In this document: one piece after another, positions 1 to 64,000 of the stretch
Layout of the letters: every line of letters begins with the position of its first letter
Numbering within the stretch: the stretch's first letter is position 1
Virus record (IMG/VR): IMGVR_UViG_3300032516_000008
Location: 29,092 to 93,091 of that record
Reading direction: 5' to 3' (one strand)
Origin: a virus
Taxonomy: Duplodnaviria; Heunggongvirae; Uroviricota; Caudoviricetes
Length of the DNA stretch: 64,000 bases
Program-made: the position numbers and the translations under genes
Notes under the pieces: model-generated
Databases searched by the model: none
What the model was told of the DNA's origin: nothing
The model's input: the letters and a program-made list of their open reading frames with translations, nothing else

Positions 1-1293
1 CAACTAGTTAATGGAAACGTAGTTGAGTCATTCATAATTGAATCTAACGGAACATCTATAGACGTCAACGACACTAATGCTATTAACTTTTTGATTGGTA
101 TTGCACTAACAGATATAATTAGGGTTACATACAAGTATAAGAAGGCTGATCCTGCAATTTTTAGTAATCAGCCTGTTGAGTCTATAAATTCTGTTACTAC
201 TAGTACAGGCCAGATATTACAAGAAGGCACGCAGTATCTGTTTAATAAAGTTGACAACATATTGCTTACAGGTAATTCAGTAGATGCTCAGCGCAGTGTT
301 CAATTGTTATTTGATGCAACTACCGGATTGCCAGTTGGCGATTTATTTGATTACAGCGAGAACGTTAGTTTAGTTGGTCAAGAATATAAATCATTAGGTA
401 AAAAGGGAATTGACAGATACACTATTGTAGTTATTGATCTTACTGGTACTATAGTGTATGATATTAACAATGATTACGTGCTACAGATGCCGACGACGCA
501 ATTCGGCTATATTAGTATTGCTAGATCATTGTTGTCAACTATTACTGATGGTCAAACCGTTATTGTGTCGTATAAATATGGAGAATCAATCACTGTTTCA
601 TACAATGTGAATTCACTAGTCAAGATAATACAAGATAAAGTAGATGTTCGTAGGCACATCACTGCTGATGTATTAGTCAAATCAGCTAATGAAATAAACG
701 TCGACATTGAATTCACAGTTAAGCTTAGATTGAATGCTGAAAGTCCTGTAGTTATTGACACGTTAACATCTGAATTATATACATTGTTTGATCAGAAAAA
801 TATGGGTGACCGTATCAATCAGAGTGACATTATTGCAATAGCTGACAACAATAACGGTGTTGACTACGTGATAATGCCATTGACAAAAATGGCAGTGTCA
901 GACGGTACTCATATTGCTAATGAAATTATCCAATCTAACACTGTATGGACGGTTTATCAGACAGGCATAACAACATCATATAGAACTGCAAGTAATGTGC
1001 TAAGATATAGTACTGCTGGAAGTGCTAGTGACGTATCTAAGTTCTGGAGAATTAGTGCAAATGATGTGGCATTACAATTAGTAAATTCGCGTGATGATGT
1101 TGTAAATGGTTTAAGTAGAGGGTTCATCGACAGTGACGGTTCATTATACGTTTCAACTGCTGACGGATCTAATCCTGACAATTATGTAATAACTGCTGCA
1201 TACAATGTTTCAGGCGAGACAGGATCAAAAGATATCGTGGTCACTGACTTAGATTACTTGAATTTGCAATCATTAGTAATTCACACAATTTAA
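1..1293 (+). CDS. baseplate J-like (gp6/gpJ family) baseplate wedge protein, 5'-partial; the frame is open from window position 1
   Basis: The ORF 91..1293 has no stop between position 1 and 91 in the same frame, so it continues upstream of the window. Motifs resemble the baseplate J family. It sits directly upstream of the giant fibre gene. Confidence 0.5.
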   Translation, partial: QLVNGNVVESFIIESNGTSIDVNDTNAINFLIGIALTDIIRVTYKYKKADPAIFSNQPVESINSVTTSTGQILQEGTQYLFNKVDNILLTGNSVDAQRSVQLLFDATTGLPVGDLFDYSENVSLVGQEYKSLGKKGIDRYTIVVIDLTGTIVYDINNDYVLQMPTTQFGYISIARSLLSTITDGQTVIVSYKYGESITVSYNVNSLVKIIQDKVDVRRHITADVLVKSANEINVDIEFTVKLRLNAESPVVIDTLTSELYTLFDQKNMGDRINQSDIIAIADNNNGVDYVIMPLTKMAVSDGTHIANEIIQSNTVWTVYQTGITTSYRTASNVLRYSTAGSASDVSKFWRISANDVALQLVNSRDDVVNGLSRGFIDSDGSLYVSTADGSNPDNYVITAAYNVSGETGSKDIVVTDLDYLNLQSLVIHTI

Positions 1294-1306
1294 TGTGAGG
1301 TAGATC

Positions 1307-4300
1307 TTGGCAATACCTGTAACAAATAGTAATATATCCACTAGTTGGTGTACTAGCTTTTTTGCTGTCATACTAGAGACTAATGAACCCAGTCATTCGT
1401 ACTATACATTAGATGGATCAGATCCATTAATTCTCATAAATCCGTCTAGACGACTATATACTACACCGTTCATTATTGAGACTGAAGGCACGACAACTGT
1501 AAAATACTACTCAATTAGTATATCTACTAGTGAAGCAAATGCTGTACAGACTGAATCTGTCAAGATTGACGGTATTGCTCCGGTATCTACAATTCATGTC
1601 AATATCCAACCCGATGGTGAAAATGGTTGGTATCAATCACTACCGGTCATAACAATAACTGCTAATGATATTGTTTCTGGCGTTGACAAAATCTATTACT
1701 CTTGGGACGGCACTACATTCCAAGAATACTCTGTAGCTCTTACAATACCTGGTGAAGGTATTCACTATTTGCAGGTCTATGCTACAGATACTGCTAGTAA
1801 CAAAGAAGATATTCAAACTATAGTCTTCAAGTACGATAACGACGCACCGACGACTGCTATTACAGTTCCGTTAGACGTCGTTCATGTACCTGTAACTATT
1901 AACTTCACTATAACTGATTCTGCTTCTGGTCAACAGTCAACATACTATACTACAAATGGCACTACTCCAACTAGAGATTTGACGCCTGCAACATCATTTG
2001 AGATCAAGACGTCAGGTTTATATGTTGTAAAGTTCTTCTCTGTGGATAATGCTGGAAACGTTGAGACTGTTAAAGAGTCAATACCGTTTAGAGTTGAAAT
2101 TTCGACTGGTGCTTTACAAGTATTGATGACTGAAAGTTTTCCGATTAATGGTGAAAACGGTTGGTATAAATCATCACCACAAATCGGATTACTAACTACT
2201 AAACCTGACTTAGTAACTCAATTACAGTACAAGATTGCGCCTAGAAACAAACCCACAACAGCAACGTATACAAGTACTGTTCAAATCACTGGACTGATTG
2301 ATTTGTCCGGTGGTTCATTTATTGCTCTTGAGATTGATCAGTCTAATACACCAATTGTCATTAACATTCGCGGTGTAGATTCCACAAAGACGTCAATACA
2401 AGACATTATTGATCAGATCAATAATACAATTGGTGGTGATGTACCGATAGCTACAGAGACTGGTTCTGATGGCTTAGCGGGTACTGGTTATGTTACAGTT
2501 ACATCGCCAACTAGTGGTTCAGGATTATCCACATCAGAAATTAAGTTTGTAAGTCCAGGAACATATGATGCAACAGAGACTGTATTTGGTCTTAGTGTTG
2601 ACATGTATCCTCATACATTTACAGAAACGTATTTGTATGTAAATTATACTGGTCATTTTGTGCTTCCTGGTGATGGTATTTGGGAAGTAGCTGCTACTGC
2701 AAGTACTGACACTGAGACAGCAACTGTAGAGAAAGTTTATCAGTTAGATTCCACTGCTCCAGTTACTACTTTGACAGTAGTTCCAGATCATGGTAGTGGA
2801 TATTATACTACTACACCTGATATTTCGTTTTCAGCTGTAGATATTACTTCAGGTGTAAGTAAGATAATCTATCAGTTCGATGAAGATCCTACTTTAGAGT
2901 ATCATCCTGAAGATGGACCGATACAATTACCTTATACTTCAAAAGTAATTCGACTGATATATTTCTCTGTTGATGTTTCTGGAAACGTAGAAACACCACA
3001 AGAACGTCTGTTTGATTATGATTTTATTGAGCCAAGTACTGCGACTGATGCTACTGCAATTAATGCATACAATGATCTCAATATAATCTTGTCGTGGGCC
3101 CATGTAATTGAAAATAATGATTTTTATCCGATGTTGACAGATTCATTGCGACAAAATTTGACGACATATACTGATTGGTCGTCAATGATGACGTATTTGA
3201 ATGTAATGAACGTAGATTCAACTGTCAAAGTGTTTACAGCTGACGCTCTGACTAATTTTTTAACGACATCAGTGTCACATAATCTTAATACGGGTAATGT
3301 ACTACAGTTTCAAACAACGGTGCAATTGCCTGATCCGTTATTGACTGGTAGATATTACTACGCAGTTAGAATATCGGCGACTCAAATTCGAGTAGCTGAT
3401 ACTTATCGTAATGCTCTCGCAAATCATTGGATTGATATAACTAATGCAGGCATCGGTATACAGTCATTAAATCGAGCAAAACCAGAAATAGTAGTATCAG
3501 ATCCATTACGTATATTCTTGAAGCCCGTAGATGATAGGCAATATACAATAACAGATGAAATAATATCGACTAAAGATGACACTAAAAACGAACTTACGAT
3601 CGCTCATAAGTTCTTGTTTAGTGTTTCTAACGTATACAACGAAACAACAGCTACTACATTAACTGTAAGTTACATTTCTGACAACAAGATCTATACTAAC
3701 GAAGCGTTTGTAGATACTGACGTTATCAAAGTCAGTTATATCTATTGCGGCATCAGTCATGTCTATTATGCAATAAATGGTCAGCCTACAACATTATCAC
3801 CTGAAGGTACAACAATTGACCTTCTTGAAAATGGCGTTAGTACTATTAAGTGGTTTGCCGTTGATGCTGCCGGTAACACTGAAGATGTAAAAGATCTTGG
3901 TGCGACTGTTGCAATTTTGAATCGAGCTCCTGTAGTTAATGTAAGTATTGTAAAGAATACTGATTATACAGATTTCTCACCAAATGGTGATAATGGGTGG
4001 TATAGACTCGATCCATCTGATATTCCATTACGACCATCAATAAAAGCTGAAGTTTCAAGTCCTAATGTGTTTGTGTTTAATGAGCATTCTACATTAATAA
4101 GTGTGTCTGGTCCGGGACCATTCACTTGCGTATATCAAACATTACAGATCAATACGACATATGAGACACTAACTGCTGCTACTAGAGTGCAAAATAAAAC
4201 ACAGTTAGAAACATATGCTGTCGTTTCTGTGTCAGGAAATCAAATAACGATTACAGCCAATGCAGTGCCATTAATTAGTGACAATGTTGAAGTAGACTAT

Positions 4301-7300
4301 ACGTATTGTACATTGTTTGATACAGCATTAGGATCTAACGCTAAGCAAATAATTATTGGTGACATTGATGATCCTGATATTGAAGTTGACTTTTCTGACA
4401 AGACTGATCCGTTTATCTATCCTGACGATATAGTTCCGCCTATACCGTCGTATGACATACAAGGCCCGAAAGACATAACGACTATAGTAGTTGACAAGCG
4501 TGGTCGACAGACTACAAACACTTCTATACCACAATTGTCTAGTCGCAATACATTAAAGTTGGATACTAATCCGCCGATTTCAACTGATGATGCTATTAGT
4601 GGTTGGACGGTAAATAATGTCACAGTTACGATTACTTCTAATGATTATGAAGTACCGTTACCTGATCCATATCATCAGTCATCGTCAGGTACTAACAGGA
4701 TATTATATAGCACTGATGGAACAGATCCGACAATATTAGGTCCTGCATCTTCGGTCGTATTGACGCTTTCTAGTACTGGTCAATACATTGTAAAGTATCG
4801 CGGTGTTGACAATGCTGGAAATTACGAAATTATTGAAGAATCGTTGCCAGTACAGATTGACAAGACTGCTCCTGAAACTACAGTTGACGCATTGCCACCA
4901 GATGGTAATAATAATTGGTATGTGACATCGCCAAGTATAGATTTAGATGCAGTTGATCCGGATTCAGGAGTCTATCGTACATATTACAAATGGGATAATG
5001 TAATTGCTTATTCGACATATTTGTCATCATTGTTGATACCGTCTGAAGGTATTCACGTATTACACTTTTATAGTGTCGATAACGTTGGTAATGTTGAATC
5101 TGTAAAGCAGCATATTTTTAAGCTCGATACTACAATACCAATCACTACAGATAGTATAACGACAAATTGGACAAATGACGCATTACTGCAATTGACAATT
5201 GACGCTGTACATTCCAGTGTTTATCGAACATATTATGAATTTGCAGTAGATCCAATAATACCGCCTGATCCTACTACAAGTTCATCATATACTGTCACAG
5301 AAAAAATACCGTTTGCTGCAAGTGGTATTTACAACATCAAGTATTTTACAGTTGACAATGCTGGTAACGTTGAAGCTGTGAAGACTGCTTCAAATTCATT
5401 GCGATTAGATTTAGAGAAACCGGCTGTAACGTCTATAGATCCTGCAAATCTTGTATTTACAGTACAGACACATTTGACTGTGAATTTTGCTGATGCATTG
5501 TCTGGTATTGATGTTGATACTGTTAGAATAGTTGTTGACGATATTGAGTATTCTACAAGTAAGAATTCAGCATTCTTTTCATATACGGGTGTGTTACCAT
5601 ATAATACTTTGCAAGTTCAAGTTGGACCAATTGCAAGTATTCCAAATTTTCAAGATCTAGATAATGTTGTTATTTATGCTAATGATAATGCTGGTAACGC
5701 GTTAATCCCTGTTGTAGTTGGTATATTTCCGACAGATACGACTGCGCCGTATATTAGAGGGTTTTGGCCGAAGCATAAAGCTGAGGATGTGTCTAGAGAT
5801 ACAAATGTGATGATTTTCTTGGATGATGACGTGTCTGGTGTCGATTTGCGAACTGTTAGTGTTAAGATTGCAAATACTACTTACACTGTGCTTACTACAG
5901 ATGTGATAGCTGTTACTTATTCTGGTTTATTGCCGGATGTGTTTTTAGATGTGCTTGATAACAATTTGTATGTGACAGTTGGTGGTATAGTAGTTGCCAC
6001 AGCAAATTTGACGCATGATCAGTATTCAACGGTTAAGAAAGTTAGTGTATTTTTAGATGCGATACCGGGATTTACTGCGGTTGTTATTGATAAGGATTAT
6101 GATCAGATTTCAAGTTTAGAGTTCATTAATTTGTATCATGTGCAAGTGAATCCGACGTTTACAATGTTTGTGGCTAGATTTGAAGATAACAAGAATGTGT
6201 ACTTTATACCGAGAAGTCGCGGTTATCTACTTGCAATTACACCGTCAGAGACGTTTGAAGATAAGTACATGGTTAATGTGTCAGTTGATGCTAGAGATTA
6301 TAGTAACAATGTAATGACGACTGAGAATTACTTTTTCACTTGTAAAGATATAGCTACGCCGCCAAGAGAGTATAGGGATAGATGGTATCAGTATCATATT
6401 GATATTGTGAATAGGATTTTGGGTAATTTAGAGAGTACGTATAATAAGGATTCAGAGTCAACAGTGTTTTATGGTTATTTCAAGTCATTGGCTCTTGAAA
6501 TTGCCAGATCAATGCAAGTGACAGAAGATTATTCTCGTGACAATTATTATCAGCAGACACGATCAGAATTGTTGTATCAGAATTTGGGATATTTGTTGAA
6601 GTTTGAGCCAAGGGCAGATTTTTCGCATGATAGATATCGAGAAGTGTTGTTAGTGTTGATGCAGATGTTTTTCAAGGGATCAACCAAGGAGAGCTTGATT
6701 GAGGGTTTGTCAGTATTTCTTGGTGTGCAATCTGTTTCTATTCGAGAGTATTTGAATAATATAGCATGGCAATTCATGTTTTCGTTTGATGTTAATATTG
6801 GGACGATACCTATTAGAAATTGGGACGAGTTTAATGCAAATGTAACTGCAGTATTGAAATTGGTTAAGCCGGCACATACTTATTTCTTGTTAAGGTATGT
6901 ATTCTCTGAGATTATTAGGACTAAGGACATACAAGATGAGATTGTTAGGTGGGATTTTGCTTATCGTGGCACTGAAGATGTTCGCACAGATTGCGCAGCT
7001 AAATACAAGAAAGCAGAGATAATAACAGAGAACGTGACAGCTCAGTTTGATGGTACAAACAATTGTTGTTATGCATATTATAAACCGATATTGAACATAG
7101 CTGAGACAAAGATAACTACTGATCCAACAGACATCCAGCTTGTAGTTACGCCTGCTGGCCCACCGATATCTGTGATATCAGTTAACGGGTTTACTGGTAA
7201 GATATGTTTAAGTAGGAACCCATTAGTGACAGAGACTGTCAAAATTATCTACAAATTTAATAAATACGTCATATACAGAGAACTTAGATTATATACGAAT

Positions 7301-7780
7301 ACTTATACAGTTACTGCTGGTGCTTTTGATTTAACTAAGAAAGCGCTGCTGAATCAGGTTAATGTTCCTAGTGACGCAATAATTGCATATGATATTCCTG
7401 AAGGATTACATGCACATATATGCGAGACAAGAATGTTCTCAGATGTGCATTGGGGTGGACTTAACGAAATAGTTAAGAAACCTGAAGAGACATTATTTTT
7501 TAATGCTAGTGATTTTAATCACGAGCGAGTTGAGTTAGACATAAAAGAGAAAGTTAATTTTGGTATATTGGCTAGAGAGCAATTTGAGTTGCCTATTGAG
7601 CAAGTGATGATGAGATTTGCAATACCGTATCTTGAGAGTGTTACAACTGTAGATAATGAATATGGTTTTTGTCACGAAACAAATGCTCATCCGTTTACAA
7701 CAAATGATTTAGATTCTATTACTAATGAGTCTACAGATATGTTGTTCTTCTGGATTGAACGATTCTTTGGAGGATTTTAA
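1307..7780 (+). CDS. giant tail fibre/baseplate-associated protein (2157 aa) with N-terminal chitobiase/beta-hexosaminidase C-terminal domain (CHB_HEX_C)-like domain and at least 8 tandem Ig-like repeats
   Basis: TTG start with a GAGG ribosome-binding site 7 nt upstream. The repeat motif DG-x-NGWY...SGV...Y..DG...Y...G.H.....D.AGN.E recurs at least 8 times. N-terminus has a YTLDGSDP domain motif. A bacterial Ig-like domain follows near residue 1480, then about 600 aa of unknown C-terminal sequence. Confidence 0.7.
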   Translation: MAIPVTNSNISTSWCTSFFAVILETNEPSHSYYTLDGSDPLILINPSRRLYTTPFIIETEGTTTVKYYSISISTSEANAVQTESVKIDGIAPVSTIHVNIQPDGENGWYQSLPVITITANDIVSGVDKIYYSWDGTTFQEYSVALTIPGEGIHYLQVYATDTASNKEDIQTIVFKYDNDAPTTAITVPLDVVHVPVTINFTITDSASGQQSTYYTTNGTTPTRDLTPATSFEIKTSGLYVVKFFSVDNAGNVETVKESIPFRVEISTGALQVLMTESFPINGENGWYKSSPQIGLLTTKPDLVTQLQYKIAPRNKPTTATYTSTVQITGLIDLSGGSFIALEIDQSNTPIVINIRGVDSTKTSIQDIIDQINNTIGGDVPIATETGSDGLAGTGYVTVTSPTSGSGLSTSEIKFVSPGTYDATETVFGLSVDMYPHTFTETYLYVNYTGHFVLPGDGIWEVAATASTDTETATVEKVYQLDSTAPVTTLTVVPDHGSGYYTTTPDISFSAVDITSGVSKIIYQFDEDPTLEYHPEDGPIQLPYTSKVIRLIYFSVDVSGNVETPQERLFDYDFIEPSTATDATAINAYNDLNIILSWAHVIENNDFYPMLTDSLRQNLTTYTDWSSMMTYLNVMNVDSTVKVFTADALTNFLTTSVSHNLNTGNVLQFQTTVQLPDPLLTGRYYYAVRISATQIRVADTYRNALANHWIDITNAGIGIQSLNRAKPEIVVSDPLRIFLKPVDDRQYTITDEIISTKDDTKNELTIAHKFLFSVSNVYNETTATTLTVSYISDNKIYTNEAFVDTDVIKVSYIYCGISHVYYAINGQPTTLSPEGTTIDLLENGVSTIKWFAVDAAGNTEDVKDLGATVAILNRAPVVNVSIVKNTDYTDFSPNGDNGWYRLDPSDIPLRPSIKAEVSSPNVFVFNEHSTLISVSGPGPFTCVYQTLQINTTYETLTAATRVQNKTQLETYAVVSVSGNQITITANAVPLISDNVEVDYTYCTLFDTALGSNAKQIIIGDIDDPDIEVDFSDKTDPFIYPDDIVPPIPSYDIQGPKDITTIVVDKRGRQTTNTSIPQLSSRNTLKLDTNPPISTDDAISGWTVNNVTVTITSNDYEVPLPDPYHQSSSGTNRILYSTDGTDPTILGPASSVVLTLSSTGQYIVKYRGVDNAGNYEIIEESLPVQIDKTAPETTVDALPPDGNNNWYVTSPSIDLDAVDPDSGVYRTYYKWDNVIAYSTYLSSLLIPSEGIHVLHFYSVDNVGNVESVKQHIFKLDTTIPITTDSITTNWTNDALLQLTIDAVHSSVYRTYYEFAVDPIIPPDPTTSSSYTVTEKIPFAASGIYNIKYFTVDNAGNVEAVKTASNSLRLDLEKPAVTSIDPANLVFTVQTHLTVNFADALSGIDVDTVRIVVDDIEYSTSKNSAFFSYTGVLPYNTLQVQVGPIASIPNFQDLDNVVIYANDNAGNALIPVVVGIFPTDTTAPYIRGFWPKHKAEDVSRDTNVMIFLDDDVSGVDLRTVSVKIANTTYTVLTTDVIAVTYSGLLPDVFLDVLDNNLYVTVGGIVVATANLTHDQYSTVKKVSVFLDAIPGFTAVVIDKDYDQISSLEFINLYHVQVNPTFTMFVARFEDNKNVYFIPRSRGYLLAITPSETFEDKYMVNVSVDARDYSNNVMTTENYFFTCKDIATPPREYRDRWYQYHIDIVNRILGNLESTYNKDSESTVFYGYFKSLALEIARSMQVTEDYSRDNYYQQTRSELLYQNLGYLLKFEPRADFSHDRYREVLLVLMQMFFKGSTKESLIEGLSVFLGVQSVSIREYLNNIAWQFMFSFDVNIGTIPIRNWDEFNANVTAVLKLVKPAHTYFLLRYVFSEIIRTKDIQDEIVRWDFAYRGTEDVRTDCAAKYKKAEIITENVTAQFDGTNNCCYAYYKPILNIAETKITTDPTDIQLVVTPAGPPISVISVNGFTGKICLSRNPLVTETVKIIYKFNKYVIYRELRLYTNTYTVTAGAFDLTKKALLNQVNVPSDAIIAYDIPEGLHAHICETRMFSDVHWGGLNEIVKKPEETLFFNASDFNHERVELDIKEKVNFGILAREQFELPIEQVMMRFAIPYLESVTTVDNEYGFCHETNAHPFTTNDLDSITNESTDMLFFWIERFFGGF

Positions 7781-7921
7781 TGCAGATTAAGCAGGCTAAA
7801 AAGGCAGCACCGGCAATGAAAGAGCAAGTGCCTCGAGTTAAGTCTGATGCAGCTATTGGTATAATGAAGCATAAAGATGGAACCATTGAGAAGAGAAAAT
7901 TCTAACAAATTTGGAGGAAAT

Positions 7922-8446
7922 ATGCAAGAGACTAATTATCGATGGATTAAGCGTGGTGACATCTTCATGACAATGAAGCATAAAGATGGTACTATTGAGA
8001 CACGTGTAGAACAGAATGTAATTGTAGATCAAGCATCTTATTTGATGGCACAGTTGATGTCAGATAATGCCGGTCTGGGAACTTATGTGCCTGGGTTGAA
8101 GACATTAGCAGTTGGTACTGGCGATCCCGGTTGGGATTTGCAGAATCCGCCTGTTGCAACTGCAGTGCAAATAGCGCTTGTTAATGAGTTGTTTAGAAAG
8201 ATATTCAATCGAGTGTATTATGTAGATACGCTTGGTGTTGAGTCACTGACTCGTACCAATATAGTTGATTTTGAGACAGTGTATAATGATACAGAAGCTG
8301 TTGGTGCGCTTGTTGAAATGTCATTATTTGGCGGGACTGGATCAACAACGCCGGGCGGCGGAGATATGGTGAACTATCATACGTTCCCTGTCTGGAACAA
8401 ACCAAGTACATCTACGCTGACAATCTGTTGGAGATTGACATTTTAA
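7922..8446 (+). CDS. tail-collar fibre-like N-terminal domain protein (small virion or tail-fibre accessory protein)
   Basis: GGAGG ribosome-binding site before the ATG at 7922 (track ORF starts at 7877). The motif LKTLAVGTGDPGW resembles the phage tail-collar fibre domain. Located in the structural module. Confidence 0.4.
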   Translation: MQETNYRWIKRGDIFMTMKHKDGTIETRVEQNVIVDQASYLMAQLMSDNAGLGTYVPGLKTLAVGTGDPGWDLQNPPVATAVQIALVNELFRKIFNRVYYVDTLGVESLTRTNIVDFETVYNDTEAVGALVEMSLFGGTGSTTPGGGDMVNYHTFPVWNKPSTSTLTICWRLTF

Positions 8447-8504
8447 GTGAGCTAACATGCCTAGTTGACTTAAGGTGAGAAATAAAAATGAATGAAGGGT
8501 TGAC

Positions 8505-10961
8505 ATGAAATTTCTTGCTTTGATACAGAATGAATTTTTGCAGTTGCAAGCAAGCAGCATGTTCAAGACTGCAAAGAAGCAGTCTTTGAAGTCTTTTGAT
8601 AAAGAGATGGGTGAAAAGCGTGTGTCGAATCCGAGTTCTAAACGTGATAAGACACGTACAATAAAGATTAAGTCATTAAAGAGTGGCGATGAACGTCAAA
8701 AGGGCTTGTACAAACAGTTATATAAGCAATGGAAGGGTTCTAAGACTAAGAAAGTTGATACAAAAAAGCAAAAAGCTAAGTTGCCTAAGAAGCATCTGAC
8801 GCAATTAAAGAAAGAGTTTGAAGATAAGAAAAAGCAGCTTAAACCTAAGAAAAAATCATTGTCAGAGGCTGCTAAATATCGAAAATATTTAGAAAATCGT
8901 AAGAATCTTGAATTGCGTAAGAAAAAGAAATTGCCTGAAAAATCTAAAGTTGTTACAAATGCTAACGTTCCAAAAGAACAAAAAGAAGAAATAAAAGCTG
9001 ATGAATTACAGCAGAAGTTACAAGTTGAGAATGAACAGAGATTGAAAGCTATTGGTGACAAAACTGATAATCAATATAAGACCACAATTGAAACTGTCAA
9101 GAAAAATGAAAGTCAAATATATAGAGATGCAAGTAATTTGAGCGATCCTGCACCTCCAGATCCACAGAAATTGAAAAATATTCAGCAATATCAAGAGTCT
9201 TTAGATCGTGCATTAAAGGCAATGGATGTAGGTGATGCGCAAGTTTCAGATGTTGTCAATAGTCCTAATGTAGTAACGTACAAATTGAGTCTGAAACAGC
9301 TTTTAGATAAAGACAAAGCTAAGGCAATGCATAAGCTATTGTCGTCTGAAAGTAAGACCGTCATGAGTCATTTTATTGGTAAGAAAGAGAATGTTACTAT
9401 TACTGAAAATAGAGATACAGATACTATTGATGTTCATGTACCTAAAGGCACAGATTTAAGAGATAGAGATCCTGTATCGTTTAAAGAGTTGATTACAAAT
9501 GATGCGTTTGTGAAAGCTTCAAAAGATCCTACTAAATTGCCAATTGCGTTTGGTAAAGACGAGAACAACAATACAATAACTTACGATTTTAGTAAAACTC
9601 CTCACTTGATAGTTTCTGGTGCCACTAAATCAGGTAAGTCTGTGTTTAATCAGAGCATCATAAATTCAATTCAGATGGGTAAGTCACCTGATGAAGCCAA
9701 GATGATTTTGATTGATGCTGCTAAACAAGGCGCAGAGTTTGCGCAATATAAGGATAGTGAATATTTAGATAGACCTATAGCTGCTAATGCAAAAGAAGCA
9801 GAAGAGTCATTGCAAGCACTAAGTGATGAAGTCAATCGAAGAAACAATTTCTTTAAGAACACTAGTGGTTTGACAGGTATGAGCTTTAGGAATATTGAAG
9901 ATTGGAATTCGTTTATTGCTAAACAGCCTGAACAAATGAATGATAGTGAAAAGAAAGCGTTTGATCTAATACCGGCTGAGCAGCGTAAAAAAATGCATCG
10001 AATTGTGACGATAGTAGACGAAGCTAAAGATTTGTTTAATAAGGAAGTTAATCCGAATGCTGCAAGATTATTCAATTTAGTTGATCACATGCTAACAGTT
10101 GCTAGATCTGTCGGTGCTCACATGGTTATTGCAACGCAGTCACCTGCAAAGCAAAATATACCTGGAAAGATTCAGGCAAATATTGGTGCTAAGATGACTT
10201 TTAGATTGCAAAACAAGAGTGATGCTGAAAATATCGGTGTATCAGATGCTACAGATCTATTGATGTATGGTGACGGATATTTTGAAGACCCATCTATTGG
10301 TGGTGCACCTACAAGACTACAGACTGGATTCATTGATAAAAATGACGATGCAAAAATTACTAGCGTAACTAGAGGTGAACAAAAATTCATTGAGAAAGAA
10401 AAAAAGCCTGAGTTACCGACAGTACAGAGATTCAAAGCGACAGATGATCCAGTATATATTGAATTTCAGAAGCAAATGGCTGGTGTTCGTGAAAAACTTA
10501 ATGCACAACGCGAAAGACTCGAAGGACGATCAAAAGAACTTGATGCTAATATAGATAAAATACGAGCTCAGAGAGAAGAATTACAAAAACGACGTGAAGA
10601 ACGCCAAAAACAACTTGAAAAAACTCGTAGTGATCAAACTGACATCAAACGACAAAAAGAACGCACACCGTCTGATATTGATGTAGCTGAGCAGCCTGAA
10701 CAGCCTGAAGAGACTGACATTGACCAACTATTAGCTGATACAAGCAAAGGTCCTGAAACGAAATCAGAACCTGATATATCTGATAAGGACGCTGTTCGAA
10801 GAGAAATAGATGAAATTACAAAGCCTGAACCAGTAAAAGAACCTGTAAAATCTAATGATCCATTCCTTAAAAAAATTCGTGAAGACGCTGCAAAAAAGAA
10901 GATGGAACCTAAAAAGAAATCAATGCTTGATAGAATCAAAACACTACTTGGTAAAAAATGA
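8505..10961 (+). CDS. FtsK/SpoIIIE-family DNA translocase ATPase with Lys/Glu-rich N-terminus and C-terminal coiled-coil
   Basis: Walker A GATKSGKS, motif IDAAKQG (FtsK IDPK-like), Walker B VTIVDE, and VIATQSPA...ANIGAKMTFRLQNKSDAENIGVSDATDLLMYGDGYF, which parallels FtsK ATQRP...RIAF.V.S..DSRTILD..GAE.LLG.GDML. The N-terminus starts MKFLALIQNEFL. Confidence 0.85.
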   Translation: MKFLALIQNEFLQLQASSMFKTAKKQSLKSFDKEMGEKRVSNPSSKRDKTRTIKIKSLKSGDERQKGLYKQLYKQWKGSKTKKVDTKKQKAKLPKKHLTQLKKEFEDKKKQLKPKKKSLSEAAKYRKYLENRKNLELRKKKKLPEKSKVVTNANVPKEQKEEIKADELQQKLQVENEQRLKAIGDKTDNQYKTTIETVKKNESQIYRDASNLSDPAPPDPQKLKNIQQYQESLDRALKAMDVGDAQVSDVVNSPNVVTYKLSLKQLLDKDKAKAMHKLLSSESKTVMSHFIGKKENVTITENRDTDTIDVHVPKGTDLRDRDPVSFKELITNDAFVKASKDPTKLPIAFGKDENNNTITYDFSKTPHLIVSGATKSGKSVFNQSIINSIQMGKSPDEAKMILIDAAKQGAEFAQYKDSEYLDRPIAANAKEAEESLQALSDEVNRRNNFFKNTSGLTGMSFRNIEDWNSFIAKQPEQMNDSEKKAFDLIPAEQRKKMHRIVTIVDEAKDLFNKEVNPNAARLFNLVDHMLTVARSVGAHMVIATQSPAKQNIPGKIQANIGAKMTFRLQNKSDAENIGVSDATDLLMYGDGYFEDPSIGGAPTRLQTGFIDKNDDAKITSVTRGEQKFIEKEKKPELPTVQRFKATDDPVYIEFQKQMAGVREKLNAQRERLEGRSKELDANIDKIRAQREELQKRREERQKQLEKTRSDQTDIKRQKERTPSDIDVAEQPEQPEETDIDQLLADTSKGPETKSEPDISDKDAVRREIDEITKPEPVKEPVKSNDPFLKKIREDAAKKKMEPKKKSMLDRIKTLLGKK

Positions 10962-11425
10962 AAGATATAGAATCAGTAATCAGACCTTGTAAGAAAAAAG
11001 ACAAAGACAGTCGACCAGGCAAAGAACAAAAGGTCTGTCTATATACTAGTGACGGCTCTAAATTACTTGGTCGACATCCATCTAAAGAAAAGGCATTACG
11101 TCAAGAAAGAGCAATTCAAAAACATAAACACTCAAATACTATCAGTAAAGAATTTGCTAAAATGGCACTTAATAGAGCTACCAGTGAATGGTGGAACAGC
11201 CTATCAATTGATGAACAACGAAGACATTTGAAAGATCATCCAGGATCACACTATAGAATTCGAGCAAGAGATATTCCTATCGGAACGACGCAATTCAATA
11301 ACGGTCAATACAGATTGCTAACACATGACAAAGGTTGGATTGCATTTGACCAAGATGAACATAATGAATTAGAGGCTGAAAAAGAAAGAGTCAAATCATA
11401 TTTAGATGACAGCAGGAGCAAATAA
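10958..11425 (+). CDS. hypothetical protein sharing the W..LS..EQ..YL..HP.S motif with the 59.6-61.4 kb paralog family
   Basis: ORF with start overlapping the upstream stop (ATGA). Motif WWNSLSIDEQRRHLKDHPGS. Confidence 0.5.
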   Translation: MKDIESVIRPCKKKDKDSRPGKEQKVCLYTSDGSKLLGRHPSKEKALRQERAIQKHKHSNTISKEFAKMALNRATSEWWNSLSIDEQRRHLKDHPGSHYRIRARDIPIGTTQFNNGQYRLLTHDKGWIAFDQDEHNELEAEKERVKSYLDDSRSK

Positions 11426-14301
11426 TGTCAACACTTGACTACGGCACCGGAGTATCTAGAACACTACAGCCTGAATTTCACGGGTACGATACTCTAATAT
11501 TTCAAGATGGTAAACCTGTCCTTGATTCAGAACTCAATCTATTATTTGACGTCATATCAGACAAGTTTCAGAAATACATTTCAAATCAAGCCCAAAGCGG
11601 CTTCTTAAATACTTCATCATTTGCATTCAATGCCACTTGGTCAAACAAATTTCAAATGCCCCAAGACTTTGCATTCGTAAATGGCTGGCAAGTAAATGTA
11701 TTATCTTCTGGTACATCTGATATTAACTTGAGTGCAGCTTCACTTGGTGCCGGTAATCATCGATACGATTTCATATTCCTTGAAGTATGGAAGACGATGA
11801 TATCTGGCGGATCGACAGATTACAAACCAGATGCTACACATATTTACAAAGAAGGCAATGTTCAAAATGTCACTAGCACATTAGCTGATGACATTATTGA
11901 TCCAATCATAGCAGCTGTTTATCCTGAAACTACTAAGCGAGTACAGATTCAGTATAGACTTCGTATTCAAGAAAATGTAGCTGCTCCAAGTGCTCAAAAT
12001 TCAAATATATTTGATGCAATCACCTTTGCTCAAGGTGGTGCGTTACTGCCTGTAAACCCATTTAATTTCTCAAACATGGGTGCATCTACAGGTGATTACG
12101 GGCTGTGGAGAGCAGGTAACGGAGACATTGCATCAAGATCACAACTTAAGAGTGTTGATGGTTACATTTATGCCATTCCTGTAGCACTAGTATTTAGACG
12201 GTCAATATCACCTTTCATTGATGAAGATTTGAATGGTCAGCAAGCATCAGATGTTGTAATTGGCGGAATATCTGATAGACCTGACGGATTATTCAATGAT
12301 TCAGTGGCGCAACAAGATGTAATTGACTTGCGGCACAAACTTGTGTTTGGAAAACAGATTACTTATGAAGAAATTTTGAAGTCATCTGTACAAGAACTAT
12401 TGACTGGTCAAAACAATGTTCGACGACCAATTACTATTAAGTATGACGCATTTAGCGATGCAGCAATAACAGGTTATTCAATAGCTTGCGCAGCTGACAA
12501 AACTAGAACTACTATTAGTGATTTGCAAACAACAGTCGTGTCAAATGTTGTTAGACTTAATACTGTCGATACAGATTCTTCTCAAGACTATTATCGAGCA
12601 ACCGGTCTTGGCAATTGGGCTAATGGTAATACTATTGTAGTTAAAGCACCTGCAGGTTCTCCTGCTGGAACAATTATTCTTGGAACTGATGATGCTGGTC
12701 CAGGTACAAAACCGTATGTATATATGAATACTGTAGGACTAGTAGATGTTGTTGGATCATGGTTAAACACTGGAACAGCTACTGCTACATTTACATTAGG
12801 TACTAATGTTTCATTAACTAATCAAGAGATTTGGATTGTTTACGATGTACAGTATCCAAGTAATTACGGTTTGACGTTTGTACCAGACGAAGTACTATCT
12901 GTGAATTACGTGAATGCAGCAACTTTTCCTATAGCACAAATTGCTTACAATCCTCATAGTGGTATAGTTCGATCAGGCACTAACATGTCTGACACGTCAC
13001 TATATTCAATGAGACATTCAAAGCAGTTGAATTACAATCATACTGGAACTGTTAATAGTTATGCTGCAAATTATCAGACAGCAATGCGAAATAAACAAAT
13101 AAGTGTAACGCCGATAGTGTCATCAACTACATCAGTTAATGGTAGTACTCGTACGATGTTCGTTACAAATACAAGCAACACATCTAGACGAATATATTTA
13201 CCATTTGCTACAAATAAGGTGTGGATGGTTCGTGGTGTGTATACTACATCTACTGGTACTACAGAAATAGCGTCTGAGCCATTTACAGCGCAGAATCCTT
13301 CAATGATTTCAGGGCAAGTGTTTAGACATCCGTCGGGCGGAATTCATGCGCCATATTCGTTTGCTAAGATATCGTCAATAGTGTATGTACCGTTAGCATT
13401 GGATCTTATTATTGCTGGTTGGGCACCTGTTTATCGACAGAGTTCAAGTGGTGACATTGATCAGTTTGTGTTAGTGAATAGTAGTGGCGCAATTTATTCA
13501 CCGCCGTCATCTAATCCGGCAGATTTCCAGATGACGTATAAGAGTATACCTACTGCTAGAGTGAATGCGTATGTTACAAATAGCGTTGTTCCTGTAGACA
13601 ATTGGATTACAGTTCTTGATAGTGCAATAATTGTTGATGGTCAGCAATTGTGGATTGATATGGATTATATTGCTGAACCTCATGATGGAGCTCAAGTTAA
13701 GATTTCATATAAGCACTTACCTTACCAGGGTATGGTTGAAGCTATTGAACTTGATGCAACGCTAAAGACACTGTTAGGTTACGCTCATACTGATGGTACA
13801 GCAAATGTTACAGTTAATATTGATAGTAAGACGTATATTAGACCGTTGATATCGAATTTGCCGACACCGTTAGATGTTGAGCATTTGACGAAGGGTGATT
13901 CAATAACTGGTGTTGCTAGTCTTGGAAAGTTTGCATCAGTTGATGTATGTCATAGTGTTGCAAGTTTGTTAGAGTATGCGACAAGTTCACAGTCAGTTTT
14001 GAAGATAGATGATGTGATAACTGCTAGATACAATGCAGGTTTGAATGCAGTTGAGCGTGGCGGTAATGAGGCAACGTCATTGAAGTCAATAATGATGATG
14101 CCGTTAGTAGTTGCAAATTATAAGCAAGTAGCAGTGTTTGGAATAGCTGTTGCTTCTACAGGATTTGCAATGAAGAATGAGTTAGTGTTGTATGTGTGGA
14201 CATATTCGAACAATGATGCTGCGAATCAGTTGACATCAGCAGATATAACTCATATTGGTGTAGATTTTTACTTCATAAAGAATAGACCGTTAATTAGATA
14301 A
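11425..14301 (+). CDS. 958-aa putative virion structural protein (tail fibre or receptor-binding candidate)
   Basis: Long ORF with Ser/Thr/Asn-rich beta-type sequence, followed by an intrinsic terminator. Located among structural genes. Confidence 0.35.
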   Translation: MSTLDYGTGVSRTLQPEFHGYDTLIFQDGKPVLDSELNLLFDVISDKFQKYISNQAQSGFLNTSSFAFNATWSNKFQMPQDFAFVNGWQVNVLSSGTSDINLSAASLGAGNHRYDFIFLEVWKTMISGGSTDYKPDATHIYKEGNVQNVTSTLADDIIDPIIAAVYPETTKRVQIQYRLRIQENVAAPSAQNSNIFDAITFAQGGALLPVNPFNFSNMGASTGDYGLWRAGNGDIASRSQLKSVDGYIYAIPVALVFRRSISPFIDEDLNGQQASDVVIGGISDRPDGLFNDSVAQQDVIDLRHKLVFGKQITYEEILKSSVQELLTGQNNVRRPITIKYDAFSDAAITGYSIACAADKTRTTISDLQTTVVSNVVRLNTVDTDSSQDYYRATGLGNWANGNTIVVKAPAGSPAGTIILGTDDAGPGTKPYVYMNTVGLVDVVGSWLNTGTATATFTLGTNVSLTNQEIWIVYDVQYPSNYGLTFVPDEVLSVNYVNAATFPIAQIAYNPHSGIVRSGTNMSDTSLYSMRHSKQLNYNHTGTVNSYAANYQTAMRNKQISVTPIVSSTTSVNGSTRTMFVTNTSNTSRRIYLPFATNKVWMVRGVYTTSTGTTEIASEPFTAQNPSMISGQVFRHPSGGIHAPYSFAKISSIVYVPLALDLIIAGWAPVYRQSSSGDIDQFVLVNSSGAIYSPPSSNPADFQMTYKSIPTARVNAYVTNSVVPVDNWITVLDSAIIVDGQQLWIDMDYIAEPHDGAQVKISYKHLPYQGMVEAIELDATLKTLLGYAHTDGTANVTVNIDSKTYIRPLISNLPTPLDVEHLTKGDSITGVASLGKFASVDVCHSVASLLEYATSSQSVLKIDDVITARYNAGLNAVERGGNEATSLKSIMMMPLVVANYKQVAVFGIAVASTGFAMKNELVLYVWTYSNNDAANQLTSADITHIGVDFYFIKNRPLIR

Positions 14302-14325
14302 AATTGAATAATTTGATTAGAATTA

Positions 14326-14349
14326 GCCAGCGAAATGCTGGCTTTTTTA
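14326..14349 (+). terminator. rho-independent terminator
   Basis: GCCAGC-gaaat-GCTGGC hairpin followed by TTTTTT. Confidence 0.7.
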
Positions 14350-14389
14350 TGTGAAAAATCATAGCTTTTTTGCATGACTTATTGTTATT

Positions 14390-15841
14390 ATGATCAAAAT
14401 TGAAGTCAACAACATAAACAGCAAAATAGTTGGTAACATTGACAATACCATAATCTATGACCTATATGCTGCGATGACATACAAGACAAGCGAGTTCAAT
14501 GGATTCAACTTTGTCACAATTGATCATGTTCTATACAACAGACAAAAACAATCTTTTCCCACTGGACTATTTTCAAAAGCAGCTGATGTTCTTGAAACTC
14601 ACAAGATTGATTACGATGTCATTGACAATAGACTAAAACCTGCTACAAACAAACCATTAAAACTACACGCTAAACTTAGACCTTACCAAACTGACATCGT
14701 TGAAGCCGCTATTGATCATCAGCGATTTGTAATTCAAGTAGCAACTGGCGGCGGTAAAACAGTTATTGCCGGTGCTATTCTTGCTAAATTGAATATGCCG
14801 TCAATATTTGTAGTGCATACTGGTGATTTATTTGAGCAAGCTTATGATGACTTGACTCAATTATTACAGATCCCTATAGGTAAAATTGGCGGTGGTGAAT
14901 GTGATATCAAAAAAATCAATGTTTGTATGGTTCAGACAATTCATGCAGTGTTAGGTAAAGAATACGTGCCATTTGATGAAGTTGAAAAAGAGCAGATGGA
15001 AAATGACACTATCGTCAAGAAAAGCTATTTGAGAAATGATAGCATTAAGAGATTTTTGCAAACTGTTCAATGCATTATGGTTGACGAGTGCCACCACTTG
15101 TCGGCAAATTCGTATGTCGAAACAATGAAAGTCTGTAAAAGCAGTTATTTCAGAGGAGGTCTCTCTGCTACCCCTGAAACCGGCACTGGTCGTGACATGG
15201 TACTGCAAGCTTATGCTGGAAGCATTGTGGCACAAGTTTCTGCATCATACTTGATTGAGCACGAGTATTTAGTGAGACCGAAGATTTATTATTTGCAGGG
15301 GTCAAAAAATGCAGCATATAAGTTTAGTAGGAAAAAGTACAAGACGATTTACAAACTGTATATTGTCAACAATACATATAGAAATCAGTTGATAGTAGAT
15401 TGCGTTAAGCGACTTCATGGTCTTAACAAATCCATCTTGATAACAGTTACTACAAAAAATCATGGTCATTTGTTATTAAAAATGATACGAGCGATTGACG
15501 GTATATCGTGCGAGTTCATATACAGTCATGTTGACAAAATGCTGAGAAAGAAGTATATTGACCAAGTTAGAAATAAGCAGCTAGACGTGATTTTAGGGAC
15601 GTCCTTAGCCGATGAGGGTTTGAATATACCCGCGCTTGATTCACTGATATTAGCAGGTGGTGGTAAATCACCGACAAGAGTGATACAGAGAATAGGTCGG
15701 ACATTGAGATTGTCAGATGGCAAAACAGAGGCTATCGTGATAGACTTTAAGGATAATTTACGGTACTTGATTGGACATTACAAGAAGCGTCGAGCAATTT
15801 GTGAGCAAGAGAGACAGTTCCAACTGATTGATAGCTTTTAA
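14390..15841 (+). CDS. SF2 DEAD/DEAH-box helicase (type III restriction Res-like)
   Basis: Walker A VATGGGKT, DEAH box MVDECHHL, helicase C-terminal motifs QRIGRTLR. Confidence 0.8.
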   Translation: MIKIEVNNINSKIVGNIDNTIIYDLYAAMTYKTSEFNGFNFVTIDHVLYNRQKQSFPTGLFSKAADVLETHKIDYDVIDNRLKPATNKPLKLHAKLRPYQTDIVEAAIDHQRFVIQVATGGGKTVIAGAILAKLNMPSIFVVHTGDLFEQAYDDLTQLLQIPIGKIGGGECDIKKINVCMVQTIHAVLGKEYVPFDEVEKEQMENDTIVKKSYLRNDSIKRFLQTVQCIMVDECHHLSANSYVETMKVCKSSYFRGGLSATPETGTGRDMVLQAYAGSIVAQVSASYLIEHEYLVRPKIYYLQGSKNAAYKFSRKKYKTIYKLYIVNNTYRNQLIVDCVKRLHGLNKSILITVTTKNHGHLLLKMIRAIDGISCEFIYSHVDKMLRKKYIDQVRNKQLDVILGTSLADEGLNIPALDSLILAGGGKSPTRVIQRIGRTLRLSDGKTEAIVIDFKDNLRYLIGHYKKRRAICEQERQFQLIDSF

Positions 15842-15939
15842 CTTCAGATAATCCTTCCTTAATCACTGCTACGTATACTGCTTATTTGACCACAAGTTTG
15901 TGTAAAGTTATCGACAATTTTTGCCAATAAGTACTCATA

Positions 15940-16857
15940 ATGACGTATTTTGATATCGAAACAGTCATCTTAGAAAAGTATATCAATGAATTAAGCAGTG
16001 ATGCGTTCAAAGTCCTACTTAAAATGATCTATCTTGCTCGCACAGTAAGTGACGATGTGAGTATTCGTAATGCTAAAACATTACGAAAAACTATAGGCAT
16101 CAACATCACTTCTGCTGACAGTGTTTGGAAAGAATTAGTCAATTACGGTATTGTAATTGAAAAAGAACATGAAAATGCTATAACATATGTTTTGAATGGT
16201 AGAAAGATTAGACAAGACAATTCTGAATTTTCAGCTAAAGATCATCTTAGAAATATTAGAGTAACTGTTTTCACAGATGAACAAAAGCAAGAAGAACAAA
16301 AACAAGTATCTGATGAATTTATCAAGCAGAAAATTCAGCTTGTACTTTCTAAACCTAGCAGCATTCTAATAGAATCACTACTTAAGACAATCAAACTAAT
16401 ACAGCGACATTGTATGGAGAGAGACAAGCGGTTTACTGTTGGCACTATTGCACAGTTTTTACTCGACATGTCGAATTTTGATGAAGCCATTCTAAATGAA
16501 GCTTGTCACAAGTATAATGATAACCCTAAAATAGCTGGACAACGAGGATTCAGATATGTCTTCAAGATGGCTGAAGGTATCTCAATGGAATTGCAAGACA
16601 AACCTCGTGTCAACAAAGAGGCTATTTTACAAGAAACAGAAAAACAAAAGCAATCAGGCACTCAAAAGTTCTCTATCAAACTAGCTACAGGTAATGTCCT
16701 CGATAATGCTATTTATCAAAAAATGCTAACAAATAACAGTGTTGATGAGTTAGTGAGATTGTGGCGCATGGGTGCTGACATTCTACGGACTGAGAATAGA
16801 GAAGATGAATTATTTTCAGACTATGAATGGCTAAAACTTGAGCATGAAAAAGTATAG
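15940..16857 (+). CDS. DnaD-like replication initiation/primosomal protein (winged HTH)
   Basis: N-terminal winged-helix-like region and C-terminal Y...I...W-type motif. Position is immediately upstream of the loader and helicase genes. Confidence 0.45.
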   Translation: MTYFDIETVILEKYINELSSDAFKVLLKMIYLARTVSDDVSIRNAKTLRKTIGINITSADSVWKELVNYGIVIEKEHENAITYVLNGRKIRQDNSEFSAKDHLRNIRVTVFTDEQKQEEQKQVSDEFIKQKIQLVLSKPSSILIESLLKTIKLIQRHCMERDKRFTVGTIAQFLLDMSNFDEAILNEACHKYNDNPKIAGQRGFRYVFKMAEGISMELQDKPRVNKEAILQETEKQKQSGTQKFSIKLATGNVLDNAIYQKMLTNNSVDELVRLWRMGADILRTENREDELFSDYEWLKLEHEKV

Positions 16858-16865
16858 TATAGACT

Positions 16866-17603
16866 ATGAATCAAAAGCGAAATTTCTTAGATCATTATTT
16901 TCGAATGTTTGAATTGTCAGAATTTGACGGTCTTCGACATGTCATAAAAGAAGAAAATAATGAACTCAAACGACATCTGCTACTAGCCAACATTCCTGCA
17001 AATTATCATTCGTTCAATTTCAATCATGTCATTGACACTTGGAGCAATGACGTTGCTAATGATGAGTCTATACAGAACTACACGCTGTATTACAATAACC
17101 TTGAAAAAGCTAGAGAGAATGGCACTGGATTGTTCTTCTCTGGTACACATGGTCTGGCAAAGACAACTGCTGCAATAGTTATTTCAATTGAAGCTATAAG
17201 ACAAAAGTTCACTGCTTATTTCATATCAATGACTGACTTGGTAGATTTCATAACTTCAGGTTGGAAAGATTACAACTTGAAATTGAAATACCAATACATT
17301 GTCACAAATGTAGATTTTCTAGTAGTAGATGATATTGGTCGTGACTATCATGTACAAACTAGCCAATCAACTCAATTTCTAGACAAATTGTTCGTCACCA
17401 GATGTAATCAAAAAAAGGTGACAATACTTACATCAATGCACGACATAACTTCATCGTCAACAATTTTCAATGAATCACTAGTAGCATTATTGAAGTCAAA
17501 TTTGATCGAGATACGACTTGTTGGATCAGATATTCGACAAGAAAAATCAAAAGTGCTTTTAGAACAACTTAGTCGAACTGGAAAAAAAGGCCATCGTGTC
17601 TGA
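16866..17603 (+). CDS. DnaC/IstB-like helicase loader ATPase
   Basis: Degenerate Walker A GTHGLAKTT and Walker B LVVDDIGRD. Located upstream of the DnaB-like gene. Confidence 0.6.
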   Translation: MNQKRNFLDHYFRMFELSEFDGLRHVIKEENNELKRHLLLANIPANYHSFNFNHVIDTWSNDVANDESIQNYTLYYNNLEKARENGTGLFFSGTHGLAKTTAAIVISIEAIRQKFTAYFISMTDLVDFITSGWKDYNLKLKYQYIVTNVDFLVVDDIGRDYHVQTSQSTQFLDKLFVTRCNQKKVTILTSMHDITSSSTIFNESLVALLKSNLIEIRLVGSDIRQEKSKVLLEQLSRTGKKGHRV

Positions 17604-19014
17604 CAAATTATTCACTGCAATAGCTAGCGAAAACAAACTACTCAAAAGTCTCATTAATCATGACACTATTGATGCGCAGGCTGCTGTTCGCAACATAGAG
17701 AAACTAATTGACAGCTGCGTCTCACCGGAATGCTTTACAACTGACTTTAGAAGTTGGCTATTTTCAACTATAATGATGCACTACCATTCGTATGCATCTG
17801 CCCTCACTATAGATCTTGTTAAGCAGAAAATAATCAAGAAGTACAAAAAAGAACAGTCAATTGCTGATGCAAAAGCACTATTTGAAAAGATACTAAACAG
17901 GAAATTTGAACAACAAGAATTAGAACCAATTGTTGACGAAATCAAAAATCTATTTCATATACGACAAATATTTGATGCTACACAGGGCGTATTATCAGAC
18001 TTGAAGTCAATTAAAGAAGGTACTAGAGATGTAAGTGCTGCACCGTTGATTCGAAAACTAGAATTAACATTAGACAAAATTAATGATCAAAGTACTCGTG
18101 ATCGTATTATTGAAGAAGATGCGTTCATGAGTGTTGATGATGATATTGCTGAAATAAAAGACAGACATGACAATCCGGAAAAATATAGAGGTGTTGAAAC
18201 TGGTATTCCTCCACTAACACTTGCTACCGGTGGATGGATGGGCGGAGATTTAATCACAGTGATGGGTCGTACAGGTCAAGGAAAGTCAATCGTACTATTG
18301 AATTTTGGATATTCTGCTTGGGAAGCCGGATTTAATGTATTGTATGTGACGATTGAGATGCCGATAATGCAGCAAAAACGGCGTCTATATTCGAAGATGA
18401 CCGGCGTTCCATACTTCAAAATGAAAAATGCCGATTTATTAACTGATGAAGAGCTGCTATATATTGAACAGAAGGTTAAAGAAGAAAGAAGCAAGCGTGA
18501 AAATGTATTCATGATTTTAGATGCACCATCAATGTGCAAAGCTAACTTCATTGAATCAAGAATTAATAGTTTTGAGAAATCAAGTGGCAAGAAGATACAT
18601 TTGATATTGGTAGATCCAATTTATTTGATGAAGCCAAATGTAGATGACGATGATCCTGTAGGTGCAATATCGTGGGACTTGAAATTGATGGGTAGAAAAT
18701 TGAATGTGCCTGTCATAAATGCTAACCAGATTAATCGTGAAGGTCACAAGAGGCATCTGCAAGGTAAAGATATGGATGCCATGGATTCGGCTAGTTCTGA
18801 TAGACTTGGTCAGAATTCGGATGTCATGTTGGGAATAATATCAGATGAACAACAATGGTTGAAGATGACAATTGTTAAGTATCGAGATGGTCGAGGACCA
18901 ACGTTGTTCCTGAAGAGAAAGTTTGATGTAATGAGTATTGAATATGATGAAGAATATAATGAGCATGACGAGATAATGAAACAAATTACAGGAGAGGCAC
19001 CGTCTGATGAGTGA
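17596..19014 (+). CDS. DnaB-like replicative DNA helicase
   Basis: RecA-fold motifs VMGRTGQGKS, YVTIEMP, ILVDPIYLM, NANQINREG. Length 472 aa. Confidence 0.8.
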   Translation: MSDKLFTAIASENKLLKSLINHDTIDAQAAVRNIEKLIDSCVSPECFTTDFRSWLFSTIMMHYHSYASALTIDLVKQKIIKKYKKEQSIADAKALFEKILNRKFEQQELEPIVDEIKNLFHIRQIFDATQGVLSDLKSIKEGTRDVSAAPLIRKLELTLDKINDQSTRDRIIEEDAFMSVDDDIAEIKDRHDNPEKYRGVETGIPPLTLATGGWMGGDLITVMGRTGQGKSIVLLNFGYSAWEAGFNVLYVTIEMPIMQQKRRLYSKMTGVPYFKMKNADLLTDEELLYIEQKVKEERSKRENVFMILDAPSMCKANFIESRINSFEKSSGKKIHLILVDPIYLMKPNVDDDDPVGAISWDLKLMGRKLNVPVINANQINREGHKRHLQGKDMDAMDSASSDRLGQNSDVMLGIISDEQQWLKMTIVKYRDGRGPTLFLKRKFDVMSIEYDEEYNEHDEIMKQITGEAPSDE

Positions 19015-19176
19015 TAAAGGACAGTTATTTGATAAGGCGGTAGTGTGTGACATAGTCGCTGCTGCGATTATTTTGTTTATGGTTGAAGAACGAAAAGAAG
19101 AAATTGATGAAGATGAAGTGGCAAACTACGTCATTAAGTCATTTCCGCGTATACTAGAAACAGTGACAGATGCTTA

Positions 19177-19836
19177 ATGTCAACAGGTGACGTTGAAGTC
19201 TTTTACTATAGTTTGTACAATGCGACACTTCTTGGTAACAGCCAAGATGCTAAAATGTTCTTGGATCTTTTACGTGATGAATTTATAGCAGATGAAAGAA
19301 ACTTTGAGACACTGAGAGCTGATGACCGCTGGAATCATTTACAACAATTATCAGCTGCTGTTGAAAATGGCTTAACTGTCAAGAATTTCAGTTACAAAGA
19401 CGATAATGTTGATGCACCAAATAAAGATGATCAGCAAGTAGCGCTTGAGAGTGACTTAGTAAAGTTGATTTGTAAAGATCCTGACTGTTTGAAACAACTA
19501 TTTGGTGCATCAGATGATTTTTACATTTACAATATAGAGCATCCAACAAAGTACGGCAAAGTAGATATTGTTGCAAAAGACGGTTTGACAGTATACGTTA
19601 TTGAAACAAAGAAAAGTCACGCAAGATTCAGCGTCGTTTCGCAGATTGACAAGTACTTGCTTGACTTCAAACTCAAACTGATTTTGAAACAATGGAACAA
19701 AATTGTCGGTGTAGTAATTGCAAACGGTTATATTGATGGTGTTGCAAAAGAGCTAGTAAAATTAGGTGTGATACCGATAAAGTATAGATACAAGAATAAC
19801 TTGTTGAGATTACGCAAATGTCGAAAAGAAGAGTGA
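19177..19836 (+). CDS. PD-(D/E)xK family nuclease
   Basis: Motif GKVDIVAKDG...VYVIETKK (D...E.K catalytic core). Confidence 0.45.
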   Translation: MSTGDVEVFYYSLYNATLLGNSQDAKMFLDLLRDEFIADERNFETLRADDRWNHLQQLSAAVENGLTVKNFSYKDDNVDAPNKDDQQVALESDLVKLICKDPDCLKQLFGASDDFYIYNIEHPTKYGKVDIVAKDGLTVYVIETKKSHARFSVVSQIDKYLLDFKLKLILKQWNKIVGVVIANGYIDGVAKELVKLGVIPIKYRYKNNLLRLRKCRKEE

Positions 19837-20004
19837 TCATTCCAGAATTGGTAACTATTGCAAATAGATTGCGTAGCCAAGGACATAGTTCAACAGCTGA
19901 TAAACTACAAGGTAAGCGAGTCATTGTAAAGCCTGCAACAATAAAAAAGACTGACACTACAGACAAAGCAGCTAAATTCAAATTTCTTTGTGAAGGAGAT
20001 TAAA

Positions 20005-21300
20005 ATGGAAGCTAAGTTGAAAAGACAGGCAACGCCGCACAAGATTAGATTAGTTGAGAGTCCTGAAGAAGTCAAAAAGCTGATTGATGTCGTCTATGAT
20101 AAGCTCAAGCCGACTATTTCAGCTAATGGTTTCAGAAAAGGTAGTGTGCCTCGTGAAGTAGCTGAGAAACAACCTCACTTCAACAAATACACTGCTTATT
20201 CAGAAGTATTTGATGTGCTGTACAAAAGAGCTCTTGAACAATTGAAGCTTGAAGTTGTTGAAGCATCTGATTTTGAAGTCGTTGGTCCATTTGAGGATAA
20301 TGTGCCATTGACAATTCAGGCTACAGTGTATTTGAAGCCGGCAGTTGAACGATTTGACATTAATGAAGTTAGTGTAGTGAAAAATGTCACGGTTGTATCA
20401 GAACAAATGGTTGATGATCAGATTAAGACAATACAAAATTCAAAGGCTTTGTTTGATAACATTACTGATTCAAATTATGTGATCAAAAACGGTGATACTT
20501 TGATCATAGATTTTTCAGGTCAAGTAGATGGCAAATCATTTTCTGGTGGAACAGCCAAGAATTTTAGATTTGTTGTTGGCGAGACTAAGTTCATTAGCGG
20601 TTTTGAAGAACAGATGGTCAAGTTTAAGTTGAATGAAGAAGGTAAGGTCATAACCAAGTTTCCTGATGATTATCATGCAAAAGAGTTGCAAGGTAAGAAC
20701 GCTGAATTTACTGTGAAGATTACAAAAATCGGTTCAAAACAGATTAAGACTATTGAGCAACTTGCAAGTGATGATGATAAGACGGTGGATGGATTTCGAC
20801 AAGCTGTTCGTGACAAACTTATTGTAGATCATGCTAAAATTGATGAAGAGAATTATGAATCTGACATTTTAACCCAATGTGTGTTGAAGGCTAAGATTGA
20901 GCCGATACCGACTGCTATGATTGAGTGGGAACTTGCTAATGAATGGCATCAGCTTATGTATCGGATGGATACAACTGAAGCAGATTTTTTGAAGAAGAAT
21001 AAGAATGGTAAGGACGTATTTTATGCTCAAAAGAGACCTCGAGTTGAAAAGACTCTTGAAGTAAAGATATTTCTTGATCATGTTAGTATGGTCAATAATT
21101 TTACGGCATCTAAGGAAGAAGTTGAGGCTTTCGTTGTTAATAGAGCTAAGACGCTGAATAAGAGTGACGAAGAAATAGAAGCTGTTCTTGAGAATTTGAA
21201 GAAGGACACAAATTATCGTGCAAGTGAAACAGCTGTTAAGCATGAAAAGGCTACTAAGTGGTTGTCTGATTCAGTAAGGAAGAATGTTGAAAACGCTTGA
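20005..21300 (+). CDS. tig: trigger factor homolog (ribosome-associated chaperone/PPIase)
   Basis: N-terminal GFRKGSVP signature, central FKBP-type PPIase region GDTLIIDFSGQVDGKSFSGGTAKNFRFVVGETKFISGFEEQ, length about 432 aa. GGAG ribosome-binding site 8 nt before the ATG at 20005. Confidence 0.75.
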   Translation: MEAKLKRQATPHKIRLVESPEEVKKLIDVVYDKLKPTISANGFRKGSVPREVAEKQPHFNKYTAYSEVFDVLYKRALEQLKLEVVEASDFEVVGPFEDNVPLTIQATVYLKPAVERFDINEVSVVKNVTVVSEQMVDDQIKTIQNSKALFDNITDSNYVIKNGDTLIIDFSGQVDGKSFSGGTAKNFRFVVGETKFISGFEEQMVKFKLNEEGKVITKFPDDYHAKELQGKNAEFTVKITKIGSKQIKTIEQLASDDDKTVDGFRQAVRDKLIVDHAKIDEENYESDILTQCVLKAKIEPIPTAMIEWELANEWHQLMYRMDTTEADFLKKNKNGKDVFYAQKRPRVEKTLEVKIFLDHVSMVNNFTASKEEVEAFVVNRAKTLNKSDEEIEAVLENLKKDTNYRASETAVKHEKATKWLSDSVRKNVENA

Positions 21301-22078
21301 TTTCAACTTATCAGCATCCACAATAAATTACTTTTGCACGTGTCCTTGGGCGTTTAAGCAAGATAAAGTGCTTAAACGCCCGACTCTTAAAGTGCCAAGT
21401 GCTCCATTAGTGCTTGGTCAAGCATTTCATAAATTGCTAGAGTCATTTTACGAACAAAAAACGTTTAGGGTATATGATCTGTTCAAAAATTGGGAGAAAT
21501 TTTTTGATATTGAAGTCAAAGTGCAAAAGGCTGAAAAAATAGAATTGAAATATGCAAGAGGCTCAGGTTTTACGCTGATAAAAAACTGGGTCGCTATGGC
21601 AAAAGAGAACGATTGGATGCATGAGTCTATAGGGTCAGAGCTTGAATTTAAGCAACCGTATAGTAATAGTAGGTTTTTGATTAATGTTCACGGGTACATG
21701 GATTTACTTATTGAAGTAAATGGTAAGATCTACATTTTGGATTGGAAAACAGGCAAACACAGTGCAGAGAAGTATAGATTGCAGGCGATACTTTACAGTT
21801 GGGCTCTTGCTAAGCAATTTGATATGATTGAAGATTGCGTGAGGTTTGTGCATCCGTCAAAGAAAGAGAATAGAATAGTTGATGTGAAAGTTACAGATGA
21901 AGATTATTACGCTGTGATGAAAAAAGTTGACAAGATGTTCGATGCAATAGAAGCAGATTGTTTTGAGAAAGTAGTAAGTGATAATTGTAAATGGTGTTCA
22001 TGGACTGATTGCCCTCATAACATTAATGAAAACGGTAAGCTTCTTGCTAAAAAAATACTAGAGGAGGACAATGCATGA
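21284..22078 (+). CDS. Cas4/RecB-like PD-(D/E)xK exonuclease with Fe-S cysteine cluster
   Basis: N-terminal CTCPW cysteine, catalytic DLLIEV...ILDWKTGK, C-terminal C-x2-C-x4-C (CKWCSWTDC). Confidence 0.65.
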   Translation: MLKTLDFNLSASTINYFCTCPWAFKQDKVLKRPTLKVPSAPLVLGQAFHKLLESFYEQKTFRVYDLFKNWEKFFDIEVKVQKAEKIELKYARGSGFTLIKNWVAMAKENDWMHESIGSELEFKQPYSNSRFLINVHGYMDLLIEVNGKIYILDWKTGKHSAEKYRLQAILYSWALAKQFDMIEDCVRFVHPSKKENRIVDVKVTDEDYYAVMKKVDKMFDAIEADCFEKVVSDNCKWCSWTDCPHNINENGKLLAKKILEEDNA

Positions 22079-22494
22079 AGATGTTACTGTCTATACTAGT
22101 ATGTAGCTCTATTGTCAGCGCGCAATTGACGCCATTAGATTCATTACTGGCTAGAAGTGCTAGATCAAAAACACTTGCGTCAGAACAGTTTGGGTTCAAA
22201 CATGTTGAATTGACTCCGCCGGCGCAATTGTTTAATGTATTACCACCGTTACCGCCATTGCCGACTGTAAATCAGTATATTACAGTTCATGAATATGACA
22301 AAGATATGGCCAATGTACAAGCTTCAATAAGTAAGATGACTACTATAATGGAGAACTTGCAAGCTCAATCTGATTCTCATCGAAACAATCTTGACATTGT
22401 CATCAAGATTATCGAAGCTTTAGTAGGTCTAATTGGTGCAGTCTCTACGCTAATCATAGCTTTCTATGGCATTAAAAAGTCAAAGAAAAAGTAG
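22075..22494 (+). CDS. small secreted/membrane-anchored protein
   Basis: N-terminal signal-like segment and C-terminal transmembrane helix followed by a KKSKKK tail. Confidence 0.4.
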   Translation: MKMLLSILVCSSIVSAQLTPLDSLLARSARSKTLASEQFGFKHVELTPPAQLFNVLPPLPPLPTVNQYITVHEYDKDMANVQASISKMTTIMENLQAQSDSHRNNLDIVIKIIEALVGLIGAVSTLIIAFYGIKKSKKK

Positions 22495-22506
22495 ATCGGC
22501 CTATAG

Positions 22507-22545
22507 AAAAAGCTGTAGATTATTGATTTCTACAGCTTTTCTCTT
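22507..22545 (+). terminator. rho-independent terminator
   Basis: AGCTGTAGA-ttattgatt-TCTACAGCT hairpin followed by a T-rich run. Confidence 0.7.
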
Positions 22546-22609
22546 GTTGTTTCTAGTAAATCTACGCCTTACAATATGACTATACTATAAGGACTAACCA
22601 AGGAGAAAC

Positions 22610-24562
22610 ATGAAGAAAAATGTCAAAGCTGAAGTTGAACGACTTGCTTCAGAAATTAGGCTTCATCGGTATCTGTACTACAACAAAGAACCTCGAATTT
22701 CAGATCAAGTCTATGATGCAATTCTTGAACTGTTGAAGCAGCTTGATCCTGAAAATCCTGAGTTGAAGAAGACCGGCGCACCGCCGGATTCTGAGAATGG
22801 TTGGCAAAAAGCCGAACATTCGATCTCAATGGCATCGCTTGCAAATGCAATGACCATTCCTGAATTCAACAAGTGGATTCAGTCAAGCGGAATTCAAGGA
22901 AAGACATTGGTTCTTGAAGACAAGTTTGACGGTGCATCGTTAGCATTGAACTATGTCAATGGCCAACTTGTGCAAGGTATAACGCGAGGAGATGGTAAAG
23001 TTGGTGATGATGTTACTGTTAATGCAAAGTTGATGAAGTTTGTCAAACAGACAATACCGGAGAAGATTACTGCAAGTCTTCGTGGTGAAGCAATCATCCT
23101 CAATGCTGACTTCGAAAAACTCAACAGTCTGCCCGGAGTGTCATTCTCAAATCCTCGAAATGCTGCAAATGGAATTCTCAAACGATTTGATGGCAAGTAC
23201 ATTGAATACGTTTGCGTGATTCTCTATGACATAGTTTCACCTGATGTTTCGTTTTCGTTTGAAACTGAAAAGCTTGATTACTTGTCTAACACGTTGGGAT
23301 TGGTAACGACCAATTACAAGTTGGTTACTCCGGCCGAAGTCATCAATGTTCGTCAACAGTATATGGATTCAGATCGAGCAAAGTTGAAGTATAACATTGA
23401 TGGTTTGGTGATTAAGCTCAACAACATCACTACGTCAAAAGAGCTCGGTATTCATTCCAATGGTGATCCCAAAGGTCAAGTGGCTTTCAAGTTTGATCCT
23501 CGAGGAGTAGCTACTACTTTGCTTGACTGTATTTGGGAAGTTGGTAGAACCGGTGTTGTTTCACCAAATGCAGTTTTGGATCCTGTGAATATTGATGGTT
23601 CGATGGTGAAAGCCGCTCTATTGTGTAACATCGATGAAATCAATCGACTTGGTGTTGGCATTGGTGATACTGTTTTGGTGATCAAAGCAGGAGAGATCAT
23701 TCCAAAGGTCGTGCAAGTCATCAAGTCTGCCGGAAAGAAAATCACAGCTCCGACAGTTTGTCCTTCATGTAAAGGACCGTTGGTGAAAGATCCTGATGGT
23801 GCATATTTGGTATGTGAAAGTGACAATTGCGTTGGTAAAGAGTTCAGAAAGCTTCGTCACTGGGTCGATGTTTTGAAGAAGCGAATGAGTTTGACTGATA
23901 TAGGAGAAAGTACAATTCGACAGTTGTATGAAAAAGACTTGGTGAAGGATCCTGCAGATTTCTACACTTTGTCAATGCAAAAAGTTGCTAGTCTTGATAG
24001 GTCAGGAGACAAATCAGCGAAGAAAATCGTTGAAGGGTTTGAAAAATGCAAAGAAATGGATGTCGTTACTCTTCTATGTGCACTTGCAATTCCTGCTCTC
24101 GGTGAGACAATGGCTGAATTGATCACTGACGAGTATGATTTGTACGCATTGATGGAAGAAGTTACAGAGACTGATTTGGCTAAGATTTCTGGTATTGGTC
24201 CTTCAAGAGCAAAGGATGTTGTTGAAGGATTGGAACAACGACGACCATTGATTGAGAAGTTGATGGGTTGTGGTATCAAGATCAAAAAGCCAGTGGCCGT
24301 TACATTACAATCTACGAAACTGCAAGGTAAGTCATTCCAAGTGACTGGTCCATTGACAAAGATTAATCCGGCAACGCAGAAAGCATACAAGCGAGAAGAA
24401 TGGTATGAGCTGGTTCAAGCGAATGGTGGAGAGATTAAGCGAGTGGGTAAAGAGTTGAATTACTTACTCGCATGTCGACCAAATAGTAACAAACTTTCAA
24501 AAGCGAGTGCGATGGGTATTAGCGTGATACCTGAAGCTGACTTTTGGAAAATGATGGAGTGA
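22610..24562 (+). CDS. ligA: NAD-dependent DNA ligase
   Basis: Adenylation motif EDKFDGAS (KxDG), Cys4 zinc finger CPSCKGPL...CESDNC, HhH region, C-terminal BRCT. Ribosome-binding site AAGGAG. Confidence 0.85.
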   Translation: MKKNVKAEVERLASEIRLHRYLYYNKEPRISDQVYDAILELLKQLDPENPELKKTGAPPDSENGWQKAEHSISMASLANAMTIPEFNKWIQSSGIQGKTLVLEDKFDGASLALNYVNGQLVQGITRGDGKVGDDVTVNAKLMKFVKQTIPEKITASLRGEAIILNADFEKLNSLPGVSFSNPRNAANGILKRFDGKYIEYVCVILYDIVSPDVSFSFETEKLDYLSNTLGLVTTNYKLVTPAEVINVRQQYMDSDRAKLKYNIDGLVIKLNNITTSKELGIHSNGDPKGQVAFKFDPRGVATTLLDCIWEVGRTGVVSPNAVLDPVNIDGSMVKAALLCNIDEINRLGVGIGDTVLVIKAGEIIPKVVQVIKSAGKKITAPTVCPSCKGPLVKDPDGAYLVCESDNCVGKEFRKLRHWVDVLKKRMSLTDIGESTIRQLYEKDLVKDPADFYTLSMQKVASLDRSGDKSAKKIVEGFEKCKEMDVVTLLCALAIPALGETMAELITDEYDLYALMEEVTETDLAKISGIGPSRAKDVVEGLEQRRPLIEKLMGCGIKIKKPVAVTLQSTKLQGKSFQVTGPLTKINPATQKAYKREEWYELVQANGGEIKRVGKELNYLLACRPNSNKLSKASAMGISVIPEADFWKMME

Positions 24563-24578
24563 TACAAAGGAGGAGTTT

Positions 24579-24770
24579 ATGGCAGACAAGGAACGGTACT
24601 TAGACGCTGCAGCGACTTTTTCACAGACTTTCAAGAGATCGCCTGCCGGAAGAGAGTCATGGGCCATTCATACAATTCTAGATGGAGAGAATCAGTTAGA
24701 TGTATTGAAAGCACATCGCATTCTTGCAGGGGTTGAGCCTCAACCTAATGGAATTGTTGTGACAGGATAA
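24579..24770 (+). CDS. hypothetical protein
   Basis: AGGAGG ribosome-binding site and ORF. Confidence 0.4.
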   Translation: MADKERYLDAAATFSQTFKRSPAGRESWAIHTILDGENQLDVLKAHRILAGVEPQPNGIVVTG

Positions 24771-24820
24771 GTTTGGTGATGTGTCATAGTTGGAACGTCA
24801 TATCTTAAAATTGGGAGCAA

Positions 24821-25186
24821 GTGATGAATGATATCAAGACAAGTCAACTTACGAGTGAGTTACAGACGCTTGAGAACTTTGCAAGAGCCAATGACATGAA
24901 GGGCATTTTGAATGCTATTGATCGCATACGAAAAGCTAATAGCATAGTTGACTCAATGTCGATTGAAGGCATTCGCAAAACTGTGTCTGAAATAGCGCAC
25001 TATGCTAACACGGGTGACTTTGAGATTGCTCATGGTAAAGAAGATGATCTTTACGAGTCGTTTGTTGACCATGTTGCAATGATCGGTGACTGCGTTGGTC
25101 GCTCACATACAGAAGTACTAGTCGAGTTGCAAAGGCTGGCAAACGAAGTGCTTACGACTAGAAATATCAGTTTTCAGAGAATATGA
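24821..25186 (+). CDS. hypothetical protein
   Basis: ORF in an operon context. Confidence 0.35.
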   Translation: MMNDIKTSQLTSELQTLENFARANDMKGILNAIDRIRKANSIVDSMSIEGIRKTVSEIAHYANTGDFEIAHGKEDDLYESFVDHVAMIGDCVGRSHTEVLVELQRLANEVLTTRNISFQRI

Positions 25187-25998
25187 ACTACAAAGATATA
25201 AGTACGGTAAAATCTGCAGCAGTCGTCAATCTTGCGCATTACAATTCTGAGATGCAAAAAGCGCTAATTGACAAGTTGTTTTTTCTTGACAAAACTGAAG
25301 ATGCTTCAGTGTTTGTTGATTATGGTTGTGCAGATGGTGCGATGATCAAGCTAGCTCATGGCATATTGCCCGACAATCAATATGTTGGGTTTGATAATTC
25401 TAAAGAGATGATTGCTGCAGCAAGACTTTCATGTAGAGGTATAGATCAGATCGGGTTCGTTTCTGACGTCGTTGCGCTTCAAAAAGTGGTCCATGAATAT
25501 CGAGCTGCTGACAAGAAAATTTGTTTGAGTCTTATGAGTCTTATTCATGAAGTGTATGAGTATGGACCAGACACAGTCAAAGAATTTTGGGCTGCAGTTT
25601 TTTCAAATGACTATGACTACATAGCAATTCGCGATATGTGCGTGTCAATGACTACAAGTCGACCAAGTGATTCATTAAGTGTTGCAAAGATAAGAATGCG
25701 TTATGATAAAGATTTGCTTGCACAGTGGGAAGCGCACTGGGGAAATCTCAATGAAAATTGGTCACTGGTACATTTTCTATTGACATATCGGTACGTTGAT
25801 AGTTGGGATCGTGAATTTCGAGAGAATTACTTACCATTGTCATTAGAAAATCTGTTCAATCTTATTCCCGAAAACTGGGAACCCACTTACATTGAACACT
25901 ATACGCTACCGTTCATTCGTCAACAAGTGATGAAAGATTTCAATGTGGACTTACAAGATCGCACACATGTCAAGCTTGTTTTGAAGAGGACAAAGTGA
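25183..25998 (+). CDS. class I SAM-dependent methyltransferase
   Basis: Motif I VDYGCADG. Confidence 0.55.
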   Translation: MNYKDISTVKSAAVVNLAHYNSEMQKALIDKLFFLDKTEDASVFVDYGCADGAMIKLAHGILPDNQYVGFDNSKEMIAAARLSCRGIDQIGFVSDVVALQKVVHEYRAADKKICLSLMSLIHEVYEYGPDTVKEFWAAVFSNDYDYIAIRDMCVSMTTSRPSDSLSVAKIRMRYDKDLLAQWEAHWGNLNENWSLVHFLLTYRYVDSWDREFRENYLPLSLENLFNLIPENWEPTYIEHYTLPFIRQQVMKDFNVDLQDRTHVKLVLKRTK

Positions 25999-26176
25999 CC
26001 ACAACTTTGACGATTGCACTTTCGGAATCGAGGCTTAGAGCCGGTACTCGAAGGAGGGTACGGATTGTCCTCGTTGTACGAATAGCAGTATAGCCCTTAG
26101 CAGGGAGTACCCGGGATTGAATTCCCGTAGGCGTACACACAAAGTGCAATTGTCTTTTTTTTTCAATGATCACATT

Positions 26177-27277
26177 ATGAGTACAAAAACAAAAATACAG
26201 AGCGTTTGTTTCACTATCACTGGTGAGTTCATGACTGATCATGCTAGAAGTCTGGTTGTTGAGAATGAATGGGAAAATGCCGTTAGATTTTTGAACAAGT
26301 CTCTTGTTGGCATAGATTTCAATACAATTGTAGCAGTGCTTTCAGGCACAACAGAGTTTACTGGTGATTCAAATGTAGGTATAGGACTGACTAAAAAAGC
26401 AGATGTCAAGTACATGCAAAGACTTGACGAAATGTATGGCCATTATGTAAGAATTGGTCAGAAATGGTTTGTGCCATATTCTTATGTGACGTCTTATGGA
26501 TTTCATGACATTTCATATTACAAAGACAATTTCTCAACTGTCAATTTTGATCAAAGAAGAAATCTAAATGCTGATCAAGAGGTTAGCGACAGTAGGGCAA
26601 GATTCTATTGTAAAGATAAAGATAAAGACAGGATATTTTGTCTCAAATGTCCTGATCGAGAGATGCATTGCGTATTGTTTGAGAAAATAGCTGCGCCGCC
26701 AGTCTGGATGGACGTCGAGAAGACGCCGCAACAAGCAGTAAATGCTTGCCGGAATCTTCAAGAAGATGGTCATTTGTTCCGTTATACTACTGAAGATTTG
26801 CCTATAGCTTTTCGAAAGAAGTATGATGAAGAAGACATTGTAGTCTCAGAGCGAAATGAAGACAAAGAAACACAAGAAAAGCGAATAGAATTAGAGCGAC
26901 CAATAATAGATTCTCAATTGACGTCAAAGTTTGGTTGGTTTAGTCCAGAAGGACAGTTTTACGGATGCGAATATGCAGGTCATATTTATATGGCTGAGAG
27001 AATTGTAAGAATCACATTGAGCAATGTTGACTGGGAAGATGACACAGGATACATAAACAACAGATCAGAATGCATACTTGAAGATCTTGGTTGGATCAAG
27101 GTTGGAGGATTCGGTCAGAATTCATATTTTACTGGAGATAAATTAAAGGCAACACAGGCGCAACAAAACTCAGTTTATGATTGGTGTACAAAGCACAATG
27201 AAAGATATCCAACAGAATATTTCGAAGCAAACATGGCAACGTGCAGTGACAATTTCAATAAATTAAGAGAAGATTAA
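26177..27277 (+). CDS. hypothetical protein
   Basis: Long ORF. The start is uncertain between 26117, 26177 and 26231. Confidence 0.4.
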   Translation: MSTKTKIQSVCFTITGEFMTDHARSLVVENEWENAVRFLNKSLVGIDFNTIVAVLSGTTEFTGDSNVGIGLTKKADVKYMQRLDEMYGHYVRIGQKWFVPYSYVTSYGFHDISYYKDNFSTVNFDQRRNLNADQEVSDSRARFYCKDKDKDRIFCLKCPDREMHCVLFEKIAAPPVWMDVEKTPQQAVNACRNLQEDGHLFRYTTEDLPIAFRKKYDEEDIVVSERNEDKETQEKRIELERPIIDSQLTSKFGWFSPEGQFYGCEYAGHIYMAERIVRITLSNVDWEDDTGYINNRSECILEDLGWIKVGGFGQNSYFTGDKLKATQAQQNSVYDWCTKHNERYPTEYFEANMATCSDNFNKLRED

Positions 27278-27286
27278 ATCTTTACC

Positions 27287-27682
27287 GTGAAAAACTATTT
27301 GAAAGTTCTTTCTGTTCCCACATGGGTTTATCATTCTCTTGATGAGCTTGATGAAGCGTCTTCGGATCTTTGCGAGATATCTCCCGTATTGAACAGAGAC
27401 GGATACTACTACAATAGAAAAACGAGAAAAACGTGGATTGAATTTAATCATAAAGCTTGGAATTATTCAACTGTCGAGGCATTTGAATCTGAGCTAAAAC
27501 ACATAGATCCAGAGATGGAAACGAATGTATATCAAAGTCTGTTATCAATTGTGAAAAAGTATAGAATTTCATTCAGAAATCTTGAAAGTAGATTCTGGAC
27601 CGAGTATCGAACTAGGGAATTGAGAGATATTAGGCGAAATGCATCTTTATGTTGTTTGGGAATATTGAGGAAGTCCCAATAG
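27287..27682 (+). CDS. hypothetical protein
   Basis: ORF. Confidence 0.35.
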   Translation: MKNYLKVLSVPTWVYHSLDELDEASSDLCEISPVLNRDGYYYNRKTRKTWIEFNHKAWNYSTVEAFESELKHIDPEMETNVYQSLLSIVKKYRISFRNLESRFWTEYRTRELRDIRRNASLCCLGILRKSQ

Positions 27683-27690
27683 GAAAATAC

Positions 27691-27891
27691 ATGCAACAGA
27701 ATATTTTGAAGCAGACTAAGCGCAAATTTCAAGTCAGTGTAGATGCGCCTGAAGCAACAATTGCAGAAATTGCAGAGTATATTCGACTTGCTCTGTTGTC
27801 ATGGTGTGGTGGTTTTAGACCTGAAGACCCGATGTTTAATGTTAAGTCAGTAACTGTTCGATCACTAAAGGATAAATATGTCTCACGCTAG
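27691..27891 (+). CDS. hypothetical protein
   Basis: Ribosome-binding site AGGAAAA before the ATG at 27691. Confidence 0.3.
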   Translation: MQQNILKQTKRKFQVSVDAPEATIAEIAEYIRLALLSWCGGFRPEDPMFNVKSVTVRSLKDKYVSR

Positions 27892-28777
27892 ACTTTCTTC
27901 AGTGTCTTCATCAGGCACATATTTGAATGATTGTTTGCAAGCGCAGCATCACTATTTGTGTTTAGAGATTGAAGATCCTGACAAAAAGACATTGTGTCGA
28001 ATGGCAATGTCTTATGATCAGTTTGTTCGAATACTTACTGATACAAGTTCTGTAACTGTCACATTAGAACGATATCGTGATCGTGAAGGTAACTTGGTAG
28101 TTGAAGCCGTGAAAAAGCCTGAATCTGTTCAAGATCGAATGGTTGACAGAATGGGTGAAGTTCATGAATCGCTTAGTAATAGGATAAAGGACTTAAGAAA
28201 AGATATTTACGAAGCTCTCAATGATGGAAAAGCTGGAAAGAAAACGCTTGAACAGTTACTTCACAATGCTAAAGTCATTGAAGAGCACTTTGAATCAAAT
28301 TCAGCTTTCATCGTACAACAGGCATCCGAAGAAATAAAGACAATGCAGGAATGTGCAAAGAGTCAACTGGCAATGTTTCTCACTGAACGCGGTGTTCAAA
28401 ATGTAGATGTCGCTCCTTTACTGCAGCAATCAAATAAGCTGTTACCAGCATCTGATATAAAGCCTGTTAAAGAAGTGTATGAATTGAAACAAAGAATAGA
28501 GAAGCCAATTGATGATATGACTGCGTTAGAAGTTTCAGACGCAATTACTGCAGAATTGAAAAGGTTGCAACGGTTAGTGAAACTTTATGAAGAAGATCGA
28601 GCGCCTTTGTTTGCATGCGGCGCTTCAGCCTCTAAAGGTGCAGTTGAGATTCGATATATTTCATATCAAGGTTCAACAAGGGTTGACTTAGCTGAAGCAA
28701 AAGACTATTTGAAATTTCTACGAACTGTTACTGATTTGAGTCATTTCAAACGTCACTTCGAATTCAAAAGAGTATGA
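27878..28777 (+). CDS. hypothetical protein
   Basis: ORF. Confidence 0.4.
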   Translation: MSHARLSSVSSSGTYLNDCLQAQHHYLCLEIEDPDKKTLCRMAMSYDQFVRILTDTSSVTVTLERYRDREGNLVVEAVKKPESVQDRMVDRMGEVHESLSNRIKDLRKDIYEALNDGKAGKKTLEQLLHNAKVIEEHFESNSAFIVQQASEEIKTMQECAKSQLAMFLTERGVQNVDVAPLLQQSNKLLPASDIKPVKEVYELKQRIEKPIDDMTALEVSDAITAELKRLQRLVKLYEEDRAPLFACGASASKGAVEIRYISYQGSTRVDLAEAKDYLKFLRTVTDLSHFKRHFEFKRV

Positions 28778-29181
28778 CAGAAAATTACTTGACAAAAAAC
28801 TTGTGTGATATCGGAATCTGTAAGTCAGTGGCAGAAGCCAAACGATTCGTGCTTACTGGTGGTTTGAAAGCACTTGCAAAAAAGTATTCATTAGTAGTTT
28901 TGCAAGGATTGAAAGAAGGAAACAAGTTCTATTCATTGTTCAGTGGCGATGATCCTACAATTATACATGATGGTACTATTGCTTACAAAATATTACTATT
29001 TACTAACAGCGATAAAGAAGCGCAAATGGCTTGTGGTCACGGAATAAGTCTTGAACAAGATTATACAAACGTGTCATCGTACTTACTGAAAACTAGTAGA
29101 GGTGCCTTTACTAAAGCTGAATGTGATCAACTAGCGACAGTGATTACTGTGCAAAGTATTAGAGAGGGACGGTACAGATGA
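28774..29181 (+). CDS. hypothetical protein
   Basis: ORF with ATGA start-stop overlap. Confidence 0.4.
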   Translation: MTENYLTKNLCDIGICKSVAEAKRFVLTGGLKALAKKYSLVVLQGLKEGNKFYSLFSGDDPTIIHDGTIAYKILLFTNSDKEAQMACGHGISLEQDYTNVSSYLLKTSRGAFTKAECDQLATVITVQSIREGRYR

Positions 29182-29423
29182 ATAATCAAGCGTATACTTC
29201 TACTGCAAAGATGTGGTGGCAAAAGAATAGTGGTAGACTTGGTAGTGAATTGAATTGGGATACTTTTTGCGAGATATGGATGGCATCAATAAATAGTGAA
29301 GATCAGAAAACAGAAAATGTTCATACTGAAACGTCAGATGAAAGATTGAAGAAAGAATTGAAAATGTTTTTGACTCATACGGGCAGGAGTATTGATGAAA
29401 AAGCTGACACAAGAACAAATTGA
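29178..29423 (+). CDS. hypothetical protein
   Basis: ORF. Confidence 0.35.
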   Translation: MNNQAYTSTAKMWWQKNSGRLGSELNWDTFCEIWMASINSEDQKTENVHTETSDERLKKELKMFLTHTGRSIDEKADTRTN

Positions 29424-29565
29424 TGATAGAATGGTTGTGTGGGATGAAGCTATTGATCACATGGATGGTGATGTGTATGACAACAATAGTGAATATCAGC
29501 AAGGCGTTATTATACGTAAGCAAATGATGAGAATGAGAGATAAATTTTACAAAAAGCATAGTTGA
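29395..29565 (+). CDS. small hypothetical protein (56 aa), not in the supplied track
   Basis: AGGAG ribosome-binding site 8 nt upstream of the ATG at 29395. The ORF reads MKKLTQEQIDDRMVVWDEAIDHMDGD... Confidence 0.35.
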   Translation: MKKLTQEQIDDRMVVWDEAIDHMDGDVYDNNSEYQQGVIIRKQMMRMRDKFYKKHS

Positions 29566-29573
29566 GTTTGTTG

Positions 29574-30299
29574 GTGAATGATCAAATAGGTATTACAGAA
29601 CGTGGTGATCCTGCTATTAACTGTCAATGGTGCCAATGGGTTATTGACGGTAATCCTGCTATTTTGATTACGAAAGATCCTCTTAGCCTATTCGATCATA
29701 TCAAAGTTATCATTGAAGATGGCAAACGCGAAGAAGTCTATCCCAGATTTCCAAATATCATAGTACATACGACAATTACTGGTTTTGCCAGATCAGTAAT
29801 TGAGCCAAATGTGCCTGACGTTGACGTTGCGTTACTAGGATTTGAAGAACTTTGTAAATTGTTAGGTCCGCAAAGAATAGTGTTGCGCATTGACCCAGTG
29901 GTGCCTACAGATGCGGGTATTGACACGGCGCATGACATATTGTGTAGGGCTCAGAAGCGATTTAAGACTCGAGTGAGAGTGTCATTTATTGATCAGTATG
30001 ATCATGTCAAAAAGAGGTTCAAAGATATTGATGTTGAATTGCCGTGGACGACATTTCATGCACCGTTAAAGTTAAGAAAAAAGGCATGGGAAAGACTTGG
30101 TCAACCGGAAGTATGTGGTGAACCAGATTTTGAATGTACAGGATGTATTTCAGCTAAAGACTGCGAACTGCTTGGTATACAACCTATTGACAAGTTCTCA
30201 AAGCAAAGACCTTGTTGCGCATGTCTTGGTAATAAAAAAGAGTTGTTGAACAGTAAGTCTCAGTGCATTCATCGCTGTGCATATTGCTACTGGAGGTGA
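29574..30299 (+). CDS. Cys-rich hypothetical protein (possible metal/Fe-S binding C-terminus)
   Basis: The track ORF begins at TTG 29562, with an in-frame GTG at 29574. C-terminal cluster CGEPDFECTGC...CCAC...CIHRCAYCYW. Confidence 0.4.
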   Translation: MNDQIGITERGDPAINCQWCQWVIDGNPAILITKDPLSLFDHIKVIIEDGKREEVYPRFPNIIVHTTITGFARSVIEPNVPDVDVALLGFEELCKLLGPQRIVLRIDPVVPTDAGIDTAHDILCRAQKRFKTRVRVSFIDQYDHVKKRFKDIDVELPWTTFHAPLKLRKKAWERLGQPEVCGEPDFECTGCISAKDCELLGIQPIDKFSKQRPCCACLGNKKELLNSKSQCIHRCAYCYWR

Positions 30300-30301
30300 T
30301 T

Positions 30302-30496
30302 GTGCCTAAGAATGATCATAGAGTGCTATATAGTATCGATCAAATTCGTTTGTTGAAATCAGATGAACATCATTTGAGTGCTAATGAACATTTTCTACTT
30401 CAGTTACTTCAAGATACAGTTTCAGAAATACAAGAGCTTAGGGCAAGAGTAATTACTTTAGAAAACGATAAGACAAAGTTTGATATTTCATTGTAA
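30302..30496 (+). CDS. hypothetical protein
   Basis: GGAGG ribosome-binding site before the GTG at 30302. Confidence 0.3.
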   Translation: MPKNDHRVLYSIDQIRLLKSDEHHLSANEHFLLQLLQDTVSEIQELRARVITLENDKTKFDISL

Positions 30497-30730
30497 TTTA
30501 GTGTGATTAGTTGTCAATATGGCAACTGATGAAGAAATTATTTTGAAGTTTATGGAAGTAGCTATTGGGTGACGATATTTGGATCATGAGTGCAAATCCT
30601 GGTCAAATTGTCGAACATGTGCATATAGACATACCATTGTATAGAGTAAAAGATATGAAACGAACAAAACAGTTCACTGATTACGTGTATTATATTGAGG
30701 ACAAGCTAAACAATTTATAAGGAGGGCTAC

Positions 30731-31312
30731 ATGAACGAGTGGTGGGTAGGTATGTCAGCAATTGAACACGTCTATTGGTTCATTGCAGTTATAGCAAGCA
30801 CAGCATTGCTTATTCAAGCAATCTTGACATTTGCTGGTATGTCGCATGATTCTATTGACTTTCATCACGATGTGTCAAGTGGTCATGGTGACATGCAAGC
30901 TCATTTTCAATTGCTAAGTATTAGATCGCTAGTTGCGTTTTTCACAATGCTTGGTTGGAGTGGCATAGCACTAATTCATGCAAAAGGTGCATTGAACAAT
31001 CCTGTTTTGGTTGTAGTTGTATCGATTATAGTCGGTAGTGTATTTGCTGTGGTAGTTGCTGGTTTTTTCTATGGAATGACAAAGTTAGTTAGTAGTGGTA
31101 ATGTAGATATCAAAAATACGATTGGTCGAACAGCTAGTGTTTATTTGAAAATTCCTGCTAATATGTCAGGTACTGGAAAAGTGAATGTCATGATTCAAAG
31201 TCAAGTAAGAGAATTTGATGCCATGAGTAAAGATCTTACGGCAATTCCGTCAGGGTCACCAGTAAAAGTAGTAGATGTCCAAAACAATACTTTAATCGTT
31301 GAAAGGGGCTAG
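30731..31312 (+). CDS. YqiJ/NfeD-like membrane protein
   Basis: Two N-terminal transmembrane helices plus a C-terminal OB-like soluble domain. AAGGAGGG ribosome-binding site. Lies immediately upstream of the flotillin gene, as in the yqiJK operon. Confidence 0.55.
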   Translation: MNEWWVGMSAIEHVYWFIAVIASTALLIQAILTFAGMSHDSIDFHHDVSSGHGDMQAHFQLLSIRSLVAFFTMLGWSGIALIHAKGALNNPVLVVVVSIIVGSVFAVVVAGFFYGMTKLVSSGNVDIKNTIGRTASVYLKIPANMSGTGKVNVMIQSQVREFDAMSKDLTAIPSGSPVKVVDVQNNTLIVERG

Positions 31313-31313
31313 T

Positions 31314-32708
31314 ATGTATCTGTTGATTGCTGCAGCAGCTGGCGTCATTATCTTGTTCGTGCTTTTTATCTCGGTTCTTACGAGGTATAAGAAGTGTCCG
31401 TCAGACAAGATATTGATTGTGTATGGAAAAGTGGCAAAGGGTAGTACTTCAAAGTGCATTCATGGTGGTGCGGCTTTTGTATGGCCTATCATTCAAGACT
31501 ATGCATATTTGGGTCTTACTCCAATGCAAATTGAAGTACCATTGCAAAATGCATTGAGCAAACAGAATATTCGAGTCGATGTGCCTTCAAATTTCACAGT
31601 TGGTATTTCAACAAAGCCTGAGATTATGACGGCTGCTGCTGAACGACTTTTGGGTTTACAATCCAAAGAGATTCAGGGTATAGCTAGGGAAATTATCTTT
31701 GGCCAACTTCGTTTGTCAGTAGCAACAATGGACATCGAAGAAATTAATGCTGATAGAGACAAGTTCCTTGAGAACATTTACAAGAATGTTGAAGTTGAAC
31801 TTGAGAAGATCGGTCTGCGATTGATCAATGTCAATATTACTGACATTCAAGATGAATCTGGTTACATCAAGTCTCTTGGGCAGAAAGCTGCTGCAGAAGC
31901 ACTTAACAAGGCTAAGAAAGATGTAGCTGAGAAAGATCGTGATGGAGCAATTGGTCAGGCAAATGCTGATAGAGATAAGAGAGTGCAAGTTGCAGGTGCA
32001 AATGCTACAGCTGTTGAAGGTGAAAATGCAGCTCAGGTGACAATTGCAAATTCAACATCAGATATGCGACAGAAGAAAGCTGAAGCTGAACGAGCAGCTA
32101 TAGCATCAGAAAAGGTTGCAACAGCAAAAGCTTTGCAAGAAGCCTATGCTGCTGAACAAATTGCTGAAGCGACTCGTGCAGACAGAGAAAGAGCTACACA
32201 GACTGCCAATGATGTTGTCAAAGCTGAGATTGACAAAAAGAAGATTGAGATTGCGGCTAGTGCTCAGGCTGAGAAACTGCGACTTGAAGCTAGAGGTCAA
32301 GCAGATGCCACATATGCTAACCTTGAAGCTCAGGCAAGAGGACTTAAGGAGATGTTGATCAAGCAGGCTGAGGGATTGAAAGAGATTGTTGCAGCTGCCG
32401 GTAACAATCCACAGCAGACTCAGCAAGCAGCAATGTTGATGATTATCGATAAGTTGCCTGAAATAGTCAAGACTCAGGTTGAGGCTATTAAGGGTATTAA
32501 GATCGATAAGGTTACTGTTTGGGACGGTATGGGTAATGGTTCAGGCAATGGCAAACCAACGACTGCCAATTTCTTGTCAGGTATGCTTGGATCAGTTCCT
32601 CCATTGCAAGACTTGTTCAATATGGCAGGAATGAAGTTGCCAGAGTATTTGGGAAAGACTCCTGAGAAACCGGCAATTACAACTGAAACAACTGAAGTTA
32701 AGGGCTAA
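31314..32708 (+). CDS. flotillin-like SPFH-domain protein (YqiK/FloA-like)
   Basis: N-terminal transmembrane helix, SPFH/band-7 domain, and a long Ala/Glu/Gln-rich coiled-coil (EA repeats). Confidence 0.75.
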   Translation: MYLLIAAAAGVIILFVLFISVLTRYKKCPSDKILIVYGKVAKGSTSKCIHGGAAFVWPIIQDYAYLGLTPMQIEVPLQNALSKQNIRVDVPSNFTVGISTKPEIMTAAAERLLGLQSKEIQGIAREIIFGQLRLSVATMDIEEINADRDKFLENIYKNVEVELEKIGLRLINVNITDIQDESGYIKSLGQKAAAEALNKAKKDVAEKDRDGAIGQANADRDKRVQVAGANATAVEGENAAQVTIANSTSDMRQKKAEAERAAIASEKVATAKALQEAYAAEQIAEATRADRERATQTANDVVKAEIDKKKIEIAASAQAEKLRLEARGQADATYANLEAQARGLKEMLIKQAEGLKEIVAAAGNNPQQTQQAAMLMIIDKLPEIVKTQVEAIKGIKIDKVTVWDGMGNGSGNGKPTTANFLSGMLGSVPPLQDLFNMAGMKLPEYLGKTPEKPAITTETTEVKG

Positions 32709-32907
32709 TATGAAGACAGTACAAGATGAAGTAGGTAAAAGTGCATGGATGTCTTGGCCTACTGGTGCAACAGTCGCGATAGAACGGTTAGAAAGTTTCA
32801 TTCAAGATATTAAGTACAAAGTAGAATCAGCACAAAGAACAGGCAATGACAAATATCTTGAAGAAATAATCAAGTCTATCGATCGCGAATAAGTAGTTGA
32901 GAGAAGG

Positions 32908-32945
32908 GAAGGGCTGGTAGTAGAAACACTCCGGCCCTTTTTCCT
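32908..32945 (+). terminator. rho-independent terminator
   Basis: GGGCTGG...CCGGCCC hairpin followed by TTTTTCC. Confidence 0.6.
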
Positions 32946-33574
32946 GTTCGAGAAGCGATTATTGAATCTGAATCGGTTTCAAAGCTACTGATCCTGGCCG
33001 AAATCGAGGACGAATTATAGCGCTTTGTCACGCTATAAATCTCTATGACTCTGTCTTTAACTAATCTCCTTATTGACTCTGGCAGCGAAAGACAACGTAT
33101 TATACGCGTCAATTTGACATTAAATTTACAACAAATTCTACAATTGTACTTGAACGCAGACTCAGCGATGAAAACATGTCAAAGTTTACAAATGAAAATA
33201 AAATTACTATTTGTAAATTTCTATGACTCGACGTCGCTAAATAGAAGCAGTAAAATGGCAAAACATCGTTTGGCGACAATGAGACTGATGTTCAGCTCAC
33301 AATAGTATGTCACATGCTGCATCGACAATTGTCAACGATAAACGCATAGACTATTTTTGCGAAGCATGATAACTGTTCGTGAAATCTGTAGAGAATTTAG
33401 CATGTCCAGAAGCACTGTTAAACGGTTGATAAAGCGAGTGAAATTACTGCTCATACTTGATATTCGAAAATATTCTAGGCTTACTGCTAATGAGCAACAA
33501 CAAAAGCCAAGCTTTGAACGTTCGCTGTTTTTTTAGAAATTAGTTAACTCTCTGTTATTTCTACGCAATTTGAC
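32946..33574 (+). promoter_or_regulatory. 630-bp AT-rich non-coding region upstream of the PolX gene with hairpin and repeated motifs (candidate promoter/origin region)
   Basis: No credible ORF. Perfect 8-bp inverted repeat TTATAGCG-ctttgtca-CGCTATAA (about 33015-33038). Direct repeats TCTATGACTC (33039, 33219) and CAATTTGACAT (33109, 33566), which contain TTGACA. Confidence 0.35.
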
Positions 33575-33589
33575 ATGATTACTACTAAT

Positions 33590-35248
33590 ATGATAAACCA
33601 AGACGTTGCAAAGATTCTCTACGACATTGCTGAAATAAAGCAGCACCAGAATGATAACAAGTTTTCAATCGGTGCCTATAGAAAAGCTGCTAAATTCATT
33701 TCTAACCTACCTACGCCGGTCTCAGAATTGGATCTTTTGACCACCAAAGGTATTGGTCCTAAGATTGCGAACAGTATACTAGAATTCCTCTCTACTGGCA
33801 AAGTTCAATTTATCGTAGATAATCAGGCGTGCTTGAACGCTTCTCAGAAAGTCGAAGAGTTGCTTAGAATTGAAGGAATTGGCGAGAAAAAGGCATTGAA
33901 AATCTACGAGACACTCGGGATATCTATGATTGCTGAGTTGAAAGTTGCTATTGAGAATGGCAAACTTGCACAGGTTTTCAAAGACAAAACGATCGAAAAC
34001 ATCAAACAAGGCATAGAATATCTTGAGACAACTCGTGGTAGAATTCGTCTTGATGAAGCTTTGGAATTAATAGTACAAATTCATAGTGAACTGAGAGAGT
34101 TTTGTGACAGGATTGAATTTTGTGGTTCTTTCAGACGGTCAAAGTCAACCATTGGTGATATTGATTTTGCAGTTGTATCGAGCGATAGCGATTTTTTACA
34201 GCGATTTGCAACCTTACCAATAGTTGATAAAGTTATAGATATTGGTAAGAAAAAAGCATCAGTTTGGGTCAAGGGTATTCGCATCGATTGCTACATCTTT
34301 GAAGCAGACACTTTTGAGTCTGGTGTTATGCATCTTACAGGTTCTGCAGATCATAATGAAGAGCTTCGTAGAATTGCAAAATCAAAGGGATTAATTCTAT
34401 CACAGTACGGTCTTTACAGACGATTCGGTGACGAACGAACTGGTGACCGTCTTGATGATGGTACTGAGACTAGCATCTACAATTCCCTTGGATTCAATTT
34501 CATACCACCAGAACATCGTGATGATGTCTCTCAGTTTGGAAAGTATCGCATTGATCAACCAGCAGTGAATTTATTGAAGGCCGATGATATTGAGTGTGAT
34601 TTTCATACTCATTCAACATGGTCTGACGGCAAATCAACGATTGAAGAAATGGTGCAAGCTGCGATAAGGCAAGGGCTAAAGGGCATAGCAATAACAGATC
34701 ATTCACAAGTAATTTCTACGAAAGTACTGGCAGTCGATATTAAACGGAAGATTGGCGAGATAGAAGTCTTGAGGATGAAATATCCAACCATTAAGATATT
34801 AATGGGGAGTGAAGTTAACATTAAATCTGATGGTTCACTCGATTACTCAGATGAAATTCTCGACCAACTTGACATTGTAATTGCATCAATTCACGTTCAT
34901 ACAAAGCAAGATGTCACAGAAATGTATTGCAAAGCAATTCGCACTGGTAAAGTCCACATCATAGGTCATCTAACAGGTCGACTCATAAATCAACGACCTG
35001 GTCATGTCATGAATGTTGAAGCAATTCTGCAAGAGTGCAGGAATCATAACGTCGCCATAGAGTTTAATTGTCAACCAGATAGACTAGATGCTGATGAAGA
35101 TGTCATACGAAGATGTAAGGATATGGGCATCAAAATTGCTATTGGGTCAGATGCTCATGAAAAAAGTCAGATTCAGTATTCTAAGACATTTGGATTGTGG
35201 ATTGGTCGTAGAGCGTGGTTGACAAAGAATGATTTACTGGAGGCATAA
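33590..35248 (+). CDS. family X DNA polymerase (Pol beta-like) with C-terminal PHP phosphoesterase domain
   Basis: HhH GIGPKIA, nucleotidyltransferase GSFRRSKSTIGDIDFAV, PHP motifs DFHTHSTWSDG and ITDHS. An alternative start at 33575 is possible. Confidence 0.8.
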   Translation: MINQDVAKILYDIAEIKQHQNDNKFSIGAYRKAAKFISNLPTPVSELDLLTTKGIGPKIANSILEFLSTGKVQFIVDNQACLNASQKVEELLRIEGIGEKKALKIYETLGISMIAELKVAIENGKLAQVFKDKTIENIKQGIEYLETTRGRIRLDEALELIVQIHSELREFCDRIEFCGSFRRSKSTIGDIDFAVVSSDSDFLQRFATLPIVDKVIDIGKKKASVWVKGIRIDCYIFEADTFESGVMHLTGSADHNEELRRIAKSKGLILSQYGLYRRFGDERTGDRLDDGTETSIYNSLGFNFIPPEHRDDVSQFGKYRIDQPAVNLLKADDIECDFHTHSTWSDGKSTIEEMVQAAIRQGLKGIAITDHSQVISTKVLAVDIKRKIGEIEVLRMKYPTIKILMGSEVNIKSDGSLDYSDEILDQLDIVIASIHVHTKQDVTEMYCKAIRTGKVHIIGHLTGRLINQRPGHVMNVEAILQECRNHNVAIEFNCQPDRLDADEDVIRRCKDMGIKIAIGSDAHEKSQIQYSKTFGLWIGRRAWLTKNDLLEA

Positions 35249-35568
35249 TGATAAATGATAATCGAAAAACAGTATACTATTGGACTAGTCGTCAAGATTT
35301 GATGGTGTACTGTGCGACGTATTTCTGTATGACTTCACAACAAGTTAAAAAAGCTATTGAACATGCTCAGTCTACATTTCAAGTTCGCAAACAAAAAGCA
35401 ATCGACCCTCGAGATCTATGGCAAAAGACAGGATTAACTATAATCAAAGGTATAACAAAACGAGCTCCGTGCTGCACGTGTAAAGATTCTTGTAGATATC
35501 TGATTGATTCAGTTTGTACTTGGAGTTCAGCTTGTCCATGGCGAGATGATATAAGGAGGATGACATGA
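35248..35568 (+). CDS. Cys-rich hypothetical protein
   Basis: ORF. Confidence 0.35.
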   Translation: MINDNRKTVYYWTSRQDLMVYCATYFCMTSQQVKKAIEHAQSTFQVRKQKAIDPRDLWQKTGLTIIKGITKRAPCCTCKDSCRYLIDSVCTWSSACPWRDDIRRMT

Positions 35569-35657
35569 TTCGAGAAAGCAAAGTGTACACGATCAGTTGC
35601 AAGTGCGGTGCTAGCATTGTCGTGGACAAAATTGACAAGGCAAAAGATCAAGGTTGA
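35565..35657 (+). CDS. tiny ORF (30 aa) with strong ribosome-binding site
   Basis: TAAGGAGGATGAC followed by ATG at 35565. Confidence 0.25.
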   Translation: MIRESKVYTISCKCGASIVVDKIDKAKDQG

Positions 35658-35660
35658 CAA

Positions 35661-35951
35661 ATGCATTCAATGCTTGGTCGGTGGAATGAGTCATCAAAAG
35701 ATTTTTGTCCGGTATGTGTCGAAAAAGAAAGACAACGAAAGTACAATTCATCTGACATTTGGGAGCGCATATCTGCCGGATTTTATGACGATAATCCTGA
35801 CAAATTTCGTGATGACGCAATTGAATTTGTAGGTCTCAAGGGTCATCCTAAAGCTGACAAGGCTATGGCACAGGCAGTCGAAGATGGTCATTCTGGAGGT
35901 CACAGTGAGATTTTTAACGCGTTGATTCGATATGCTGAAATAATACTGTAG
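35661..35951 (+). CDS. hypothetical protein
   Basis: ORF. Confidence 0.35.
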   Translation: MHSMLGRWNESSKDFCPVCVEKERQRKYNSSDIWERISAGFYDDNPDKFRDDAIEFVGLKGHPKADKAMAQAVEDGHSGGHSEIFNALIRYAEIIL

Positions 35952-35961
35952 GGCACACAAG

Positions 35962-36204
35962 ATGTTTACTGCAGAAATTCGCATCAATGGATGTATTGTC
36001 GGCATATTACACGCACAAAACAAAGGTCATTTGTCATGTGGTACAAATGGTAACTTTCGAAAATATGATTATGAGTATTACGAGCCGTCAGTGGGCATCA
36101 TTGATGAACGTCAACCGTTACATAAAAAAGGATCAATAGTAGTTGATAGAGACTGCGGATTGTCAGCAATTATCGGTGAAATATTCACAGAGATTAACAA
36201 ATAA
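35962..36204 (+). CDS. hypothetical protein
   Basis: ORF. Confidence 0.35.
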   Translation: MFTAEIRINGCIVGILHAQNKGHLSCGTNGNFRKYDYEYYEPSVGIIDERQPLHKKGSIVVDRDCGLSAIIGEIFTEINK

Positions 36205-36788
36205 TGGACGCAGCAAAACTAGTTTGCAAATTGGCAGAAGTCTTTGGTGACCGCGTTATTGTTAGATCACAATATCATATTCAAATAGTAGACGCAACAA
36301 AAGGCTATCACGACATTTGGGTTAGCAAGATAGGATATGTCAAGTTTAAGGCAGCAGGCGATCGTAAAACGCATGAAGATGTCGATCTTAATTTCATTGT
36401 GAACAATGTTAGATCACAAGTCAAAACTAGTATTGAAAAAATGCAAGAGATGCTTGATGTAGCCAAGTTTATGAACCAGTGTGAAAAAAGGGCTACTACA
36501 ATTGGATCAGCTATATTCACAGATGCTGGTTTCAAAAATGGTCAAGCAAAAATTGCAGCTATATTGGTTGATGGCAATAACATTGATGCTAAGTCACGAA
36601 TAATTCAAGCTGCTAACAATACAGCTGCTGAATATGAAGCTGTCGTTCTTGGCTTATCAATGCATCCATTGCTGACAGTTTACAATGACAACCAATCAAT
36701 GGTAAATACTTGTCAAAATGTACGTGTGAAATGGTTGCCTCGAACTAACAACAAGGCAGCTGACACAATAGGAAACTTAAGAAAGTAG
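36204..36788 (+). CDS. RNase H (RNase HI-like) with about 100-aa N-terminal extension
   Basis: Motifs FTDAGF..., TAAEYEAV, YNDNQ, and NNKAADTIG (compare NN.AD.LA of RNase HI). Ends with TAG and is in frame with the next ORF. Confidence 0.65.
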   Translation: MDAAKLVCKLAEVFGDRVIVRSQYHIQIVDATKGYHDIWVSKIGYVKFKAAGDRKTHEDVDLNFIVNNVRSQVKTSIEKMQEMLDVAKFMNQCEKRATTIGSAIFTDAGFKNGQAKIAAILVDGNNIDAKSRIIQAANNTAAEYEAVVLGLSMHPLLTVYNDNQSMVNTCQNVRVKWLPRTNNKAADTIGNLRK

Positions 36789-37058
36789 GTGGCAATGCCA
36801 GTTCGAAAATATTTCTACAAAGAAAACGGTAAAACCAAACAGAACACTTGGTGTGGATCATGTCAAGCCGGTCCTTTTCGTGAAGATGAGGAAGGTGTGA
36901 AGTTTTTTAAGTATCCTACTCGTTACGATTTGTGCGTAGCATGTGCAAAGCGTAACAATGTGGTTCCACATACACTTCCTCAGAAATCAAAAAACGTGTC
37001 ACCATTCAAAAAGACACAAAAGAAAAAGACAGCACAGGATACTGTAGATGCTGAATAA
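36789..37058 (+). CDS. zinc-ribbon protein (possible read-through extension of RNase H)
   Basis: CGSC...CVAC. GTG start is in the same frame as the upstream gene, separated by a single TAG. Confidence 0.35.
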   Translation: MAMPVRKYFYKENGKTKQNTWCGSCQAGPFREDEEGVKFFKYPTRYDLCVACAKRNNVVPHTLPQKSKNVSPFKKTQKKKTAQDTVDAE

Positions 37059-37467
37059 GTTGTCACAAAACGAAAAGAACGAGATCATTGCGTTAGCGAA
37101 AGAACTCAAAGACACGCCAGTGATCTCATGTGTCGGTGAATGCGTTGATGAATGTCCTCGCAGGAAGTTGATCAAGAGATTGCGACAGATTGAACGTACT
37201 ATTGGATTTACGGTTACTATTGATGAAGTTTTGAATGTTAATAGCGACGCGATTTCAAAGAAACAATTGTCCAGCGATATTTTGTGCTGTCCGTTTTGCG
37301 GGAATCCGGCAGAGATTTATTCGGGGTCGCACCTTGATCTTGGTCCATCATATGATTCAAAACCGGGCGTTGGTTGCGTCGTATGTCATTTCGTTATTCA
37401 AAGGAAAACGGTGCGTGAGGCTGTTGCGGTATGGAATTGCCGGGCAGGAGAACAATTATGCATCTAG
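37048..37467 (+). CDS. protein with C-terminal Lar-family restriction-alleviation domain
   Basis: CCPFCGNPAEI...GCVVCHFVIQRKTVREAVAVWNCRAGE matches the Lar family CPFCG...W-N-R pattern. Confidence 0.55.
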   Translation: MLNKLSQNEKNEIIALAKELKDTPVISCVGECVDECPRRKLIKRLRQIERTIGFTVTIDEVLNVNSDAISKKQLSSDILCCPFCGNPAEIYSGSHLDLGPSYDSKPGVGCVVCHFVIQRKTVREAVAVWNCRAGEQLCI

Positions 37468-38033
37468 ATAGTATTACAATAACAACGTGTACTCGTGTAG
37501 AATCACTTATTGGCAAATGCATCAAGTTTGACAGTCGAATCAACTTTTTAGTTGGTGAAAATGGTAGTGGCAAATCTACTATTTTACGGGCGTTAGGAGG
37601 CAATAAATTAAGTGATGATGTCCTGCAATTTAAGACAGATCTTTCAGATCCAAATGCAAAAGAGAAATTACAAAGCTACTACTTTGATTCTGAAAAAATG
37701 AATCCAAGAGTAAGATCAAGAGTAGAAACAGTTTTTGATGCTCACATGTTGTTCATGTCTCACGGTGAATGTTTGATGATCTGTACAGACATGATCAAGA
37801 AGATTCCAAAAGACAACAATCATTTGTCTTTACTTGATGAACCGGAGAGCGGCATTTCGCCATGGAATCAAGTGAAACTTCGTGACGTGTTAATTGAACA
37901 GTCAAAACATTGTCAAATCATAGTTGCGACTCATTCATTAATTTTGACAAAAATGAATATTGGTCAAGTCATAAAGTTAGGACCAAAGATCACTTATCAT
38001 TCGCCCGCATCTAGTTTTGATTGGCAAGTATGA
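37458..38033 (+). CDS. small ABC/RecF-like AAA ATPase
   Basis: Walker A GENGSGKST, Walker B/H-loop region LSLLDEPESGISP...IIVATHS. AGGAG ribosome-binding site before the ATG at 37458. Confidence 0.6.
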   Translation: MHLDSITITTCTRVESLIGKCIKFDSRINFLVGENGSGKSTILRALGGNKLSDDVLQFKTDLSDPNAKEKLQSYYFDSEKMNPRVRSRVETVFDAHMLFMSHGECLMICTDMIKKIPKDNNHLSLLDEPESGISPWNQVKLRDVLIEQSKHCQIIVATHSLILTKMNIGQVIKLGPKITYHSPASSFDWQV

Positions 38034-38236
38034 CAGTTCAGATTGACATTCGTGGTAATATCGGTCAGCAAATCAAGACTATTCGTCAATCATTGGGTTT
38101 GACATTGGCTGATGTTGCAAAGGCTATCAATGAATCAGAACCATTGCTATCTTATTACGAAAACAATAAGCGTCAACAAAGTGTAGATATTCTCAGAAAG
38201 TTTTTGAATTTCTGTGATCGAGTGAAAAAATGCTAG
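38021..38236 (+). CDS. XRE-family HTH transcriptional regulator
   Basis: IRQSLGLTLADVAKAINESEPLLSYYENNKR. Confidence 0.6.
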   Translation: MASMTVQIDIRGNIGQQIKTIRQSLGLTLADVAKAINESEPLLSYYENNKRQQSVDILRKFLNFCDRVKKC

Positions 38237-38934
38237 TGAAGATTACAACTCAATGCCAAATGGGCTGCAGTCATTGCATGGAAGATGCAAAATCTGTTGG
38301 CGAACACATGTCTCTTGAAACTTTCAAGAAAGCACTTGATTTCATTGAGCGTGTATATTCTGGTCAACGTATTATACTGGTAAGCGGCGGTGAACCGACT
38401 GATCATCCGCAGATTCAACAGTTTTTGAATGAATTGAAAGACTGGAATGCCGTTCTTCTAAGTAATGGACTATTTTGGTCTGATCTTAAGACTCGAGAAA
38501 TGATTCTAGCATCAAATGTCCTTATTCAAGTCTATAATGATCCAAAATATTATCCACTGAAAGTAGAACCTATCGATCATCCTCGAGTACTATTTGCTGA
38601 TAAAATCAACCTTCTTAGTCCCATTGGACGAGCAAGAAATTTGAGTGAGATTGCAGGTCGCACATCGCCACTATGTTTTAACTTCAGAAGCTTTTGCAAA
38701 ACGCTGAGAGACTTTCAAAAGGCAGTAATGCTTTTGAGAACAAAGGGTAAAATTTGTTCACCATCAATTGATGTTCATGGCAATGTCGTTACTGGTGAAT
38801 CTAGATTTTGTTATAAGATCGGCACTGTTGATTCTTCATTCGATGAGCTGCTACAAAACACACTTAATATGTCATGTAATAAGTGTGGCCTCGAAGACAA
38901 TCTTCCAGCAGTATACAAGAACGCAATTCACTAG
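38230..38934 (+). CDS. small radical SAM enzyme (QueE-like or activase-like)
   Basis: CQMGCSHC (C-x3-C-x2-C) and glycine-rich SAM motif VSGGEPT. Length 234 aa. Confidence 0.6.
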   Translation: MLVKITTQCQMGCSHCMEDAKSVGEHMSLETFKKALDFIERVYSGQRIILVSGGEPTDHPQIQQFLNELKDWNAVLLSNGLFWSDLKTREMILASNVLIQVYNDPKYYPLKVEPIDHPRVLFADKINLLSPIGRARNLSEIAGRTSPLCFNFRSFCKTLRDFQKAVMLLRTKGKICSPSIDVHGNVVTGESRFCYKIGTVDSSFDELLQNTLNMSCNKCGLEDNLPAVYKNAIH

Positions 38935-38940
38935 ACAAAG

Positions 38941-38994
38941 AAAGGGCCGGCAAAAATCCACTTGAGATGGAATCTCGCCGGCCCTGTTCTTTTC
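38941..38994. terminator. bidirectional intrinsic terminator at convergent junction
   Basis: AGGGCCGGC...GCCGGCCCT stem with inner hairpin, A-run upstream and T-run downstream. Confidence 0.6.
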
Positions 38995-39029
38995 AATACG
39001 TCTAATTTCTAAATAATTGGTCGGTGCTA

Positions 39030-39175
39030 CCGAACCGATTGCGCGCGATCAATTTTTCAAAATGAAAGCAAAAGTGTAGGGGCTAATTACAGCGACCCTT
39101 GCGCGCCATTTTTTTAATAAATCCTAAATTCAAAGTTTTATAATCTACTATATTCAATTAGATGTGCGCGCTACA
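39030..39175. promoter_or_regulatory. three spaced GC-palindromic TGCGCGC motifs in AT-rich convergent intergenic region
   Basis: gattGCGCGCgatc (about 39037), cttGCGCGCcatt (about 39096), atgtGCGCGCtacat (about 39160), about 60 bp apart. Confidence 0.3.
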
Positions 39176-39233
39176 TAAAAACGTCCTTTGTTGAGTGAAT
39201 AGTGTTTTTAGTAAGCGATAGCAAAAATAATAG

Positions 39234-39866
39234 TCAGGTCTGTTGTCGAAGATTTGACGCTAACCATTTTTTTGCCTCTTGACTAGTGTATATCTCATTG
39301 TTATCAATTATCTTACAAAATTGTTCGTATGAAATCTTTGGGAAAGCATGAATCGCTGAATCTAGTGAAACATTGTAGATTTTAGATGGACAATCTTTAT
39401 AGACATCAAATCTAGCATTGCCTCGTATATAGACCATTTCATCTTGTGTACCGCGATGTACAATGTCATGAAAGTGACTCTTATCATTAACAAATCGTCC
39501 ATCAAATCCAAGCAGATAAATCTCTTTGAATTTCAAAGCTATACCTAGCGATAATGAGAATAGTCCAACTAAATACGGATGATACAGTCCTTTTGACAAC
39601 CCGTCTAGTCCATGATATTCTTTTGCTGATAATAGCTTGAATACGTCTGCTGGCACATCACGACTGTCTCTTGTGATTTTAACGCATTTGAGGTTGTTTA
39701 TTACTTGCTGATGTTTAGAGTAGAAATCTCGATCAATCCAGATTAGTGCTGTGGGATCGTAATAGTGGCAAACGAAATTCAAACCAAATGTGAACTCATG
39801 ATTGAGCTTAGCTAAGTCAAATCCTTTTATGCTTGATCCGCCGCCGATGATTACTAATCTATTCAT
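39234..39866 (-). CDS. Cst-II-like (GT42 family) sialyl/nonulosonic-acid transferase-like protein
   Basis: RLVIIGGGSSIKGFDL matches Cst-II VIIAGNGPSLKEID. LGIALKFKEIYLLGFDGRF matches Cst-II ALGYKEIYLSGIDFY. A conserved NDKSHFH region is present. Confidence 0.5.
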   Translation of the reverse strand: MNRLVIIGGGSSIKGFDLAKLNHEFTFGLNFVCHYYDPTALIWIDRDFYSKHQQVINNLKCVKITRDSRDVPADVFKLLSAKEYHGLDGLSKGLYHPYLVGLFSLSLGIALKFKEIYLLGFDGRFVNDKSHFHDIVHRGTQDEMVYIRGNARFDVYKDCPSKIYNVSLDSAIHAFPKISYEQFCKIIDNNEIYTSQEAKKWLASNLRQQT

Positions 39867-42800
39867 TTTTGTATTTTCTTGATGCTTGAAAATGCTCTAT
39901 AACAGGTTTGCCAGCATCTTTCATTAAGTCAAATATTTGGCAATAAGTGGATGGCAAATGAAATACTTTCAATGAATGTAATGTGCTGACTGCCTCATGC
40001 AAATAAGATTGATCGAGTCTGTATTTCGTTCTATCTGCATTTACTAATTCAGTCCATTTAGCTAACAATTTTAGTGCACCGATAGTACAGTTGAAATACA
40101 TAGTGCCACCAAGAAGTTCAGTACTACCATTTGATTTAATTCTTGGATGAAATGCGAAATCAAACTCATTTAATGTAGATAGAAGTTGCGGATCTTGCTG
40201 TATTATGGCATCACAATCTACCCATACTACAGGTCGGTTATGCTTATTTAGCATGTCTTTGACAAATGTTGTACGATAGAAACAGTTATTGAACCAACTT
40301 CCTTGTGAATTAATACCGACAATTTCATAATCTAAATTGAATCGCCTTAATGAAGCTTCCAACTTCTTATATTCGTTTTCATAGCCTGTATTTTTTGTGT
40401 AGTAAGATATGAATAATGGTTTTACTAATCTAGATATCACAGGAGCGCATTCGACTTTTGCTATGTCATCAGCACATTCAACTTTTGCTATGTCAGGAAC
40501 ACATTCGATTTTTGCTATGTTAGATATGGGTTGCAATTTCAACGGTTCATGTTCAATTTGTATTTGCGGTTTAGTTACTGGTTTTGCTAGTTCACATTGA
40601 ATTAATTCTGAAAAAGTAGTTTGCTCAGTTTGTACTTCTAAGTTGTCGAATGTTAATTCATTTGAATTTGGTAATGACTGTATGAATTCATCGCCAAGAT
40701 TTTTTATGTCTTTGAATTTGTTTTGCATAATTAATTCAAACGCTTTATCCCATAAACTTTGATTAGCGGCCCAACTAAAAAACTTCAAAATATACTGTCT
40801 ATTTCTCTTACCTACTTCTTGTCGCAGTGACTTACTATTACTAAGTAATGACAATCGATTGTTCATTTCTGAAATAACATTTTCTTCAGGCAATGTACTT
40901 ACGATCCATTCTTTATCTAACAACATTCCTATACAACCAACCCTTGTTGAAACTACAGGCAATCCACAAGACATGGCCTCTAATACTACTCTTGGCATAC
41001 ACTCGCTAATACTTGTCAATACTAGTACATCAATTGAGTGATAAAATAACTTCATGTCATTTAATGATCTACCATCAGAGAAAAACTGCTTGCCCCAGTC
41101 ACTTTTCTTAATAACATTGAATTTTAGTTTATTTAGTAAATGTGGTCGCTTTACATCACGCAAACAACCGGCCCAACCAACTATAAAGTTATTGTCATCT
41201 TTCACGGCTGCAGTAAAGAAGTTGGTATCAATTGATTCTGGTAGAAACGCTACAGACTTATTAGGATACATGTTGTTCAAACAGTCCAGATGTCTCATAG
41301 ATATTGACACTATAAGATCTGGGTCAGTGTCATATTTTAGTTTTGATTCTCCACCATAACCACCAATAACTTTGATGCCTTTTTGTTTTAATACTGAAAC
41401 TAGACTGTTGATTTTAGCATGATCAATATTTGGTGCATGAATGTACACTATGTCTGCATCTATGTCAGTGACATCGATTAATCGTTTGTATGTGATATCA
41501 TGCGAAGAATACAGTTGTTGTTCTTTTGCTACAAAATAGTATGCCCAACCAAATTGGTCAATTATTTTGCAAATTCTAAGCTTTTTAGGAACTGGTTTAG
41601 ACTGTGTTACTATTTGTTTTGTTAGTGGCTTATATTCATCCCAATTTCTGAAACACATTTTGCATGTGTCTGTCATCTTATTAACGTCACATAAACTGTC
41701 TCTTAGTTTTCTAGCACTATCATTTAACCAAACATTTTCAAAATTCTTAAGTGATCCATTAGCTCTATTTGGTGCATAAACTGATCCGCAAAATGTTACA
41801 CTACCATTGCCGTTTATTCCTATTGTAGTCCAAGGTATTTGACAATTGCAACGAACTTCATTACGGTTTATTAATGTCGGAAATACCTTAATCAAATTAG
41901 CTTCGGGCAGATCTTGTAATGCATCAATTTTATGCTTGTCATCATATGTTAACACTTCTTGCCAAAACGACTCGTCATTATAATCGCTTGCTAAGTGCGG
42001 TAACAGATTTAATAAGTGCACAGTCTTTACACCTAAAGAGTTCACTAACGTCAAAAATTCAGGAATATATCGTAGATTACTTTTTGTGCATACGTAGGAA
42101 CAATACGTGGGTAAACCATTACTTACGCAGAGTCCTATTCCTTGTAAGACAGTATTAAATATCAATGATTTGTTTATTTCATTATGCATCTTTGCATTTG
42201 ACGCGTTTAAGCTTATAGATATATAGTCTGGTCTGTTTGCTAATAGGCTATTGATTTTTTCAACTATTAGTGATCCGTTTGTTATTAGTCCAACAACTTT
42301 GTTTCTTGATTTTAGAAATGATATGATGTCAAAAAGACTATCACATAAAAAAGGTTCTCCGTAGCCAGCACAACAAACGCCTCTAATTGATGGATGTTTG
42401 ATTAACAGATCACTGACATTTTTTAGTGTCATGTCAATCGACTGTTCAATTGATTGCGAATTACGATAGCAAAATCTGCAGTTGAAATTACATTTTGATG
42501 TTAGATACAGGTTTGCACTAACAGGTGGATTCATAAAACTTCTCATTGTTTCAAACGATGTATTTCTGTTTCTAAAGTCTTTCTCACCAACTTGAACAGC
42601 GTCTGTAATCAGACTTGTATATGCACCAAGTAAAGCATATAAATTCTGTTCAGTTGGTTCAGCTTTCAACATTGACCATAACTTTACAGGTAGGTCACTC
42701 ATCCAGATATATTTGAACTGTTTGAATTTGTCAAGTAAATTACGATATCTATCAAATATTCCTTCATTAGACCAATATGGTGCATGCTGGCCAACTACAT

Positions 42801-43245
42801 TAGTCATTAATGTAATTTCATATTTGTCATTTTTCATTCTATCCATTTGTTCAACTTCGCACGACATTGAGGACAAGTCGTATGGATATCTCTTAAGTAT
42901 GTCGTGCTTGTAAATCTTGACACCATAAATTTCAAAATTCAAATGTACATCAATCAACTTACAAGCAATCATAGCTGTCATTGGTGCAGATTCAACAGCA
43001 TACTTGTGTAAGGTTTCAATACCGTTTGCATTCATGACCATATCTTCATCAATTTCAATATAGTATCGAGTCTTGCAAGAATCTATCATGCACTGAAAAG
43101 CTCTTGACATTGGATGAACGTTTTTGATAATCTCGACTTTGAATGAAACTGTTTGAGAGTTTAATGACTGCAAGCATGCGTCATAGCAAGGATTATGACC
43201 GCTACTTATGACAAAAACTGTTAAGTCAGATAAAAACACGCTCAT
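39859..43245 (-). CDS. four-domain enzyme: GT2 glycosyltransferase - radical SAM/SPASM - GT4 glycosyltransferase - linker repeats - GT-A (DxD) nucleotide-sugar transferase
   Basis: N-terminal GT2 motifs (VFVISSGHN...SLNSQT, EIDEDM). Radical SAM LTSKCNFNCRFC plus GYGEPFL, with SPASM-like cysteines CNCQIPW...GSVTFCGSVY. GT4 motif EAMSCGLPVVSTRVG. 3x IAK(I/V)EC linker repeats. C-terminal VWVDCDAII. Confidence 0.7.
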   Translation of the reverse strand: MSVFLSDLTVFVISSGHNPCYDACLQSLNSQTVSFKVEIIKNVHPMSRAFQCMIDSCKTRYYIEIDEDMVMNANGIETLHKYAVESAPMTAMIACKLIDVHLNFEIYGVKIYKHDILKRYPYDLSSMSCEVEQMDRMKNDKYEITLMTNVVGQHAPYWSNEGIFDRYRNLLDKFKQFKYIWMSDLPVKLWSMLKAEPTEQNLYALLGAYTSLITDAVQVGEKDFRNRNTSFETMRSFMNPPVSANLYLTSKCNFNCRFCYRNSQSIEQSIDMTLKNVSDLLIKHPSIRGVCCAGYGEPFLCDSLFDIISFLKSRNKVVGLITNGSLIVEKINSLLANRPDYISISLNASNAKMHNEINKSLIFNTVLQGIGLCVSNGLPTYCSYVCTKSNLRYIPEFLTLVNSLGVKTVHLLNLLPHLASDYNDESFWQEVLTYDDKHKIDALQDLPEANLIKVFPTLINRNEVRCNCQIPWTTIGINGNGSVTFCGSVYAPNRANGSLKNFENVWLNDSARKLRDSLCDVNKMTDTCKMCFRNWDEYKPLTKQIVTQSKPVPKKLRICKIIDQFGWAYYFVAKEQQLYSSHDITYKRLIDVTDIDADIVYIHAPNIDHAKINSLVSVLKQKGIKVIGGYGGESKLKYDTDPDLIVSISMRHLDCLNNMYPNKSVAFLPESIDTNFFTAAVKDDNNFIVGWAGCLRDVKRPHLLNKLKFNVIKKSDWGKQFFSDGRSLNDMKLFYHSIDVLVLTSISECMPRVVLEAMSCGLPVVSTRVGCIGMLLDKEWIVSTLPEENVISEMNNRLSLLSNSKSLRQEVGKRNRQYILKFFSWAANQSLWDKAFELIMQNKFKDIKNLGDEFIQSLPNSNELTFDNLEVQTEQTTFSELIQCELAKPVTKPQIQIEHEPLKLQPISNIAKIECVPDIAKVECADDIAKVECAPVISRLVKPLFISYYTKNTGYENEYKKLEASLRRFNLDYEIVGINSQGSWFNNCFYRTTFVKDMLNKHNRPVVWVDCDAIIQQDPQLLSTLNEFDFAFHPRIKSNGSTELLGGTMYFNCTIGALKLLAKWTELVNADRTKYRLDQSYLHEAVSTLHSLKVFHLPSTYCQIFDLMKDAGKPVIEHFQASRKYKNE
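40445..40525 (-). repeat. 3 x 27-bp tandem repeat encoding IAK(I/V)EC(V/A)xD linker units inside the multidomain gene
   Basis: gcRcattcRaYttttgctatgtYa repeated three times. Confidence 0.8.
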
Positions 43246-43772
43246 ACTTTTGTCGCTTCTACATTTAAGCTAATAAGAGTTCCATTTATTTTATCTTGTG
43301 GAATATATGCTTGACTGTAGTCATCAACATCTGCATGCTCTGTTAGTCTCCAATCATAACGTCTAATATCTTTTGCACCTGCTAATTCAAGTACATGTTT
43401 CAAAGACTTAAAGTCAAATCCTGTATAGTGAAAATTGTACAAGTAATTGCACCTACCAAATATAGGGCCTAGTATTAATGAAATATCATCTGTTTTCTCA
43501 TATACTTTAAGTAGACTTTGCATATCTGGCACAGATATTCTCAATGTACCATTTACTTTTAGCACTCTTAACCATTCATGAAGAACATCTATAATGACTT
43601 TTTTGTGAAAGTGCTCTAATACATGACAACTATAAACTACATCACATGATTCATCTTCAATCATTGGTAGACGATCAACACTATTCACTATATCAATATG
43701 AGGGTATTCTATAACATCAATGTGCGTATAGCCAGGGATATATCGTTTGCCGCAACCTAAATGTAACTTCAT
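43242..43772 (-). CDS. class I SAM-dependent methyltransferase
   Basis: MKLHLGCGKRYIPGYTHID motif I. Confidence 0.6.
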   Translation of the reverse strand: MKLHLGCGKRYIPGYTHIDVIEYPHIDIVNSVDRLPMIEDESCDVVYSCHVLEHFHKKVIIDVLHEWLRVLKVNGTLRISVPDMQSLLKVYEKTDDISLILGPIFGRCNYLYNFHYTGFDFKSLKHVLELAGAKDIRRYDWRLTEHADVDDYSQAYIPQDKINGTLISLNVEATKV

Positions 43773-44731
43773 TATTTTGTCCTTGTTGCAAGTATATTTG
43801 ACAGTTCTAATAATTGATCGTGATAATGTGACTGACAGTCAAATCCTAAGTCTTTACATAGAAATCTCATGCATGACTCAAAAGTTCTCATACCAACTAA
43901 GACTTTTTGATGTTTTGCAATTGATTGCTGATACTCTTGAATTTTTTGTCGCGACATGCTTTTAAGATATTTCATTAGATCAGCTTCAGACCAGAAATCT
44001 CTGTAATCAACGTAGCACTCTTTAGGAATAAATGTTGACGCATCTTTTGGCCCTAAATAAACAGGTATACAACCAGCTGCTATCAAATCGAACGGTTTTT
44101 CAGTCAAGTGACCCAAATCTAATTGACTTTCTATAGCAAAAGCAAACGTATAGTCTGATAGCAGTTTCACTTTAGCAGAATATCGCGGTAAGTTTTTGTC
44201 GCAAGCATCACTAGAATCTTTCTTAATTTCTAATGGTACTGGTTTATCTGAACTTCCATAAACATCCATACCCAAATCTTTGAACTTGCGAATTATAGTG
44301 TTTCTTGGCTCACCATCACGAAAATAGTTGGTTATAACAGTACCAATGAATTTTGATCGGTTATTGACTGGACAACATTCATCTTCAGTAATCCACATCG
44401 GTATCGGCATATATTTAACAGTGTCACCATCAACATCAGTCGAATTATAAGTATAGATTCTTCCAAACTTTTGCTGATATCTTAGTCTAAATCCATGAGG
44501 CTGACGATAACGACCCTCGTAATGAATCAATACTCGTTTTGAATAGTCAAATCTGTCAATGACTGCTGATACTAGTTCTCTGCGAGCAGCATCATAAGGT
44601 TGAAATACTACAAACCAATCATCTTTACTTGGTTCAACATCTGCTGTAATATTTTTGACTTCAATACTACAGTACTTATACCAATGCCAATAAGACATAG
44701 TATAGATCATCGTTGCTCCATCAATTGCCAC
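43772..44731 (-). CDS. GT10-family (alpha-1,3-fucosyltransferase-like) glycosyltransferase
   Basis: YTFAFAIES...GHLTEKPFDLIAAGCIPVYLG matches the FucT motif YKFYLAFENS..DYITEK....GAVPVV. Confidence 0.55.
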   Translation of the reverse strand: MAIDGATMIYTMSYWHWYKYCSIEVKNITADVEPSKDDWFVVFQPYDAARRELVSAVIDRFDYSKRVLIHYEGRYRQPHGFRLRYQQKFGRIYTYNSTDVDGDTVKYMPIPMWITEDECCPVNNRSKFIGTVITNYFRDGEPRNTIIRKFKDLGMDVYGSSDKPVPLEIKKDSSDACDKNLPRYSAKVKLLSDYTFAFAIESQLDLGHLTEKPFDLIAAGCIPVYLGPKDASTFIPKECYVDYRDFWSEADLMKYLKSMSRQKIQEYQQSIAKHQKVLVGMRTFESCMRFLCKDLGFDCQSHYHDQLLELSNILATRTK

Positions 44732-45309
44732 TCTTGCACAGTTAGTAAATTGAGTATTTGCTTTCTATACTTACAAAGAAAAGCAAAATCAAACATTGTT
44801 TCAGCACATTCAAATAATTCTTGCTGTCCTGGCTTTATAATTCCAATGCCTTCATCTACATCAATAGTACAGATTGACAAATTAGGATCAAACATTCTAT
44901 AAAACAATATTGCTTTCCAAACTGATCCGTTCCAATGAGACACAGTAATGTTCTCTGTTTGATGAACTTCTAATTCAGGATTACAATCATGTAAAAGTAT
45001 AATTCCGTCAGTACTCAAACATTTTAGTGAATTTGAAATGTCTTTGATCACTTGAGCTGCTTTGTGATCGCCGTCTATAAAAATGATATCGTATTGACTA
45101 GTATTACTTGAGAAAAATGCATCAGAACTCATAAGATGATTACAGGGATTTACAGGATCAACTGCATCTTTTACTGCAGCACTAATTTTGTTGAAATTGG
45201 CAGATGCATTTCCAATGCCTATTTCAAGATAACGACAATTTTGTTTTTTGCTTGTGTAGAAATTGATGATGTCTGTTCTATTCATGATTTTTTCCAGTAT
45301 GCTCCCCAA
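44707..45309 (-). CDS. SAM-dependent methyltransferase (CmcI/class I-like)
   Basis: IFIDGDHKAAQVIKD...DGIILLHDC. Confidence 0.45.
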   Translation of the reverse strand: MGSILEKIMNRTDIINFYTSKKQNCRYLEIGIGNASANFNKISAAVKDAVDPVNPCNHLMSSDAFFSSNTSQYDIIFIDGDHKAAQVIKDISNSLKCLSTDGIILLHDCNPELEVHQTENITVSHWNGSVWKAILFYRMFDPNLSICTIDVDEGIGIIKPGQQELFECAETMFDFAFLCKYRKQILNLLTVQEWQLMEQR

Positions 45310-45983
45310 GCGTCAATAATGACGATCGGATCGTGAATATTATGTAGTTTTCTAAAATCTTCAACAGCTGTTCTGCAATTTACCCAGTTATAATCATCAA
45401 TAATAACGAACCCATTTTTCTGGACTTTATGATATAACGCAGTTAATGAATCCCAAGTTGACTCATATAAGTCACCATCTAATCTCAATACAGCAATTTT
45501 ATCTATCATACTATTTGTAAGAGTATCTTTGAACCAACCCTTTAGAAATACTACATTAGTGTCTAGTAATGCATACTTTTCAAAATTATGCTTTACTTGA
45601 TCAACATCAACTCTTAAATAGTCAATGGTATGCATAGTACTATTCTTGTCAATTGGATACTTTTCTGTATTAGGCGCAGGCAAACCTTGAAAAGAATCAG
45701 CTACAAACACTTTTCGATCTGTAATATTGTATGCTTTCAAAATACCTTGCATAAAAATTACAGCACCACCACGCCACACACCGGTTTCAATTAGATCACC
45801 TTGCACATCATTTGCTATAACACTTTCGACACAATGTTGTATATTGTCAAGTCGTTTACGGCCTATCATAGTGAACGCTCGCTTAGGCCAATACGTACCA
45901 TTAGTTGTATGAGTCGTCTCTTCTTCATATATTATGTCAAGCAACGATCGCTTCAGCAAATCTAAGTACAGCTCTTTACACAT
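45282..45983 (-). CDS. TylF/MycF-family macrocin-type sugar O-methyltransferase
   Basis: FTMIGRKRLDNIQHCVESV...GDLIETGVWRGGAVIFMQGIL...RKVFVADSFQGLP matches the TylF signature. Confidence 0.7.
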   Translation of the reverse strand: MCKELYLDLLKRSLLDIIYEEETTHTTNGTYWPKRAFTMIGRKRLDNIQHCVESVIANDVQGDLIETGVWRGGAVIFMQGILKAYNITDRKVFVADSFQGLPAPNTEKYPIDKNSTMHTIDYLRVDVDQVKHNFEKYALLDTNVVFLKGWFKDTLTNSMIDKIAVLRLDGDLYESTWDSLTALYHKVQKNGFVIIDDYNWVNCRTAVEDFRKLHNIHDPIVIIDAWGAYWKKS

Positions 45984-46796
45984 TTAGTACTCAAATCTAT
46001 TCATTGTGTTAACGCTTGCATGTATTTGACACGTGTTATTAATGTCACCTCGTAAAATACATATCCATAAGCCTGCATTGTTAGTATCATAAACTACATA
46101 CTTACACTTACTCAAAATAGCAATCGCAGCCAAATAATTGACACCCAAATCGTAATTACTCATTTTTGTATCACGTTGTAAATTATGCATCACTTGATCT
46201 GTTTTTGTCAACGGCATTTCTTCAATGTGAAACGAATTAGGTAACTCGTGTTTGAAATAGTCTAATGCCTGTTGTTGATCTGTCTGTATAAGTACCCTAT
46301 AATTTGAAATGTCCTTAATCGGACTGATTGGTTTCAAATAATACTTTGGATGCACTCTTGGCACTTCAAGAATTTTATCAGTACCTCTATAAAGAATTGC
46401 AATAGTGTGATCAAAATCTATACTGTACTTTTGAATAAATGATTCTTGTTTAACTATTACTTCACTAGACAAATTGAAATATGTATCTCTAATTGGTTTT
46501 AGTACACTAAAATCAAACTTATTACAATCACCAATCATTGCATTAAAATAAATGTCTTGTCCTGTCTTAATATCACTGTTAACTGTCGTAAAATATAGAT
46601 CATAAACATTTCGACTCAATCTGTCAGGCTTGTTCCAAGCTGACGTATATGGCCATAATATTTTCACAAGTCTTGACGCATTTTTGTGTATCGATAGTAG
46701 ACTCTTAAATGTCACGCTAGCATTAGATAACAAACCACAATCATGTTTGTCAAGACTTAATGTGCTATTTTCTTGATCGTATGTTACGCCGTACAT
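45984..46796 (-). CDS. hypothetical protein in glycosylation island
   Basis: ORF tightly packed in the operon (ATGA overlaps). Confidence 0.4.
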   Translation of the reverse strand: MYGVTYDQENSTLSLDKHDCGLLSNASVTFKSLLSIHKNASRLVKILWPYTSAWNKPDRLSRNVYDLYFTTVNSDIKTGQDIYFNAMIGDCNKFDFSVLKPIRDTYFNLSSEVIVKQESFIQKYSIDFDHTIAILYRGTDKILEVPRVHPKYYLKPISPIKDISNYRVLIQTDQQQALDYFKHELPNSFHIEEMPLTKTDQVMHNLQRDTKMSNYDLGVNYLAAIAILSKCKYVVYDTNNAGLWICILRGDINNTCQIHASVNTMNRFEY

Positions 46797-47848
46797 TATA
46801 GGTTCTTTTCTAATATTCTAATTTCTCTAGAACTAACTATTACTTCTCTAGTTTTGAAGCCTGTCAATTGCAATATGTACTCGTCAAAATTGTCTCTTTT
46901 AGATTCATACATCCATGAGAACTGATCTTCATTCGGATTTGGTAATGTATAGATTATAAACTTAGTCTTTTGTGCTACTGTTTGCAAGAATTTTTCAAAC
47001 ACTTCTATAGGACATAATCTCGATATATGATGCAGTATTGCTAGACACAATGTGCAATCTGCACTTTCACTAGTCTCAATGTAGTCTATTGCATTTGTAT
47101 TATGACAAGAAAACCCTATTTTGTTTAGCAGTATACTTGCTATTTGAAATCTAATTTTGTCAGATTCAATGCCTATACCATGCTTAATCAGATCTTTTAG
47201 TTTGTAAAGAGTGAAACCGTGACAAGTACCCAAATCTAATACGCTGTCAATCTTGTTTTGTTTGAAGAAGTCGCAGATAATTTGCTCTTTGTTACCGTCA
47301 ATTGCTGTGGCCCAGTCACTAAAGTCAGGATGCGGTATCGGCTGATATAGCATTTTGTTAGGATACAAATCTTCAATTTCTTTGTATAGTTCAGCCCATC
47401 CCGGTAATCGCTCACATATTGTAACTTCTATAGGCAACCGCTTGAAAGTCAATAAGCTTATTCTATGCATGCCATCCCAAATGTCAATGGCGCCATTACA
47501 GCGAACTTTCACAGGTCTATATCCATAATAGTGCGCAGAATTCGTATCAGTTTGCAATATGCTATATTCCTCTTGCCACTTAGGAGCTATCAAATACATA
47601 GCTCTATATCTAGCACATTGCTTCACAATGTCATCTTCATTTTTCAATATTCCGCCCCACACAACATTGTCAGCTATAAACATTGACATTAACCATTTGT
47701 AATAGAAAGTAGATTCTAAAGGTATGTCAATATTTTCTTGCCATTGCTGCGCGGTCAAATAATGAGGACCAGATTTAATGAAATCTAGTAAATCAGTACT
47801 CCAAGGATCATTACCAATTAGTACTTTTTTCGGTATCATAATTTTCAT
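46796..47848 (-). CDS. protein with C-terminal class I SAM methyltransferase domain
   Basis: DSVLDLGTCHGFTLYKL motif I. Confidence 0.5.
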   Translation of the reverse strand: MKIMIPKKVLIGNDPWSTDLLDFIKSGPHYLTAQQWQENIDIPLESTFYYKWLMSMFIADNVVWGGILKNEDDIVKQCARYRAMYLIAPKWQEEYSILQTDTNSAHYYGYRPVKVRCNGAIDIWDGMHRISLLTFKRLPIEVTICERLPGWAELYKEIEDLYPNKMLYQPIPHPDFSDWATAIDGNKEQIICDFFKQNKIDSVLDLGTCHGFTLYKLKDLIKHGIGIESDKIRFQIASILLNKIGFSCHNTNAIDYIETSESADCTLCLAILHHISRLCPIEVFEKFLQTVAQKTKFIIYTLPNPNEDQFSWMYESKRDNFDEYILQLTGFKTREVIVSSREIRILEKNL

Positions 47849-47915
47849 CTAAGAGATCAAAAAAAAAGCTGATAACATATTCTATGTCATCAGCTTTTTC
47901 AAATTTATGAATTAG

Positions 47916-48596
47916 TTACACTCTTCTAAAAGGCTGCTCAAACGGTGACGGTGCAGTTATACTAACTCCCATTGCTGCAGGTCTGCCAGTTGCAGGTTTT
48001 GCAACAACATTAACGATATAATTGTAAGCATCACTCCAAATTGATCCATCATTCACTCGTACAGGTATTGATCGTGAAGTAGTTGACAAACTACCTTCAA
48101 TTAAAATCTTCACTGATGTACTGGTTGATGAAATTATCGAGTATCCTATACCAGTAGAAGCTAATAGTGTGAATTGTTGAGGATATATCTTACTAGTAGT
48201 AACAATCAAATTGTTAAGAGCTATGGTAAGATATGAACCAATGTACAACTTAGGAAAACTAGTCTGATTTGAAATAACAGGCATCTCAACAACTGATACA
48301 CTAAGACCAAACCAATCACTCCATGTTGAACCACCGTCATTACTAATTCTAACAGCGACGGATAATGAACCAACATAACTAGTTGTAGGAATGACGTCAA
48401 ATTCTTCTACTATACCTGAATCTTGATTCACTGCATAATGAGCTCCAGCTTGACCTTCAATCACCCAATCTTTTCCACTACCATCAGGAAAATCAGGATC
48501 ATCAGTGAATAGATCTACCAAATGAACTACTAATGTCTTGTTTTTTCCTGAAACAATCGGACTAACTCTTTGACCAGTAATAACAGGAGTTGCCAT
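47916..48596 (-). CDS. Ser/Thr-rich Ig-like (cadherin/BIG-like) domain protein, first gene of minus-strand island
   Basis: AGGA ribosome-binding site on the minus strand. Two beta-sandwich-like segments with S/T-rich stretches (SSTSTSV, LSTTSRS). Confidence 0.45.
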   Translation of the reverse strand: MATPVITGQRVSPIVSGKNKTLVVHLVDLFTDDPDFPDGSGKDWVIEGQAGAHYAVNQDSGIVEEFDVIPTTSYVGSLSVAVRISNDGGSTWSDWFGLSVSVVEMPVISNQTSFPKLYIGSYLTIALNNLIVTTSKIYPQQFTLLASTGIGYSIISSTSTSVKILIEGSLSTTSRSIPVRVNDGSIWSDAYNYIVNVVAKPATGRPAAMGVSITAPSPFEQPFRRV

Positions 48597-48933
48597 ACAT
48601 TTGTCCTTTCAATAATGTTGATTACTATGATTGTTTAGATCAGATTCAAATTTGACAGTAAATTGCGAAGGGCTTCATATTTAGAGTGATAGAATAAAAC
48701 AATGATCAATTACATGTGGTTTTTCTACGATTATAGGCGTGATTAATGTTCTTGGGAAATAATTGTACATCTTTTGATAATTTGATTATATTATACACAA
48801 GAACGATTTTCACTAAAGGAACGAAGATGCGAATTACCACCAGTACGTTTAATAATAACACGTACAGTTGTTGCTTTAATAGCAACAGCAAACTGGTGGA
48901 GTTCGTGTAGATAGATAACTCAAAATCTTCTAC

Positions 48934-48973
48934 TAAAAAAGCTCCACTGGCGAAAGTCAATGGAGCTTTTTTA
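48934..48973. terminator. bidirectional intrinsic terminator
   Basis: AAAAAAGCTCCA-ctggcgaaagtca-ATGGAGCTTTTTT. Confidence 0.7.
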
Positions 48974-48989
48974 TTGGGACGAAACTTAT

Positions 48990-49050
48990 GAAGTATGCTG
49001 CTTTAGCTGAAGCGGTCCAGCGCAGGTTTGAAACTTTTTTTATTGGGATG
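48990..49050 (+). pseudogene. degenerate 5'-half tRNA copy (tandem duplicate of the tRNA-Phe upstream unit)
   Basis: Repeat of TTTTTATTGGGAYGAA followed by a TAGCTGAAGCGGTCCAGCG D-arm-like segment, but no 3' half. Confidence 0.3.
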
Positions 49051-49053
49051 AAC

Positions 49054-49125
49054 GGAGACTTAGCTGAGATGGATTAGCGAGTGGTTGAAGCCCACTAGAG
49101 GACAGCTCGATACTGTCAGTCTCCA
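49054..49125 (+). tRNA. tRNA-Phe (anticodon GAA)
   Basis: Manual fold: acceptor GGAGACT/AGTCTCC, D-arm GCTG-AGATGGAT-TAGC, anticodon arm AGTGG-TTGAAGC-CCACT, T-arm GACAG-CTCGATA-CTGTC. Confidence 0.75.
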
Positions 49126-49196
49126 TTCTTCATGCGGTCAAGTTCTAGACTTTATCTTGTATTGATAGTTCGTAATGTACTAACAAGGAGTATATT

Positions 49197-50438
49197 ATGA
49201 ACATATGTAAATGCGGTAAATCATTCAAAAATGCAGGAGCGCATGCTATTCATCGTAATAGTTGTCTTTATGTTAAGCATCCAAAAGAATGTGAACTCAT
49301 TAGATCAGATTATAAAAATAAGTTGTTAATTTCAGATATCAAGAAAAAATATTGTTTCACAAGAAATGAAATTCATGCAGTTGTCAAAGACATATTACGA
49401 AGTGATAGCGAGACAAATAAAATTGCCCATACAAACCCTAATAGAAAAAAATATCATAATATCAATAGTAATTTTGCTAAGAAAGTGATGTGTGAAAAAT
49501 GTAAAAGAACAATTAGTGTTGTAAATCTTTATAAACATACTTGTGTAAGTGAAGAAGTTCGTGAAAGTATAATCAAGTTATATAATCTAGGCTTATCACC
49601 AAGGGATATAAGAGCGAAAGGATATGACAAAAGGGTCATTAGTTTTTCATTAAGTCATAAAAGACGATCTTTGTCTGATTCTATTAAAGCTAGATATAAA
49701 AATCATCCAGAGACATTTAAGCTTTCTAAAGCAACAAAAGATAAGATTAGACAATCAATATTAAAAGCTAGACAAAATGGAATTGCTTATAGTTGGACAA
49801 GAAAGAAGCCATCATATGCTGAAAGTAAATTTCACGAATTTTTAGTTAAGTTAGGATTGAAAGAAAATGTTGATTTTTTTACAGAATTTCCATTTTCTAT
49901 TTATAGAGCAGATTTTTATTTTCCAAAACATAAACTTGTAATTGAGATTGATGGTGAACAACATGTAAAATATGATGTAATACGAGAACGAGATAAACGA
50001 AAAGATGAATATTTGAAAAATCATGACATTAAAGTTTTAAGGATAAGATGGAAAGATGTGCATCATAATCATGAAGTAATTTATGATGAAATTAAAGACA
50101 TTTTGAATAATTCACAAAACTTTGAATTAAGACTAGATACTTTCACTAAAGCACAAGCTAGACGGTTACAACTATTGACAGAGTTTGAAATAAATCGTGA
50201 TCAATTAAAAATTGAAAAGCAACAAATAAAAAAGCTAGAGCAACAAGCTAGAACTGCACAACAAACTAAAGACATTTTACAAAGTGATTTTACAAAGCGT
50301 GGCACAGTCGAAAATCTTAGTAATAAATGGAATGTCTCACATACACAAGTTAGACGGCTCGTGAATAGATATATGACATGCTGTGCGGGCAACCGCTTAG
50401 GGGTTCGAGTGCCTTCTCGTCAGCCATTAGTTGCATGA
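49197..50438 (+). CDS. free-standing homing-endonuclease-like protein (N-terminal Zn-finger/NUMOD-like repeats + DUF559/Vsr-like PD-(D/E)xK nuclease domain)
   Basis: CKCGK...H...C motifs and a C-terminal YRADFYFPKHKLVIEIDGEQH...RDKRKDEYLKNHDIKVLRI. Confidence 0.6.
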   Translation: MNICKCGKSFKNAGAHAIHRNSCLYVKHPKECELIRSDYKNKLLISDIKKKYCFTRNEIHAVVKDILRSDSETNKIAHTNPNRKKYHNINSNFAKKVMCEKCKRTISVVNLYKHTCVSEEVRESIIKLYNLGLSPRDIRAKGYDKRVISFSLSHKRRSLSDSIKARYKNHPETFKLSKATKDKIRQSILKARQNGIAYSWTRKKPSYAESKFHEFLVKLGLKENVDFFTEFPFSIYRADFYFPKHKLVIEIDGEQHVKYDVIRERDKRKDEYLKNHDIKVLRIRWKDVHHNHEVIYDEIKDILNNSQNFELRLDTFTKAQARRLQLLTEFEINRDQLKIEKQQIKKLEQQARTAQQTKDILQSDFTKRGTVENLSNKWNVSHTQVRRLVNRYMTCCAGNRLGVRVPSRQPLVA

Positions 50439-50443
50439 TTTGT

Positions 50444-50520
50444 TGGCCCGTAGCTCAGCTGGCAGCAGCGAGCGGCTGTTAACCGCTAGGTCGTAAGTTC
50501 AAACCTTACCGGGCCAGCCA
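50444..50520 (+). tRNA. tRNA-Asn (anticodon GTT), CCA encoded
   Basis: Acceptor TGGCCCG/CGGGCCA, anticodon arm AGCGG-CTGTTAA-CCGCT, T-arm GTAAG-TTCAAAC-CTTAC. The D-arm is atypical. Confidence 0.7.
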
Positions 50521-50594
50521 TTTTTTTTAACTGAAAGGAGATATGATGACGTCCAAACCAATGCGCACTTAGTGGCGCTAACAAAGGAGTCATC

Positions 50595-50831
50595 ATGTCG
50601 CATCCGGTTAGCAAGAGAGATCGCTTTCTTGTTGGGGTCAAGAAGAGTAAGAAACGCGTAACTAACTTTTACACGTATCTTACGAAGTTAGAGCATCCTG
50701 AATGGGTTGCAAGAGCAGAACAGATGCGAAGAAATACTACAAAGACTTGTTCATGTAGCGGGTGCGGCAATCCGAGAAAGTATTTTGGTGAGAAAACAAT
50801 GCAAGAAAAACGTTACGGAGAGTTGGAGTAA
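50595..50831 (+). CDS. hypothetical protein (Cys motif CSCSGCGNP)
   Basis: ORF with GGAG ribosome-binding site. The 3' end overlaps the start of the tRNA-Ser gene. Confidence 0.35.
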   Translation: MSHPVSKRDRFLVGVKKSKKRVTNFYTYLTKLEHPEWVARAEQMRRNTTKTCSCSGCGNPRKYFGEKTMQEKRYGELE

Positions 50832-50901
50832 TGGTATCTCAGCAGTTTGCTAAACTGCCGACCGAAAGGTCTTGTCGGTTCGAATCCGGCACTCTCCGCC
50901 A
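50817..50901 (+). tRNA. tRNA-Ser (anticodon GCT), long variable arm, CCA encoded
   Basis: Acceptor GGAGAGT/ACTCTCC, anticodon arm GCAGT-TTGCTAA-ACTGC, variable arm GACC-GAAA-GGTC, T-arm GTCGG-TTCGAAT-CCGGC. Confidence 0.8.
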
Positions 50902-50921
50902 TTCTAGTCTTTGAGGATCTG

Positions 50922-51272
50922 ATGTGGATAGACGATAAAAGTGATGGTTGTGTGTATGACACAATTGATTGTAATAAGTGTGGCAATTGCGGTCGGAAGT
51001 TTGACATAGAAGATGAGGATAAATTGGACTTCATTGTAGAAAATGAAACAGTAAATATATCATTTCAGTCAATGAATGACATGTTACAGATGCATGTGCA
51101 TTGCGGAATGAAGTCCAAGAAGATACCGTTGCTATTAGAGAAACATCAAGTAACAAAGATCTTGAGTAAACTTGATGATCTTAAAGAAAGAACATTTGAA
51201 TCATTTGACTATTTTACAATGATAGTTGCAGGCTGTGCAGAAACAGTAATGAAAGGCGGAATGCACAGATGA
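50922..51272 (+). CDS. hypothetical protein
   Basis: The track ORF at 50847 starts inside the tRNA-Ser gene, so the likely start is Met at about 50922. Confidence 0.3.
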   Translation: MWIDDKSDGCVYDTIDCNKCGNCGRKFDIEDEDKLDFIVENETVNISFQSMNDMLQMHVHCGMKSKKIPLLLEKHQVTKILSKLDDLKERTFESFDYFTMIVAGCAETVMKGGMHR

Positions 51273-51658
51273 AACAGTATCCGTCAATTTCACATGATAT
51301 ACGATCGGTTCAAGCGTATGCGTTCGACAAACTTGATGGCTCGAATATTCGAGCGGAGTGGCATCCAAAAAAAGGCTTCTGGAAATTCGGTAGTAGAACA
51401 AGACTGCTCGGTACTGACCAGCCGTGGCTCAGTAAAGCAGACGAACTCGTCAAACATAAATATGGAGACGAACTCTCAAAGATTTTTAGGGCACAGCGGT
51501 ACGAGAAGGTCGTGGCATTTTTTGAATTCTACGGTGCAAACTCATTCGCAGGACACCACGTAGACGAGCAACATACAGTCACGTTAATTGATGTAAGTGC
51601 TCATCGACATGGTATTGTACCACCAAAGGAATTCGTGAAATTGTTTTTGCACAATTAA
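51269..51658 (+). CDS. truncated nucleotidyltransferase (RNA/DNA ligase-like) N-terminal fragment
   Basis: Motif I-like DKLDGSNIR and motif III-like VAFFEFYG. Only 129 aa, and it ends immediately before two tRNA genes. Confidence 0.35.
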   Translation: MKQYPSISHDIRSVQAYAFDKLDGSNIRAEWHPKKGFWKFGSRTRLLGTDQPWLSKADELVKHKYGDELSKIFRAQRYEKVVAFFEFYGANSFAGHHVDEQHTVTLIDVSAHRHGIVPPKEFVKLFLHN

Positions 51659-51661
51659 TGT

Positions 51662-51736
51662 GACGGCATAGCCAAGCTGGTAAGGCAGCAGTCTGCAAAA
51701 CTGTTATCGGGAGTTCAAATCTCCCTGTCGTCTCCA
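51662..51736 (+). tRNA. tRNA-Cys (anticodon GCA), CCA encoded
   Basis: Acceptor GACGGCA/TGTCGTC (one GU pair), anticodon arm GCAGT-CTGCAAA-ACTGT, T-arm GGGAG-TTCAAAT-CTCCC. Confidence 0.7.
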
Positions 51737-51743
51737 TATAAGT

Positions 51744-51816
51744 GCCGCTATAGCTCAGTTGGTAGAGCAACTGCTTCGTAAGCAGTAGGTCGGAGGTTCA
51801 AATCCTCTTGGCGGCT
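51744..51816 (+). tRNA. tRNA-Thr (anticodon CGT)
   Basis: Acceptor GCCGCTA/TGGCGGC, D-arm GCTC-AGTTGGTA-GAGC, anticodon arm ACTGC-TTCGTAA-GCAGT, T-arm GGAGG-TTCAAAT-CCTCT. Confidence 0.8.
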
Positions 51817-51886
51817 TTTCATTGACAATTGGCATGATTAATCGTATATTGGAATTTTCTATCATTCTATGTAAGGAGAAAATGAA

Positions 51887-52186
51887 ATGGTTATCTGTGA
51901 GAACGTGAAGACATGTGGAATTCTCAAGACAGCTACGGCCGGTAAAAACAAAAATGACAAGATGATTATTGCATGCGATCATGCAGCTGAGCACGAGCAT
52001 ACAGAAAAGTGCGCGAACTCAATGTGTCTGCGTTGCAGTCCGGCAGCATCAAACTGTGTTGAAGTGCTCAAACCGGTTGAAGAGGCACTTGTCGCTGCTG
52101 TAAATACAGTTATCGATGCACCTCACGTAGAAGCAGCAAAGACTGAACCGGATGTCATCGAACAACAACAGGGTTGTCCTGCTTAG
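51887..52186 (+). CDS. Cys-rich hypothetical protein
   Basis: ORF with ribosome-binding site AAGGAGAAAATG. Confidence 0.4.
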   Translation: MVICENVKTCGILKTATAGKNKNDKMIIACDHAAEHEHTEKCANSMCLRCSPAASNCVEVLKPVEEALVAAVNTVIDAPHVEAAKTEPDVIEQQQGCPA

Positions 52187-52326
52187 CATGGAATCATGAA
52201 GTTTTTCAATAAGGATGTAGCTATGTTGTAGATTATCGGCTTCACATAGGTGCACATACGAGCACCGCCTGATATACTTCTACGTTAATTGTCTGTCAAC
52301 AAACAACAATAAACTAGGAGTATATC

Positions 52327-52620
52327 ATGGATTTGACAATTCTTAAGAATGAACTCAAGACTAAAGCCCTCGAGATTCGACAGACTAAAGTCGAACTTTC
52401 AAAACCTCATGATGCTGCAAGCGCATTAAAGCAATGTCAATTGCACATAATGAAAAGTCATATTCGGCTCAAACATATTGCGTATTGTATTCTGAGAGGA
52501 ACGCCGTATGAGCGTATTGAAAAGCCTCGCGAAGGTAATGAGCCGAACATGGACATTGTTCAACAATTTATCCGGGAGATCCAACATGGACAAGCCAAAG
52601 ATGTATGTGCTTGTGCGTAG
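52327..52620 (+). CDS. hypothetical protein
   Basis: AGGAG ribosome-binding site. Confidence 0.4.
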   Translation: MDLTILKNELKTKALEIRQTKVELSKPHDAASALKQCQLHIMKSHIRLKHIAYCILRGTPYERIEKPREGNEPNMDIVQQFIREIQHGQAKDVCACA

Positions 52621-52891
52621 TGATCTTGCCGAGACATACAGATGTGTGCAAGGTACTCATGCATTAGCGCAATTCGCATTGAGATATCCTGAGGTATTTC
52701 GCCAGTGGAATAATGGGCATTTGATATTTTTGAGTGTCCGCTTTGCAAGTGGAATCGAACATTGGTCAAGTCTTTTGTGTTTGCAAAATAAATTGTCTGC
52801 GACATTTATTGAACCAGATCAAGACAATAGACCAACAGCTGTAGCTTGTTATGACACTGGTGAGATTTTCAAATCTCTACCGCTTGCATGA
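52586..52891 (+). CDS. peptidyl-tRNA hydrolase, PTH2 family
   Basis: KMYVLVRSDLAETYRCVQGTHALAQFAL matches the PTH2 pattern K.V.VVR.DL.M..GK.AAQ..HA. Length about 101 aa. GGGAG ribosome-binding site before the ATG at 52586. Confidence 0.6.
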   Translation: MDKPKMYVLVRSDLAETYRCVQGTHALAQFALRYPEVFRQWNNGHLIFLSVRFASGIEHWSSLLCLQNKLSATFIEPDQDNRPTAVACYDTGEIFKSLPLA

Positions 52892-52898
52892 TGGAAAT

Positions 52899-52970
52899 GC
52901 CTCGATAACTTAGCGGTCAAAGTGACGGTCTCTAAAACCGTTATCGCCAGTTCAAATCTGGCTCGAGGCA
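52899..52970 (+). tRNA. amber suppressor tRNA (anticodon CTA, reads UAG); short variable arm, discriminator A
   Basis: Acceptor GCCTCGA/TCGAGGC, D-arm ACTT-AGCGGTCA-AAGT, anticodon arm ACGGT-CTCTAAA-ACCGT (U33, anticodon C34 U35 A36), T-arm GCCAG-TTCAAAT-CTGGC. Confidence 0.7.
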
Positions 52971-53142
52971 TTTTTCATAGCTATTCTAATTGACTATTAT
53001 ACTATGGCTAAAAACATAAGCTGTAGAGTCTGCAGTAAATCATTCAATGTCAAAGAATCGACGCGTGTATACGGAGACATACCAGCAAATCACAGATGCT
53101 GTTCTGCGCGATGTTATACAGAATTTTTGAAAGGTGTAGATA

Positions 53143-53664
53143 ATGACGCCAGCACAACTAAAAGCACAACTAATTAGTCGAGTGCATCGTCTGAATGAGT
53201 TTCTTAAGATGCCAGAGACTCCTGACTGGATTATTGACAATGAACGGAAGTTTATTGAAAGGTCGTACCAACATCTAAAAGACATTGGTATAGACGCGCA
53301 GCAATATCTAGAATCTGACCAGGGTAAGACTGACTATCTCATGTATGCAGTAGATCATGACGGTCGAAATGCTGCAATAGACCGTTGTACTAGCTGTGAG
53401 CATTATGAAATGATTGATTTAGAAATTGGCAGAACTGATATTCAGTGCGAACTGAAAGTTGAATTGTTTCCTGATGCTTGTCGTGCTTTTCGTGAAGCAG
53501 AAGATTGTGATACACGATTTCAAATGATGTCATTAGAACGATGTCAAAATTGTCACAATGCTGTTATGGTCAAAGAATTTAATGACATAGAATTTCCTTA
53601 TTGCTCAAAAAAGCTAAATCGTATTAAAAGAGATTGTTTGAGTTTTGATCCAAAGGAATTTTGA
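53143..53664 (+). CDS. Cys-rich hypothetical protein
   Basis: ORF. Confidence 0.4.
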   Translation: MTPAQLKAQLISRVHRLNEFLKMPETPDWIIDNERKFIERSYQHLKDIGIDAQQYLESDQGKTDYLMYAVDHDGRNAAIDRCTSCEHYEMIDLEIGRTDIQCELKVELFPDACRAFREAEDCDTRFQMMSLERCQNCHNAVMVKEFNDIEFPYCSKKLNRIKRDCLSFDPKEF

Positions 53665-54332
53665 TGAAGCGATCTACTCTAATCGAATCAAAAATTCGAG
53701 CGTACAATCCAAAAGGCGATCTTGCACACACTGCTCGTTTAATTCTGGCCATGTGTGATGTGAATCATGTTTCTACAAAAGATCATTTGGAAAGAGTAGC
53801 ACTGCTTGCAGAAGCAACAGCAAAGAAACTGCGAAAAGATGCAAAAGCTGCCTTTTTTGCAGGTCTTCTACATGATGCCGGCAAACTTTTACTGCCAGCT
53901 CAGTTATTTGACGGACATAACATAGATGCAGTAGAATACGATAATGTAAAAACTCATGCCCAAGCAGGCTACAAGGCTCTCAAGAAGCTGCACATGTTCA
54001 CGGCTCTTTGTGCAGGTTTGCATCATAATCTTTACAAAGCAGGTTACGGTTTAGATCGAAATGCTTTTCCTGAGAATTGGTCACCGTCAACTATCAAAAA
54101 AGTTTTGGAAATTTCAACAATCATATCTATTTGTGATTTTGTGGATGCTTTTAACAACAGAAAAACAGAAATCAAAGACGGATCTGATAAAATTGAACAA
54201 CCGGATTTGAAAAGCATGCTGTATACAAAGTACGGAGATGACAAAGAAGTCGTCGATATTATTCTTTTTCTATACAAGACTTGTAATTTCAATACTTGGA
54301 CAAAGCATGTTTCACGTACCAAATCTGTATAG
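53661..54332 (+). CDS. HD-domain phosphohydrolase (HD-GYP-like features)
   Basis: H...HLERVA...LLHDAGK...GLHHNLYKAGYGLD (compare HD-GYP HHE..DG.GYP). Confidence 0.5.
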   Translation: MMKRSTLIESKIRAYNPKGDLAHTARLILAMCDVNHVSTKDHLERVALLAEATAKKLRKDAKAAFFAGLLHDAGKLLLPAQLFDGHNIDAVEYDNVKTHAQAGYKALKKLHMFTALCAGLHHNLYKAGYGLDRNAFPENWSPSTIKKVLEISTIISICDFVDAFNNRKTEIKDGSDKIEQPDLKSMLYTKYGDDKEVVDIILFLYKTCNFNTWTKHVSRTKSV

Positions 54333-54672
54333 ATTTCGAAAGCAAAATCATCCATATACGAGCGAAGACTCGGATGGTAACAATGGCGCATTTTTTGTGC
54401 CAACTACAAACTGCATGACAGTGTTTGCTATAGCTAGTGACGGTTATGGTTGGGAGCACGTTTCAGTGTCATTGAAGAATCGATGTCCAAATTGGATTGA
54501 AATGAGTGAAGTCAAAGATCTATTTTGGGATCAAGAAGATGCAGTTTTTCAATTTCATCCTCCCAAAAGTCTATATGTAAACCAACATCCTCATTGTTTA
54601 CATTTGTGGCGGCCAATAGGAATTAACATACCAATTCCTGATCCTGCTCTAGTTGGACTCAAAAATGTATAA
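54307..54672 (+). CDS. hypothetical protein
   Basis: ORF overlapping the 3' end of the HD gene. The start is uncertain. Confidence 0.3.
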   Translation: MFHVPNLYRFRKQNHPYTSEDSDGNNGAFFVPTTNCMTVFAIASDGYGWEHVSVSLKNRCPNWIEMSEVKDLFWDQEDAVFQFHPPKSLYVNQHPHCLHLWRPIGINIPIPDPALVGLKNV

Positions 54673-54684
54673 GGAGATGAAGGC

Positions 54685-54882
54685 GTGAAAGCAGTTTACA
54701 ATATAGACCCTGATCAGGGTGCTGTAGCGTTGCTTACTAAAGTAACGTTGCCCGGATACAAAGTGGTAAAAATTACTCGAAAAGGTAAGATCGCTACAGT
54801 AGAATATGATAAGGTTACTATAGGAATTCAAATACCAATTCTTGACTCTATTCTTGTTGGAACAAGTCGTGATTTGTCTTGA
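54685..54882 (+). CDS. small hypothetical protein
   Basis: TAAGGAGA ribosome-binding site, GTG start. Confidence 0.3.
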   Translation: MKAVYNIDPDQGAVALLTKVTLPGYKVVKITRKGKIATVEYDKVTIGIQIPILDSILVGTSRDLS

Positions 54883-55714
54883 ATGTAATAAAGTGGTTAG
54901 GGCAATAGTTTATAGACATTTACAGTCATGTTGTGGATTGAGTGTTAGAGAGTACAAGAAAAAGCATGGTGTAACTAAGATTGCTGATGATGACGTTCTA
55001 AATTCTTATGCTTGTAAAGACGAAAAGAATGGACGATGGATAGGACGAAAATTAGTAAAAAGCTTTTGTCTAGATTGTGGCAAGCAGTTGAAGAGGAGGC
55101 CGGGCCCAAAAGCGTCAGGATTGTGTAAGTCATGCGTTCAATTAGGAGAACGTAACAATTTTTATAATAAAAAGCATTCGTTAAAAGCTCGCGAGCAAAT
55201 GAAGAAGAATCATTATGATTGCTCGGGAGAAAATAACAGTTTCTTTAATAAGACGCATTCAACTGACTCATTACAACTTATGAGTCAGTCACATGTTGAA
55301 AATTGGAAAAATTACAGTAATGAGAAAAGATGGCAGATTTTAATAAATTGGATTTGCGCGGGCACAGCTAAACATTCAAAAACTTCAATAGAAGAAACTA
55401 TTAATTCAGTTTTGCTATTTCTTGGATTAAAAGAAGTTGATGACTATAAGAGGAACACTCAAATTGGTAAATACAATGTTGACTTTTTAGTGTATAAGAG
55501 GCTAATAATAGAGTGCTATGGTGATTATTGGCACAAGAATCCAAAATATCATAATTCATCAAATGATGAAGTAAAACGACTAAAAGATTTAGAAAGAGCG
55601 CGTTATTTAGAAAGTAAGGGTTATAAGTTTCTGTATTTTTGGGAAGATGAAATTAAAAATGACATTAAAAGTGTGACAGACAAAATGATAATGTTTTTAG
55701 AAAGTGAGAAATGA
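54842..55714 (+). CDS. free-standing homing-endonuclease-like protein (Zn-finger + NUMOD3-like repeats + DUF559/Vsr-like nuclease domain)
   Basis: CLECNK...C, CLDCGK...CKSC, repeated NNFYNKKHS / NSFFNKTHS motifs, C-terminal KYNVDFLVYKRLIIECYGDYWH. Paralogous to the C-terminus of the 49197 gene. Confidence 0.6.
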   Translation: MTLFLLEQVVICLECNKVVRAIVYRHLQSCCGLSVREYKKKHGVTKIADDDVLNSYACKDEKNGRWIGRKLVKSFCLDCGKQLKRRPGPKASGLCKSCVQLGERNNFYNKKHSLKAREQMKKNHYDCSGENNSFFNKTHSTDSLQLMSQSHVENWKNYSNEKRWQILINWICAGTAKHSKTSIEETINSVLLFLGLKEVDDYKRNTQIGKYNVDFLVYKRLIIECYGDYWHKNPKYHNSSNDEVKRLKDLERARYLESKGYKFLYFWEDEIKNDIKSVTDKMIMFLESEK

Positions 55715-56878
55715 ATGTTTTCATATAAAAAAGATCAATTTCGTGTGCCAGTAAAAGTCTGGATGAACGAAAGTAGCTATTATGCTGATGATGCAATGGT
55801 TAAACAAGTAGAGAATTTGGCAATATTACCTTTTGTATTTAGTCATATTTCTTTGTCTCCTGACGGGCACGTTGGCTACGGGATGCCAATTGGCGGCGTT
55901 ATGGCAACCAAAGGCGTCATAGTTCCAAATGCTGTTGGTGTTGACATTGGTTGCGGCATGTGTGCAGTTAAGACGTCATTGCAATCAATTGACAAAGATG
56001 AATTGAAAAAGACAATGGGAAGGATTCGTGAAGCAGTCCCTGTAGGATTCGAACATCACAAAGAGAAAATATCGTGGGAAGGGTTTGATCGAGCACCTAA
56101 TGTAGCAATTATTCAACAGCAATTGAGTACAGCACAGACTCAGCTTGGTACGCTAGGAGGTGGCAATCACTTCATTGAGATTCAAAAGGGATCAGATGGT
56201 TTTGTTTGGGTCATGCTACATTCTGGTTCTCGGAATTTTGGCTTGAAAATAGCCAATGAATATCATAAGAAAGCACAATGGCTATGCGAGAAATGGTATT
56301 CGAGTATACCCGACAAAGACCTTTCGTTTCTTCCAATGGAAACAAAAGAAGCACATGAATACTTTGATGTCATGAAGTTTGCACTTGAGTTTGCAAAAGA
56401 GAACAGATTTCGAATGATTGACGCAATAAAACAATCATTTGATATTTCAGGAATTACGTTTGATGAAACAATCAACATTCATCACAATTATGCAGCTTGG
56501 GAACATCATTTTGGTGAAGATGTCATTGTTCACAGAAAAGGTGCGACATCAGCCAGAAAAGATCAAATCGGATTGATACCCGGTTCTCAAGGTACAAAAA
56601 GCTATGTAGTACGTGGCAAAGGTAATGAAGATTCATTCATGTCATGCTCGCACGGTGCTGGTAGAAAAATGGGACGGAAACAAGCACAAAGAGAATTGAA
56701 TTTAGATGCCGAAAAGAAACTACTTGATGATCAAGGCATCATTCATGCCATTCGAAATAAAGCTGACTTAGATGAAGCTGCCGGTGCTTACAAAGACATA
56801 AGTGTTGTTATGGACAATCAAAAAGATTTGGTGGATATTGTAGTAGAACTTTCACCATTAGCTGTCATAAAAGCATAA
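55715..56878 (+). CDS. rtcB: RtcB-family RNA 3'-phosphate ligase
   Basis: VGVDIGCGMCAV, GGGNHF, HHNYAA, and SCSHGAGRKMGR metal/GTP-binding motifs. Length 387 aa. Confidence 0.85.
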   Translation: MFSYKKDQFRVPVKVWMNESSYYADDAMVKQVENLAILPFVFSHISLSPDGHVGYGMPIGGVMATKGVIVPNAVGVDIGCGMCAVKTSLQSIDKDELKKTMGRIREAVPVGFEHHKEKISWEGFDRAPNVAIIQQQLSTAQTQLGTLGGGNHFIEIQKGSDGFVWVMLHSGSRNFGLKIANEYHKKAQWLCEKWYSSIPDKDLSFLPMETKEAHEYFDVMKFALEFAKENRFRMIDAIKQSFDISGITFDETINIHHNYAAWEHHFGEDVIVHRKGATSARKDQIGLIPGSQGTKSYVVRGKGNEDSFMSCSHGAGRKMGRKQAQRELNLDAEKKLLDDQGIIHAIRNKADLDEAAGAYKDISVVMDNQKDLVDIVVELSPLAVIKA

Positions 56879-56890
56879 CTGGAGGAAAAA

Positions 56891-57088
56891 ATGAGCAAGG
56901 AGTCTCGGCGTAAAAGTGCTTTGACCAGAGTCATCAAGTATTTCACAACGGCAGTTGATGCTGGCAACAAAGACATGGCCGGCAAACACTTTGTAATTCT
57001 TCAAAGTACTGCTACAGCTCTTGGAAAGATAGAAGAAGTCAAGAAAGATCTGGCTGGCACAATTTCAAAGTTTCAGAAGATGACATGA
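56891..57088 (+). CDS. small hypothetical protein
   Basis: GGAGG ribosome-binding site. Confidence 0.35.
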   Translation: MSKESRRKSALTRVIKYFTTAVDAGNKDMAGKHFVILQSTATALGKIEEVKKDLAGTISKFQKMT

Positions 57089-57121
57089 AATCAACTAAAC
57101 TTTGCGCATCAAAACACAAGT

Positions 57122-58015
57122 ATGTTGAATACTGGATTTAGCGAGATCACTGAAGAGCGAGTAAAGTATACAGGAAATGGTTTCTGGTACTGTGAACTTG
57201 CTTTAACAGGAGTATGCAACTTTCATTGTAAGTATTGCAATAGACTAAGATCAGAAATCGATTATGAAACTGTTCGCAAATTCATTTACGCTGAACGAAA
57301 TTCTTTACGCCACATTCAATTGACGGGCGGAGAACCTACAACCAGTATTTATTTGTACTACTTATGCAGTTTTATAAAGGCTCACAAAATCAGGTTAGGG
57401 CTTTCAACAAATGGTTCTGCATCATTAGATTTGTACAAAGGTCTTCATGTAGATATGTTTTCGATATCACTTGATGATTATGATACTCAAATACTGATTA
57501 ATCGAGGTTATGAAAATCCTCAGCGTGTAATCGATAACATCAAAGCGCTATCTAAATTGACGTATGTCAACGTTGGTATTGTAATTGACTCACTCAATCG
57601 AGATAGAATTGAACAGATCATTCAGTATGTCCTTGGGCTTGGCGTACATGACATAAAGTTGTCAATTTCAACACATGATGAAGTCATGCCTGTATTTAGT
57701 GATTGCGATTATTCAAAGTATCCTATTTTGAATTATCGCGTGACAAGATTCAGACAAGGTAAAAACATGCGAGGGATTGATAGACCTTTCAAGTGCGAGA
57801 TTGCAAAGAGTGATATCTCTATAGTAGGTACAAAACATTATCCTTGTTTAGTTTATGCTAGAGAAAAGGGTAATGCTATTGGTGAAATGTCAGGAGACAT
57901 TAAAACAGATCGATTGAAGTGGTATAAGAAACACGAACCGAAAAATGATCCTATTTGTAGTAAGTATTGTATGGATTTCAAGTGTGATTTCAATCTAGCA
58001 GTTGGAGAGAAATAA
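57122..58015 (+). CDS. radical SAM enzyme (MoaA/viperin-like core) with C-terminal Cys-rich auxiliary-cluster-like region
   Basis: CNFHCKYC (C-x3-C-x2-C), QLTGGEPT, and C-terminal C...C..C plus CSKYCMDFKC. Confidence 0.6.
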   Translation: MLNTGFSEITEERVKYTGNGFWYCELALTGVCNFHCKYCNRLRSEIDYETVRKFIYAERNSLRHIQLTGGEPTTSIYLYYLCSFIKAHKIRLGLSTNGSASLDLYKGLHVDMFSISLDDYDTQILINRGYENPQRVIDNIKALSKLTYVNVGIVIDSLNRDRIEQIIQYVLGLGVHDIKLSISTHDEVMPVFSDCDYSKYPILNYRVTRFRQGKNMRGIDRPFKCEIAKSDISIVGTKHYPCLVYAREKGNAIGEMSGDIKTDRLKWYKKHEPKNDPICSKYCMDFKCDFNLAVGEK

Positions 58016-58197
58016 ATGCCATCAGATATAAGAGGTGGTAGAGGCAGAAGTGCTATTTACAATTGGCGTGTCAAGTGCGGCAATAAAGAGGTGTTTTCTA
58101 ACCCAGTTAAAGTTGTATGTAGTGTTTTTATTAGAGAAAACAAAAAGAAGTTTCAGAAATTGAAATTAGTTCCGCCAAATTATTAGTAGGAGAAGAA

Positions 58198-58407
58198 ATG
58201 AAGAAAAAACACCGTGATATAATTGTAAACGGACTGCCTTACGCATGGACTTATCAGCAAAGTGAGCAAGGTGGTGAATTAAAGATATGGAAGAATAAAA
58301 AAGTCATCTACAAAAGTCAAGTGGAAAGTACTGTGTCAGTTACGCCGGCATACGTTGCAGAGTTGATAACAGCTACAGAGGATTTCGGTGACGTGTCAAG
58401 TAAATAG
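58198..58407 (+). CDS. small hypothetical protein
   Basis: GGAG ribosome-binding site. Confidence 0.35.
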   Translation: MKKKHRDIIVNGLPYAWTYQQSEQGGELKIWKNKKVIYKSQVESTVSVTPAYVAELITATEDFGDVSSK

Positions 58408-58809
58408 TTAGTCATCAAATATAAAGCCCGAACCATTTGACAGCTTGTCTAATATCTCTCCGAAATTGCTACTATCAATTTTCCTGCTATAGATTGTCAA
58501 TTTGTCGACCAACAAACTTATCACTAAATCATTGTCATCATCTTTCACTTCAAATTCATACCTCATGTCTTTGTTTGCTAAATCTTCATTTATTATCTGC
58601 ACTCGCTTTCTTACAGTTTCACGATAATCAAATTGCTTTTTCTTACGAGACAGTTTTTGCGCAAACTGTTTCTTGACAATAACATCACTTTTGACTTTTT
58701 CTGAAAACACTATTCCTTCTACGACATGTGATGGCAACTTAAACACTGGAGTAGAAGGGTTCACTCTCATAGTGATATAGTCACGATCAAAACATAAGAA
58801 AATAATCAT
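58408..58809 (-). CDS. hypothetical protein (only minus-strand gene in this region)
   Basis: ORF. Confidence 0.35.
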   Translation of the reverse strand: MIIFLCFDRDYITMRVNPSTPVFKLPSHVVEGIVFSEKVKSDVIVKKQFAQKLSRKKKQFDYRETVRKRVQIINEDLANKDMRYEFEVKDDDNDLVISLLVDKLTIYSRKIDSSNFGEILDKLSNGSGFIFDD

Positions 58810-58845
58810 TTGATAAGAACGTAATTTCAGTAGATTGGAGGCTAT

Positions 58846-59184
58846 ATGTCTTTTATCAAACGACTCATTGCTAAAATACGTGCTAGAAAAAACAAACCTG
58901 ATATTTATGTAGGCGTATTACCTCAAAGCACTCAAAACACTGTTATAGAAAAAAATGATTGGGAACTTGAATCTTCAGCTACGTCTGACAAAGTTCTAAA
59001 AGTCAAATATCAAGAAAAGTACGGTGCTGAAAAAACTGTCTATTGTATGGCTGTCTTTTATAATAGCAAAACTCGAGTGTATAAACTAGATGCTCCGTGG
59101 TTTCAAAGCGTAACACTTGAACAAGAAAATCTTGTAAGTAAAGATATTGTACTAATTAACAAGACAGAGATGCCGCAAGGATAA
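58846..59184 (+). CDS. hypothetical protein
   Basis: GGAGG ribosome-binding site. Confidence 0.4.
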   Translation: MSFIKRLIAKIRARKNKPDIYVGVLPQSTQNTVIEKNDWELESSATSDKVLKVKYQEKYGAEKTVYCMAVFYNSKTRVYKLDAPWFQSVTLEQENLVSKDIVLINKTEMPQG

Positions 59185-59187
59185 ATA

Positions 59188-59604
59188 ATGAAACATATTG
59201 CAAAAATTCAGAAGGAGTTTTTGAAAGTCGCTTTAGACGACTTGATGCTAAACAAAGGATCATTAGTCAAGTTGCAAGGCGTACCATTTGAACTTAAGGA
59301 TAACACTGCTGTTGCAGGAAAACAAGAAAATCTTGATTTGGTAGCTACTAACAAGGAACCAAGTTTCTTTCAGGGTACTAAGTATCGCGACCCAACTGAT
59401 GTGGAACTTCTAGAAATACATGAAAGTGGGCCTACAGGTGAAGATTTGATGAAAGGTTTCGGCTATGCTATGATCGGAAGAGGCATGTTGAATAATGACA
59501 ATAAGGCCATGATTATCAGTGCCATTGAGAGACTGTGCAAACTACAATCAAGTAATAAAGGGTACTGGGCAGCTTTAGAACAAGCAAAGTCTATGAGTCG
59601 TTAG
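59188..59604 (+). CDS. MKHxAxIQxEFL-leader family protein 1
   Basis: N-terminus MKHIAKIQKEFL. TAAATAATG stop-start coupling. Confidence 0.5.
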   Translation: MKHIAKIQKEFLKVALDDLMLNKGSLVKLQGVPFELKDNTAVAGKQENLDLVATNKEPSFFQGTKYRDPTDVELLEIHESGPTGEDLMKGFGYAMIGRGMLNNDNKAMIISAIERLCKLQSSNKGYWAALEQAKSMSR

Positions 59605-59606
59605 TC

Positions 59607-59867
59607 ATGAAACATTTAGCTACTATACAGTGTGAGTTTTTGATTCAGGCGAAGCAATATAGCCGTCGATGGCTTAAGATGAATATGCAACAACAGCGAC
59701 AATATCTTGAGGATCATCCAGGATCAAAGAAAGTCGTAAATGCAAAACCATCAAAACGAAAAAAATATAGACTAAAGCCAAAGTATAAGAAGGTTCGTAA
59801 GAATGAGAAAATGCGGCAAATGAAAACAAATCGAACGATGGATACATTACTAGGAGTAAGTAAATGA
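59607..59867 (+). CDS. MKHLATIQ-leader family protein 2 (Lys-rich, HPGSKK motif)
   Basis: N-terminus MKHLATIQCEFL and W..QQQRQYLEDHPGSKK. Confidence 0.5.
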   Translation: MKHLATIQCEFLIQAKQYSRRWLKMNMQQQRQYLEDHPGSKKVVNAKPSKRKKYRLKPKYKKVRKNEKMRQMKTNRTMDTLLGVSK

Positions 59868-60349
59868 AACATCTAGCAATTATTCAGACAGAGTTTTTGA
59901 AGTCAGCGCGCAAATGGGAAGATTGGTCATTAGAAGATCAAAAGACTTATTTGAAACGACATCCTAAGTCTAAAAGACGCATACATAAATTCACAACGCC
60001 CGGTCAACAACGAGTTAAAGAAGAATTAGCTAGCAAATTTGATTCTGAACATCCTGCACGAAAAAAGGACCTTAAAAAGCTTACTAATTTATCGAGTCAA
60101 TTTGAAAAAGATAAGTTCGAAGTACGTGAAGATTTTGAGGATAACGTTTTTACTGTTACAAACAAAAAAGGTTTTGAGACAGTGTTCAGATTGACAAATA
60201 AAGGTAACTTTACTGCGATTGTAGAAGGTTATTCAAGTGATATTCCTCTCGGTGACGTTGGTAAAACTTACAAAGACTTAAAAGAAATCGTAAGGTCTAT
60301 CAATAAATCGTGGATGAAAGAAAATGACCCACATGGAAATGAGTGGTAA
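59864..60349 (+). CDS. MKHLAIIQ-leader family protein 3
   Basis: N-terminus MKHLAIIQTEFL and EDQKTYLKRHPKSKRR. Confidence 0.5.
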   Translation: MKHLAIIQTEFLKSARKWEDWSLEDQKTYLKRHPKSKRRIHKFTTPGQQRVKEELASKFDSEHPARKKDLKKLTNLSSQFEKDKFEVREDFEDNVFTVTNKKGFETVFRLTNKGNFTAIVEGYSSDIPLGDVGKTYKDLKEIVRSINKSWMKENDPHGNEW

Positions 60350-60350
60350 T

Positions 60351-61388
60351 ATGAAACATTTAGCCACTATCAGCAAAGAATTTGTTGAAAAAATTGCAAA
60401 AACGTATTGGGACGACCTTAGCTACTTTGAACAACGACATTACATCCAAACTCATCCAAAAACTACTAAGAGGATAACTGCTACTCCTCCAGTAGCTGAC
60501 AAGGGTCAACAAATGTGTCCCTTGTGCCACACTAAATTTGTTGACAGAGACAAGACGTTAGCTCATATTAGAGATTTTCATTCGTTTACTGATACTACTC
60601 CAGAAACTATGGAAGCTTACAATTCATTCAAGAAAGTTCGCGATCGTGCTAAAAAGACAAAATTTGCAGAACTACTACCACCTCTATCTAGACCCAATGA
60701 AGAAATACATGATGCCATTTTCAAGAACTACGGTAGAAGCGCTCGTCAACAATTACAAAAACTAAAAGAACCAGTCAAATACGTATTTGTAGGTGAAGGT
60801 GGCGAATACGTCAAAAATGAATCTAAATTTTATGACAACTTAGTAAGCAAACTCAAACTTACAACAGTATTTGATGAATCATCTGGTGATGAACCACAAT
60901 CTGTTATAGCTGACATATCTCAAGGTGACAAAGAACAAGTAATTACTGGCAAATCTGGCGGTGAATACATACATATGCGAATAGCCATGGGCAATATTGA
61001 CGGCTCAACTGTTGTAGTTCATGATTTTGAACGTCAAGGCACGACATATGTAAAACCATCAAATCGCCCGATGCCCTACACAACTTCCGGCATTGAACTA
61101 TTCATCGGTGCTACAGATGAAGAAAACAAAACCTGGGAACAAAGAAAACAAGAAAAAATAAATCGACCACCCAGAAAAGATAGACCTCTAACTGAAGATC
61201 GAGTAAGACGCTTAGGTAGACAAATTGCTCGTGAACTCAAATCAGATGACAAATATGATGATTCAGCAGTATATGATGTAGCAGAAAACTACTTAGTAAC
61301 TACACCCGGCCTAAAAGACTTCTTTACGAATAAAGGTGTTAAAGAACAGTTCATGTCGGCTGCATTCGCAGATTATATAAGTCTCTAA
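60351..61388 (+). CDS. MKHLATIS-leader family protein 4 (C2H2-like CPLCH...H segment)
   Basis: The internal Met at 60351 gives MKHLATISKEFV, plus FEQRHYIQTHPKTTKR. Track ORF starts at 60324. Confidence 0.5.
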   Translation: MKHLATISKEFVEKIAKTYWDDLSYFEQRHYIQTHPKTTKRITATPPVADKGQQMCPLCHTKFVDRDKTLAHIRDFHSFTDTTPETMEAYNSFKKVRDRAKKTKFAELLPPLSRPNEEIHDAIFKNYGRSARQQLQKLKEPVKYVFVGEGGEYVKNESKFYDNLVSKLKLTTVFDESSGDEPQSVIADISQGDKEQVITGKSGGEYIHMRIAMGNIDGSTVVVHDFERQGTTYVKPSNRPMPYTTSGIELFIGATDEENKTWEQRKQEKINRPPRKDRPLTEDRVRRLGRQIARELKSDDKYDDSAVYDVAENYLVTTPGLKDFFTNKGVKEQFMSAAFADYISL

Positions 61389-61399
61389 CAATAGGGGGA

Positions 61400-61624
61400 T
61401 TGATGAAGAAGCTGATTCTGTTTACTGTCTGTTTTGTTTTTGCAACTGTTGCAGCACAACAAGTCACTGCAAAAAAAGAGTCCAAGTCTGTTGAAACAGC
61501 GAAAGTCGTTGCTGTCGCTGAAACCACAAAGGTCGTAACTTGCGATACGACTCTAATTATCAAGATACTCACGACGACGACCACTACAGCGACAAAAGTT
61601 GACACGCTCAAAAAGGCCAAGTAA
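61400..61624 (+). CDS. small secreted protein, paralog A
   Basis: N-terminal signal peptide and Thr-rich sequence. GGGGGATTGATG ribosome-binding site. Confidence 0.4.
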   Translation: MMKKLILFTVCFVFATVAAQQVTAKKESKSVETAKVVAVAETTKVVTCDTTLIIKILTTTTTTATKVDTLKKAK

Positions 61625-61642
61625 ACACCCAAAAAGGAGATA

Positions 61643-61855
61643 ATGATGAAGCTCGGTAAAAAGTCTAGTATTGTGGTAGTTGCTATTATTGCAGCTGCAA
61701 TTATTACTGGCGGTTTGATGCTGTCAAACAGTGCTAAAAAGTCAGAGGCAAAGCCCGCAACTACAACAGCAATTGCTAAAGTAGACACTGTAACAACGAT
61801 AATGGTTGACACTGTCAAAACTACTAAAGTCAAAGAAGTAGCTAAAAAGAAGTAA
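61643..61855 (+). CDS. small membrane-anchored protein, paralog B
   Basis: AAGGAG ribosome-binding site, transmembrane helix, KVDTV/TTT motifs shared with paralog A. Confidence 0.4.
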   Translation: MMKLGKKSSIVVVAIIAAAIITGGLMLSNSAKKSEAKPATTTAIAKVDTVTTIMVDTVKTTKVKEVAKKK

Positions 61856-61865
61856 ACACAATTAA

Positions 61866-61897
61866 GTAGCGCTTCAGTAATGAGGCGCTACTTTCAA
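61866..61897 (+). terminator. rho-independent terminator
   Basis: AGTAGCGC-ttcagtaatgag-GCGCTACT followed by TTTC. Confidence 0.6.
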
Positions 61898-62620
61898 ACT
61901 GCTACATTTAACATCCAGCTATAAAGTCATTGATGAAATTTGCATAATATATTTCATGCAACTAACTTATAAATTCACTTCTAAACATACTAACGCTAGC
62001 AAACTAGAGTCTATACGAGAACTCTCTAAAGTTTACCAGAAATACTATAATACATTATTTAGTGAAGAGTTAATAATCACTGGAGTGATTCTATCACTTA
62101 TGTTAGAAAGTAACGAGTCAATGTTAGCTTTCGCTTGTTGTTCGCATGTTTGCTTGTATCGTTCTGAAAAGTTCTCATTAGAGAATTTTTCTATTATAGG
62201 TAGATATTTGGGTAGTGACCCGTTTTTGTAGAAGTCGTGTAGGCTTTTAGACACGACTGATACTAAAATAATTCTTCATTATATCAATAAATATCATCTA
62301 TGGTTTCGTGAGTCAGTCAAGATAAGAAATACAGACGTCCCTCAAGAGCTAATGAAACTAGTAAGTTTGGTTTATCTACGCTTGTTAAAGTGATTATTGT
62401 TTTATATTCTCAGGAATATTCAAGAAAACCTGAATACTTTGAAAAACACGAGAGTGTAATGCAAACCCTACAACTTCATACTGCACCTATAAAACGTGTC
62501 AAGCGACACGCAGTGTTGGGGTTGTCCTATTTATCATGGCTATCAGTTGGATACGAAGGCTATGATAAATCGTGGACAGGCGGGGCTTGAGTTAATCCTA
62601 AACACTTAGGCTAAACACAA

Positions 62621-62656
62621 AACCCCGCCGGTCAAATCGATCGACGGGGTTTTTCT
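62621..62656 (+). terminator. rho-independent terminator
   Basis: CCCCGCCG...CGACGGGG followed by TTTTTC. Confidence 0.65.
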
Positions 62657-62858
62657 ATTTTAGGGAGGCTCGCCATGGACAAATTTGAAGTCTCAAAATG
62701 CTTCCTCCCTAAAGACACATTTGACGATTTTGTTGAAATGGCAAAACAAGAACAAAAATGGGGCCGGAAACCAAAACCAATCACAAAATTGGTCTGGCAA
62801 AATGATAACTTGAAAGGAGCGAGTCCAAATGGACAGTGACAAATCTGACAAACGTTTG

Positions 62859-62948
62859 GGCTCCGTCACCTAGCGGATCGAGGGTAACAGATTTTTAATC
62901 TGTCTGAGCTTACGGCTCACATCGCAGGTTCAAATCCTGCCGGGGCCA
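62859..62948 (+). tRNA. type II (long variable arm) tRNA with anticodon TTT; identity ambiguous (Leu/Ser-like body, Lys anticodon)
   Basis: Acceptor GGCTCCG/CGGGGCC (one GU pair), 3-bp D-stem with 12-nt D-loop, anticodon arm ACAGA-TTTTTAA-TCTGT, variable arm TGAGC-ttacg-GCTCA, T-arm GCAGG-TTCAAAT-CCTGC, discriminator A. Confidence 0.55.
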
Positions 62949-62958
62949 CTGAATTTAT

Positions 62959-63036
62959 GGTGGATGTAGCTCAATTGGCTAGAGCATCGGATCGTGATTC
63001 CGAAGGTTGTGGGTTCGAGGCCCATCATTCACCCCA
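62959..63036 (+). tRNA. tRNA-His (anticodon GTG) with encoded G-1 and CCA
   Basis: G-1 pairs with discriminator C73. Acceptor GTGGATG/CATTCAC, D-arm GCTC-AATTGGCTA-GAGC, anticodon arm TCGGA-TCGTGAT-TCCGA, T-arm GTGGG-TTCGAGG-CCCAT. Confidence 0.7.
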
Positions 63037-63090
63037 AGCTAGTTGCATGATTCAATTGACAATTACTAGTGATCTTTGAAATAAGTAAAT

Positions 63091-63164
63091 GCCCGCATAA
63101 CTCAGTTGGCTAGAGTAAGTCACTTTTAATGACTAAGCCGTTGGTTCAAATCCAACTGCGGGTA
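63091..63164 (+). tRNA. tRNA-Lys (anticodon TTT)
   Basis: Acceptor GCCCGCA/TGCGGGT, D-arm ACTC-AGTTGGCTA-GAGT, anticodon arm AGTCA-CTTTTAA-TGACT, T-arm GTTGG-TTCAAAT-CCAAC. Confidence 0.8.
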
Positions 63165-63178
63165 CTTACATTGAATTA

Positions 63179-63255
63179 GGGCGCGTAGCAAAGTTGATTA
63201 ATGCACTTGATTCTTAATCAAGAGATCGTCAGTTTGAACCTGACCGCGCTCACCA
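63179..63255 (+). tRNA. tRNA-Lys (anticodon CTT), CCA encoded
   Basis: Acceptor GGGCGCG/CGCGCTC, anticodon arm CTTGA-TTCTTAA-TCAAG, T-arm GTCAG-TTTGAAC-CTGAC. Confidence 0.65.
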
Positions 63256-63307
63256 GTTAAAGCTCTTTGACATATTGATGATGAAGCACATTTGAGAACG
63301 TAATTAC

Positions 63308-63391
63308 GCGAGGATGGCGGAATTGGCAGACGCACTGGGCTTAGGACCCAGCGGAAGTAATTCCTTGCGAGTTCAACTCTCGCTCTTCGCA
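63308..63391 (+). tRNA. tRNA-Leu (anticodon TAG), type II
   Basis: Acceptor GCGAGGA/TCTTCGC, D-arm GCGGAATTGGCAGACGC (Leu-like), anticodon arm CTGGG-CTTAGGA-CCCAG, variable arm GGAA-gtaa-TTCC, T-arm GCGAG-TTCAACT-CTCGC. Confidence 0.8.
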
Positions 63392-63498
63392 TATTATACA
63401 AGATCAAACTTAGAACCGGAAACGGTACCAGTTCCCAAGGCACTCGACAGTGTGCCGGCAGGACTGGTCGTAGGAATGATCAACTGTCAGAATTTCTT

Positions 63499-63581
63499 GC
63501 GGATGTGGTGAAATGGTAAACACACTACTTTGAGGTGGTAGCGGGAGCAATCTCGTGCAGGTTCAAGTCCTGTCATCCGCA
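63499..63581 (+). tRNA. tRNA-Leu (anticodon GAG), type II
   Basis: Acceptor GCGGATG/CATCCGC, anticodon arm CTACT-TTGAGGT-GGTAG, long variable arm, T-arm GCAGG-TTCAAGT-CCTGT, discriminator A. Confidence 0.7.
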
Positions 63582-63600
63582 TTTCGGAGTTGACTGTATT

Positions 63601-63674
63601 TGGGAGCGTAATTCAAAATGGTAGAATATCGGACCGTCTATCCGAAAGTTGCGGGATCATACCCCGTCGCTCCC
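63601..63674 (+). tRNA. tRNA-like gene, probable Asp (anticodon GTC) with atypical anticodon and T loops (possible pseudo-tRNA)
   Basis: Perfect acceptor GGGAGCG/CGCTCCC, D-arm ATTC-AAAATGGTA-GAAT, anticodon arm TCGGA-CCGTCTA-TCCGA (C33 and U37), T-arm GCGGG-ATCATAC-CCCGT (A54 and T58 swapped), discriminator G. Confidence 0.45.
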
Positions 63675-63762
63675 GTTAATATCTGCAGTACAACAGCATG
63701 GCATTAGATTGATCATCTATCTCATACACAAGTTAGACGATTTTTGCAAAAGTATGATAACT

Positions 63763-63835
63763 AGGCGTGTGGCTCAATGGTACAGCACCGGTCTCCAAAA
63801 CCGACACTTTGGGAGTTCAAATCTCTCCACGCCTG
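63763..63835 (+). tRNA. tRNA-Trp (anticodon CCA)
   Basis: Acceptor AGGCGTG/CACGCCT. Close overall match to E. coli tRNA-Trp (GGCTCAATGGTA...CACCGGTCTCCAAAACCG...GGGAGTTCAAATCTCTC). Confidence 0.8.
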
Positions 63836-63848
63836 ATTTTTAAGTTTT

Positions 63849-63926
63849 GCGGTAGTAGCCCAGTTGCTCTAAGGCGTCTGCCTTCCAAGCAGAATATCGC
63901 GAGTTGAAATCTCGCCTACCGCACCA
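63849..63926 (+). tRNA. tRNA-Gly (anticodon TCC), CCA encoded
   Basis: Acceptor GCGGTAG/CTACCGC, anticodon arm TCTGC-CTTCCAA-GCAGA, T-arm GCGAG-TTGAAAT-CTCGC. Confidence 0.75.
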
Positions 63927-63932
63927 AGTAAC

Positions 63933-64000
63933 GGCCCGTTCGTCTAGTGGTTAGGACACATGGTTTTCAACCATGCAGCACCAGTTCAATTCTGGTACGG
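63933..64000 (+). tRNA. tRNA-Glu (anticodon TTC), 3'-truncated by window end
   Basis: GGCCCGT TC GTCTAGTGGTTAGGAC, anticodon arm CATGG-TTTTCAA-CCATG, T-arm ACCAG-TTCAATT-CTGGT. Matches the E. coli tRNA-Glu D-arm. Confidence 0.7.

Follow-up and report, generated by a model that had tools for sequence, protein, structure and literature searches.

A Full-Length Trigger Factor in the Replication Module of What Appears to Be a Large Contractile-Tailed Phage

Introduction

Among the helpers that phages are known to supply themselves are chaperones of the GroES and GroEL types, tRNAs, initiation factors, and some ribosomal proteins. To our knowledge, a co-translational chaperone of the ribosome exit has so far been absent from this list. 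We analysed a 64,000-nucleotide stretch of DNA assigned to the Caudoviricetes (positions 29,092 to 93,091 of IMG/VR record IMGVR_UViG_3300032516_000008; the whole stretch is called the window below), in which an open reading frame had been read, in an earlier note made from the letters alone, as encoding a trigger factor (Tig). The locus raises the questions of whether the product is a whole trigger factor, whether the gene belongs to a phage, and what a phage would use it for.

The Gene and Its Product

The Tig gene and its parts are the following.
20005..21300, + strand: phage trigger factor (Tig) coding sequence, 431 aa and TGA stop (open reading frame, Pfam, TIGR00115, AF2, Foldseek)
19993..19998, + strand: Shine-Dalgarno sequence AAGGAG, 6 nt 5' of ATG 20005 (direct reading of the sequence)
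20005..20439, + strand: N-terminal ribosome-binding domain, about residues 1-145 (Pfam Trigger_N; dN/dS 0.07-0.09)
20128..20151, + strand: trigger factor signature motif GFRKGSVP, residues 42-49 (invariant clade residues; aligned to E. coli GFRKGKVP)
20440..20739, + strand: FKBP-type PPIase domain, about residues 146-245, hydrophobic pocket intact (Pfam FKBP_C; dN/dS 0.06-0.11)
20740..21297, + strand: C-terminal chaperone "arm" domain, about residues 246-431 (Pfam Trigger_C; all-helical in the AF2 model)

The frame runs from ATG 20005 to the TGA at 21298-21300. An alternative GTG start at 19990 would add five residues; the ATG is favoured because of the strong AAGGAG upstream of it and because the TAA of the preceding open reading frame ends at 20003. 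Shine-Dalgarno-like motifs were found 5' of 22 of the 43 genes of the window, compared with 8% at random positions. The length of 432 aa given previously had counted the stop codon; the description of the protein as full length holds. Scans for promoters (37 found, 37.9 expected) and terminators (4 found, 6.2 expected) performed at chance, and therefore no operon or transcription unit was defined from them. Amber recoding, an idea that came from a tRNA with a CTA anticodon, was rejected, as there was no sign of it in the window: TAG closes 10 of the 53 open reading frames, and the frames are intact under code 11.

All three Pfam models that the earlier note had proposed as a check matched nearly over their whole profiles: Trigger_N (E 1.7e-18, residues 10-142, profile positions 11-143 of 144), FKBP_C (E 2.7e-14, residues 160-239, profile positions 5-93 of 94), and Trigger_C (E 4.9e-15, residues 260-421, profile positions 1-161 of 162). 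The similarity is thus not limited to the FKBP domain. With the NCBIfam equivalog model TIGR00115 ("tig") the protein reached 237.4 bits, well over the cutoff of 180.2 (E 2.5e-70, profile positions 10-409 of 410). The Pfam and TIGR00115 scores are far above chance. The AF2 model of the protein had a pLDDT of 87.8, and its best Foldseek matches, 2vrh_A (E 1.9e-23, 433 columns) and 1w26_A, are both E. coli trigger factor at full length, the ribosome-bound form included; against 3gu0 the TM score was 0.60-0.63. From profiles, alignment, and predicted fold, we judge the phage protein to be a full trigger factor, with the complete order of N-domain, FKBP PPIase, and C-terminal arm and with the Tig fold, co-linear with bacterial Tig as had been claimed.

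The GFRKGSVP signature noticed before was found where it was expected in the N-terminal domain. G42, F43, R44, G46, P49, and R50 showed no variation among 14 members of the clade of phage-type Tigs described below (46-85% identity), and G42, F43, R44, G46, and P49 were conserved at a level of at least 80-90% over the 150 top Tig hits. We take the motif to be the counterpart of the loop that docks E. coli trigger factor on ribosomal protein uL23. In the PPIase domain, the pocket residues F179, I197, F200, Y223, and F235 are invariant in the clade, correspond by alignment to F177, I195, F198, Y221, and F233 of E. coli, and are likewise conserved over the 150 top hits; F170, which aligns with E. 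coli F168, is F or Y within the clade.

The dN/dS of the gene was 0.08 against an 85%-identical homolog (dS 1.03) and about 0.06-0.11 for the single domains, ratios that indicate purifying selection on all three. These values bear on the idea that Tig serves the phage through its PPIase activity alone, isomerising prolyl bonds in certain phage proteins, much as the lysis protein E of phiX174 requires the host FKBP SlyD, and that its N and C domains are dispensable. The full conservation of the pocket and the lowest dN/dS of the protein (0.06), which falls in this domain, agree with it, but every clade member retains the N and C domains at full length, purifying selection on these two is of similar strength (0.07-0.12), and the PPIase activity of E. 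coli trigger factor is dispensable in vivo. We consider this explanation very improbable.

The Carrier of the Gene

Two genes at the start of the window bear on the nature of the carrier.
1..1293, + strand: baseplate wedge protein, C-terminal part, the gene being cut by the window start (reading frame already open at base 1; Baseplate_J, 22.9 bits against a cutoff of 21.1)
1307..7780, + strand: 2157-aa protein with CHB_HEX_C and Ig-like domains (CHB_HEX_C_1, 9.8e-18; Fn3_assoc, 3e-10)

The product of positions 1-1293 is 76% identical to the C-terminus of a 1178-aa open reading frame in L018, which matches the baseplate wedge family phrog_6 (1.7e-32). On a related 126-kb contig, which carries a 72%-identical Tig together with the 76%-identical baseplate protein, a tail sheath (phrog_2839, 6.1e-33) and a tape measure protein (phrog_24, 8e-10) were found in L021. 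PHROG scans of nine large open reading frames 5' of the baseplate gene of that contig gave almost nothing, and the sheath and tape measure came one step further. We did not find TerL, portal, or major capsid genes in the window or in about 30 kb upstream on the related contig. The window also holds 16 tRNAs, RtcB, HNH and homing endonucleases, and an FtsK/SpoIIIE-like ATPase, and relatives have inteins; tRNA arrays, RtcB, homing endonucleases, and inteins are typical of huge phages. On this gene content, the carrier is best described as a large contractile-tailed phage, and the view of Tig as a phage-encoded protein finds its support in the baseplate, sheath, and tape measure genes.

A different kind of carrier had to be weighed. 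The Hodor conjugative megaplasmids (211-389 kb), which were first filed as huge phages, carry a trigger factor and giant proteins, and their authors proposed the trigger factor as a chaperone of the giant secreted proteins (PMC12934698, preprint). The likeness to the present case is clear: a very large mobile element again combines a Tig with genes for giant proteins, and the chaperone suggestion is the same as in the earlier note. The FtsK/SpoIIIE-like ATPase and the 2157-aa protein of the window would fit such an element, as would the failure to find terminase and capsid genes in the sequence examined, since Hodor is a conjugative plasmid without TerL (PMC12934698). The baseplate, sheath, and tape measure genes do not fit it, nor do the huge-phage traits listed above. 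The Hodor trigger factor shares an operon with a class B sortase, close to SecYEG (PMC12934698), but no Sortase or Sec family was detected on the genes flanking Tig in the window or in relatives with readable flanks (at most 8-10 kb, and shorter where the contig was short). Among about 40 window open reading frames scanned, most of them by PHROGs only, no Rep_3, ParA/ParB/ParM, or T4SS gene was seen. The phage Tig further differs from the Hodor one, as the latter is described, in its location in a replication module. That the carrier is a Hodor-like plasmid seems to us highly improbable.

Neighbourhood in the Replication Module

The genes around Tig are the following.
16866..17603, + strand: DnaC/IstB-like helicase loader, conserved upstream neighbour (phrog_50, 4e-18; PF01695 in most relatives with context)
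17596..19014, + strand: DnaB-like replicative helicase, conserved upstream neighbour (phrog_19, 1.6e-60)
19177..19836, + strand: NucS_C-like nuclease-fold protein, 219 aa, between the helicase and Tig (Pfam NucS_C, 1.5e-05, 25.4 bits against a cutoff of 24)
19818..20003, + strand: small open reading frame, 61 aa, ending 1 nt before the Tig start (open reading frame list; relatives)
21284..22078, + strand: PD-(D/E)XK / Cas4-like exonuclease, its start overlapping the 3' end of Tig by 17 nt (phrog_69 and phrog_1218, about 3e-23)
22610..24562, + strand: NAD-dependent DNA ligase, same replication module (phrog_3869, 1.7e-152)

This arrangement recurs in the relatives. The helicase family PF03796 was found 5' of Tig in L001, L003, L006, L008, L013, L014, and L017, and the nuclease family PF12705 immediately 3' of it in L001-L003, L006, L008, L009, L013, L014, and L017; a gene of 56-75 aa takes the place of the 61-aa open reading frame in three relatives. 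The order DnaB-like helicase, Tig, PD-(D/E)XK nuclease was kept in six of the eight contexts with enough flanking sequence, and wherever the flanks sufficed the context of Tig was phage-like. The synteny extends down to 31-34% Tig identity, with reading frames that overlap or abut. The common bacterial neighbourhood, in contrast, is tig-clpP-clpX, and no ClpP or ClpX motif was detected in the window or in the phage Tig loci.

Relatives, Rarity, and Origin

The identical Tig protein was present on four independent contigs, and the clade comprises 16 Tig proteins from different samples. Four IMG/VR contigs measure 126-416 kb, and related contigs reach 326-416 kb. The phage Tig is no one-off: its lineage is conserved, evolves under purifying selection, and occurs in many samples and in phage genomes of large size, with related contigs of as much as 416 kb. 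It may be a marker gene for its phage group. Identity is 47% or more inside the clade but drops to about 31% with the closest bacterial Tigs, and the phage-type lineage is only about 25-30% identical to bacterial Tigs. The phage-type split had a bootstrap of 93 of 100 in a tree of 57 sequences and of 40 of 60 in a tree of 150. When 185,579 GTDB species genomes were scanned with the two most conserved peptide motifs of the clade, 74 pattern matches but no relative were obtained. Because of the low bacterial identity, the GTDB scan without a relative, and the conserved synteny with replication genes, we read the gene as an old phage-type lineage and not as a recent acquisition from a host. For the same reason the phylogeny against bacterial Tigs, from which the host source was to be read according to the earlier note, was uninformative on the host: the lineage is only about 25-31% identical to the nearest bacterial Tigs.

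Searches of phage collections gave a similar picture. A megablast of window positions 17000-24000 against 50,697 GenBank phage records had no match, and therefore there is no close cultured relative among them. With tblastn, Tig hit 29 of the same records, all at less than 36% identity. Four of these were inspected as possible true phage Tigs, and all are flagged UNVERIFIED; three (H4, H6, and H7) have ClpP and/or ClpX motifs straight after tig and were rejected as bacterial DNA, and the fourth (Enterococcus) showed no ClpP/ClpX motif. Nearly all "phage" trigger factors of GenBank-derived phage collections are likely to be mislabelled bacterial DNA. PHROG 26774 ("unknown function") matched Tig at 9e-47, below the score of the generic bacterial model, and was probably built from bacterial contaminants. 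No viral structure with the Tig fold was found in BFVD, and no description of a phage-only Tig lineage in the phage literature searched. The statement that phage-encoded ribosome-associated chaperones are rare agrees with these searches.

Since most "phage" Tig hits of the databases proved to be host DNA, the same had to be asked of the present gene, which could come from an assembly chimera or contamination or be a very recent passenger without a phage-specific role. Against this stand the identical protein on independent contigs and the clade members from different samples, the conserved synteny with phage replication genes, the best bacterial identity of about 31% and the GTDB scan without a relative, the absence of ClpP/ClpX motifs from the window and phage loci, and a GC content that is uniform over the Tig gene and its flanks. 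We regard a host origin of this DNA as effectively refuted and give it next to no probability.

Candidate Clients

The earlier note had suggested that Tig assists the folding of two "very large structural proteins" of the window, of 2157 and 958 aa. The first of these has homologs of 2163 aa (L018) and 2784 aa (L014). As it adjoins the baseplate gene and carries Ig-like and CHB_HEX_C domains, it is probably a tail or fibre protein and a candidate client of Tig, and the tail module has proteins of about 1100 to 2160 aa. The structural label cannot be given to the 958-aa protein, which is located inside the replication module and matched nothing in Pfam, PHROG, or PDB; its resemblance to other huge-phage proteins, one of them loosely annotated as "tail fiber", is confined to the N-terminal third. 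That Tig would assist the folding of both, as putative clients, is a plausible suggestion.

Proposed Function

We think it probable that the gene provides a large contractile-tailed phage with a functional trigger factor, one that would act at the exit of the host ribosome, where its binding and its clients are inferred. It would be made along with the replication genes, early or in the middle of infection. Through its GFRKGSVP loop it would dock on the uL23 protein at the host ribosome's exit tunnel; FRK-to-AAA mutants of E. coli trigger factor reportedly lose ribosome binding. The docked Tig may shield emerging phage polypeptides and delay their folding, and could supplement or replace the host trigger factor during the mass production of big multi-domain phage proteins. 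The main beneficiaries of trigger factor in E. coli are large multi-domain proteins. A point against this explanation is that Tig is found in the replication module, away from the large virion genes that were proposed as its clients.

The location in that module suggests a second line of thought, in which Tig was repurposed. It would work mainly off the ribosome, as an ATP-independent chaperone for the assembly of the replisome (DnaB-like helicase and DnaC-like loader), or against the host, competing with host trigger factor or SRP at the exit site and biasing ribosomes to phage proteins. There is a precedent for chaperones in phage replication, as host DnaK, DnaJ, and GrpE are needed to release DnaB from lambda P. 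The slot between helicase and nuclease is conserved over 31-85% Tig identity, with frames overlapping or abutting, but gene order may reflect only shared expression timing. The titles of 3gty and 3gu0 describe structures of T. maritima trigger factor with a ribosomal protein, in which it has the role of an assembly chaperone. Phage-type Tigs also have traits of their own. Their conserved lineage-specific positions are P11, P300 (an insertion), W314, L318, E325, E327, and K336, and all except P11 form a cluster inside the C-terminal arm. They are much less acidic than bacterial Tigs, with a net charge of about -7 compared with about -30. The low acidity and the arm residues could point to a shifted function, yet the charge may be partly due to the AT-rich, Lys-rich composition of the gene (GC about 0.37). 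The ribosome-docking motif is conserved as in bacterial Tigs, which is unexpected for a purely off-ribosome role. On balance we find such a repurposing unlikely.

A broader scenario, which is possible if rather doubtful, is that of a single ancient capture by a phage from which many huge contractile-tailed phages descend. The resulting lineage would be confined to phages and integrated into their replication module, and its Tig would do more than add to the chaperone capacity of the host. It could take over the uL23 exit site, displacing host trigger factor or SRP and conditioning ribosomes for phage polypeptides, or it could chaperone the assembly of helicase, loader, and nuclease; the low acidity and the arm residues specific to the lineage would then be the mark of such specialisation. 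The phage Tig is a clonable protein with which the specificity of the interaction between trigger factor and ribosome can be probed.

Comparison with Known Systems

Bacterial Tig (E. coli, PDB 1W26 and 2VRH; T. maritima, 3GTY) shares with the phage protein the domain order, the length (432 and 431 aa), GFRxGxxP, the FKBP pocket, and the fold. The phage Tig differs from it in sequence (only about 22% identity to E. coli Tig), in its place on a phage, flanked by genes for a DnaB-like helicase and a PD-(D/E)XK nuclease, and in its charge and lineage-specific residues. Phage chaperonins and co-chaperonins, such as the GroES-like gp31 of T4 and the GroEL-like proteins of phage EL and other jumbo phages, are alike in that a phage brings its own version of a general folding helper of the host. 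They belong to another family and form a post-translational, ATP-dependent cage, whereas the Tig family is co-translational and ATP-independent and works at the ribosome exit.

Huge phages also encode tRNAs, aminoacyl-tRNA synthetases, IF1, IF3, and the ribosomal proteins S1, S21, and L7/L12 (Al-Shayeb et al. 2020, PMC7162821). The main text of that paper makes no mention of trigger factor or any chaperone. With these genes, Tig and the 16 tRNAs and RtcB of the window share the theme of redirecting host ribosomes, although they act on initiation or decoding and Tig would act on the nascent chain. The takeover of translation by huge phages would thereby be extended to the folding of the emerging chain. 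The chloroplast TIG1 (PDB 7ZGI), which ranked 7-8 in the Foldseek search, is also a Tig outside free-living bacteria that has kept the fold; it is nuclear-encoded after endosymbiotic inheritance, while the phage Tig is virus-borne.

Identity and Conservation of the Trigger Factor

The trigger factor (Tig) gene lies on the plus strand of the window, from an ATG at 20005 to a TGA at 21298-21300. A GTG at 19990 is a possible upstream start, but the ATG was preferred because AAGGAG is found 6 nt upstream of it and the 61-aa ORF in front of it ends at 20003. An earlier note, based on the sequence alone, had described a full-length Tig of 432 aa; the ORF stands, but that length counts the stop codon and the protein has 431 aa. 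In Pfam the protein matches Trigger_N (1.7e-18), FKBP_C (2.7e-14) and Trigger_C (4.9e-15), each with near-complete profile coverage, and it scores 237.4 bits against the NCBI equivalog model TIGR00115 "tig" (cutoff 180.2). Since all three profiles are covered and TIGR00115 is passed, the match is not restricted to the FKBP domain and the full-length assignment was confirmed.

Residues 36-405 align with residues 37-399 of the E. coli trigger factor (7.5e-26, phmmer against PDB sequences). An AlphaFold2 model, computed from a 14-sequence alignment of the clade of close relatives, has a mean pLDDT of 87.8 without any low-confidence segment. When it was compared with the PDB by Foldseek, full-length trigger factors ranked first, the best match being E. 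coli trigger factor on the translating ribosome (2vrh_A, E 1.9e-23, 433 columns). Further matches were 1w26_A, two T. maritima structures (3gu0 and 3gty, TM about 0.6), 1t11 from V. cholerae and the TIG1 of chloroplasts. The motif GFRKGSVP occupies residues 42-49, and G42, F43, R44, G46, P49 and R50 are invariant in the clade alignment, whose sequences are 46-85% identical to the window protein, as are F179, I197, F200, Y223 and F235, which the phmmer alignment pairs with F177, I195, F198, Y221 and F233 of the E. coli PPIase pocket. Position 170, F or Y in the clade, corresponds to E. coli F168. In E. coli, FRK serves in uL23 docking and F198 in PPIase activity.

The window gene was codon-aligned with homologues on four other contigs, and the ratio dN/dS was computed by the Nei-Gojobori method. 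It was 0.08 with the 85%-identical homologue, where dS was 1.03, and 0.11 with the 72%-identical one, synonymous sites being saturated in more distant pairs. By domain, the values were:

N-terminal domain: dN/dS 0.07-0.09
PPIase domain: dN/dS 0.06-0.11
C-terminal domain: dN/dS 0.11-0.12

Purifying selection maintains the whole Tig and not one domain alone. By every test, the protein is an ordinary Tig.

The Carrier Is a Contractile-Tailed Phage

Membership in a viral database is insufficient proof of a phage, because the Hodor megaplasmids (211-389 kb) had earlier been filed as huge phages (2026 preprint, PMC12934698). The Hodor trigger factor adjoins a class B sortase and SecYEG, and its authors propose that it chaperones giant secreted proteins (PMC12934698). 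Sortase or Sec families were recorded on none of the Tig-flanking genes in the window or in relatives with readable flanks. A reading frame is open from base 1 of the window, and the product of 91-1290 shares 76% identity with the C-terminal end of a 1178-aa ORF that lies on IMG/VR contig UViG_3300031707_002715 and matches PHROG 6, baseplate wedge subunit (1.7e-32). This contig also encodes a 72%-identical Tig and, upstream of the baseplate gene, a tail sheath (phrog_2839, 6.1e-33) and a tape measure (phrog_24, 8.1e-10). From the baseplate, sheath and tape measure, the phage-like gene content and the lack of Sortase or Sec genes beside Tig, we conclude that a contractile-tailed phage carries the gene, with a small residual doubt, the terminase, portal and capsid genes being outside the stretches reached; the earlier note had likewise called the gene phage-encoded. 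Relatives carrying the same Tig reach 326-416 kb.

Tig in the Replication Module

Downstream of the baseplate gene are a 2157-aa protein with CHB_HEX_C and Ig-like domains and an FtsK-like ATPase. The replication module, in which Tig is packed, has the order DEAD helicase, DnaC-like loader, DnaB-like helicase, NucS_C-like protein, Tig, PD-(D/E)XK nuclease and NAD ligase. The end of Tig and the start of the nuclease gene share 17 nt in the window and 4-8 nt in three relatives. Shine-Dalgarno-like motifs precede 22 of 43 genes, compared with 8% of random positions; this excess says only that the host uses Shine-Dalgarno initiation. Promoter and terminator scans of the window remained at chance level. 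Two further proteins belong to this region:

11425-14301, 958-aa protein between the FtsK-like ATPase and the DEAD helicase, in the replication module
22075-22494, 139-aa protein after the nuclease, with an N-terminal signal-like sequence, a C-terminal hydrophobic helix and a weak MotA_ExbB match

The 958-aa protein had been proposed as structural, which could not be upheld, given its place in the replication module and the lack of any Pfam, PHROG or PDB match. Its size and position are kept in all relatives (969, 997 and 999 aa). Only its N-terminal third resembles huge-phage proteins (Bacillus phage G gp211, Tunturiibacter phage Tunturi_5 and LR745208, an uncultured phage of 485 kb), the Tunturi_5 match being annotated "tail fiber"; these matches link the phage distantly to known huge phages. 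The slot of the 139-aa protein holds a gene of 80-148 aa in several relatives (loci L005, L006, L008 and L009).

A Phage-Type Tig Lineage

A word-indexed search returned 16 proteins at 47-100% identity to the window Tig, on contigs of up to 335 kb, followed by a sharp drop to Clostridiales-type bacterial Tigs at about 31%. When 1.84 billion cluster representatives were searched exhaustively with a profile, a graded series of more remote relatives (P0121-P0141 and others) ranked above most bacterial Tigs. Genomic context was obtained for eight relatives (identity to the window Tig in brackets), the contigs of P0134 and P0187 being too short to judge:

P0008 (53%): DnaC-like, DnaB-like, small genes, Tig, PD-(D/E)XK nuclease
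P0003 (72%): as P0008, with an OrfB_IS605/TnpB gene inserted between the DnaB-like helicase and Tig
P0015 (47%): as P0008, then NAD ligase
P0126 (34%): as P0008, then DnaG-type primase, NusG-like, helicase, 5'-3' exonuclease, gp32-like
P0130 (31%): as P0008, then primase, NusG-like, helicase, exonuclease, RecA-like
P0123 (34%): DnaB-like, Tig, PD-(D/E)XK, NAD ligase, primase, NusG-like; IstB/DnaC family not recorded upstream
P0143 (about 26%): PD-(D/E)XK nuclease nearby, amid small ORFs without known function
P0186: Tig, then dUTPase and a run of small ORFs

None of the readable contexts showed the tig-clpP-clpX arrangement or ClpP/ClpX motifs, and the two most conserved peptide motifs of the clade identified no relative in 185,579 GTDB species genomes. 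At L006, a locus with a 72%-identical Tig, IS605/IS200-type elements (8620-9669 and 12396-13813; OrfB_IS605/TnpB with a Cas12f-like TNB domain, and Y1 transposase) bracket the Tig-nuclease pair on both sides without splitting it, and the replication module is inverted relative to the tail module.

In a neighbour-joining tree of 57 sequences, with an E. coli outgroup sequence that matches the PDB alignment at residues 37-399, all phage-type Tigs formed one group (bootstrap 93/100) and the window clade was recovered in 98/100. Among the 150 top hits, analyzed as unrooted splits without outgroup, the smallest split with every context-verified phage Tig had 39 members (bootstrap 40/60; window clade 59/60). 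P11 is present in 95% of phage-type and 0% of bacterial Tigs, and a one-residue insertion, P300, in 95% and 1%; W314, L318, E325, E327 and K336 are likewise common to the phage-type group and lacking in bacterial Tigs. These data support a single ancient acquisition by phages but do not prove it, because the trees were built by simple distance methods on a biased sample of top hits.

Proposed Role

Our overall explanation, which we consider probable, is that of a working phage trigger factor that assists large phage proteins at the host ribosome. Tig would be made together with early or middle replication genes, its GFRKGSVP loop would dock on host uL23, and it would cradle emerging phage chains, so that the yield of large multi-domain proteins may rise at the height of late synthesis. 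Proteins of about 1093, 1178, 1194, 1882 and 2160 aa are encoded in the tail module alone. This role, essentially the idea of the earlier note, is paralleled by the proposal made for the Hodor trigger factor (PMC12934698). The main rival is a shifted role, as a replisome assembly chaperone or an exit-site competitor. It is suggested by the invariant location in the replication module, the much lower acidity of phage-type Tigs (net charge about -7 versus about -30 in bacterial ones) and their lineage-specific arm residues, but the ribosome-docking motif is conserved just as strongly, which speaks against a function wholly away from the ribosome, and we consider this rival unlikely.

Previous Records of Phage Tigs

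No description of a phage trigger factor was found in full-text literature searches, the sole related item being the Hodor preprint (PMC12934698), and the main text of Al-Shayeb et al. 2020 (PMC7162821) mentions neither trigger factor nor chaperones. Foldseek found no viral protein with the Tig fold in BFVD (best E 0.05). JGI automatic annotation labels some clade proteins "trigger factor"; the gene has thus been seen by annotation pipelines but, as far as we found, is undiscussed in the literature. The novelty lies in the carrier, in a conserved lineage of phage Tigs and in its genomic slot.

A tblastn search of a GenBank-derived phage collection gave 29 matches, and the four inspected were UNVERIFIED records. 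Three of these (MT835572.1, MT835536.1 and OR844993.1; loci L023, L026 and L024), labelled "Bacteriophage sp." or "Staphylococcus phage", were rejected as bacterial chromosomal DNA because tig directly precedes clpP and/or clpX. PHROG 26774 ("unknown function") may have been built from such mislabelled records.

Other Genes of the Window

Further along the window are PolX, an SPFH/NfeD pair, RtcB, HNH endonucleases and tRNA genes (16 by ARAGORN, 15 confirmed by Rfam):

30731-32708, NfeD-like and SPFH/flotillin pair
33575-35248, PolX-type polymerase (pol beta palm and thumb, PHP domain)
39234-48596, minus strand, the sole minus-strand block, lower GC (0.33-0.35)
49054-52971 and 62859-64000, two arrays with the sixteen tRNA genes
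52898-52971, CTA-anticodon tRNA of amber-suppressor type (ARAGORN "Pyl"; Rfam tRNA, 69 bits)
49197-50438 and 54842-55714, HNH endonuclease genes flanking RtcB
55715-56878, RtcB RNA ligase (phrog_1075, 1.8e-119)

The NfeD/SPFH pair and PolX are both unusual phage cargo. The minus-strand block encodes a 1128-aa fusion of radical-SAM and glycosyltransferase, a sialyltransferase-like protein and several methyltransferases, and could be an island for the modification of sugars, nucleic acids or peptides. There was no evidence of recoding in the window, where 10 of 53 ORFs stop at TAG and translation under code 11 leaves the ORFs intact; the CTA-anticodon tRNA could matter in late genes outside it. 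A stretch of about 1.5 kb ahead of the second tRNA array (61389-62858) holds no ORF of at least 100 aa and no Rfam match at gathering thresholds. The RtcB of the 335-kb relative (L003, 18410-20839) carries an intein, and intein-containing helicases are present at L006, L008 and L013.

What the first reader, a model, noticed from the sequence alone, without database searches (positions are those of the whole stretch)
30731..32708. Phage copy of the NfeD (YqiJ)-flotillin (YqiK/FloA) membrane-microdomain operon
A two-transmembrane-helix plus OB-domain NfeD-like protein is immediately followed by an SPFH/flotillin protein with a long EA-rich coiled-coil, the same arrangement as bacterial yqiJK. 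A phage-borne flotillin pair suggests manipulation of membrane microdomains (assembly site, lysis timing or superinfection exclusion).
Basis: partly seen in the sequence, partly recalled or inferred. Interest (0 to 1): 0.6.

Follow-up and report, generated by a model that had tools for sequence, protein, structure and literature searches.

The report
Phage-borne NfeD–flotillin membrane scaffold operon
A large uncultivated phage carries an intact, strongly conserved copy of the bacterial two-gene NfeD–flotillin membrane-scaffold operon. The same pair turns up in about two hundred other viral contigs, so it is a real and recurrent but functionally unstudied phage accessory module.

Summary
ORF 30731-31312 is a short NfeD protein with three predicted membrane helices and a C-terminal OB domain. 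ORF 31314-32708 is a true flotillin: N-terminal anchor, SPFH domain, long Ala/Glu-rich helices, and full-length similarity to human flotillin-1/2. The genes are 1 nt apart, and a 60-aa ORF follows after another 1 nt.

The window is a large tailed phage: baseplate gene, replication genes, homing endonucleases, 16 tRNAs. The cassette is not contamination. Its GC3 matches the phage, the same context was assembled on 10 independent contigs, and it is syntenic in a 128-kb IMG/VR relative.

Both proteins are full-length homologues of a two-gene operon conserved in Bacteroidota, Clostridia and other bacteria (flotillin about 62% identical, NfeD about 35%). They are not orthologues of E. coli YqiJK or FloA. 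The phage copy is under strong purifying selection (dN/dS 0.05), keeps 181 of 184 conserved residues and shows no rate acceleration.

At least 194 IMG/VR contigs encode a flotillin, and 77 of 77 examined have the membrane partner directly upstream.

Most likely role (inferred): a host-like scaffold that maintains the inner membrane and its proteins during long infections. It is a new member of a known kind, of moderate interest.

The parts
30719..30725 (+). Shine-Dalgarno sequence AAGGAGG, 5 nt before the NfeD start codon
   Evidence: Read directly from the sequence. SD-like motifs precede 47% of the window's ATG ORFs against a 10% background.
30731..31312 (+). Short NfeD protein, 193 aa. Membrane helices at about 10-34, 64-83 and 91-122. 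His/Asp-rich loop at 37-60. C-terminal OB-fold partner-binding domain at 131-192. The stop codon is TAG.
   Evidence: Pfam NfeD 30.1 bits. AF2 model. Foldseek top hits YuaF 2k14, PH1510-C 3wwv, 3cp0 and YbbJ 8z5g. Full-length homology to the upstream partner in 77 of 80 bacterial loci. dN/dS 0.15 against L003.
31314..32708 (+). Flotillin, 464 aa. N-terminal membrane anchor at 1-26, SPFH domain at about 32-180, long Ala/Glu-rich helices at 184-361, and a C-terminal flotillin region. The start codon lies 1 nt after the NfeD stop.
   Evidence: Band_7 97.9 bits and Flot 26.1 bits. NCBIfam FloT 169 bits. PDB flotillin-1/2 at E 1e-24. AF2 model and Foldseek hits to 9l3g and 9bq2. dN/dS 0.049. 181 of 184 conserved residues retained.
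32710..32892 (+). 60-aa soluble ORF, translationally coupled (1 nt after the flotillin stop). Phage-specific accessory gene of unknown role.
   Evidence: 72% identical at the same position in L003, dN/dS 0.21. Absent from L005, L032 and the 80 bacterial loci. No Pfam or PADLOC hit.

Best explanation
Identity (shown, about 0.95). A large tailed phage carries a complete, translationally coupled copy of the cellular short-NfeD/flotillin operon. The copy was captured from bacteria, has adopted phage base composition, and is kept under strong purifying selection.

Mechanism (inferred, about 0.4). The cassette lies in the replication and accessory-gene region of the phage rather than among structural genes.
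1. The flotillin inserts by its N-terminal helix into the host inner membrane.
2. It oligomerises through its long helices into an SPFH-type cage or scaffold on the cytoplasmic face.
3. The three-helix NfeD partner docks its cytoplasmic OB domain onto that scaffold.

Because the phage protein is nearly indistinguishable from cellular flotillins, it most likely performs the normal cellular job: keeping membrane fluidity and integrity, and stabilising membrane proteins without ATP. It would supplement or replace the host scaffold once host gene expression is shut off. That would keep the energised membrane working through the long infection cycle of a large phage. The logic is the same as for other host-like auxiliary genes.
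For: Identity:
- Domain and fold assignments.

Phage context:
- Baseplate_J, DnaB, helicase, NAD-ligase, PolX, RtcB, homing endonucleases and 16 tRNAs. Distant relatives are jumbo phages.

Not an artefact:
- GC3 equals that of the rest of the phage.
- Ten independent contigs carry the same context.
- Synteny with a 128-kb IMG/VR genome.

Captured as an operon:
- Both proteins are full-length homologues of adjacent genes in 71-77 of about 80 bacterial genomes.
- The phage clade nests among cellular sequences in an NJ tree.

Canonical function retained:
- dN/dS is 0.049 for the flotillin and 0.15 for NfeD at dS of about 1.1.
- 181 of 184 positions that are at least 90% conserved in the comparison set are unchanged.
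- There is no rate acceleration: 0.60-0.63 identity to a Bacteroidota-type reference set, against 0.59-0.64 for cellular sister sequences.

Recurrent selection in phages:
- 194 IMG/VR contigs encode a flotillin. All 77 examined have a 160-200-aa multi-TM partner 7-55 nt upstream (one overlaps the flotillin ORF as called). 65 of the 80 contigs returned are at least 75 kb.
- The cassette persists while neighbouring accessory genes vary.

Cellular function, from the literature:
- FloA-NfeD stabilises unfolded proteins without ATP (PMC11222466).
- Flotillins control membrane fluidity (PMC7360373).
- SPFH proteins act in membrane protection (PMC8581546).

The same phage also encodes a trigger-factor chaperone.
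Against: - No expression, localisation or phenotype data exist for any phage flotillin. The searched literature only notes phage SPFH genes in passing as unexplained (PMC13239085, PMC13384950).
- The host is unknown, so it is not known whether the host has its own flotillin.
- Promoter and terminator scans were uninformative, so expression timing is inferred from gene neighbourhood alone.
- Strong conservation is equally compatible with a phage-specific use of the same scaffold.
- Some 'cellular' comparison sequences are metagenomic and could themselves be viral.
- The NJ tree has no support values.
- Flotillin mutants in bacteria often have mild phenotypes (PMC13086221). This weakens the argument that supplementation would matter.
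Confidence: 0.45

Rival explanations
1. Phage-specific scaffold. The flotillin/NfeD cage concentrates phage membrane-associated machinery, such as membrane-tethered replication or assembly complexes or holins. It would thereby set the place or timing of assembly and lysis, rather than maintaining general membrane health.
For: - The cassette sits among replication genes here (DUF1848, PolX, ligase, helicases) and in csAssE-Sib (DnaB, primase, exonuclease).
- A phage-specific 60-aa ORF is translationally coupled to the flotillin.
- The NfeD loop is remodelled from poly-Asp to His-rich in this lineage.
- Cellular flotillins do act as scaffolds for specific complexes (PMC5718613).
Against: - No phage membrane protein, holin or endolysin is adjacent to the cassette.
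- The 60-aa ORF is not conserved beyond the closest relative.
- The flotillin shows no phage-specific substitutions at conserved positions and no rate acceleration, which a new client interface might produce.
Confidence: 0.22
2. Conflict module. The phage scaffold either protects the infected cell membrane against membrane-disrupting abortive-infection effectors, or blocks DNA entry by superinfecting phages through sequestering or altering membrane components.
For: - The cassette lies in a variable accessory region that also carries counter-defence-type genes:
  - RNA ligase or RtcB tRNA-repair genes in the window, L005, L012, L026 and KIT04.
  - OmpA-like and ABC-permease genes inserted just upstream in L003.
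- Host membrane-remodelling proteins are known to affect phage lysis (DynA, PMC8844932).
Against: - Neither protein hits any PADLOC defence model.
- Nothing in the sequence points to a sensor or effector.
- Conflict genes usually evolve fast, whereas this flotillin is among the slowest-evolving genes in the region.
Confidence: 0.15
3. Artefact or passenger. The pair is host DNA mis-assembled into a viral contig, or a recent, functionless hitch-hiker.
For: - The flotillin is 60-68% identical to thousands of bacterial proteins.
- Regional GC is slightly raised (0.41 against about 0.37).
Against: - GC3 matches the phage. The GC rise comes from the Ala/Gly-rich amino-acid composition.
- Ten independent assemblies carry the same context.
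- Synteny and purifying selection hold across relatives at dS of about 1.
- The cassette is conserved in at least four phage-like contigs of the clade and in other viral lineages.
Confidence: 0.03

Closest known systems
Cellular ~195-aa NfeD / ~470-aa flotillin operon of Bacteroidota, Clostridia, Chitinispirillia, Latescibacteria and others (e.g. Marinifilum, Tannerella, Clostridium bovifaecis)
   Same: - Same two genes in the same order with a short or absent spacer.
- The flotillin is 58-68% identical over its full length, and NfeD is 30-43% identical over its full length.
- Same helix count and the same OB domain.
   Different: - Encoded by a phage, at phage base composition.
- The TM1-TM2 loop is short and His-rich instead of poly-Asp.
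- An extra coupled 60-aa ORF lies downstream.
Bacillus subtilis YuaF (NfeD2)-FloT (YuaG) operon
   Same: - Short NfeD followed by a FloT-type flotillin.
- The only NCBIfam hit is the FloT model.
- The best structural match of the NfeD domain is YuaF 2k14.
   Different: - The score of 169 bits is far below the FloT equivalog cut-off of 700, so it is not an orthologue.
- There is no yuaI-like third gene.
Escherichia coli YqiJ-YqiK
   Same: A membrane OB-domain protein followed by a flotillin with an N-terminal anchor and long Ala/Glu-rich helices.
   Different: - YqiK is only 24% identical, with many gaps.
- YqiJ is not detectably similar (E 0.26). It belongs to its own Pfam families, YqiJ_N and YqiJ_OB, which the phage protein does not hit.
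Eukaryotic flotillin-1/flotillin-2 complex (PDB 9bq2, 9l3g)
   Same: Best solved-structure relatives by sequence (E 1e-24 over aa 44-413) and by fold. SPFH domain plus long helical wall-forming segments.
   Different: - The membrane anchor is an N-terminal helix.
- There is an NfeD partner.
- The oligomeric state of the phage protein is unknown.
E. coli QmcA-YbbJ SPFH-NfeD cage (PDB 8z5g) and S. aureus FloA-NfeD
   Same: An SPFH protein paired with an NfeD operon partner. YbbJ is among the fold matches of the phage NfeD. These systems supply the working model of a cage plus a docked NfeD (PMC11222466; Tan et al. 2024 as cited in PMC13086221).
   Different: - QmcA is a weak match to the phage flotillin (E 1e-4).
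- These are stomatin-like or FloA-type SPFH proteins without the flotillin C-terminal region.
Flotillin genes already annotated in phage genomes: Vibrio phage KIT04 (LC487410) and gut phage csAssE-Sib (OR575929)
   Same: A phage-encoded flotillin preceded by a small multi-TM protein, in early or replication regions.
   Different: - 31-46% identity, on separate branches of the tree.
- The KIT04 partner is only 82 aa and lacks the OB domain.
- No functional study was found for either.

Membership tests
SPFH / Band 7 superfamily | SPFH (Band_7) alpha/beta domain | tested here: met
   PF01145 scores 97.9 bits against a cut-off of 23.6, over aa 34-213. The modelled SPFH domain matches the flotillin-2 Band 7 domain 1win (TM 0.72) and stomatin SPFH domains.
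Flotillin family (flotillin-1/2, FloT, YqiK type) | C-terminal flotillin region with long Ala/Glu-rich helices after the SPFH domain | tested here: met
   - PF15975 Flot scores 26.1 bits, just under its cut-off of 27.
- phmmer aligns aa 44-413 to human flotillin-1/2 at E 1e-24.
- Helices are predicted at 184-242 and 250-361.
- The region is 27% Ala and 10% Glu.
Flotillin family (bacterial type) | N-terminal membrane anchor | tested here: met
   A single hydrophobic segment at aa 1-26, modelled as helix 2-24 and followed by the basic motif RYKK.
Flotillin family | Assembly into large homo-oligomeric membrane cages or microdomains | not testable with these tools
   Only a monomer model could be made. 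Oligomerisation is inferred from homology.
FloT equivalog (NCBIfam NF058507) | Score above the curated equivalog cut-off | tested here: not met
   169 bits against a cut-off of 700. It is a relative of FloT, not an orthologue.
FloA-type short flotillin | Match to a FloA family model and a length of about 330 aa | tested here: not met
   The NCBIfam scan returned only FloT. The protein is 464 aa and has a flotillin C-terminal region.
NfeD family (short form) | C-terminal OB-fold partner-binding domain | tested here: met
   PF01957 scores 30.1 bits against a cut-off of 29.1. The top Foldseek hits are all NfeD soluble domains: 2k14, 3wwv, 3cp0, 8z5g_AA and 2exd.
NfeD family (short form) | N-terminal multi-helix membrane domain and no ClpP protease domain | tested here: met
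   Three helices at 10-34, 64-83 and 91-122. The protein is 193 aa and has no protease domain hit.
NfeD family | Encoded in an operon with an SPFH gene | tested here: met
   A 1-nt gap separates it from the flotillin. The same pairing is seen in 71 of 72 bacterial loci and 77 of 77 viral loci.
NfeD family | Physical binding of the OB domain to the SPFH partner | not testable with these tools
   No complex prediction or experiment was available.
YqiJ family (Pfam YqiJ_N PF21001 / YqiJ_OB PF07290) | Match to the YqiJ models or to YqiJ itself | tested here: not met
   Only E. coli YqiJ hit those models in the 19-protein scan. BLASTP of the phage NfeD against YqiJ gives E 0.26.
Known anti-phage defence systems (PADLOC) | Match to any defence-system protein model | tested here: not met
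   No hit for NfeD, the flotillin or the 60-aa ORF.

The most novel reading that the evidence does not exclude
Large phages from very different lineages and habitats (sediment phages, a prevalent ~150-kb human-gut phage group, jumbo-size contigs, a T5-like vibriophage) may have independently captured and kept NfeD-flotillin pairs. They would use them to build their own membrane cage in the infected cell. That cage would enclose or exclude specific host or phage membrane proteins, for example a protease, a defence effector or an entry channel. This would be a virus-made membrane compartment in bacteria rather than simple housekeeping.
Probability: 0.15. Interest if true: 0.75.

Novelty: new member of a known kind. 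Interest (0 to 1): 0.45.

Why it matters
The function of bacterial flotillins and NfeD partners is still debated, and their mutants often show weak phenotypes. Phages keep only genes that pay their way. A flotillin/NfeD pair held under strong purifying selection in about two hundred viral contigs implies a measurable fitness effect during infection.

Phage infection could therefore serve as a sensitive assay for what these scaffolds do. At least one carrier, Vibrio phage KIT04, was isolated on a named host strain. The finding also adds membrane organisation to the list of host processes that large phages supplement with their own genes.

Tried and rejected
- Nucleotide search of the region against GenBank phages found no match, so the phage has no close isolate relative.
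- PHROGs has no family for either protein.
- PADLOC shows no defence-system relationship.
- The sigma-70 promoter and terminator scan around the cassette was at chance level and found no terminators, so operon boundaries and timing could not be set.
- Orthology with E. coli YqiJK was rejected. FloA-type identity was rejected.
- Host contamination or a chimeric assembly was rejected.
- TAG read-through of the NfeD stop by the phage's CTA-anticodon tRNA was considered. It would add only 25 aa in a frame different from the flotillin's. TAG is an ordinary stop in 18 of 76 ORFs, and coding density is 92.5% in the standard code, so recoding is not indicated.
- Host assignment from the flotillin failed. 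The subfamily is 58-66% identical across several phyla. Frequent SD motifs argue weakly against a Bacteroidota host.
- The conserved non-coding stretch downstream was folded as RNA. The z-score of -1.5 is not significant.
- Literature searches found no functional study of a phage flotillin.
Full report
**1. What is in the sequence**

The interval holds two co-directional ORFs.

ORF 30731-31312 (193 aa):
- It passes the Pfam NfeD gathering threshold only narrowly: 30.1 bits against 29.1, over aa 131-192. I therefore tested it by structure.
- An AlphaFold2 model built on eight homologues (mean pLDDT 72) has three long hydrophobic helices at 10-34, 64-83 and 91-122. A five-strand beta domain follows at 134-192.
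- Foldseek against the PDB returns NfeD soluble domains as the top six hits. These are B. subtilis YuaF 2k14, P. horikoshii 1510-C 3wwv, 3cp0, E. coli YbbJ in the QmcA-YbbJ cage 8z5g, MTH693 2k5h and PH0471 2exd.

Second ORF:
- It is best started at ATG 31314, giving 464 aa. Public gene calls on identical contigs use that start.
- It has Band_7 at 97.9 bits, Flot at 26.1 bits (cut-off 27), and a sub-threshold match to the NCBIfam FloT model and no other.
- It aligns over aa 44-413 to human flotillin-1 and flotillin-2 at E about 1e-24.
- Its model has an N-terminal helix (2-24), an SPFH domain, then helices 184-242 and 250-361. The best fold matches are the flotillin complexes 9l3g and 9bq2.
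- The helical region is 27% Ala and 10% Glu.

Gene junctions, read directly from the sequence:
- AAGGAGG lies 5 nt before the NfeD ATG.
- The NfeD stop (TAG) is 1 nt before the flotillin ATG.
- The flotillin stop (TAA) is 1 nt before the ATG of a 60-aa ORF at 32710-32892.

**2. The window is a phage, and the cassette belongs to it**

Phage character of the window:
- A Baseplate_J protein followed by a 2157-aa Ig-domain protein.
- An FtsK-like ATPase, two helicases including a DnaB-like one, and an NAD-dependent ligase.
- PolX-PHP, RtcB and homing endonucleases.
- A trigger-factor homologue.
- 16 tRNA genes.
- The baseplate protein's only GenBank phage relatives are 300-500-kb jumbo phages. No nucleotide-level relative exists among isolates.

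Evidence that the cassette is native:
- GC rises slightly over the flotillin gene. However, third-position GC is 0.28 for NfeD and 0.34 for the flotillin, inside the 0.25-0.375 range of the other phage ORFs. A Chitinispirillaceae homologue has 0.58. The rise comes from amino-acid composition, not foreign origin.
- The identical flotillin lies in the same gene context on ten contigs assembled independently in JGI, ENA and Logan data, up to 113 kb.
- A 91%-identical copy is syntenic in a 128-kb contig that IMG/VR lists as viral. The order there is DUF1848 ... NfeD, flotillin, small ORF, HTH, PolX.
- A 76%-identical copy lies in a 62-kb phage-like contig. Another clade member lies on a dense contig of small unknown ORFs.
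- In these relatives the genes between DUF1848 and the cassette differ. In L003 an OmpA-like protein, an ABC permease and a GIY-YIG endonuclease are inserted there. The NfeD-flotillin pair is retained in all of them.

**3. Origin**

- The flotillin is 58-68% identical over its full length to thousands of cellular proteins. These come from Bacteroidota, Clostridia/Bacillota, Chitinispirillia, Latescibacteria, Spirochaetia and others.
- In 71 of 72 such bacterial loci, a ~195-aa multi-TM protein lies directly upstream, with a median gap of 21 nt.
- The phage NfeD aligns over its full length to that partner in 77 of 80 loci, at 30-43% identity and E down to 1e-41.
- The phage therefore carries both genes of a conserved cellular operon.
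- In an NJ tree, the window, L003, P0003, L005 and P0006 form one clade nested among cellular sequences. Three other viral groups branch separately. The tree has no support values, so the number of captures is only suggestive.
- E. coli YqiK is 24% identical, and YqiJ is not detectably similar. The arrangement is the same, but these are not orthologues.

**4. Selection**

| Gene (window vs L003) | dN/dS | Note |
|---|---|---|
| Flotillin | 0.049 | dS 1.07 |
| NfeD | 0.153 | |
| 60-aa ORF | 0.21 | |
| PolX | 0.07 | |
| DUF1848 | 0.096 | |

- Against L005, the flotillin stays 75% identical while DUF1848 falls to 36% and NfeD to 42%.
- Of 184 alignment columns that are at least 90% conserved in the non-phage comparison set, the window keeps 181.
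- Phage copies are no more diverged from a Bacteroidota-type reference set than their cellular sister sequences are (0.60-0.63 against 0.59-0.64). There is no sign of neofunctionalisation in the flotillin.
- The NfeD partner evolves faster everywhere. In the window and L003, its TM1-TM2 loop is short and His-rich, whereas nearly all other viral and cellular partners have a poly-Asp loop.

**5. How common it is in viruses**

- GenBank phages hold two credible complete genomes with a flotillin. These are gut phage csAssE-Sib and the T5-like Vibrio phage KIT04, both annotated 'flotillin family protein'.
- Two degenerate peptide patterns found 194 IMG/VR contigs that encode a relative.
- Of the 80 returned, 65 are at least 75 kb and two exceed 400 kb.
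- In all 77 with upstream sequence available, a 160-200-aa multi-TM protein lies directly upstream: 7-55 nt away in 76, and overlapping the flotillin ORF as called in one.
- By sequence, only 6 of 19 representative partners reach the Pfam NfeD model. The rest share the architecture only.
- About 58 of the loci belong to one ~150-kb human-gut phage group resembling csAssE-Sib.
- Flanking genes that could be named are phage-typical, such as RNA ligase and NAD ligase.

**6. Mechanism**

Shown: family membership, membrane anchors, operon structure, phage residence and purifying selection.

Inferred from the families:
- The flotillin would oligomerise into an SPFH cage or scaffold on the cytoplasmic face. 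Basic residues follow its anchor.
- The NfeD OB domain, which follows TM3 and basic residues, would lie on the same side and dock onto the scaffold, as in QmcA-YbbJ and FloA-NfeD.

Cellular roles reported in the literature:
- ATP-independent stabilisation of unfolded membrane-associated proteins (PMC11222466).
- Control of membrane fluidity (PMC7360373).
- Membrane protection (PMC8581546).

The phage flotillin is essentially a canonical copy. The most economical reading is that it supplies this same function in the infected cell, sustaining the membrane through a long infection. I put this at about 0.4-0.45.

Rivals are a phage-specific scaffold for replication, assembly or lysis timing (about 0.2) and a conflict role in counter-defence or exclusion (about 0.15). 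Nothing computed here separates these decisively. An artefact is effectively excluded.

**7. Novelty**

- The protein families and the operon are well known.
- Phage copies are already annotated in public records. SPFH genes in phages have been remarked on as unexplained (PMC13239085, PMC13384950).
- I found no functional study.
- This is a new member of a known kind. Its added value is that the pair, not just the flotillin, is recurrent and strongly constrained in large phages.

Noticed in passing
window 33060-33340: A ~270-nt stretch with no called gene lies between the flotillin cassette and the small HTH gene (ATG about 33366-33536). It is about 85-90% identical to relative L003, although synonymous sites of flanking genes are 50-60% diverged. 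It contains a perfect 9-bp inverted repeat, TTTACAAAT-N15-ATTTGTAAA, and two TTGACx...TAnnAT motifs. It may be an operator/promoter region for the HTH protein. The RNA fold z-score is only -1.5.
   Followed up: partly
window 52898-52971: A tRNA with anticodon CTA (amber suppressor, called 'Pyl' by ARAGORN) sits within a phage tRNA cluster. TAG is still an ordinary stop in 18 of 76 ORFs, and coding density is 92.5% in the standard code, so there is no sign of stop-codon recoding in this window. The NfeD gene ends in TAG, and read-through would add 25 aa.
   Followed up: partly
window 19990-21300: A phage-encoded full-length trigger-factor homologue (Trigger_N, FKBP_C and Trigger_C domains; phrog_26774). 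Together with the flotillin-NfeD pair, this is a second proteostasis-type gene in the same phage.
   Followed up: no
window 30840-30910 (NfeD aa 37-60): The loop between membrane helices 1 and 2 is short and His-rich (SHDSIDFHHDVSSGHGD) in this phage and in L003. Nearly all other viral and bacterial partners have a long poly-Asp DxDxD loop there. This may reflect a change in metal or ion binding.
   Followed up: no
window 29562-30299: A DUF1848 protein lies upstream of the cassette and is conserved in the same position in L003 and L005. It also matches a PADLOC model for a DUF1848 component associated with defence-related reverse transcriptases (PDLC03815, E 3e-15).
   Followed up: no
window 39859-43245 (- strand) and 8505-10961, 33575-35248, 55715-56878: Other unusual cargo:
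- A 1128-aa radical-SAM plus glycosyltransferase fusion, heading a minus-strand block with lower GC (about 0.34).
- An FtsK/SpoIIIE-like ATPase.
- A PolX-PHP polymerase.
- An RtcB RNA ligase.

   Followed up: no
L037-L113 (IMG/VR loci); L001 (OR575929 csAssE-Sib): About 58 of the 80 viral flotillin loci returned belong to one group of ~150-kb human-gut phages, with a 566-aa flotillin and a 164-aa partner 31-34 nt upstream. In csAssE-Sib an acyl carrier protein gene lies immediately upstream of the pair. In Maribacter (L031) a ketoacyl synthase does. This hints at a possible lipid link.
   Followed up: partly
whole window: Shine-Dalgarno-like motifs precede 47% of ATG ORFs against a 10% background. 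This argues weakly against a Bacteroidota host, even though many of the closest flotillin homologues are from Bacteroidota. The host remains unassigned.
   Followed up: partly

Follow-up and report, generated by a model that had tools for sequence, protein, structure and literature searches.

The window analyzed here, a 64,000-nucleotide stretch of viral DNA, contains nine minus-strand ORFs at 39234-48596 that encode proteins of 226, 350, 270, 233, 200, 319, 176, 1128, and 210 aa (genes A to I, respectively). From the second gene onward, the starts and stops abut or overlap with zero intergenic gap, no reading frame is interrupted, and starts are coupled to stops. The large non-nested ORFs elsewhere in the window are on the plus strand, the sole exception being a 133-aa gene at 58408-58809. 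Apart from this gene, the ORF calls bore out the initial annotation, which had described a nine-gene island on the opposite strand. The GC skew flips over the island, and the GC content is 0.33 to 0.35 inside compared to 0.37 to 0.39 in the flanks. The surrounding genes are replication and repair genes, not head genes. The features of the locus, starting from the promoter side of the operon, are as follows.

48934-48973, bidirectional: intrinsic terminator on the promoter side of the operon, a hairpin with flanking A and T runs
48730-48813, minus strand: candidate promoters, two sigma-70-like sites with perfect TATAAT -10 boxes (consensus scan)
47916-48596, minus strand: gene A, 226 aa, Ser/Thr-rich, two Ig/cadherin-like domains, Big_9/Cadherin_5-type homologues
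47862-47900, minus strand: intrinsic terminator or attenuator inside the operon, dividing gene A from the eight enzyme genes (18-bp stem, then T9)
46796-47848, minus strand: gene B, 350 aa, ParB/Srx-like N-terminal domain and WbdD-type class I methyltransferase (profiles A2 and A10)
45984-46796, minus strand: gene C, 270 aa, a new family whose fold is that of the GDP-fucose-dependent GT23/GT65/GT68/GT37 enzymes
45282-45983, minus strand: gene D, 233 aa, TylF-type sugar O-methyltransferase (PF05711, 2.7e-91)
44707-45309, minus strand: gene E, 200 aa from a TTG start, Methyltransf_24-class methyltransferase (PF13578, 1.3e-9)
43772-44731, minus strand: gene F, 319 aa, GT10 alpha-1,3-fucosyltransferase-like (PF00852)
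43242-43772, minus strand: gene G, 176 aa, Methyltransf_11-class methyltransferase (PF08241, 4.3e-8)
39859-43245, minus strand: gene H, 1128 aa, four-domain fusion (GT2-like, radical SAM/SPASM-like, GT4, Nucleotid_trans-like GT-A)
42532-43245, minus strand: H residues 1 to 238, divergent GT2-type GT-A domain (PF00535) with a DEDM (DxD) motif
41611-42531, minus strand: H residues 239 to 545, radical SAM core and SPASM/twitch-like auxiliary-cluster region (PF04055, PF13186)
40711-41583, minus strand: H residues 555 to 845, GT4 (GT-B) domain (PF00534 [Glycos_transf_1], 6.3e-12; PF13692, 2.3e-11)
39862-40443, minus strand: H residues 935 to 1128, Nucleotid_trans-like GT-A domain (PF03407) with a VDCDA motif
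39234-39866, minus strand: gene I, 210 aa, GT42 (Cst-II)-like transferase (phrog_4603, profile A3)
38941-38994, bidirectional: terminator, a hairpin 240 nt past the last island gene
38230-38934, plus strand: convergent 234-aa radical SAM gene (PF04055, 3e-8)

Hairpin folding and z-scores agreed with the earlier claim that bidirectional terminators lie on both sides of the island. The hairpin at 48934-48973, which divides the operon from a plus-strand tRNA-Phe gene (49054-49125), folds at -21.6 kcal/mol (z, -6.0) on the minus strand and -26.3 kcal/mol (z, -8.3) on the plus strand. For the one at 38941-38994, which is common to the island and the convergent radical SAM gene, the two strands give -27.6 and -36.5 kcal/mol, with z-scores of -5.0 and -7.0. 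This gene adjoins the island in the related phage contig L005 and is absent in L006. L012 and L013 have a homologue of it (37% identity), placed 8.6 kb away from the cassette. The assignment of this gene to the system is uncertain. A third hairpin, not mentioned in the initial annotation, lies directly 3′ of gene A (47862-47900; -21.2 kcal/mol; z, -7.6). The same hairpin is present in L005, and in L029, where A directly precedes H, the A homologue is followed by a hairpin of other sequence and a T run; the internal terminator is missing in L006. A good Shine-Dalgarno sequence (GAAAGGA) lies upstream of the gene A start. The sigma-70-like sites, 130 to 190 nt upstream of A, are low-confidence candidates because shuffled sequence yields at least as many of them.

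Family and profile searches bore out nearly all of the initial domain calls, including the four-domain order of H, the GT10, TylF, and Cst-II/GT42 assignments, and the Ser/Thr-rich Ig-like protein. Six transferase domains were recognized, three of them in H (GT2-like, GT4, and Nucleotid_trans-like) and the others GT10-like, FUT8/NodZ-fold, and GT42-like. The GT2-like domain of H is the signature domain of the cassette. PF00535 matched 12 of 17 family members (best, 1.6e-5), and hhalign paired the family with a GT2 cluster at 74% probability, with the DxD motif aligned. Identity in this domain over 48 phage/metagenome locus groups ranges from 29 to 86%, mostly 43 to 58%. The radical SAM region carries the motif C252-x3-C256-x2-C259 and invariant cysteines C468, C486, C528, and C531. 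Its Radical_SAM match (PF04055, 1.6e-17) exceeds the curated cut-off, the SPASM match (PF13186, 8e-4) stays just below it (20.1 bits versus 21.5), and no NCBIfam equivalog was found at its cut-off. Most SPASM-type radical SAM enzymes that have been characterized use peptide or protein substrates. A variable repeat-containing linker (residues 846 to 934) leads to the C-terminal GT-A domain, for which PF03407 matched three of four family members, again below the cut-off (5.9e-4; 20.3 bits versus 22).

The initial annotation had also counted three further SAM methyltransferases. The methyltransferase families were indeed found, but one of the three, gene B, is a two-domain protein. Its profile A2 matched the methyltransferase domain of WbdD (4azw, 4ax8, 4uw0) at 1e-19, and the alignment takes in the conserved YQxIxHPDF motif; its N-terminal profile A10 matched SbnI (5ujd, 6nr6) at 6e-5 over the DGxHR core. 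From these matches, B is proposed to be a kinase-methyltransferase that may cap a glycan. The Methyltransf_24 (gene E) and Methyltransf_11 (gene G) matches exceed their cut-offs. Gene C, previously left unassigned, is a second fucosyltransferase-fold enzyme in the island, and its nearest viral fold analogues are cyanophage "fucosyltransferases." Gene F matched PF00852 at 7.2e-13 (49 bits versus a cut-off of 23.9) and carries the sequence FAFAIESQLDLGHLTEK. Alternative gene calls start F at 44710 (312 aa) and E, in a metagenome call, at an ATG at 45285 (192 aa; ATGA overlap with D). Gene I matched phrog_4603 at 1.1e-11, and its profile A3 matched Cst-II (1ro7) over the full length at 6e-4 and also Cst-I (2p2v). 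G8, G10, S12, the LLGxD motif (L118, L119, G120, D122), and H131 are invariant in this protein, whose family (GT42) uses CMP-activated sugars as donors. None of the nine island proteins has a hydrophobic or membrane segment (maximum KD19, 1.46).

Gene A differs in kind from the eight enzyme genes. Its product is 21.7% Ser plus Thr, has no signal peptide, and ends in a conserved 28-aa C-terminal tail (QPFRR at the end). Its profile, A6, matched 304 representatives, mostly tandem arrays in proteins of 1 to 4.8 kaa; these large proteins are Big_9/Cadherin_5/Cadherin_4 arrays, with CHU_C in three of seven scanned. The fold assignment comes from homology, since the AF2 model had a pLDDT of 37. Each of the four lineages with the C-terminal GT-A domain in H has an A-like gene within the cassette, the gene order differing among the four, and 0 of the 44 other locus groups have one; conversely, this GT-A domain is restricted to those four lineages. 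The four form one clade, so the co-occurrence may reflect inheritance rather than selection. Ig/cadherin-like domains are commonly displayed on phage particles, and A is proposed to be a substrate or a virion decoration protein.

The operon is conserved among phages. Its synteny is kept in L005 (H, 86% identity) and L006 (H, 70%), with the same nine-gene order and genomic position in contigs diverged to 70% protein identity, except that gene D is missing in L005, the closest relative. Conservation of the island proteins is equal to or higher than that of the backbone proteins, the best conserved being G (99% identity in L005 and 83% in L006), and dN/dS is 0.02 to 0.19 for every island gene, similar to backbone genes. 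In many uncultivated phages the GT2-like-radical-SAM unit occurs together with gene B, in some cases on contigs of 250 to 390 kb, and the pair was found in 23 of the 48 non-redundant locus groups (uncultivated-phage/metagenome contigs). Because A is absent from most loci with this core, it is not a universal acceptor. A tblastn search of H and B against 50,697 GenBank phage records gave zero matches to the GT2-like-radical-SAM unit or to B. The B family and the GT2-radical-SAM fusion were also absent from the 79 loci examined on bacterial-genome or MAG contigs; the relatives of the GT2-like domain there have a GT4-GT2 composition, and their clusters are of polysaccharide type and contain further GT2 and GT4 genes.

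Several known systems resemble parts of the island. The chlorovirus PBCV-1 reportedly glycosylates its capsid by cytoplasmic multidomain enzymes such as A064R. It is said to share with the island a virus-encoded set of multidomain transferases and methyltransferases and to make methylated, fucose- and rhamnose-containing virion-protein glycans independently of host secretory glycosylation, but it is a virus of eukaryotes, its glycans are N-linked to the major capsid protein, and it reportedly has no radical SAM or WbdD-like component. In mycobacteriophages, capsid and tail-tube subunits are glycosylated by operons that combine glycosyltransferases with an O-methyltransferase (Freeman 2023, as summarized in PMC11600133 and PMC12619734). 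As far as those summaries describe them, the Che8 and Corndog/cluster O types also have tandem glycosyltransferase genes plus an O-methyltransferase that work in the cytoplasm on host donors. By comparison, the island is much larger, with six transferase and four methyltransferase domains, a radical SAM enzyme, a ParB/Srx domain, fucosyltransferase- and GT42-type enzymes, and an Ig-like gene leading the operon; attachment to the virion, demonstrated for the mycobacteriophages, is only presumed here. The tblastn search gave no mycobacteriophage match for H or B, so these two proteins show no detectable homology there. The Escherichia coli O9a system (GT4 enzymes WbdA/B/C plus WbdD; PMC3482155) likewise combines soluble or peripheral multidomain transferases with a bifunctional capper. 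WbdD and B have matching methyltransferase domains and a common N-terminal YQxIxHP motif, but the eukaryotic-type kinase domain and coiled coil of WbdD are replaced in B by the ParB/Srx (SbnI-like) domain. The island, in a phage setting, has no Wzm/Wzt transporter, WecA-type initiator, or ligase, and O9a has no counterpart of its radical SAM, fucosyltransferase-type, and GT42-type enzymes. Finally, hypervariable regions of large aquatic myophages carry clusters with GT2, GT4, GT10, GT11, and GT25 enzymes and radical SAM cassettes of putative function (pelagimyophages [PMC7029224]; glycosyltransferase clusters of cyanophages S-SCSM1, S-SCSM2R, and P-SSM2 [PMC12801897]). Unlike the island, these clusters mostly come with sugar-nucleotide genes (epimerases, KdsA/B, RmlC), and they are described gene by gene; neither paper reports a GT2-radical-SAM fusion, a ParB/Srx-WbdD protein, or an Ig-like lead gene. 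The earlier suggestion that this is not a described system therefore stands for the particular enzyme set and conserved core, which were not found described in the literature, but not for the pairing of glycosyltransferases with O-methyltransferases or radical SAM enzymes, for which precedents are published.

Families, fold, and synteny lend good support to the core of the interpretation offered by the initial annotation, a predicted operon that builds and tailors a glycan on host sugars. Three candidate roles had been named, and DNA hypermodification turned out to be the least supported. The reading that we tentatively favor, at somewhat short of even confidence, is an entirely cytoplasmic phage operon for glycan assembly and tailoring with a phage protein as its most likely acceptor. 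The mycobacteriophage operons are a precedent for it, and the substrates of most SPASM-type enzymes and the Ig/cadherin-like make-up of A speak for it; the place of the island among replication and repair genes, the lack of A in most core loci, and the missing internal terminator in L006 speak against it. A serious rival, although an unlikely one, is remodeling of the host envelope, in which an undecaprenyl-linked O-antigen- or capsule-type glycan would be extended or replaced at the cytoplasmic face, capped by the WbdD-like protein, and exported by host transporters and ligase, altering the surface so that, e.g., competitor phages are excluded or progeny no longer adsorb to debris. GT2, GT4, GT10, and GT42 are typical LPS/LOS families. 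The closest solved relative of B (1e-19), WbdD, is the chain terminator of the O9a O-antigen (PMC3482155). WbdD works on lipid-linked O-antigen or exopolysaccharide, as do bacterial proteins related to the GT2-like domain, which cluster with other GT2 and GT4 genes, and these two relationships count against a phage-protein acceptor. Remodeling is also the usual reading of the pelagimyophage and cyanophage clusters (PMC7029224, PMC12801897). However, no island protein has a membrane-anchoring segment, and no flippase, ABC transporter, Wzy polymerase, ligase, or initiating phosphoglycosyl transferase label was seen in 80 kb of the contig. Serotype conversion by a temperate phage has no visible support, since those 80 kb of the 99.6-kb contig also hold no integrase or lysogeny label. 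If O-antigen machinery had been borrowed from the host, the B family and the fusion would be expected in bacterial loci, yet the 79 examined have neither. Remodeling also leaves the linkage to the Ig-like gene A and the attenuator architecture unexplained.

The remaining readings fare worse. A soluble glycosylated small molecule or peptide, mycofactocin-like or a glycosylated RiPP, used in host takeover or signaling, is improbable. The combination of radical SAM/SPASM, GT2, and methyltransferase recalls MftC, MftF, and MftM, the island proteins are all soluble, and there are weak NCBIfam matches to mycofact_rSAM (3.7e-10) and MftM (0.004). But both matches are far under the cut-off, dozens of unrelated radical SAM models score equally well or better with none at cut-off, precursor peptide, RRE/MftB-like, peptidase, and dehydrogenase partners are absent, and six transferase domains with two fucosyltransferase-type enzymes point to a complex glycan. 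It is highly improbable that the island glycosylates hydroxymethylated bases and methylates the sugars to evade restriction. The ParB/Srx fold is frequent in DNA-binding proteins, the island lies amid DNA metabolism genes, and gene E matches PHROGs labeled "DNA methyltransferase." The best solved match of the ParB/Srx domain, however, is the serine kinase SbnI and not a DNA-binding ParB, and we know of no DNA substrates for TylF, GT10, GT42, or FUT8-fold enzymes. No thymidylate-synthase-like hydroxymethylase, C5-cytosine methyltransferase, TET/5mYOX, DpdA, or base-kinase label occurs in 80 kb of the contig. Phage GT-A/GT-B enzymes do make multi-sugar glycans on 5hmC, but the paper describing them mentions no radical SAM, GT2, fucosyl, or O-methyl components (bioRxiv 10.1101/2023.12.21.572611). 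Least probable of all, and scarcely credible, is a recently acquired and possibly nonfunctional fragment of a bacterial polysaccharide locus. The slightly lower GC content, the opposite strand, and the bacterial-type enzyme families would fit, but the kept order and position, the conservation relative to the backbone, the intact frames under purifying selection, and a core found in 48 phage/metagenome groups and not, as fusion plus B, on the bacterial-genome contigs examined argue against it. A recent O-antigen fragment, named in the initial annotation as a refuting possibility, was rejected on the synteny and dN/dS.

The favored reading, glycosylation of a phage protein, suggests the following pathway. 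No sugar-nucleotide biosynthesis family was found among the island products or in the precomputed Pfam labels of 80 kb of the contig, as the initial annotation had claimed for the island, and thus host nucleotide sugars are required by an otherwise self-contained system. From these, an oligosaccharide or a short polymer would be assembled by the transferases, with GDP-fucose-type, CMP-sugar, and UDP/GDP-hexose donors predicted by family membership. The radical SAM enzyme, with its auxiliary Fe-S region, may modify a sugar or an acceptor residue, the TylF, Methyltransf_24, and Methyltransf_11 enzymes would act as three O-methyltransferases tailoring the glycan, and B may add a phosphate group to a terminal hydroxyl and a methyl group to that phosphate, as WbdD does. 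With no hydrophobic segments and no export labels, the product would start and probably stay in the cytoplasm, where virions are assembled. Gene linkage points to the two-Ig-domain protein of gene A as the most plausible acceptor in the A-carrying clade; the terminator, by attenuating transcription into the enzyme genes, would leave this protein in excess, and the glycosylated product may then be located on the virion surface.

The window belongs to a 99.6-kb metagenome contig (ENA ERZ27248201 k141_4215613) from a tailed phage, the genome of which encodes a baseplate-wedge-like gene, very large fibre-like proteins, DnaB and other helicases, an NAD-dependent ligase, PolX-PHP, RtcB, and 16 tRNAs. 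No close relative was found among 50,697 GenBank phage records, and a near-identity DNA search with the island gave no match to GenBank phages; the island was present on eight further contigs. As the initial annotation had described, nine ORFs occupy the minus strand from 39234 to 48596 between two hairpins, both of which folding confirmed to be strong and bidirectional, and the rest of the genome is transcribed rightward. From gene B to gene I (lettered in transcription order), each start codon abuts or overlaps the previous stop (ATGA, TAATG, or 8-nt overlaps), the hallmark of translational coupling within an operon. A third terminator, absent from the earlier list, was found at 47862-47900, where an 18-bp stem followed by T9 lies directly 3′ of gene A and 13 nt ahead of the start of gene B. 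The same hairpin is retained in L005, a related phage contig; in a second related locus, L029, A directly precedes H and the hairpin there differs in sequence, and in a third, L006, the attenuator after A is absent. Hydropathy showed no hydrophobic segment or signal peptide in any of the nine proteins, and the data show that the island enzymes are all soluble and cotranscribed. Together they comprise six transferase domains, four methyltransferase domains, one radical SAM enzyme, and one kinase-like domain.

Genes of the island (window 39234-48596) in transcription order, with the modules of gene H
A, minus strand, 226 aa: two Ig/cadherin-like domains and a C-terminal tail
B, minus strand, 350 aa: ParB/Srx domain and WbdD-type methyltransferase
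C, minus strand, 270 aa: FUT8/NodZ/POFUT fucosyltransferase fold, predicted by fold search
D, minus strand, 233 aa: TylF O-methyltransferase (PF05711, 305.9 bits against a cut-off of 23, 3e-91)
E, minus strand, 200 aa: Methyltransf_24, above the Pfam cut-off
F, minus strand, 319 aa: GT10 (PF00852, 7e-13)
G, minus strand, 176 aa: Methyltransf_11, above the Pfam cut-off
H, minus strand, 1128 aa: four catalytic modules
H residues 1-238: divergent GT2-type GT-A domain with a DEDM motif
H residues 239-545: radical SAM core (CX3CX2C) with a SPASM/twitch-like tail
H residues 555-845: GT4 domain (PF00534, 45.8 bits against 26.4; PF13692, 44.6 against 27)
H residues 935-1128: Nucleotid_trans-like GT-A domain, following a variable linker
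I, minus strand, 210 aa: GT42/Cst-II-like (phrog_4603, 1.1e-11)

The surroundings of the island showed several other features. The last island gene and the terminator are separated by 240 nt, in which three copies of TGCGCGC lie (39040-39171), 60 to 65 nt apart, compared to only five copies in the entire 64 kb; these could be operator sites or small hairpins, and a 71-aa HTH-type ORF (38021-38236) lies near them. Upstream of the island are an NfeD and SPFH/flotillin gene pair (30731-32708) and the PolX-PHP DNA polymerase gene (33575-35248), and the phage encodes a homologue of trigger factor at 19990-21300, the called gene being labelled Trigger_N, FKBP_C, and Trigger_C. The tRNA genes cluster at 49054-52971 and 62859-64000, and the tRNA-bearing stretch adjoining the island also contains two DUF559/MTES_1575-type genes (49197-50438 and 54842-55714) that probably encode homing endonucleases. 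One of the 16 tRNAs (52898-52971) is of the suppressor type, with a CTA anticodon that reads TAG. Recoding of TAG as a complication for the island gene calls was ruled out, because 9 of the window's 42 large ORFs end in TAG and the island frames are intact under table 11; any recoding would therefore be confined to genes outside the window, e.g., late genes.

The largest protein, H, had been read initially as a GT2 - radical-SAM/SPASM - GT4 - GT-A fusion, and the GT2, radical SAM, and GT4 modules were recovered, while the SPASM-like region and the C-terminal GT-A-like module scored just below Pfam cut-offs. The GT2-like and C-terminal domains were assigned through Pfam scans of family members. 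For the GT2-like domain, PF00535 was matched by 12 of 17 members (best, 1.6e-5), the window copy of residues 1-238 itself giving no PF00535 match, and hhalign against a bona fide GT2 cluster gave a probability of 74% with DEDM aligned with DADD. The PF00535 matches and the DxD motif identify this domain, at the level of sequence, as a divergent GT2 subfamily. For residues 935-1128, PF03407 scored 20.3 bits against a cut-off of 22 (E = 5.9e-4), and three of four family members matched. PDB profile searches returned nothing for this C-terminal domain and nothing useful for the GT2-like domain. Residues 555-845 are assigned to GT4 (Glycos_transf_1) by their Pfam scores. Similarly, residues 239-545 are assigned to the radical SAM superfamily by the cluster motif C252-x3-C256-x2-C259 and a PF04055 score of 64.6 bits (cut-off, 29.5). 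The SPASM model PF13186 scored 20.1 bits against a cut-off of 21.5; a full SPASM domain is a C-terminal Cys-rich auxiliary Fe-S domain with seven Cys, compared to only four invariant Cys (C468, C486, C528, and C531) in this region of the H family, which fits one auxiliary cluster. No NCBIfam equivalog reached its cut-off for the radical SAM module, and the PDB matches were generic, viperin-like, and limited to the core. The linker at residues 846-934 (window 40444-40710) is hypervariable among relatives and carries a threefold repeat, (D)IAK(I/V)EC, that is unique to this phage. Two more radical SAM genes are present in the window, one convergent with the island (38230-38934) and absent in L006, the other (57122-58015) ∼240 nt downstream of RtcB (55715-56878) with a 65-aa ORF between; neither gave a specific family match.

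The initial annotation had also counted three further SAM methyltransferases. Two of these, E and G, stand as called; the third, B, does bear a methyltransferase and is a two-domain protein rather than a plain methyltransferase. A profile of 22 B sequences matched the WbdD methyltransferase (4azw, 4ax8, and 4uw0) at an E value of 1e-19, with profile positions 174-357 aligned to chain residues 27-220, which assigns a WbdD-like methyltransferase domain to the C-terminal end of B. The N-terminal half contains an invariant DGxHR core that aligned with the ParB/Srx-fold serine kinase SbnI (6e-5). WbdD is the chain terminator of the Escherichia coli O9a O antigen, which phosphorylates the terminal mannose and then methylates that phosphate (PMC3482155). 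Since the eukaryotic-like kinase and the C-terminal coiled coil/membrane-binding region of WbdD were not found in B, which has a ParB/Srx-like domain instead, B is not a WbdD orthologue. By analogy, B may nevertheless work like WbdD, as a putative functional analogue of the chain terminator in which the kinase-like domain has been swapped.

Among the remaining enzymes, the TylF (D) and GT10 (F) calls were borne out by Pfam scores above the cut-offs. F scored 49 bits with PF00852, the GT10 C-terminal catalytic domain (cut-off, 23.9), over model positions 4-137 of 182, which assigns it to the GT10 family (alpha-1,3/4-fucosyltransferases) as a putative fucosyltransferase. C gave no Pfam, NCBIfam, or PDB match by sequence and therefore represents a new sequence family; its model is predicted to have the GT-B-variant fold of FUT8, NodZ, and POFUT1/2 (GT23/GT65/GT68/GT37 superfamily). 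Residue R137 of C, invariant across the family, lies in YRGTDK, which may resemble the HxRRxD-type motif with its conserved GDP-binding Arg. The proposed Cst-II/GT42-like identity of I, which had no match in a Pfam scan, agrees with its PHROG match and with a full-length alignment of its family profile to Cst-II (1ro7, residues 1-199) at a modest E value of 6e-4; the profile also matched 2p2v (Cst-I) and 9c08, and G8, G10, and S12 of the GxGxS turn, as well as H131, are invariant in the family. Nucleotide-sugar biosynthesis genes, noted as missing at the outset, were not found in the island. The enzyme set is one of glycan assembly and tailoring; the original observation was accurate, and its interpretation was right in outline.

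The same genes were found at the same place in L005 and L006, which are IMG/VR phage contigs of 126 to 128 kb with H identities of 86% and 70%, respectively. The island proteins were as well conserved as the backbone proteins, with dN/dS values of 0.02 to 0.19 for every gene. The TylF gene is missing from L005 and the convergent radical SAM gene from L006, which also carries one additional gene, meaning that the module evolves by cassette gain and loss. B and C (45984-47848, compared to L005 6094-7955) showed a dS of ∼0.12, compared to 0.26 to 1.5 for all neighboring genes; this looks like a recent recombination patch accompanied by deletion of the adjacent TylF gene in L005. We are confident that the island is a cytoplasmic glycan assembly and tailoring operon kept by selection in the phage lineage.

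A search with the H family uncovered ∼100 further loci, which collapsed to 48 nonredundant groups. The GT2-like domain was fused or adjacent to a radical SAM in 23 of these, and the B family was present in 23 of the 48; loci with these core families include contigs of 250 to 390 kb. The B-C-D-E-F-G-H set without A and I was found in the phage-contig loci L008 (269 kb) and L009 (93 kb). Elsewhere, the core is partnered by sulfotransferases, FkbM and CmcI-type methyltransferases, an epimerase, two unknown families, and extra GT2, GT4, and GT25 domains, some in multi-GT fusions of 1000 to 1400 aa. Some radical SAM domains carry inteins: these (Intein_splicing and LAGLIDADG_3 labels) were found in the GT2-radical-SAM homologues P0009 to P0012 and at L106 10001-12649, in other phage contigs, which suggests a conserved gene of importance to those phages. 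When neighbors recurring in L017, L060, and their relatives were scanned against PHROG, only a peptidase was matched and nothing structural. One neighbor cluster, c14, was considered as Gp23-like on a weak Pfam match (E = 0.0012) that was not confirmed.

The core was then compared with bacterial and archaeal genomes, one per species, using the GT2-like domain as the query. This gave 80 GT2-like loci, mostly GT4-GT2 proteins in clusters with other GT2/GT4 genes; none of the 80 had a B homologue, and only two had a radical SAM match. One of those two, the best cellular-genome match (43% identity, L112 8042-8737), comes from a contig of 25 kb (CAZJYD010000051.1), binned with a Bacteroidales MAG, that carries a GT2-radical-SAM fusion, a GT4, two sulfotransferases, and an epimerase, a cassette that itself looks to be phage type. 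As far as has been sampled, the GT2-like domain, the radical SAM, and the ParB/Srx-WbdD methyltransferase form a triad that is a phage invention from polysaccharide-type parts.

Gene A encodes the candidate acceptor. Its predicted structure was too poor for a fold search (pLDDT 37) and BLASTP of its two halves gave no significant match (E = 8.5), so the Ig-like call rests on profile searches. The A profile drew in 304 representative proteins with the module repeated up to 18 times. All seven relatives scanned were Big_9/Cadherin_5/Cadherin_4 arrays, indicating that A consists of two bacterial Ig/cadherin-like domains and a conserved C-terminal tail; three of the seven also had a type IX secretion CHU_C domain, which together with the Bacteroidales-binned contig provides a circumstantial hint of a Bacteroidota host. 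Serine and threonine make up 21.7% of A, compared to 9 to 15.5% of the other proteins measured. Four lineages, which form one clade, have an H protein with the C-terminal GT-A domain; each of them also carries an A-like gene within the cassette, the gene order differing among the four, and the 44 other locus groups have none. In L027, a 142-aa single-domain A relative (7948-8376), preceded by a strong Shine-Dalgarno sequence and followed by a hairpin, sits between the B and H homologues, and its C terminus, RRGQPFNS, echoes the QPFRR tail of A. Ig/cadherin-like domains are of the type that phages display on particles. A is favored as the acceptor because it is encoded at the operon head, behind a good ribosome-binding site and ahead of a terminator, is linked to the cassette in four lineages, is Ser/Thr rich and cytoplasmic, and has domains of this display type. 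Other acceptors must also exist, since A is missing from most core-bearing loci.

We propose that the enzymes would draw on host sugar donors to build a glycan in the cytoplasm; the family assignments suggest GDP-fucose-type, CMP-sugar, and UDP/GDP-hexose donors. The sugars would be O-methylated and, by analogy to WbdD, the chain would be capped with methyl-phosphate, the ParB/Srx-type kinase replacing the WbdD kinase domain. Twitch enzymes such as BtrN act by dehydrogenation or epimerisation of a sugar; the radical SAM module, fused to the most conserved transferase, may alter a sugar in this way or prepare the acceptor residue. The acceptor would be a phage protein, in this clade protein A, and the terminator after A would keep expression of the enzyme genes below that of A. 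The full model, including the phage-protein acceptor, is plausible and is put forward tentatively.

Such GT clusters are usually read as remodelling the host O antigen or capsule (PMC7029224, PMC12801897). This would fit the WbdD and polysaccharide-cluster ancestry, and lipid-linked polysaccharide is what the closest relatives of B and the GT2-like domain to have been characterised act on. However, it does not account for why no membrane or export component is present, why the core is missing from loci on bacterial-genome contigs, or why A is linked to the cassette. Called genes at record positions 8.3 to 88.4 kb carried no Wzm/Wzt, KpsMT, or lipid-carrier initiator label, and lipid-carrier, flippase, transporter, polymerase, and ligase genes for such a pathway were found neither in the island nor in the 80 kb of labelled genes. 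Nor did the island encode a GtrA/GtrB or polytopic Gtr, as in the serotype-converting gtrABC/O-acetylase module, the nine island proteins being soluble by hydropathy. We consider host-surface remodelling possible but unlikely.

Hypermodification of DNA by glycans, another option in the initial annotation, is known in phages (bioRxiv 10.1101/2023.12.21.572611). It depends, however, on linked hydroxymethyl-base enzymes (for 5hmC or 5hmU), and no label for a dCMP/dUMP hydroxymethylase or a C5-methyltransferase plus TET was seen in 80 kb of the 99.6-kb contig; that option was over-broad, and we regard it as very improbable. A mycofactocin-like or RiPP product appears improbable, the mycofactocin-like product having been considered and rejected because no NCBIfam radical SAM equivalog came near its cut-off. 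Finally, a recently acquired bacterial O-antigen fragment, which was named at the outset as a finding that would overturn the proposal, is excluded by the shared synteny and the dN/dS range, and a decaying bacterial fragment is barely credible on the same evidence. Glycosylation of a phage protein is the reading we prefer, and it has a precedent in the glycosylation of mycobacteriophage virions by GT and O-methyltransferase operons (as cited in PMC11600133 and PMC12619734). The present phage is known from metagenomes alone.

A phage-encoded glycosylation cassette as such is already known, and the view that this gene combination matches no described system was somewhat overstated. Three components have not previously been noted in phages, namely, the GT2-radical-SAM fusion, the putative ParB/Srx-WbdD capping enzyme, and the new fucosyltransferase-fold family. 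Protein searches of the 50,697 GenBank phage records gave three weak partial matches for H and none for B. In the literature, we found no description of the fusion as a conserved core, of its pairing with a ParB/Srx-WbdD-type protein, of the Pfam-less fucosyltransferase-fold family, or of an Ig-like lead gene with an attenuator.

Aquatic and huge phages often carry GT clusters. To our knowledge, almost none of these has a known product, and the default assumption of host O-antigen modification has rarely been tested. The island offers a compact, conserved test case with an obvious candidate acceptor in the operon and no export machinery. More speculatively, the GT2-like-radical-SAM unit and the ParB/Srx-WbdD-type protein might be the core of a protein glycosylation system that is specific to phages and widespread among uncultivated large and huge ones. 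It would equip virion surface proteins with an unusual linkage or sugar formed by radical chemistry and with an O-methylated glycan capped by methyl-phosphate, giving a viral glycan coat without host secretory or lipid-carrier machinery; we think this broader proposal doubtful at present. The enzymes are candidates for new glycan chemistry, including radical modification, methyl-phosphate capping, and methylated fucose-type sugars. If the virions are glycosylated, virion glycosylation would extend from mycobacteriophages to environmental large phages, with consequences for adsorption, particle stability, and recognition by grazers or immune systems, and would bear on the annotation of "auxiliary metabolic" GT genes.
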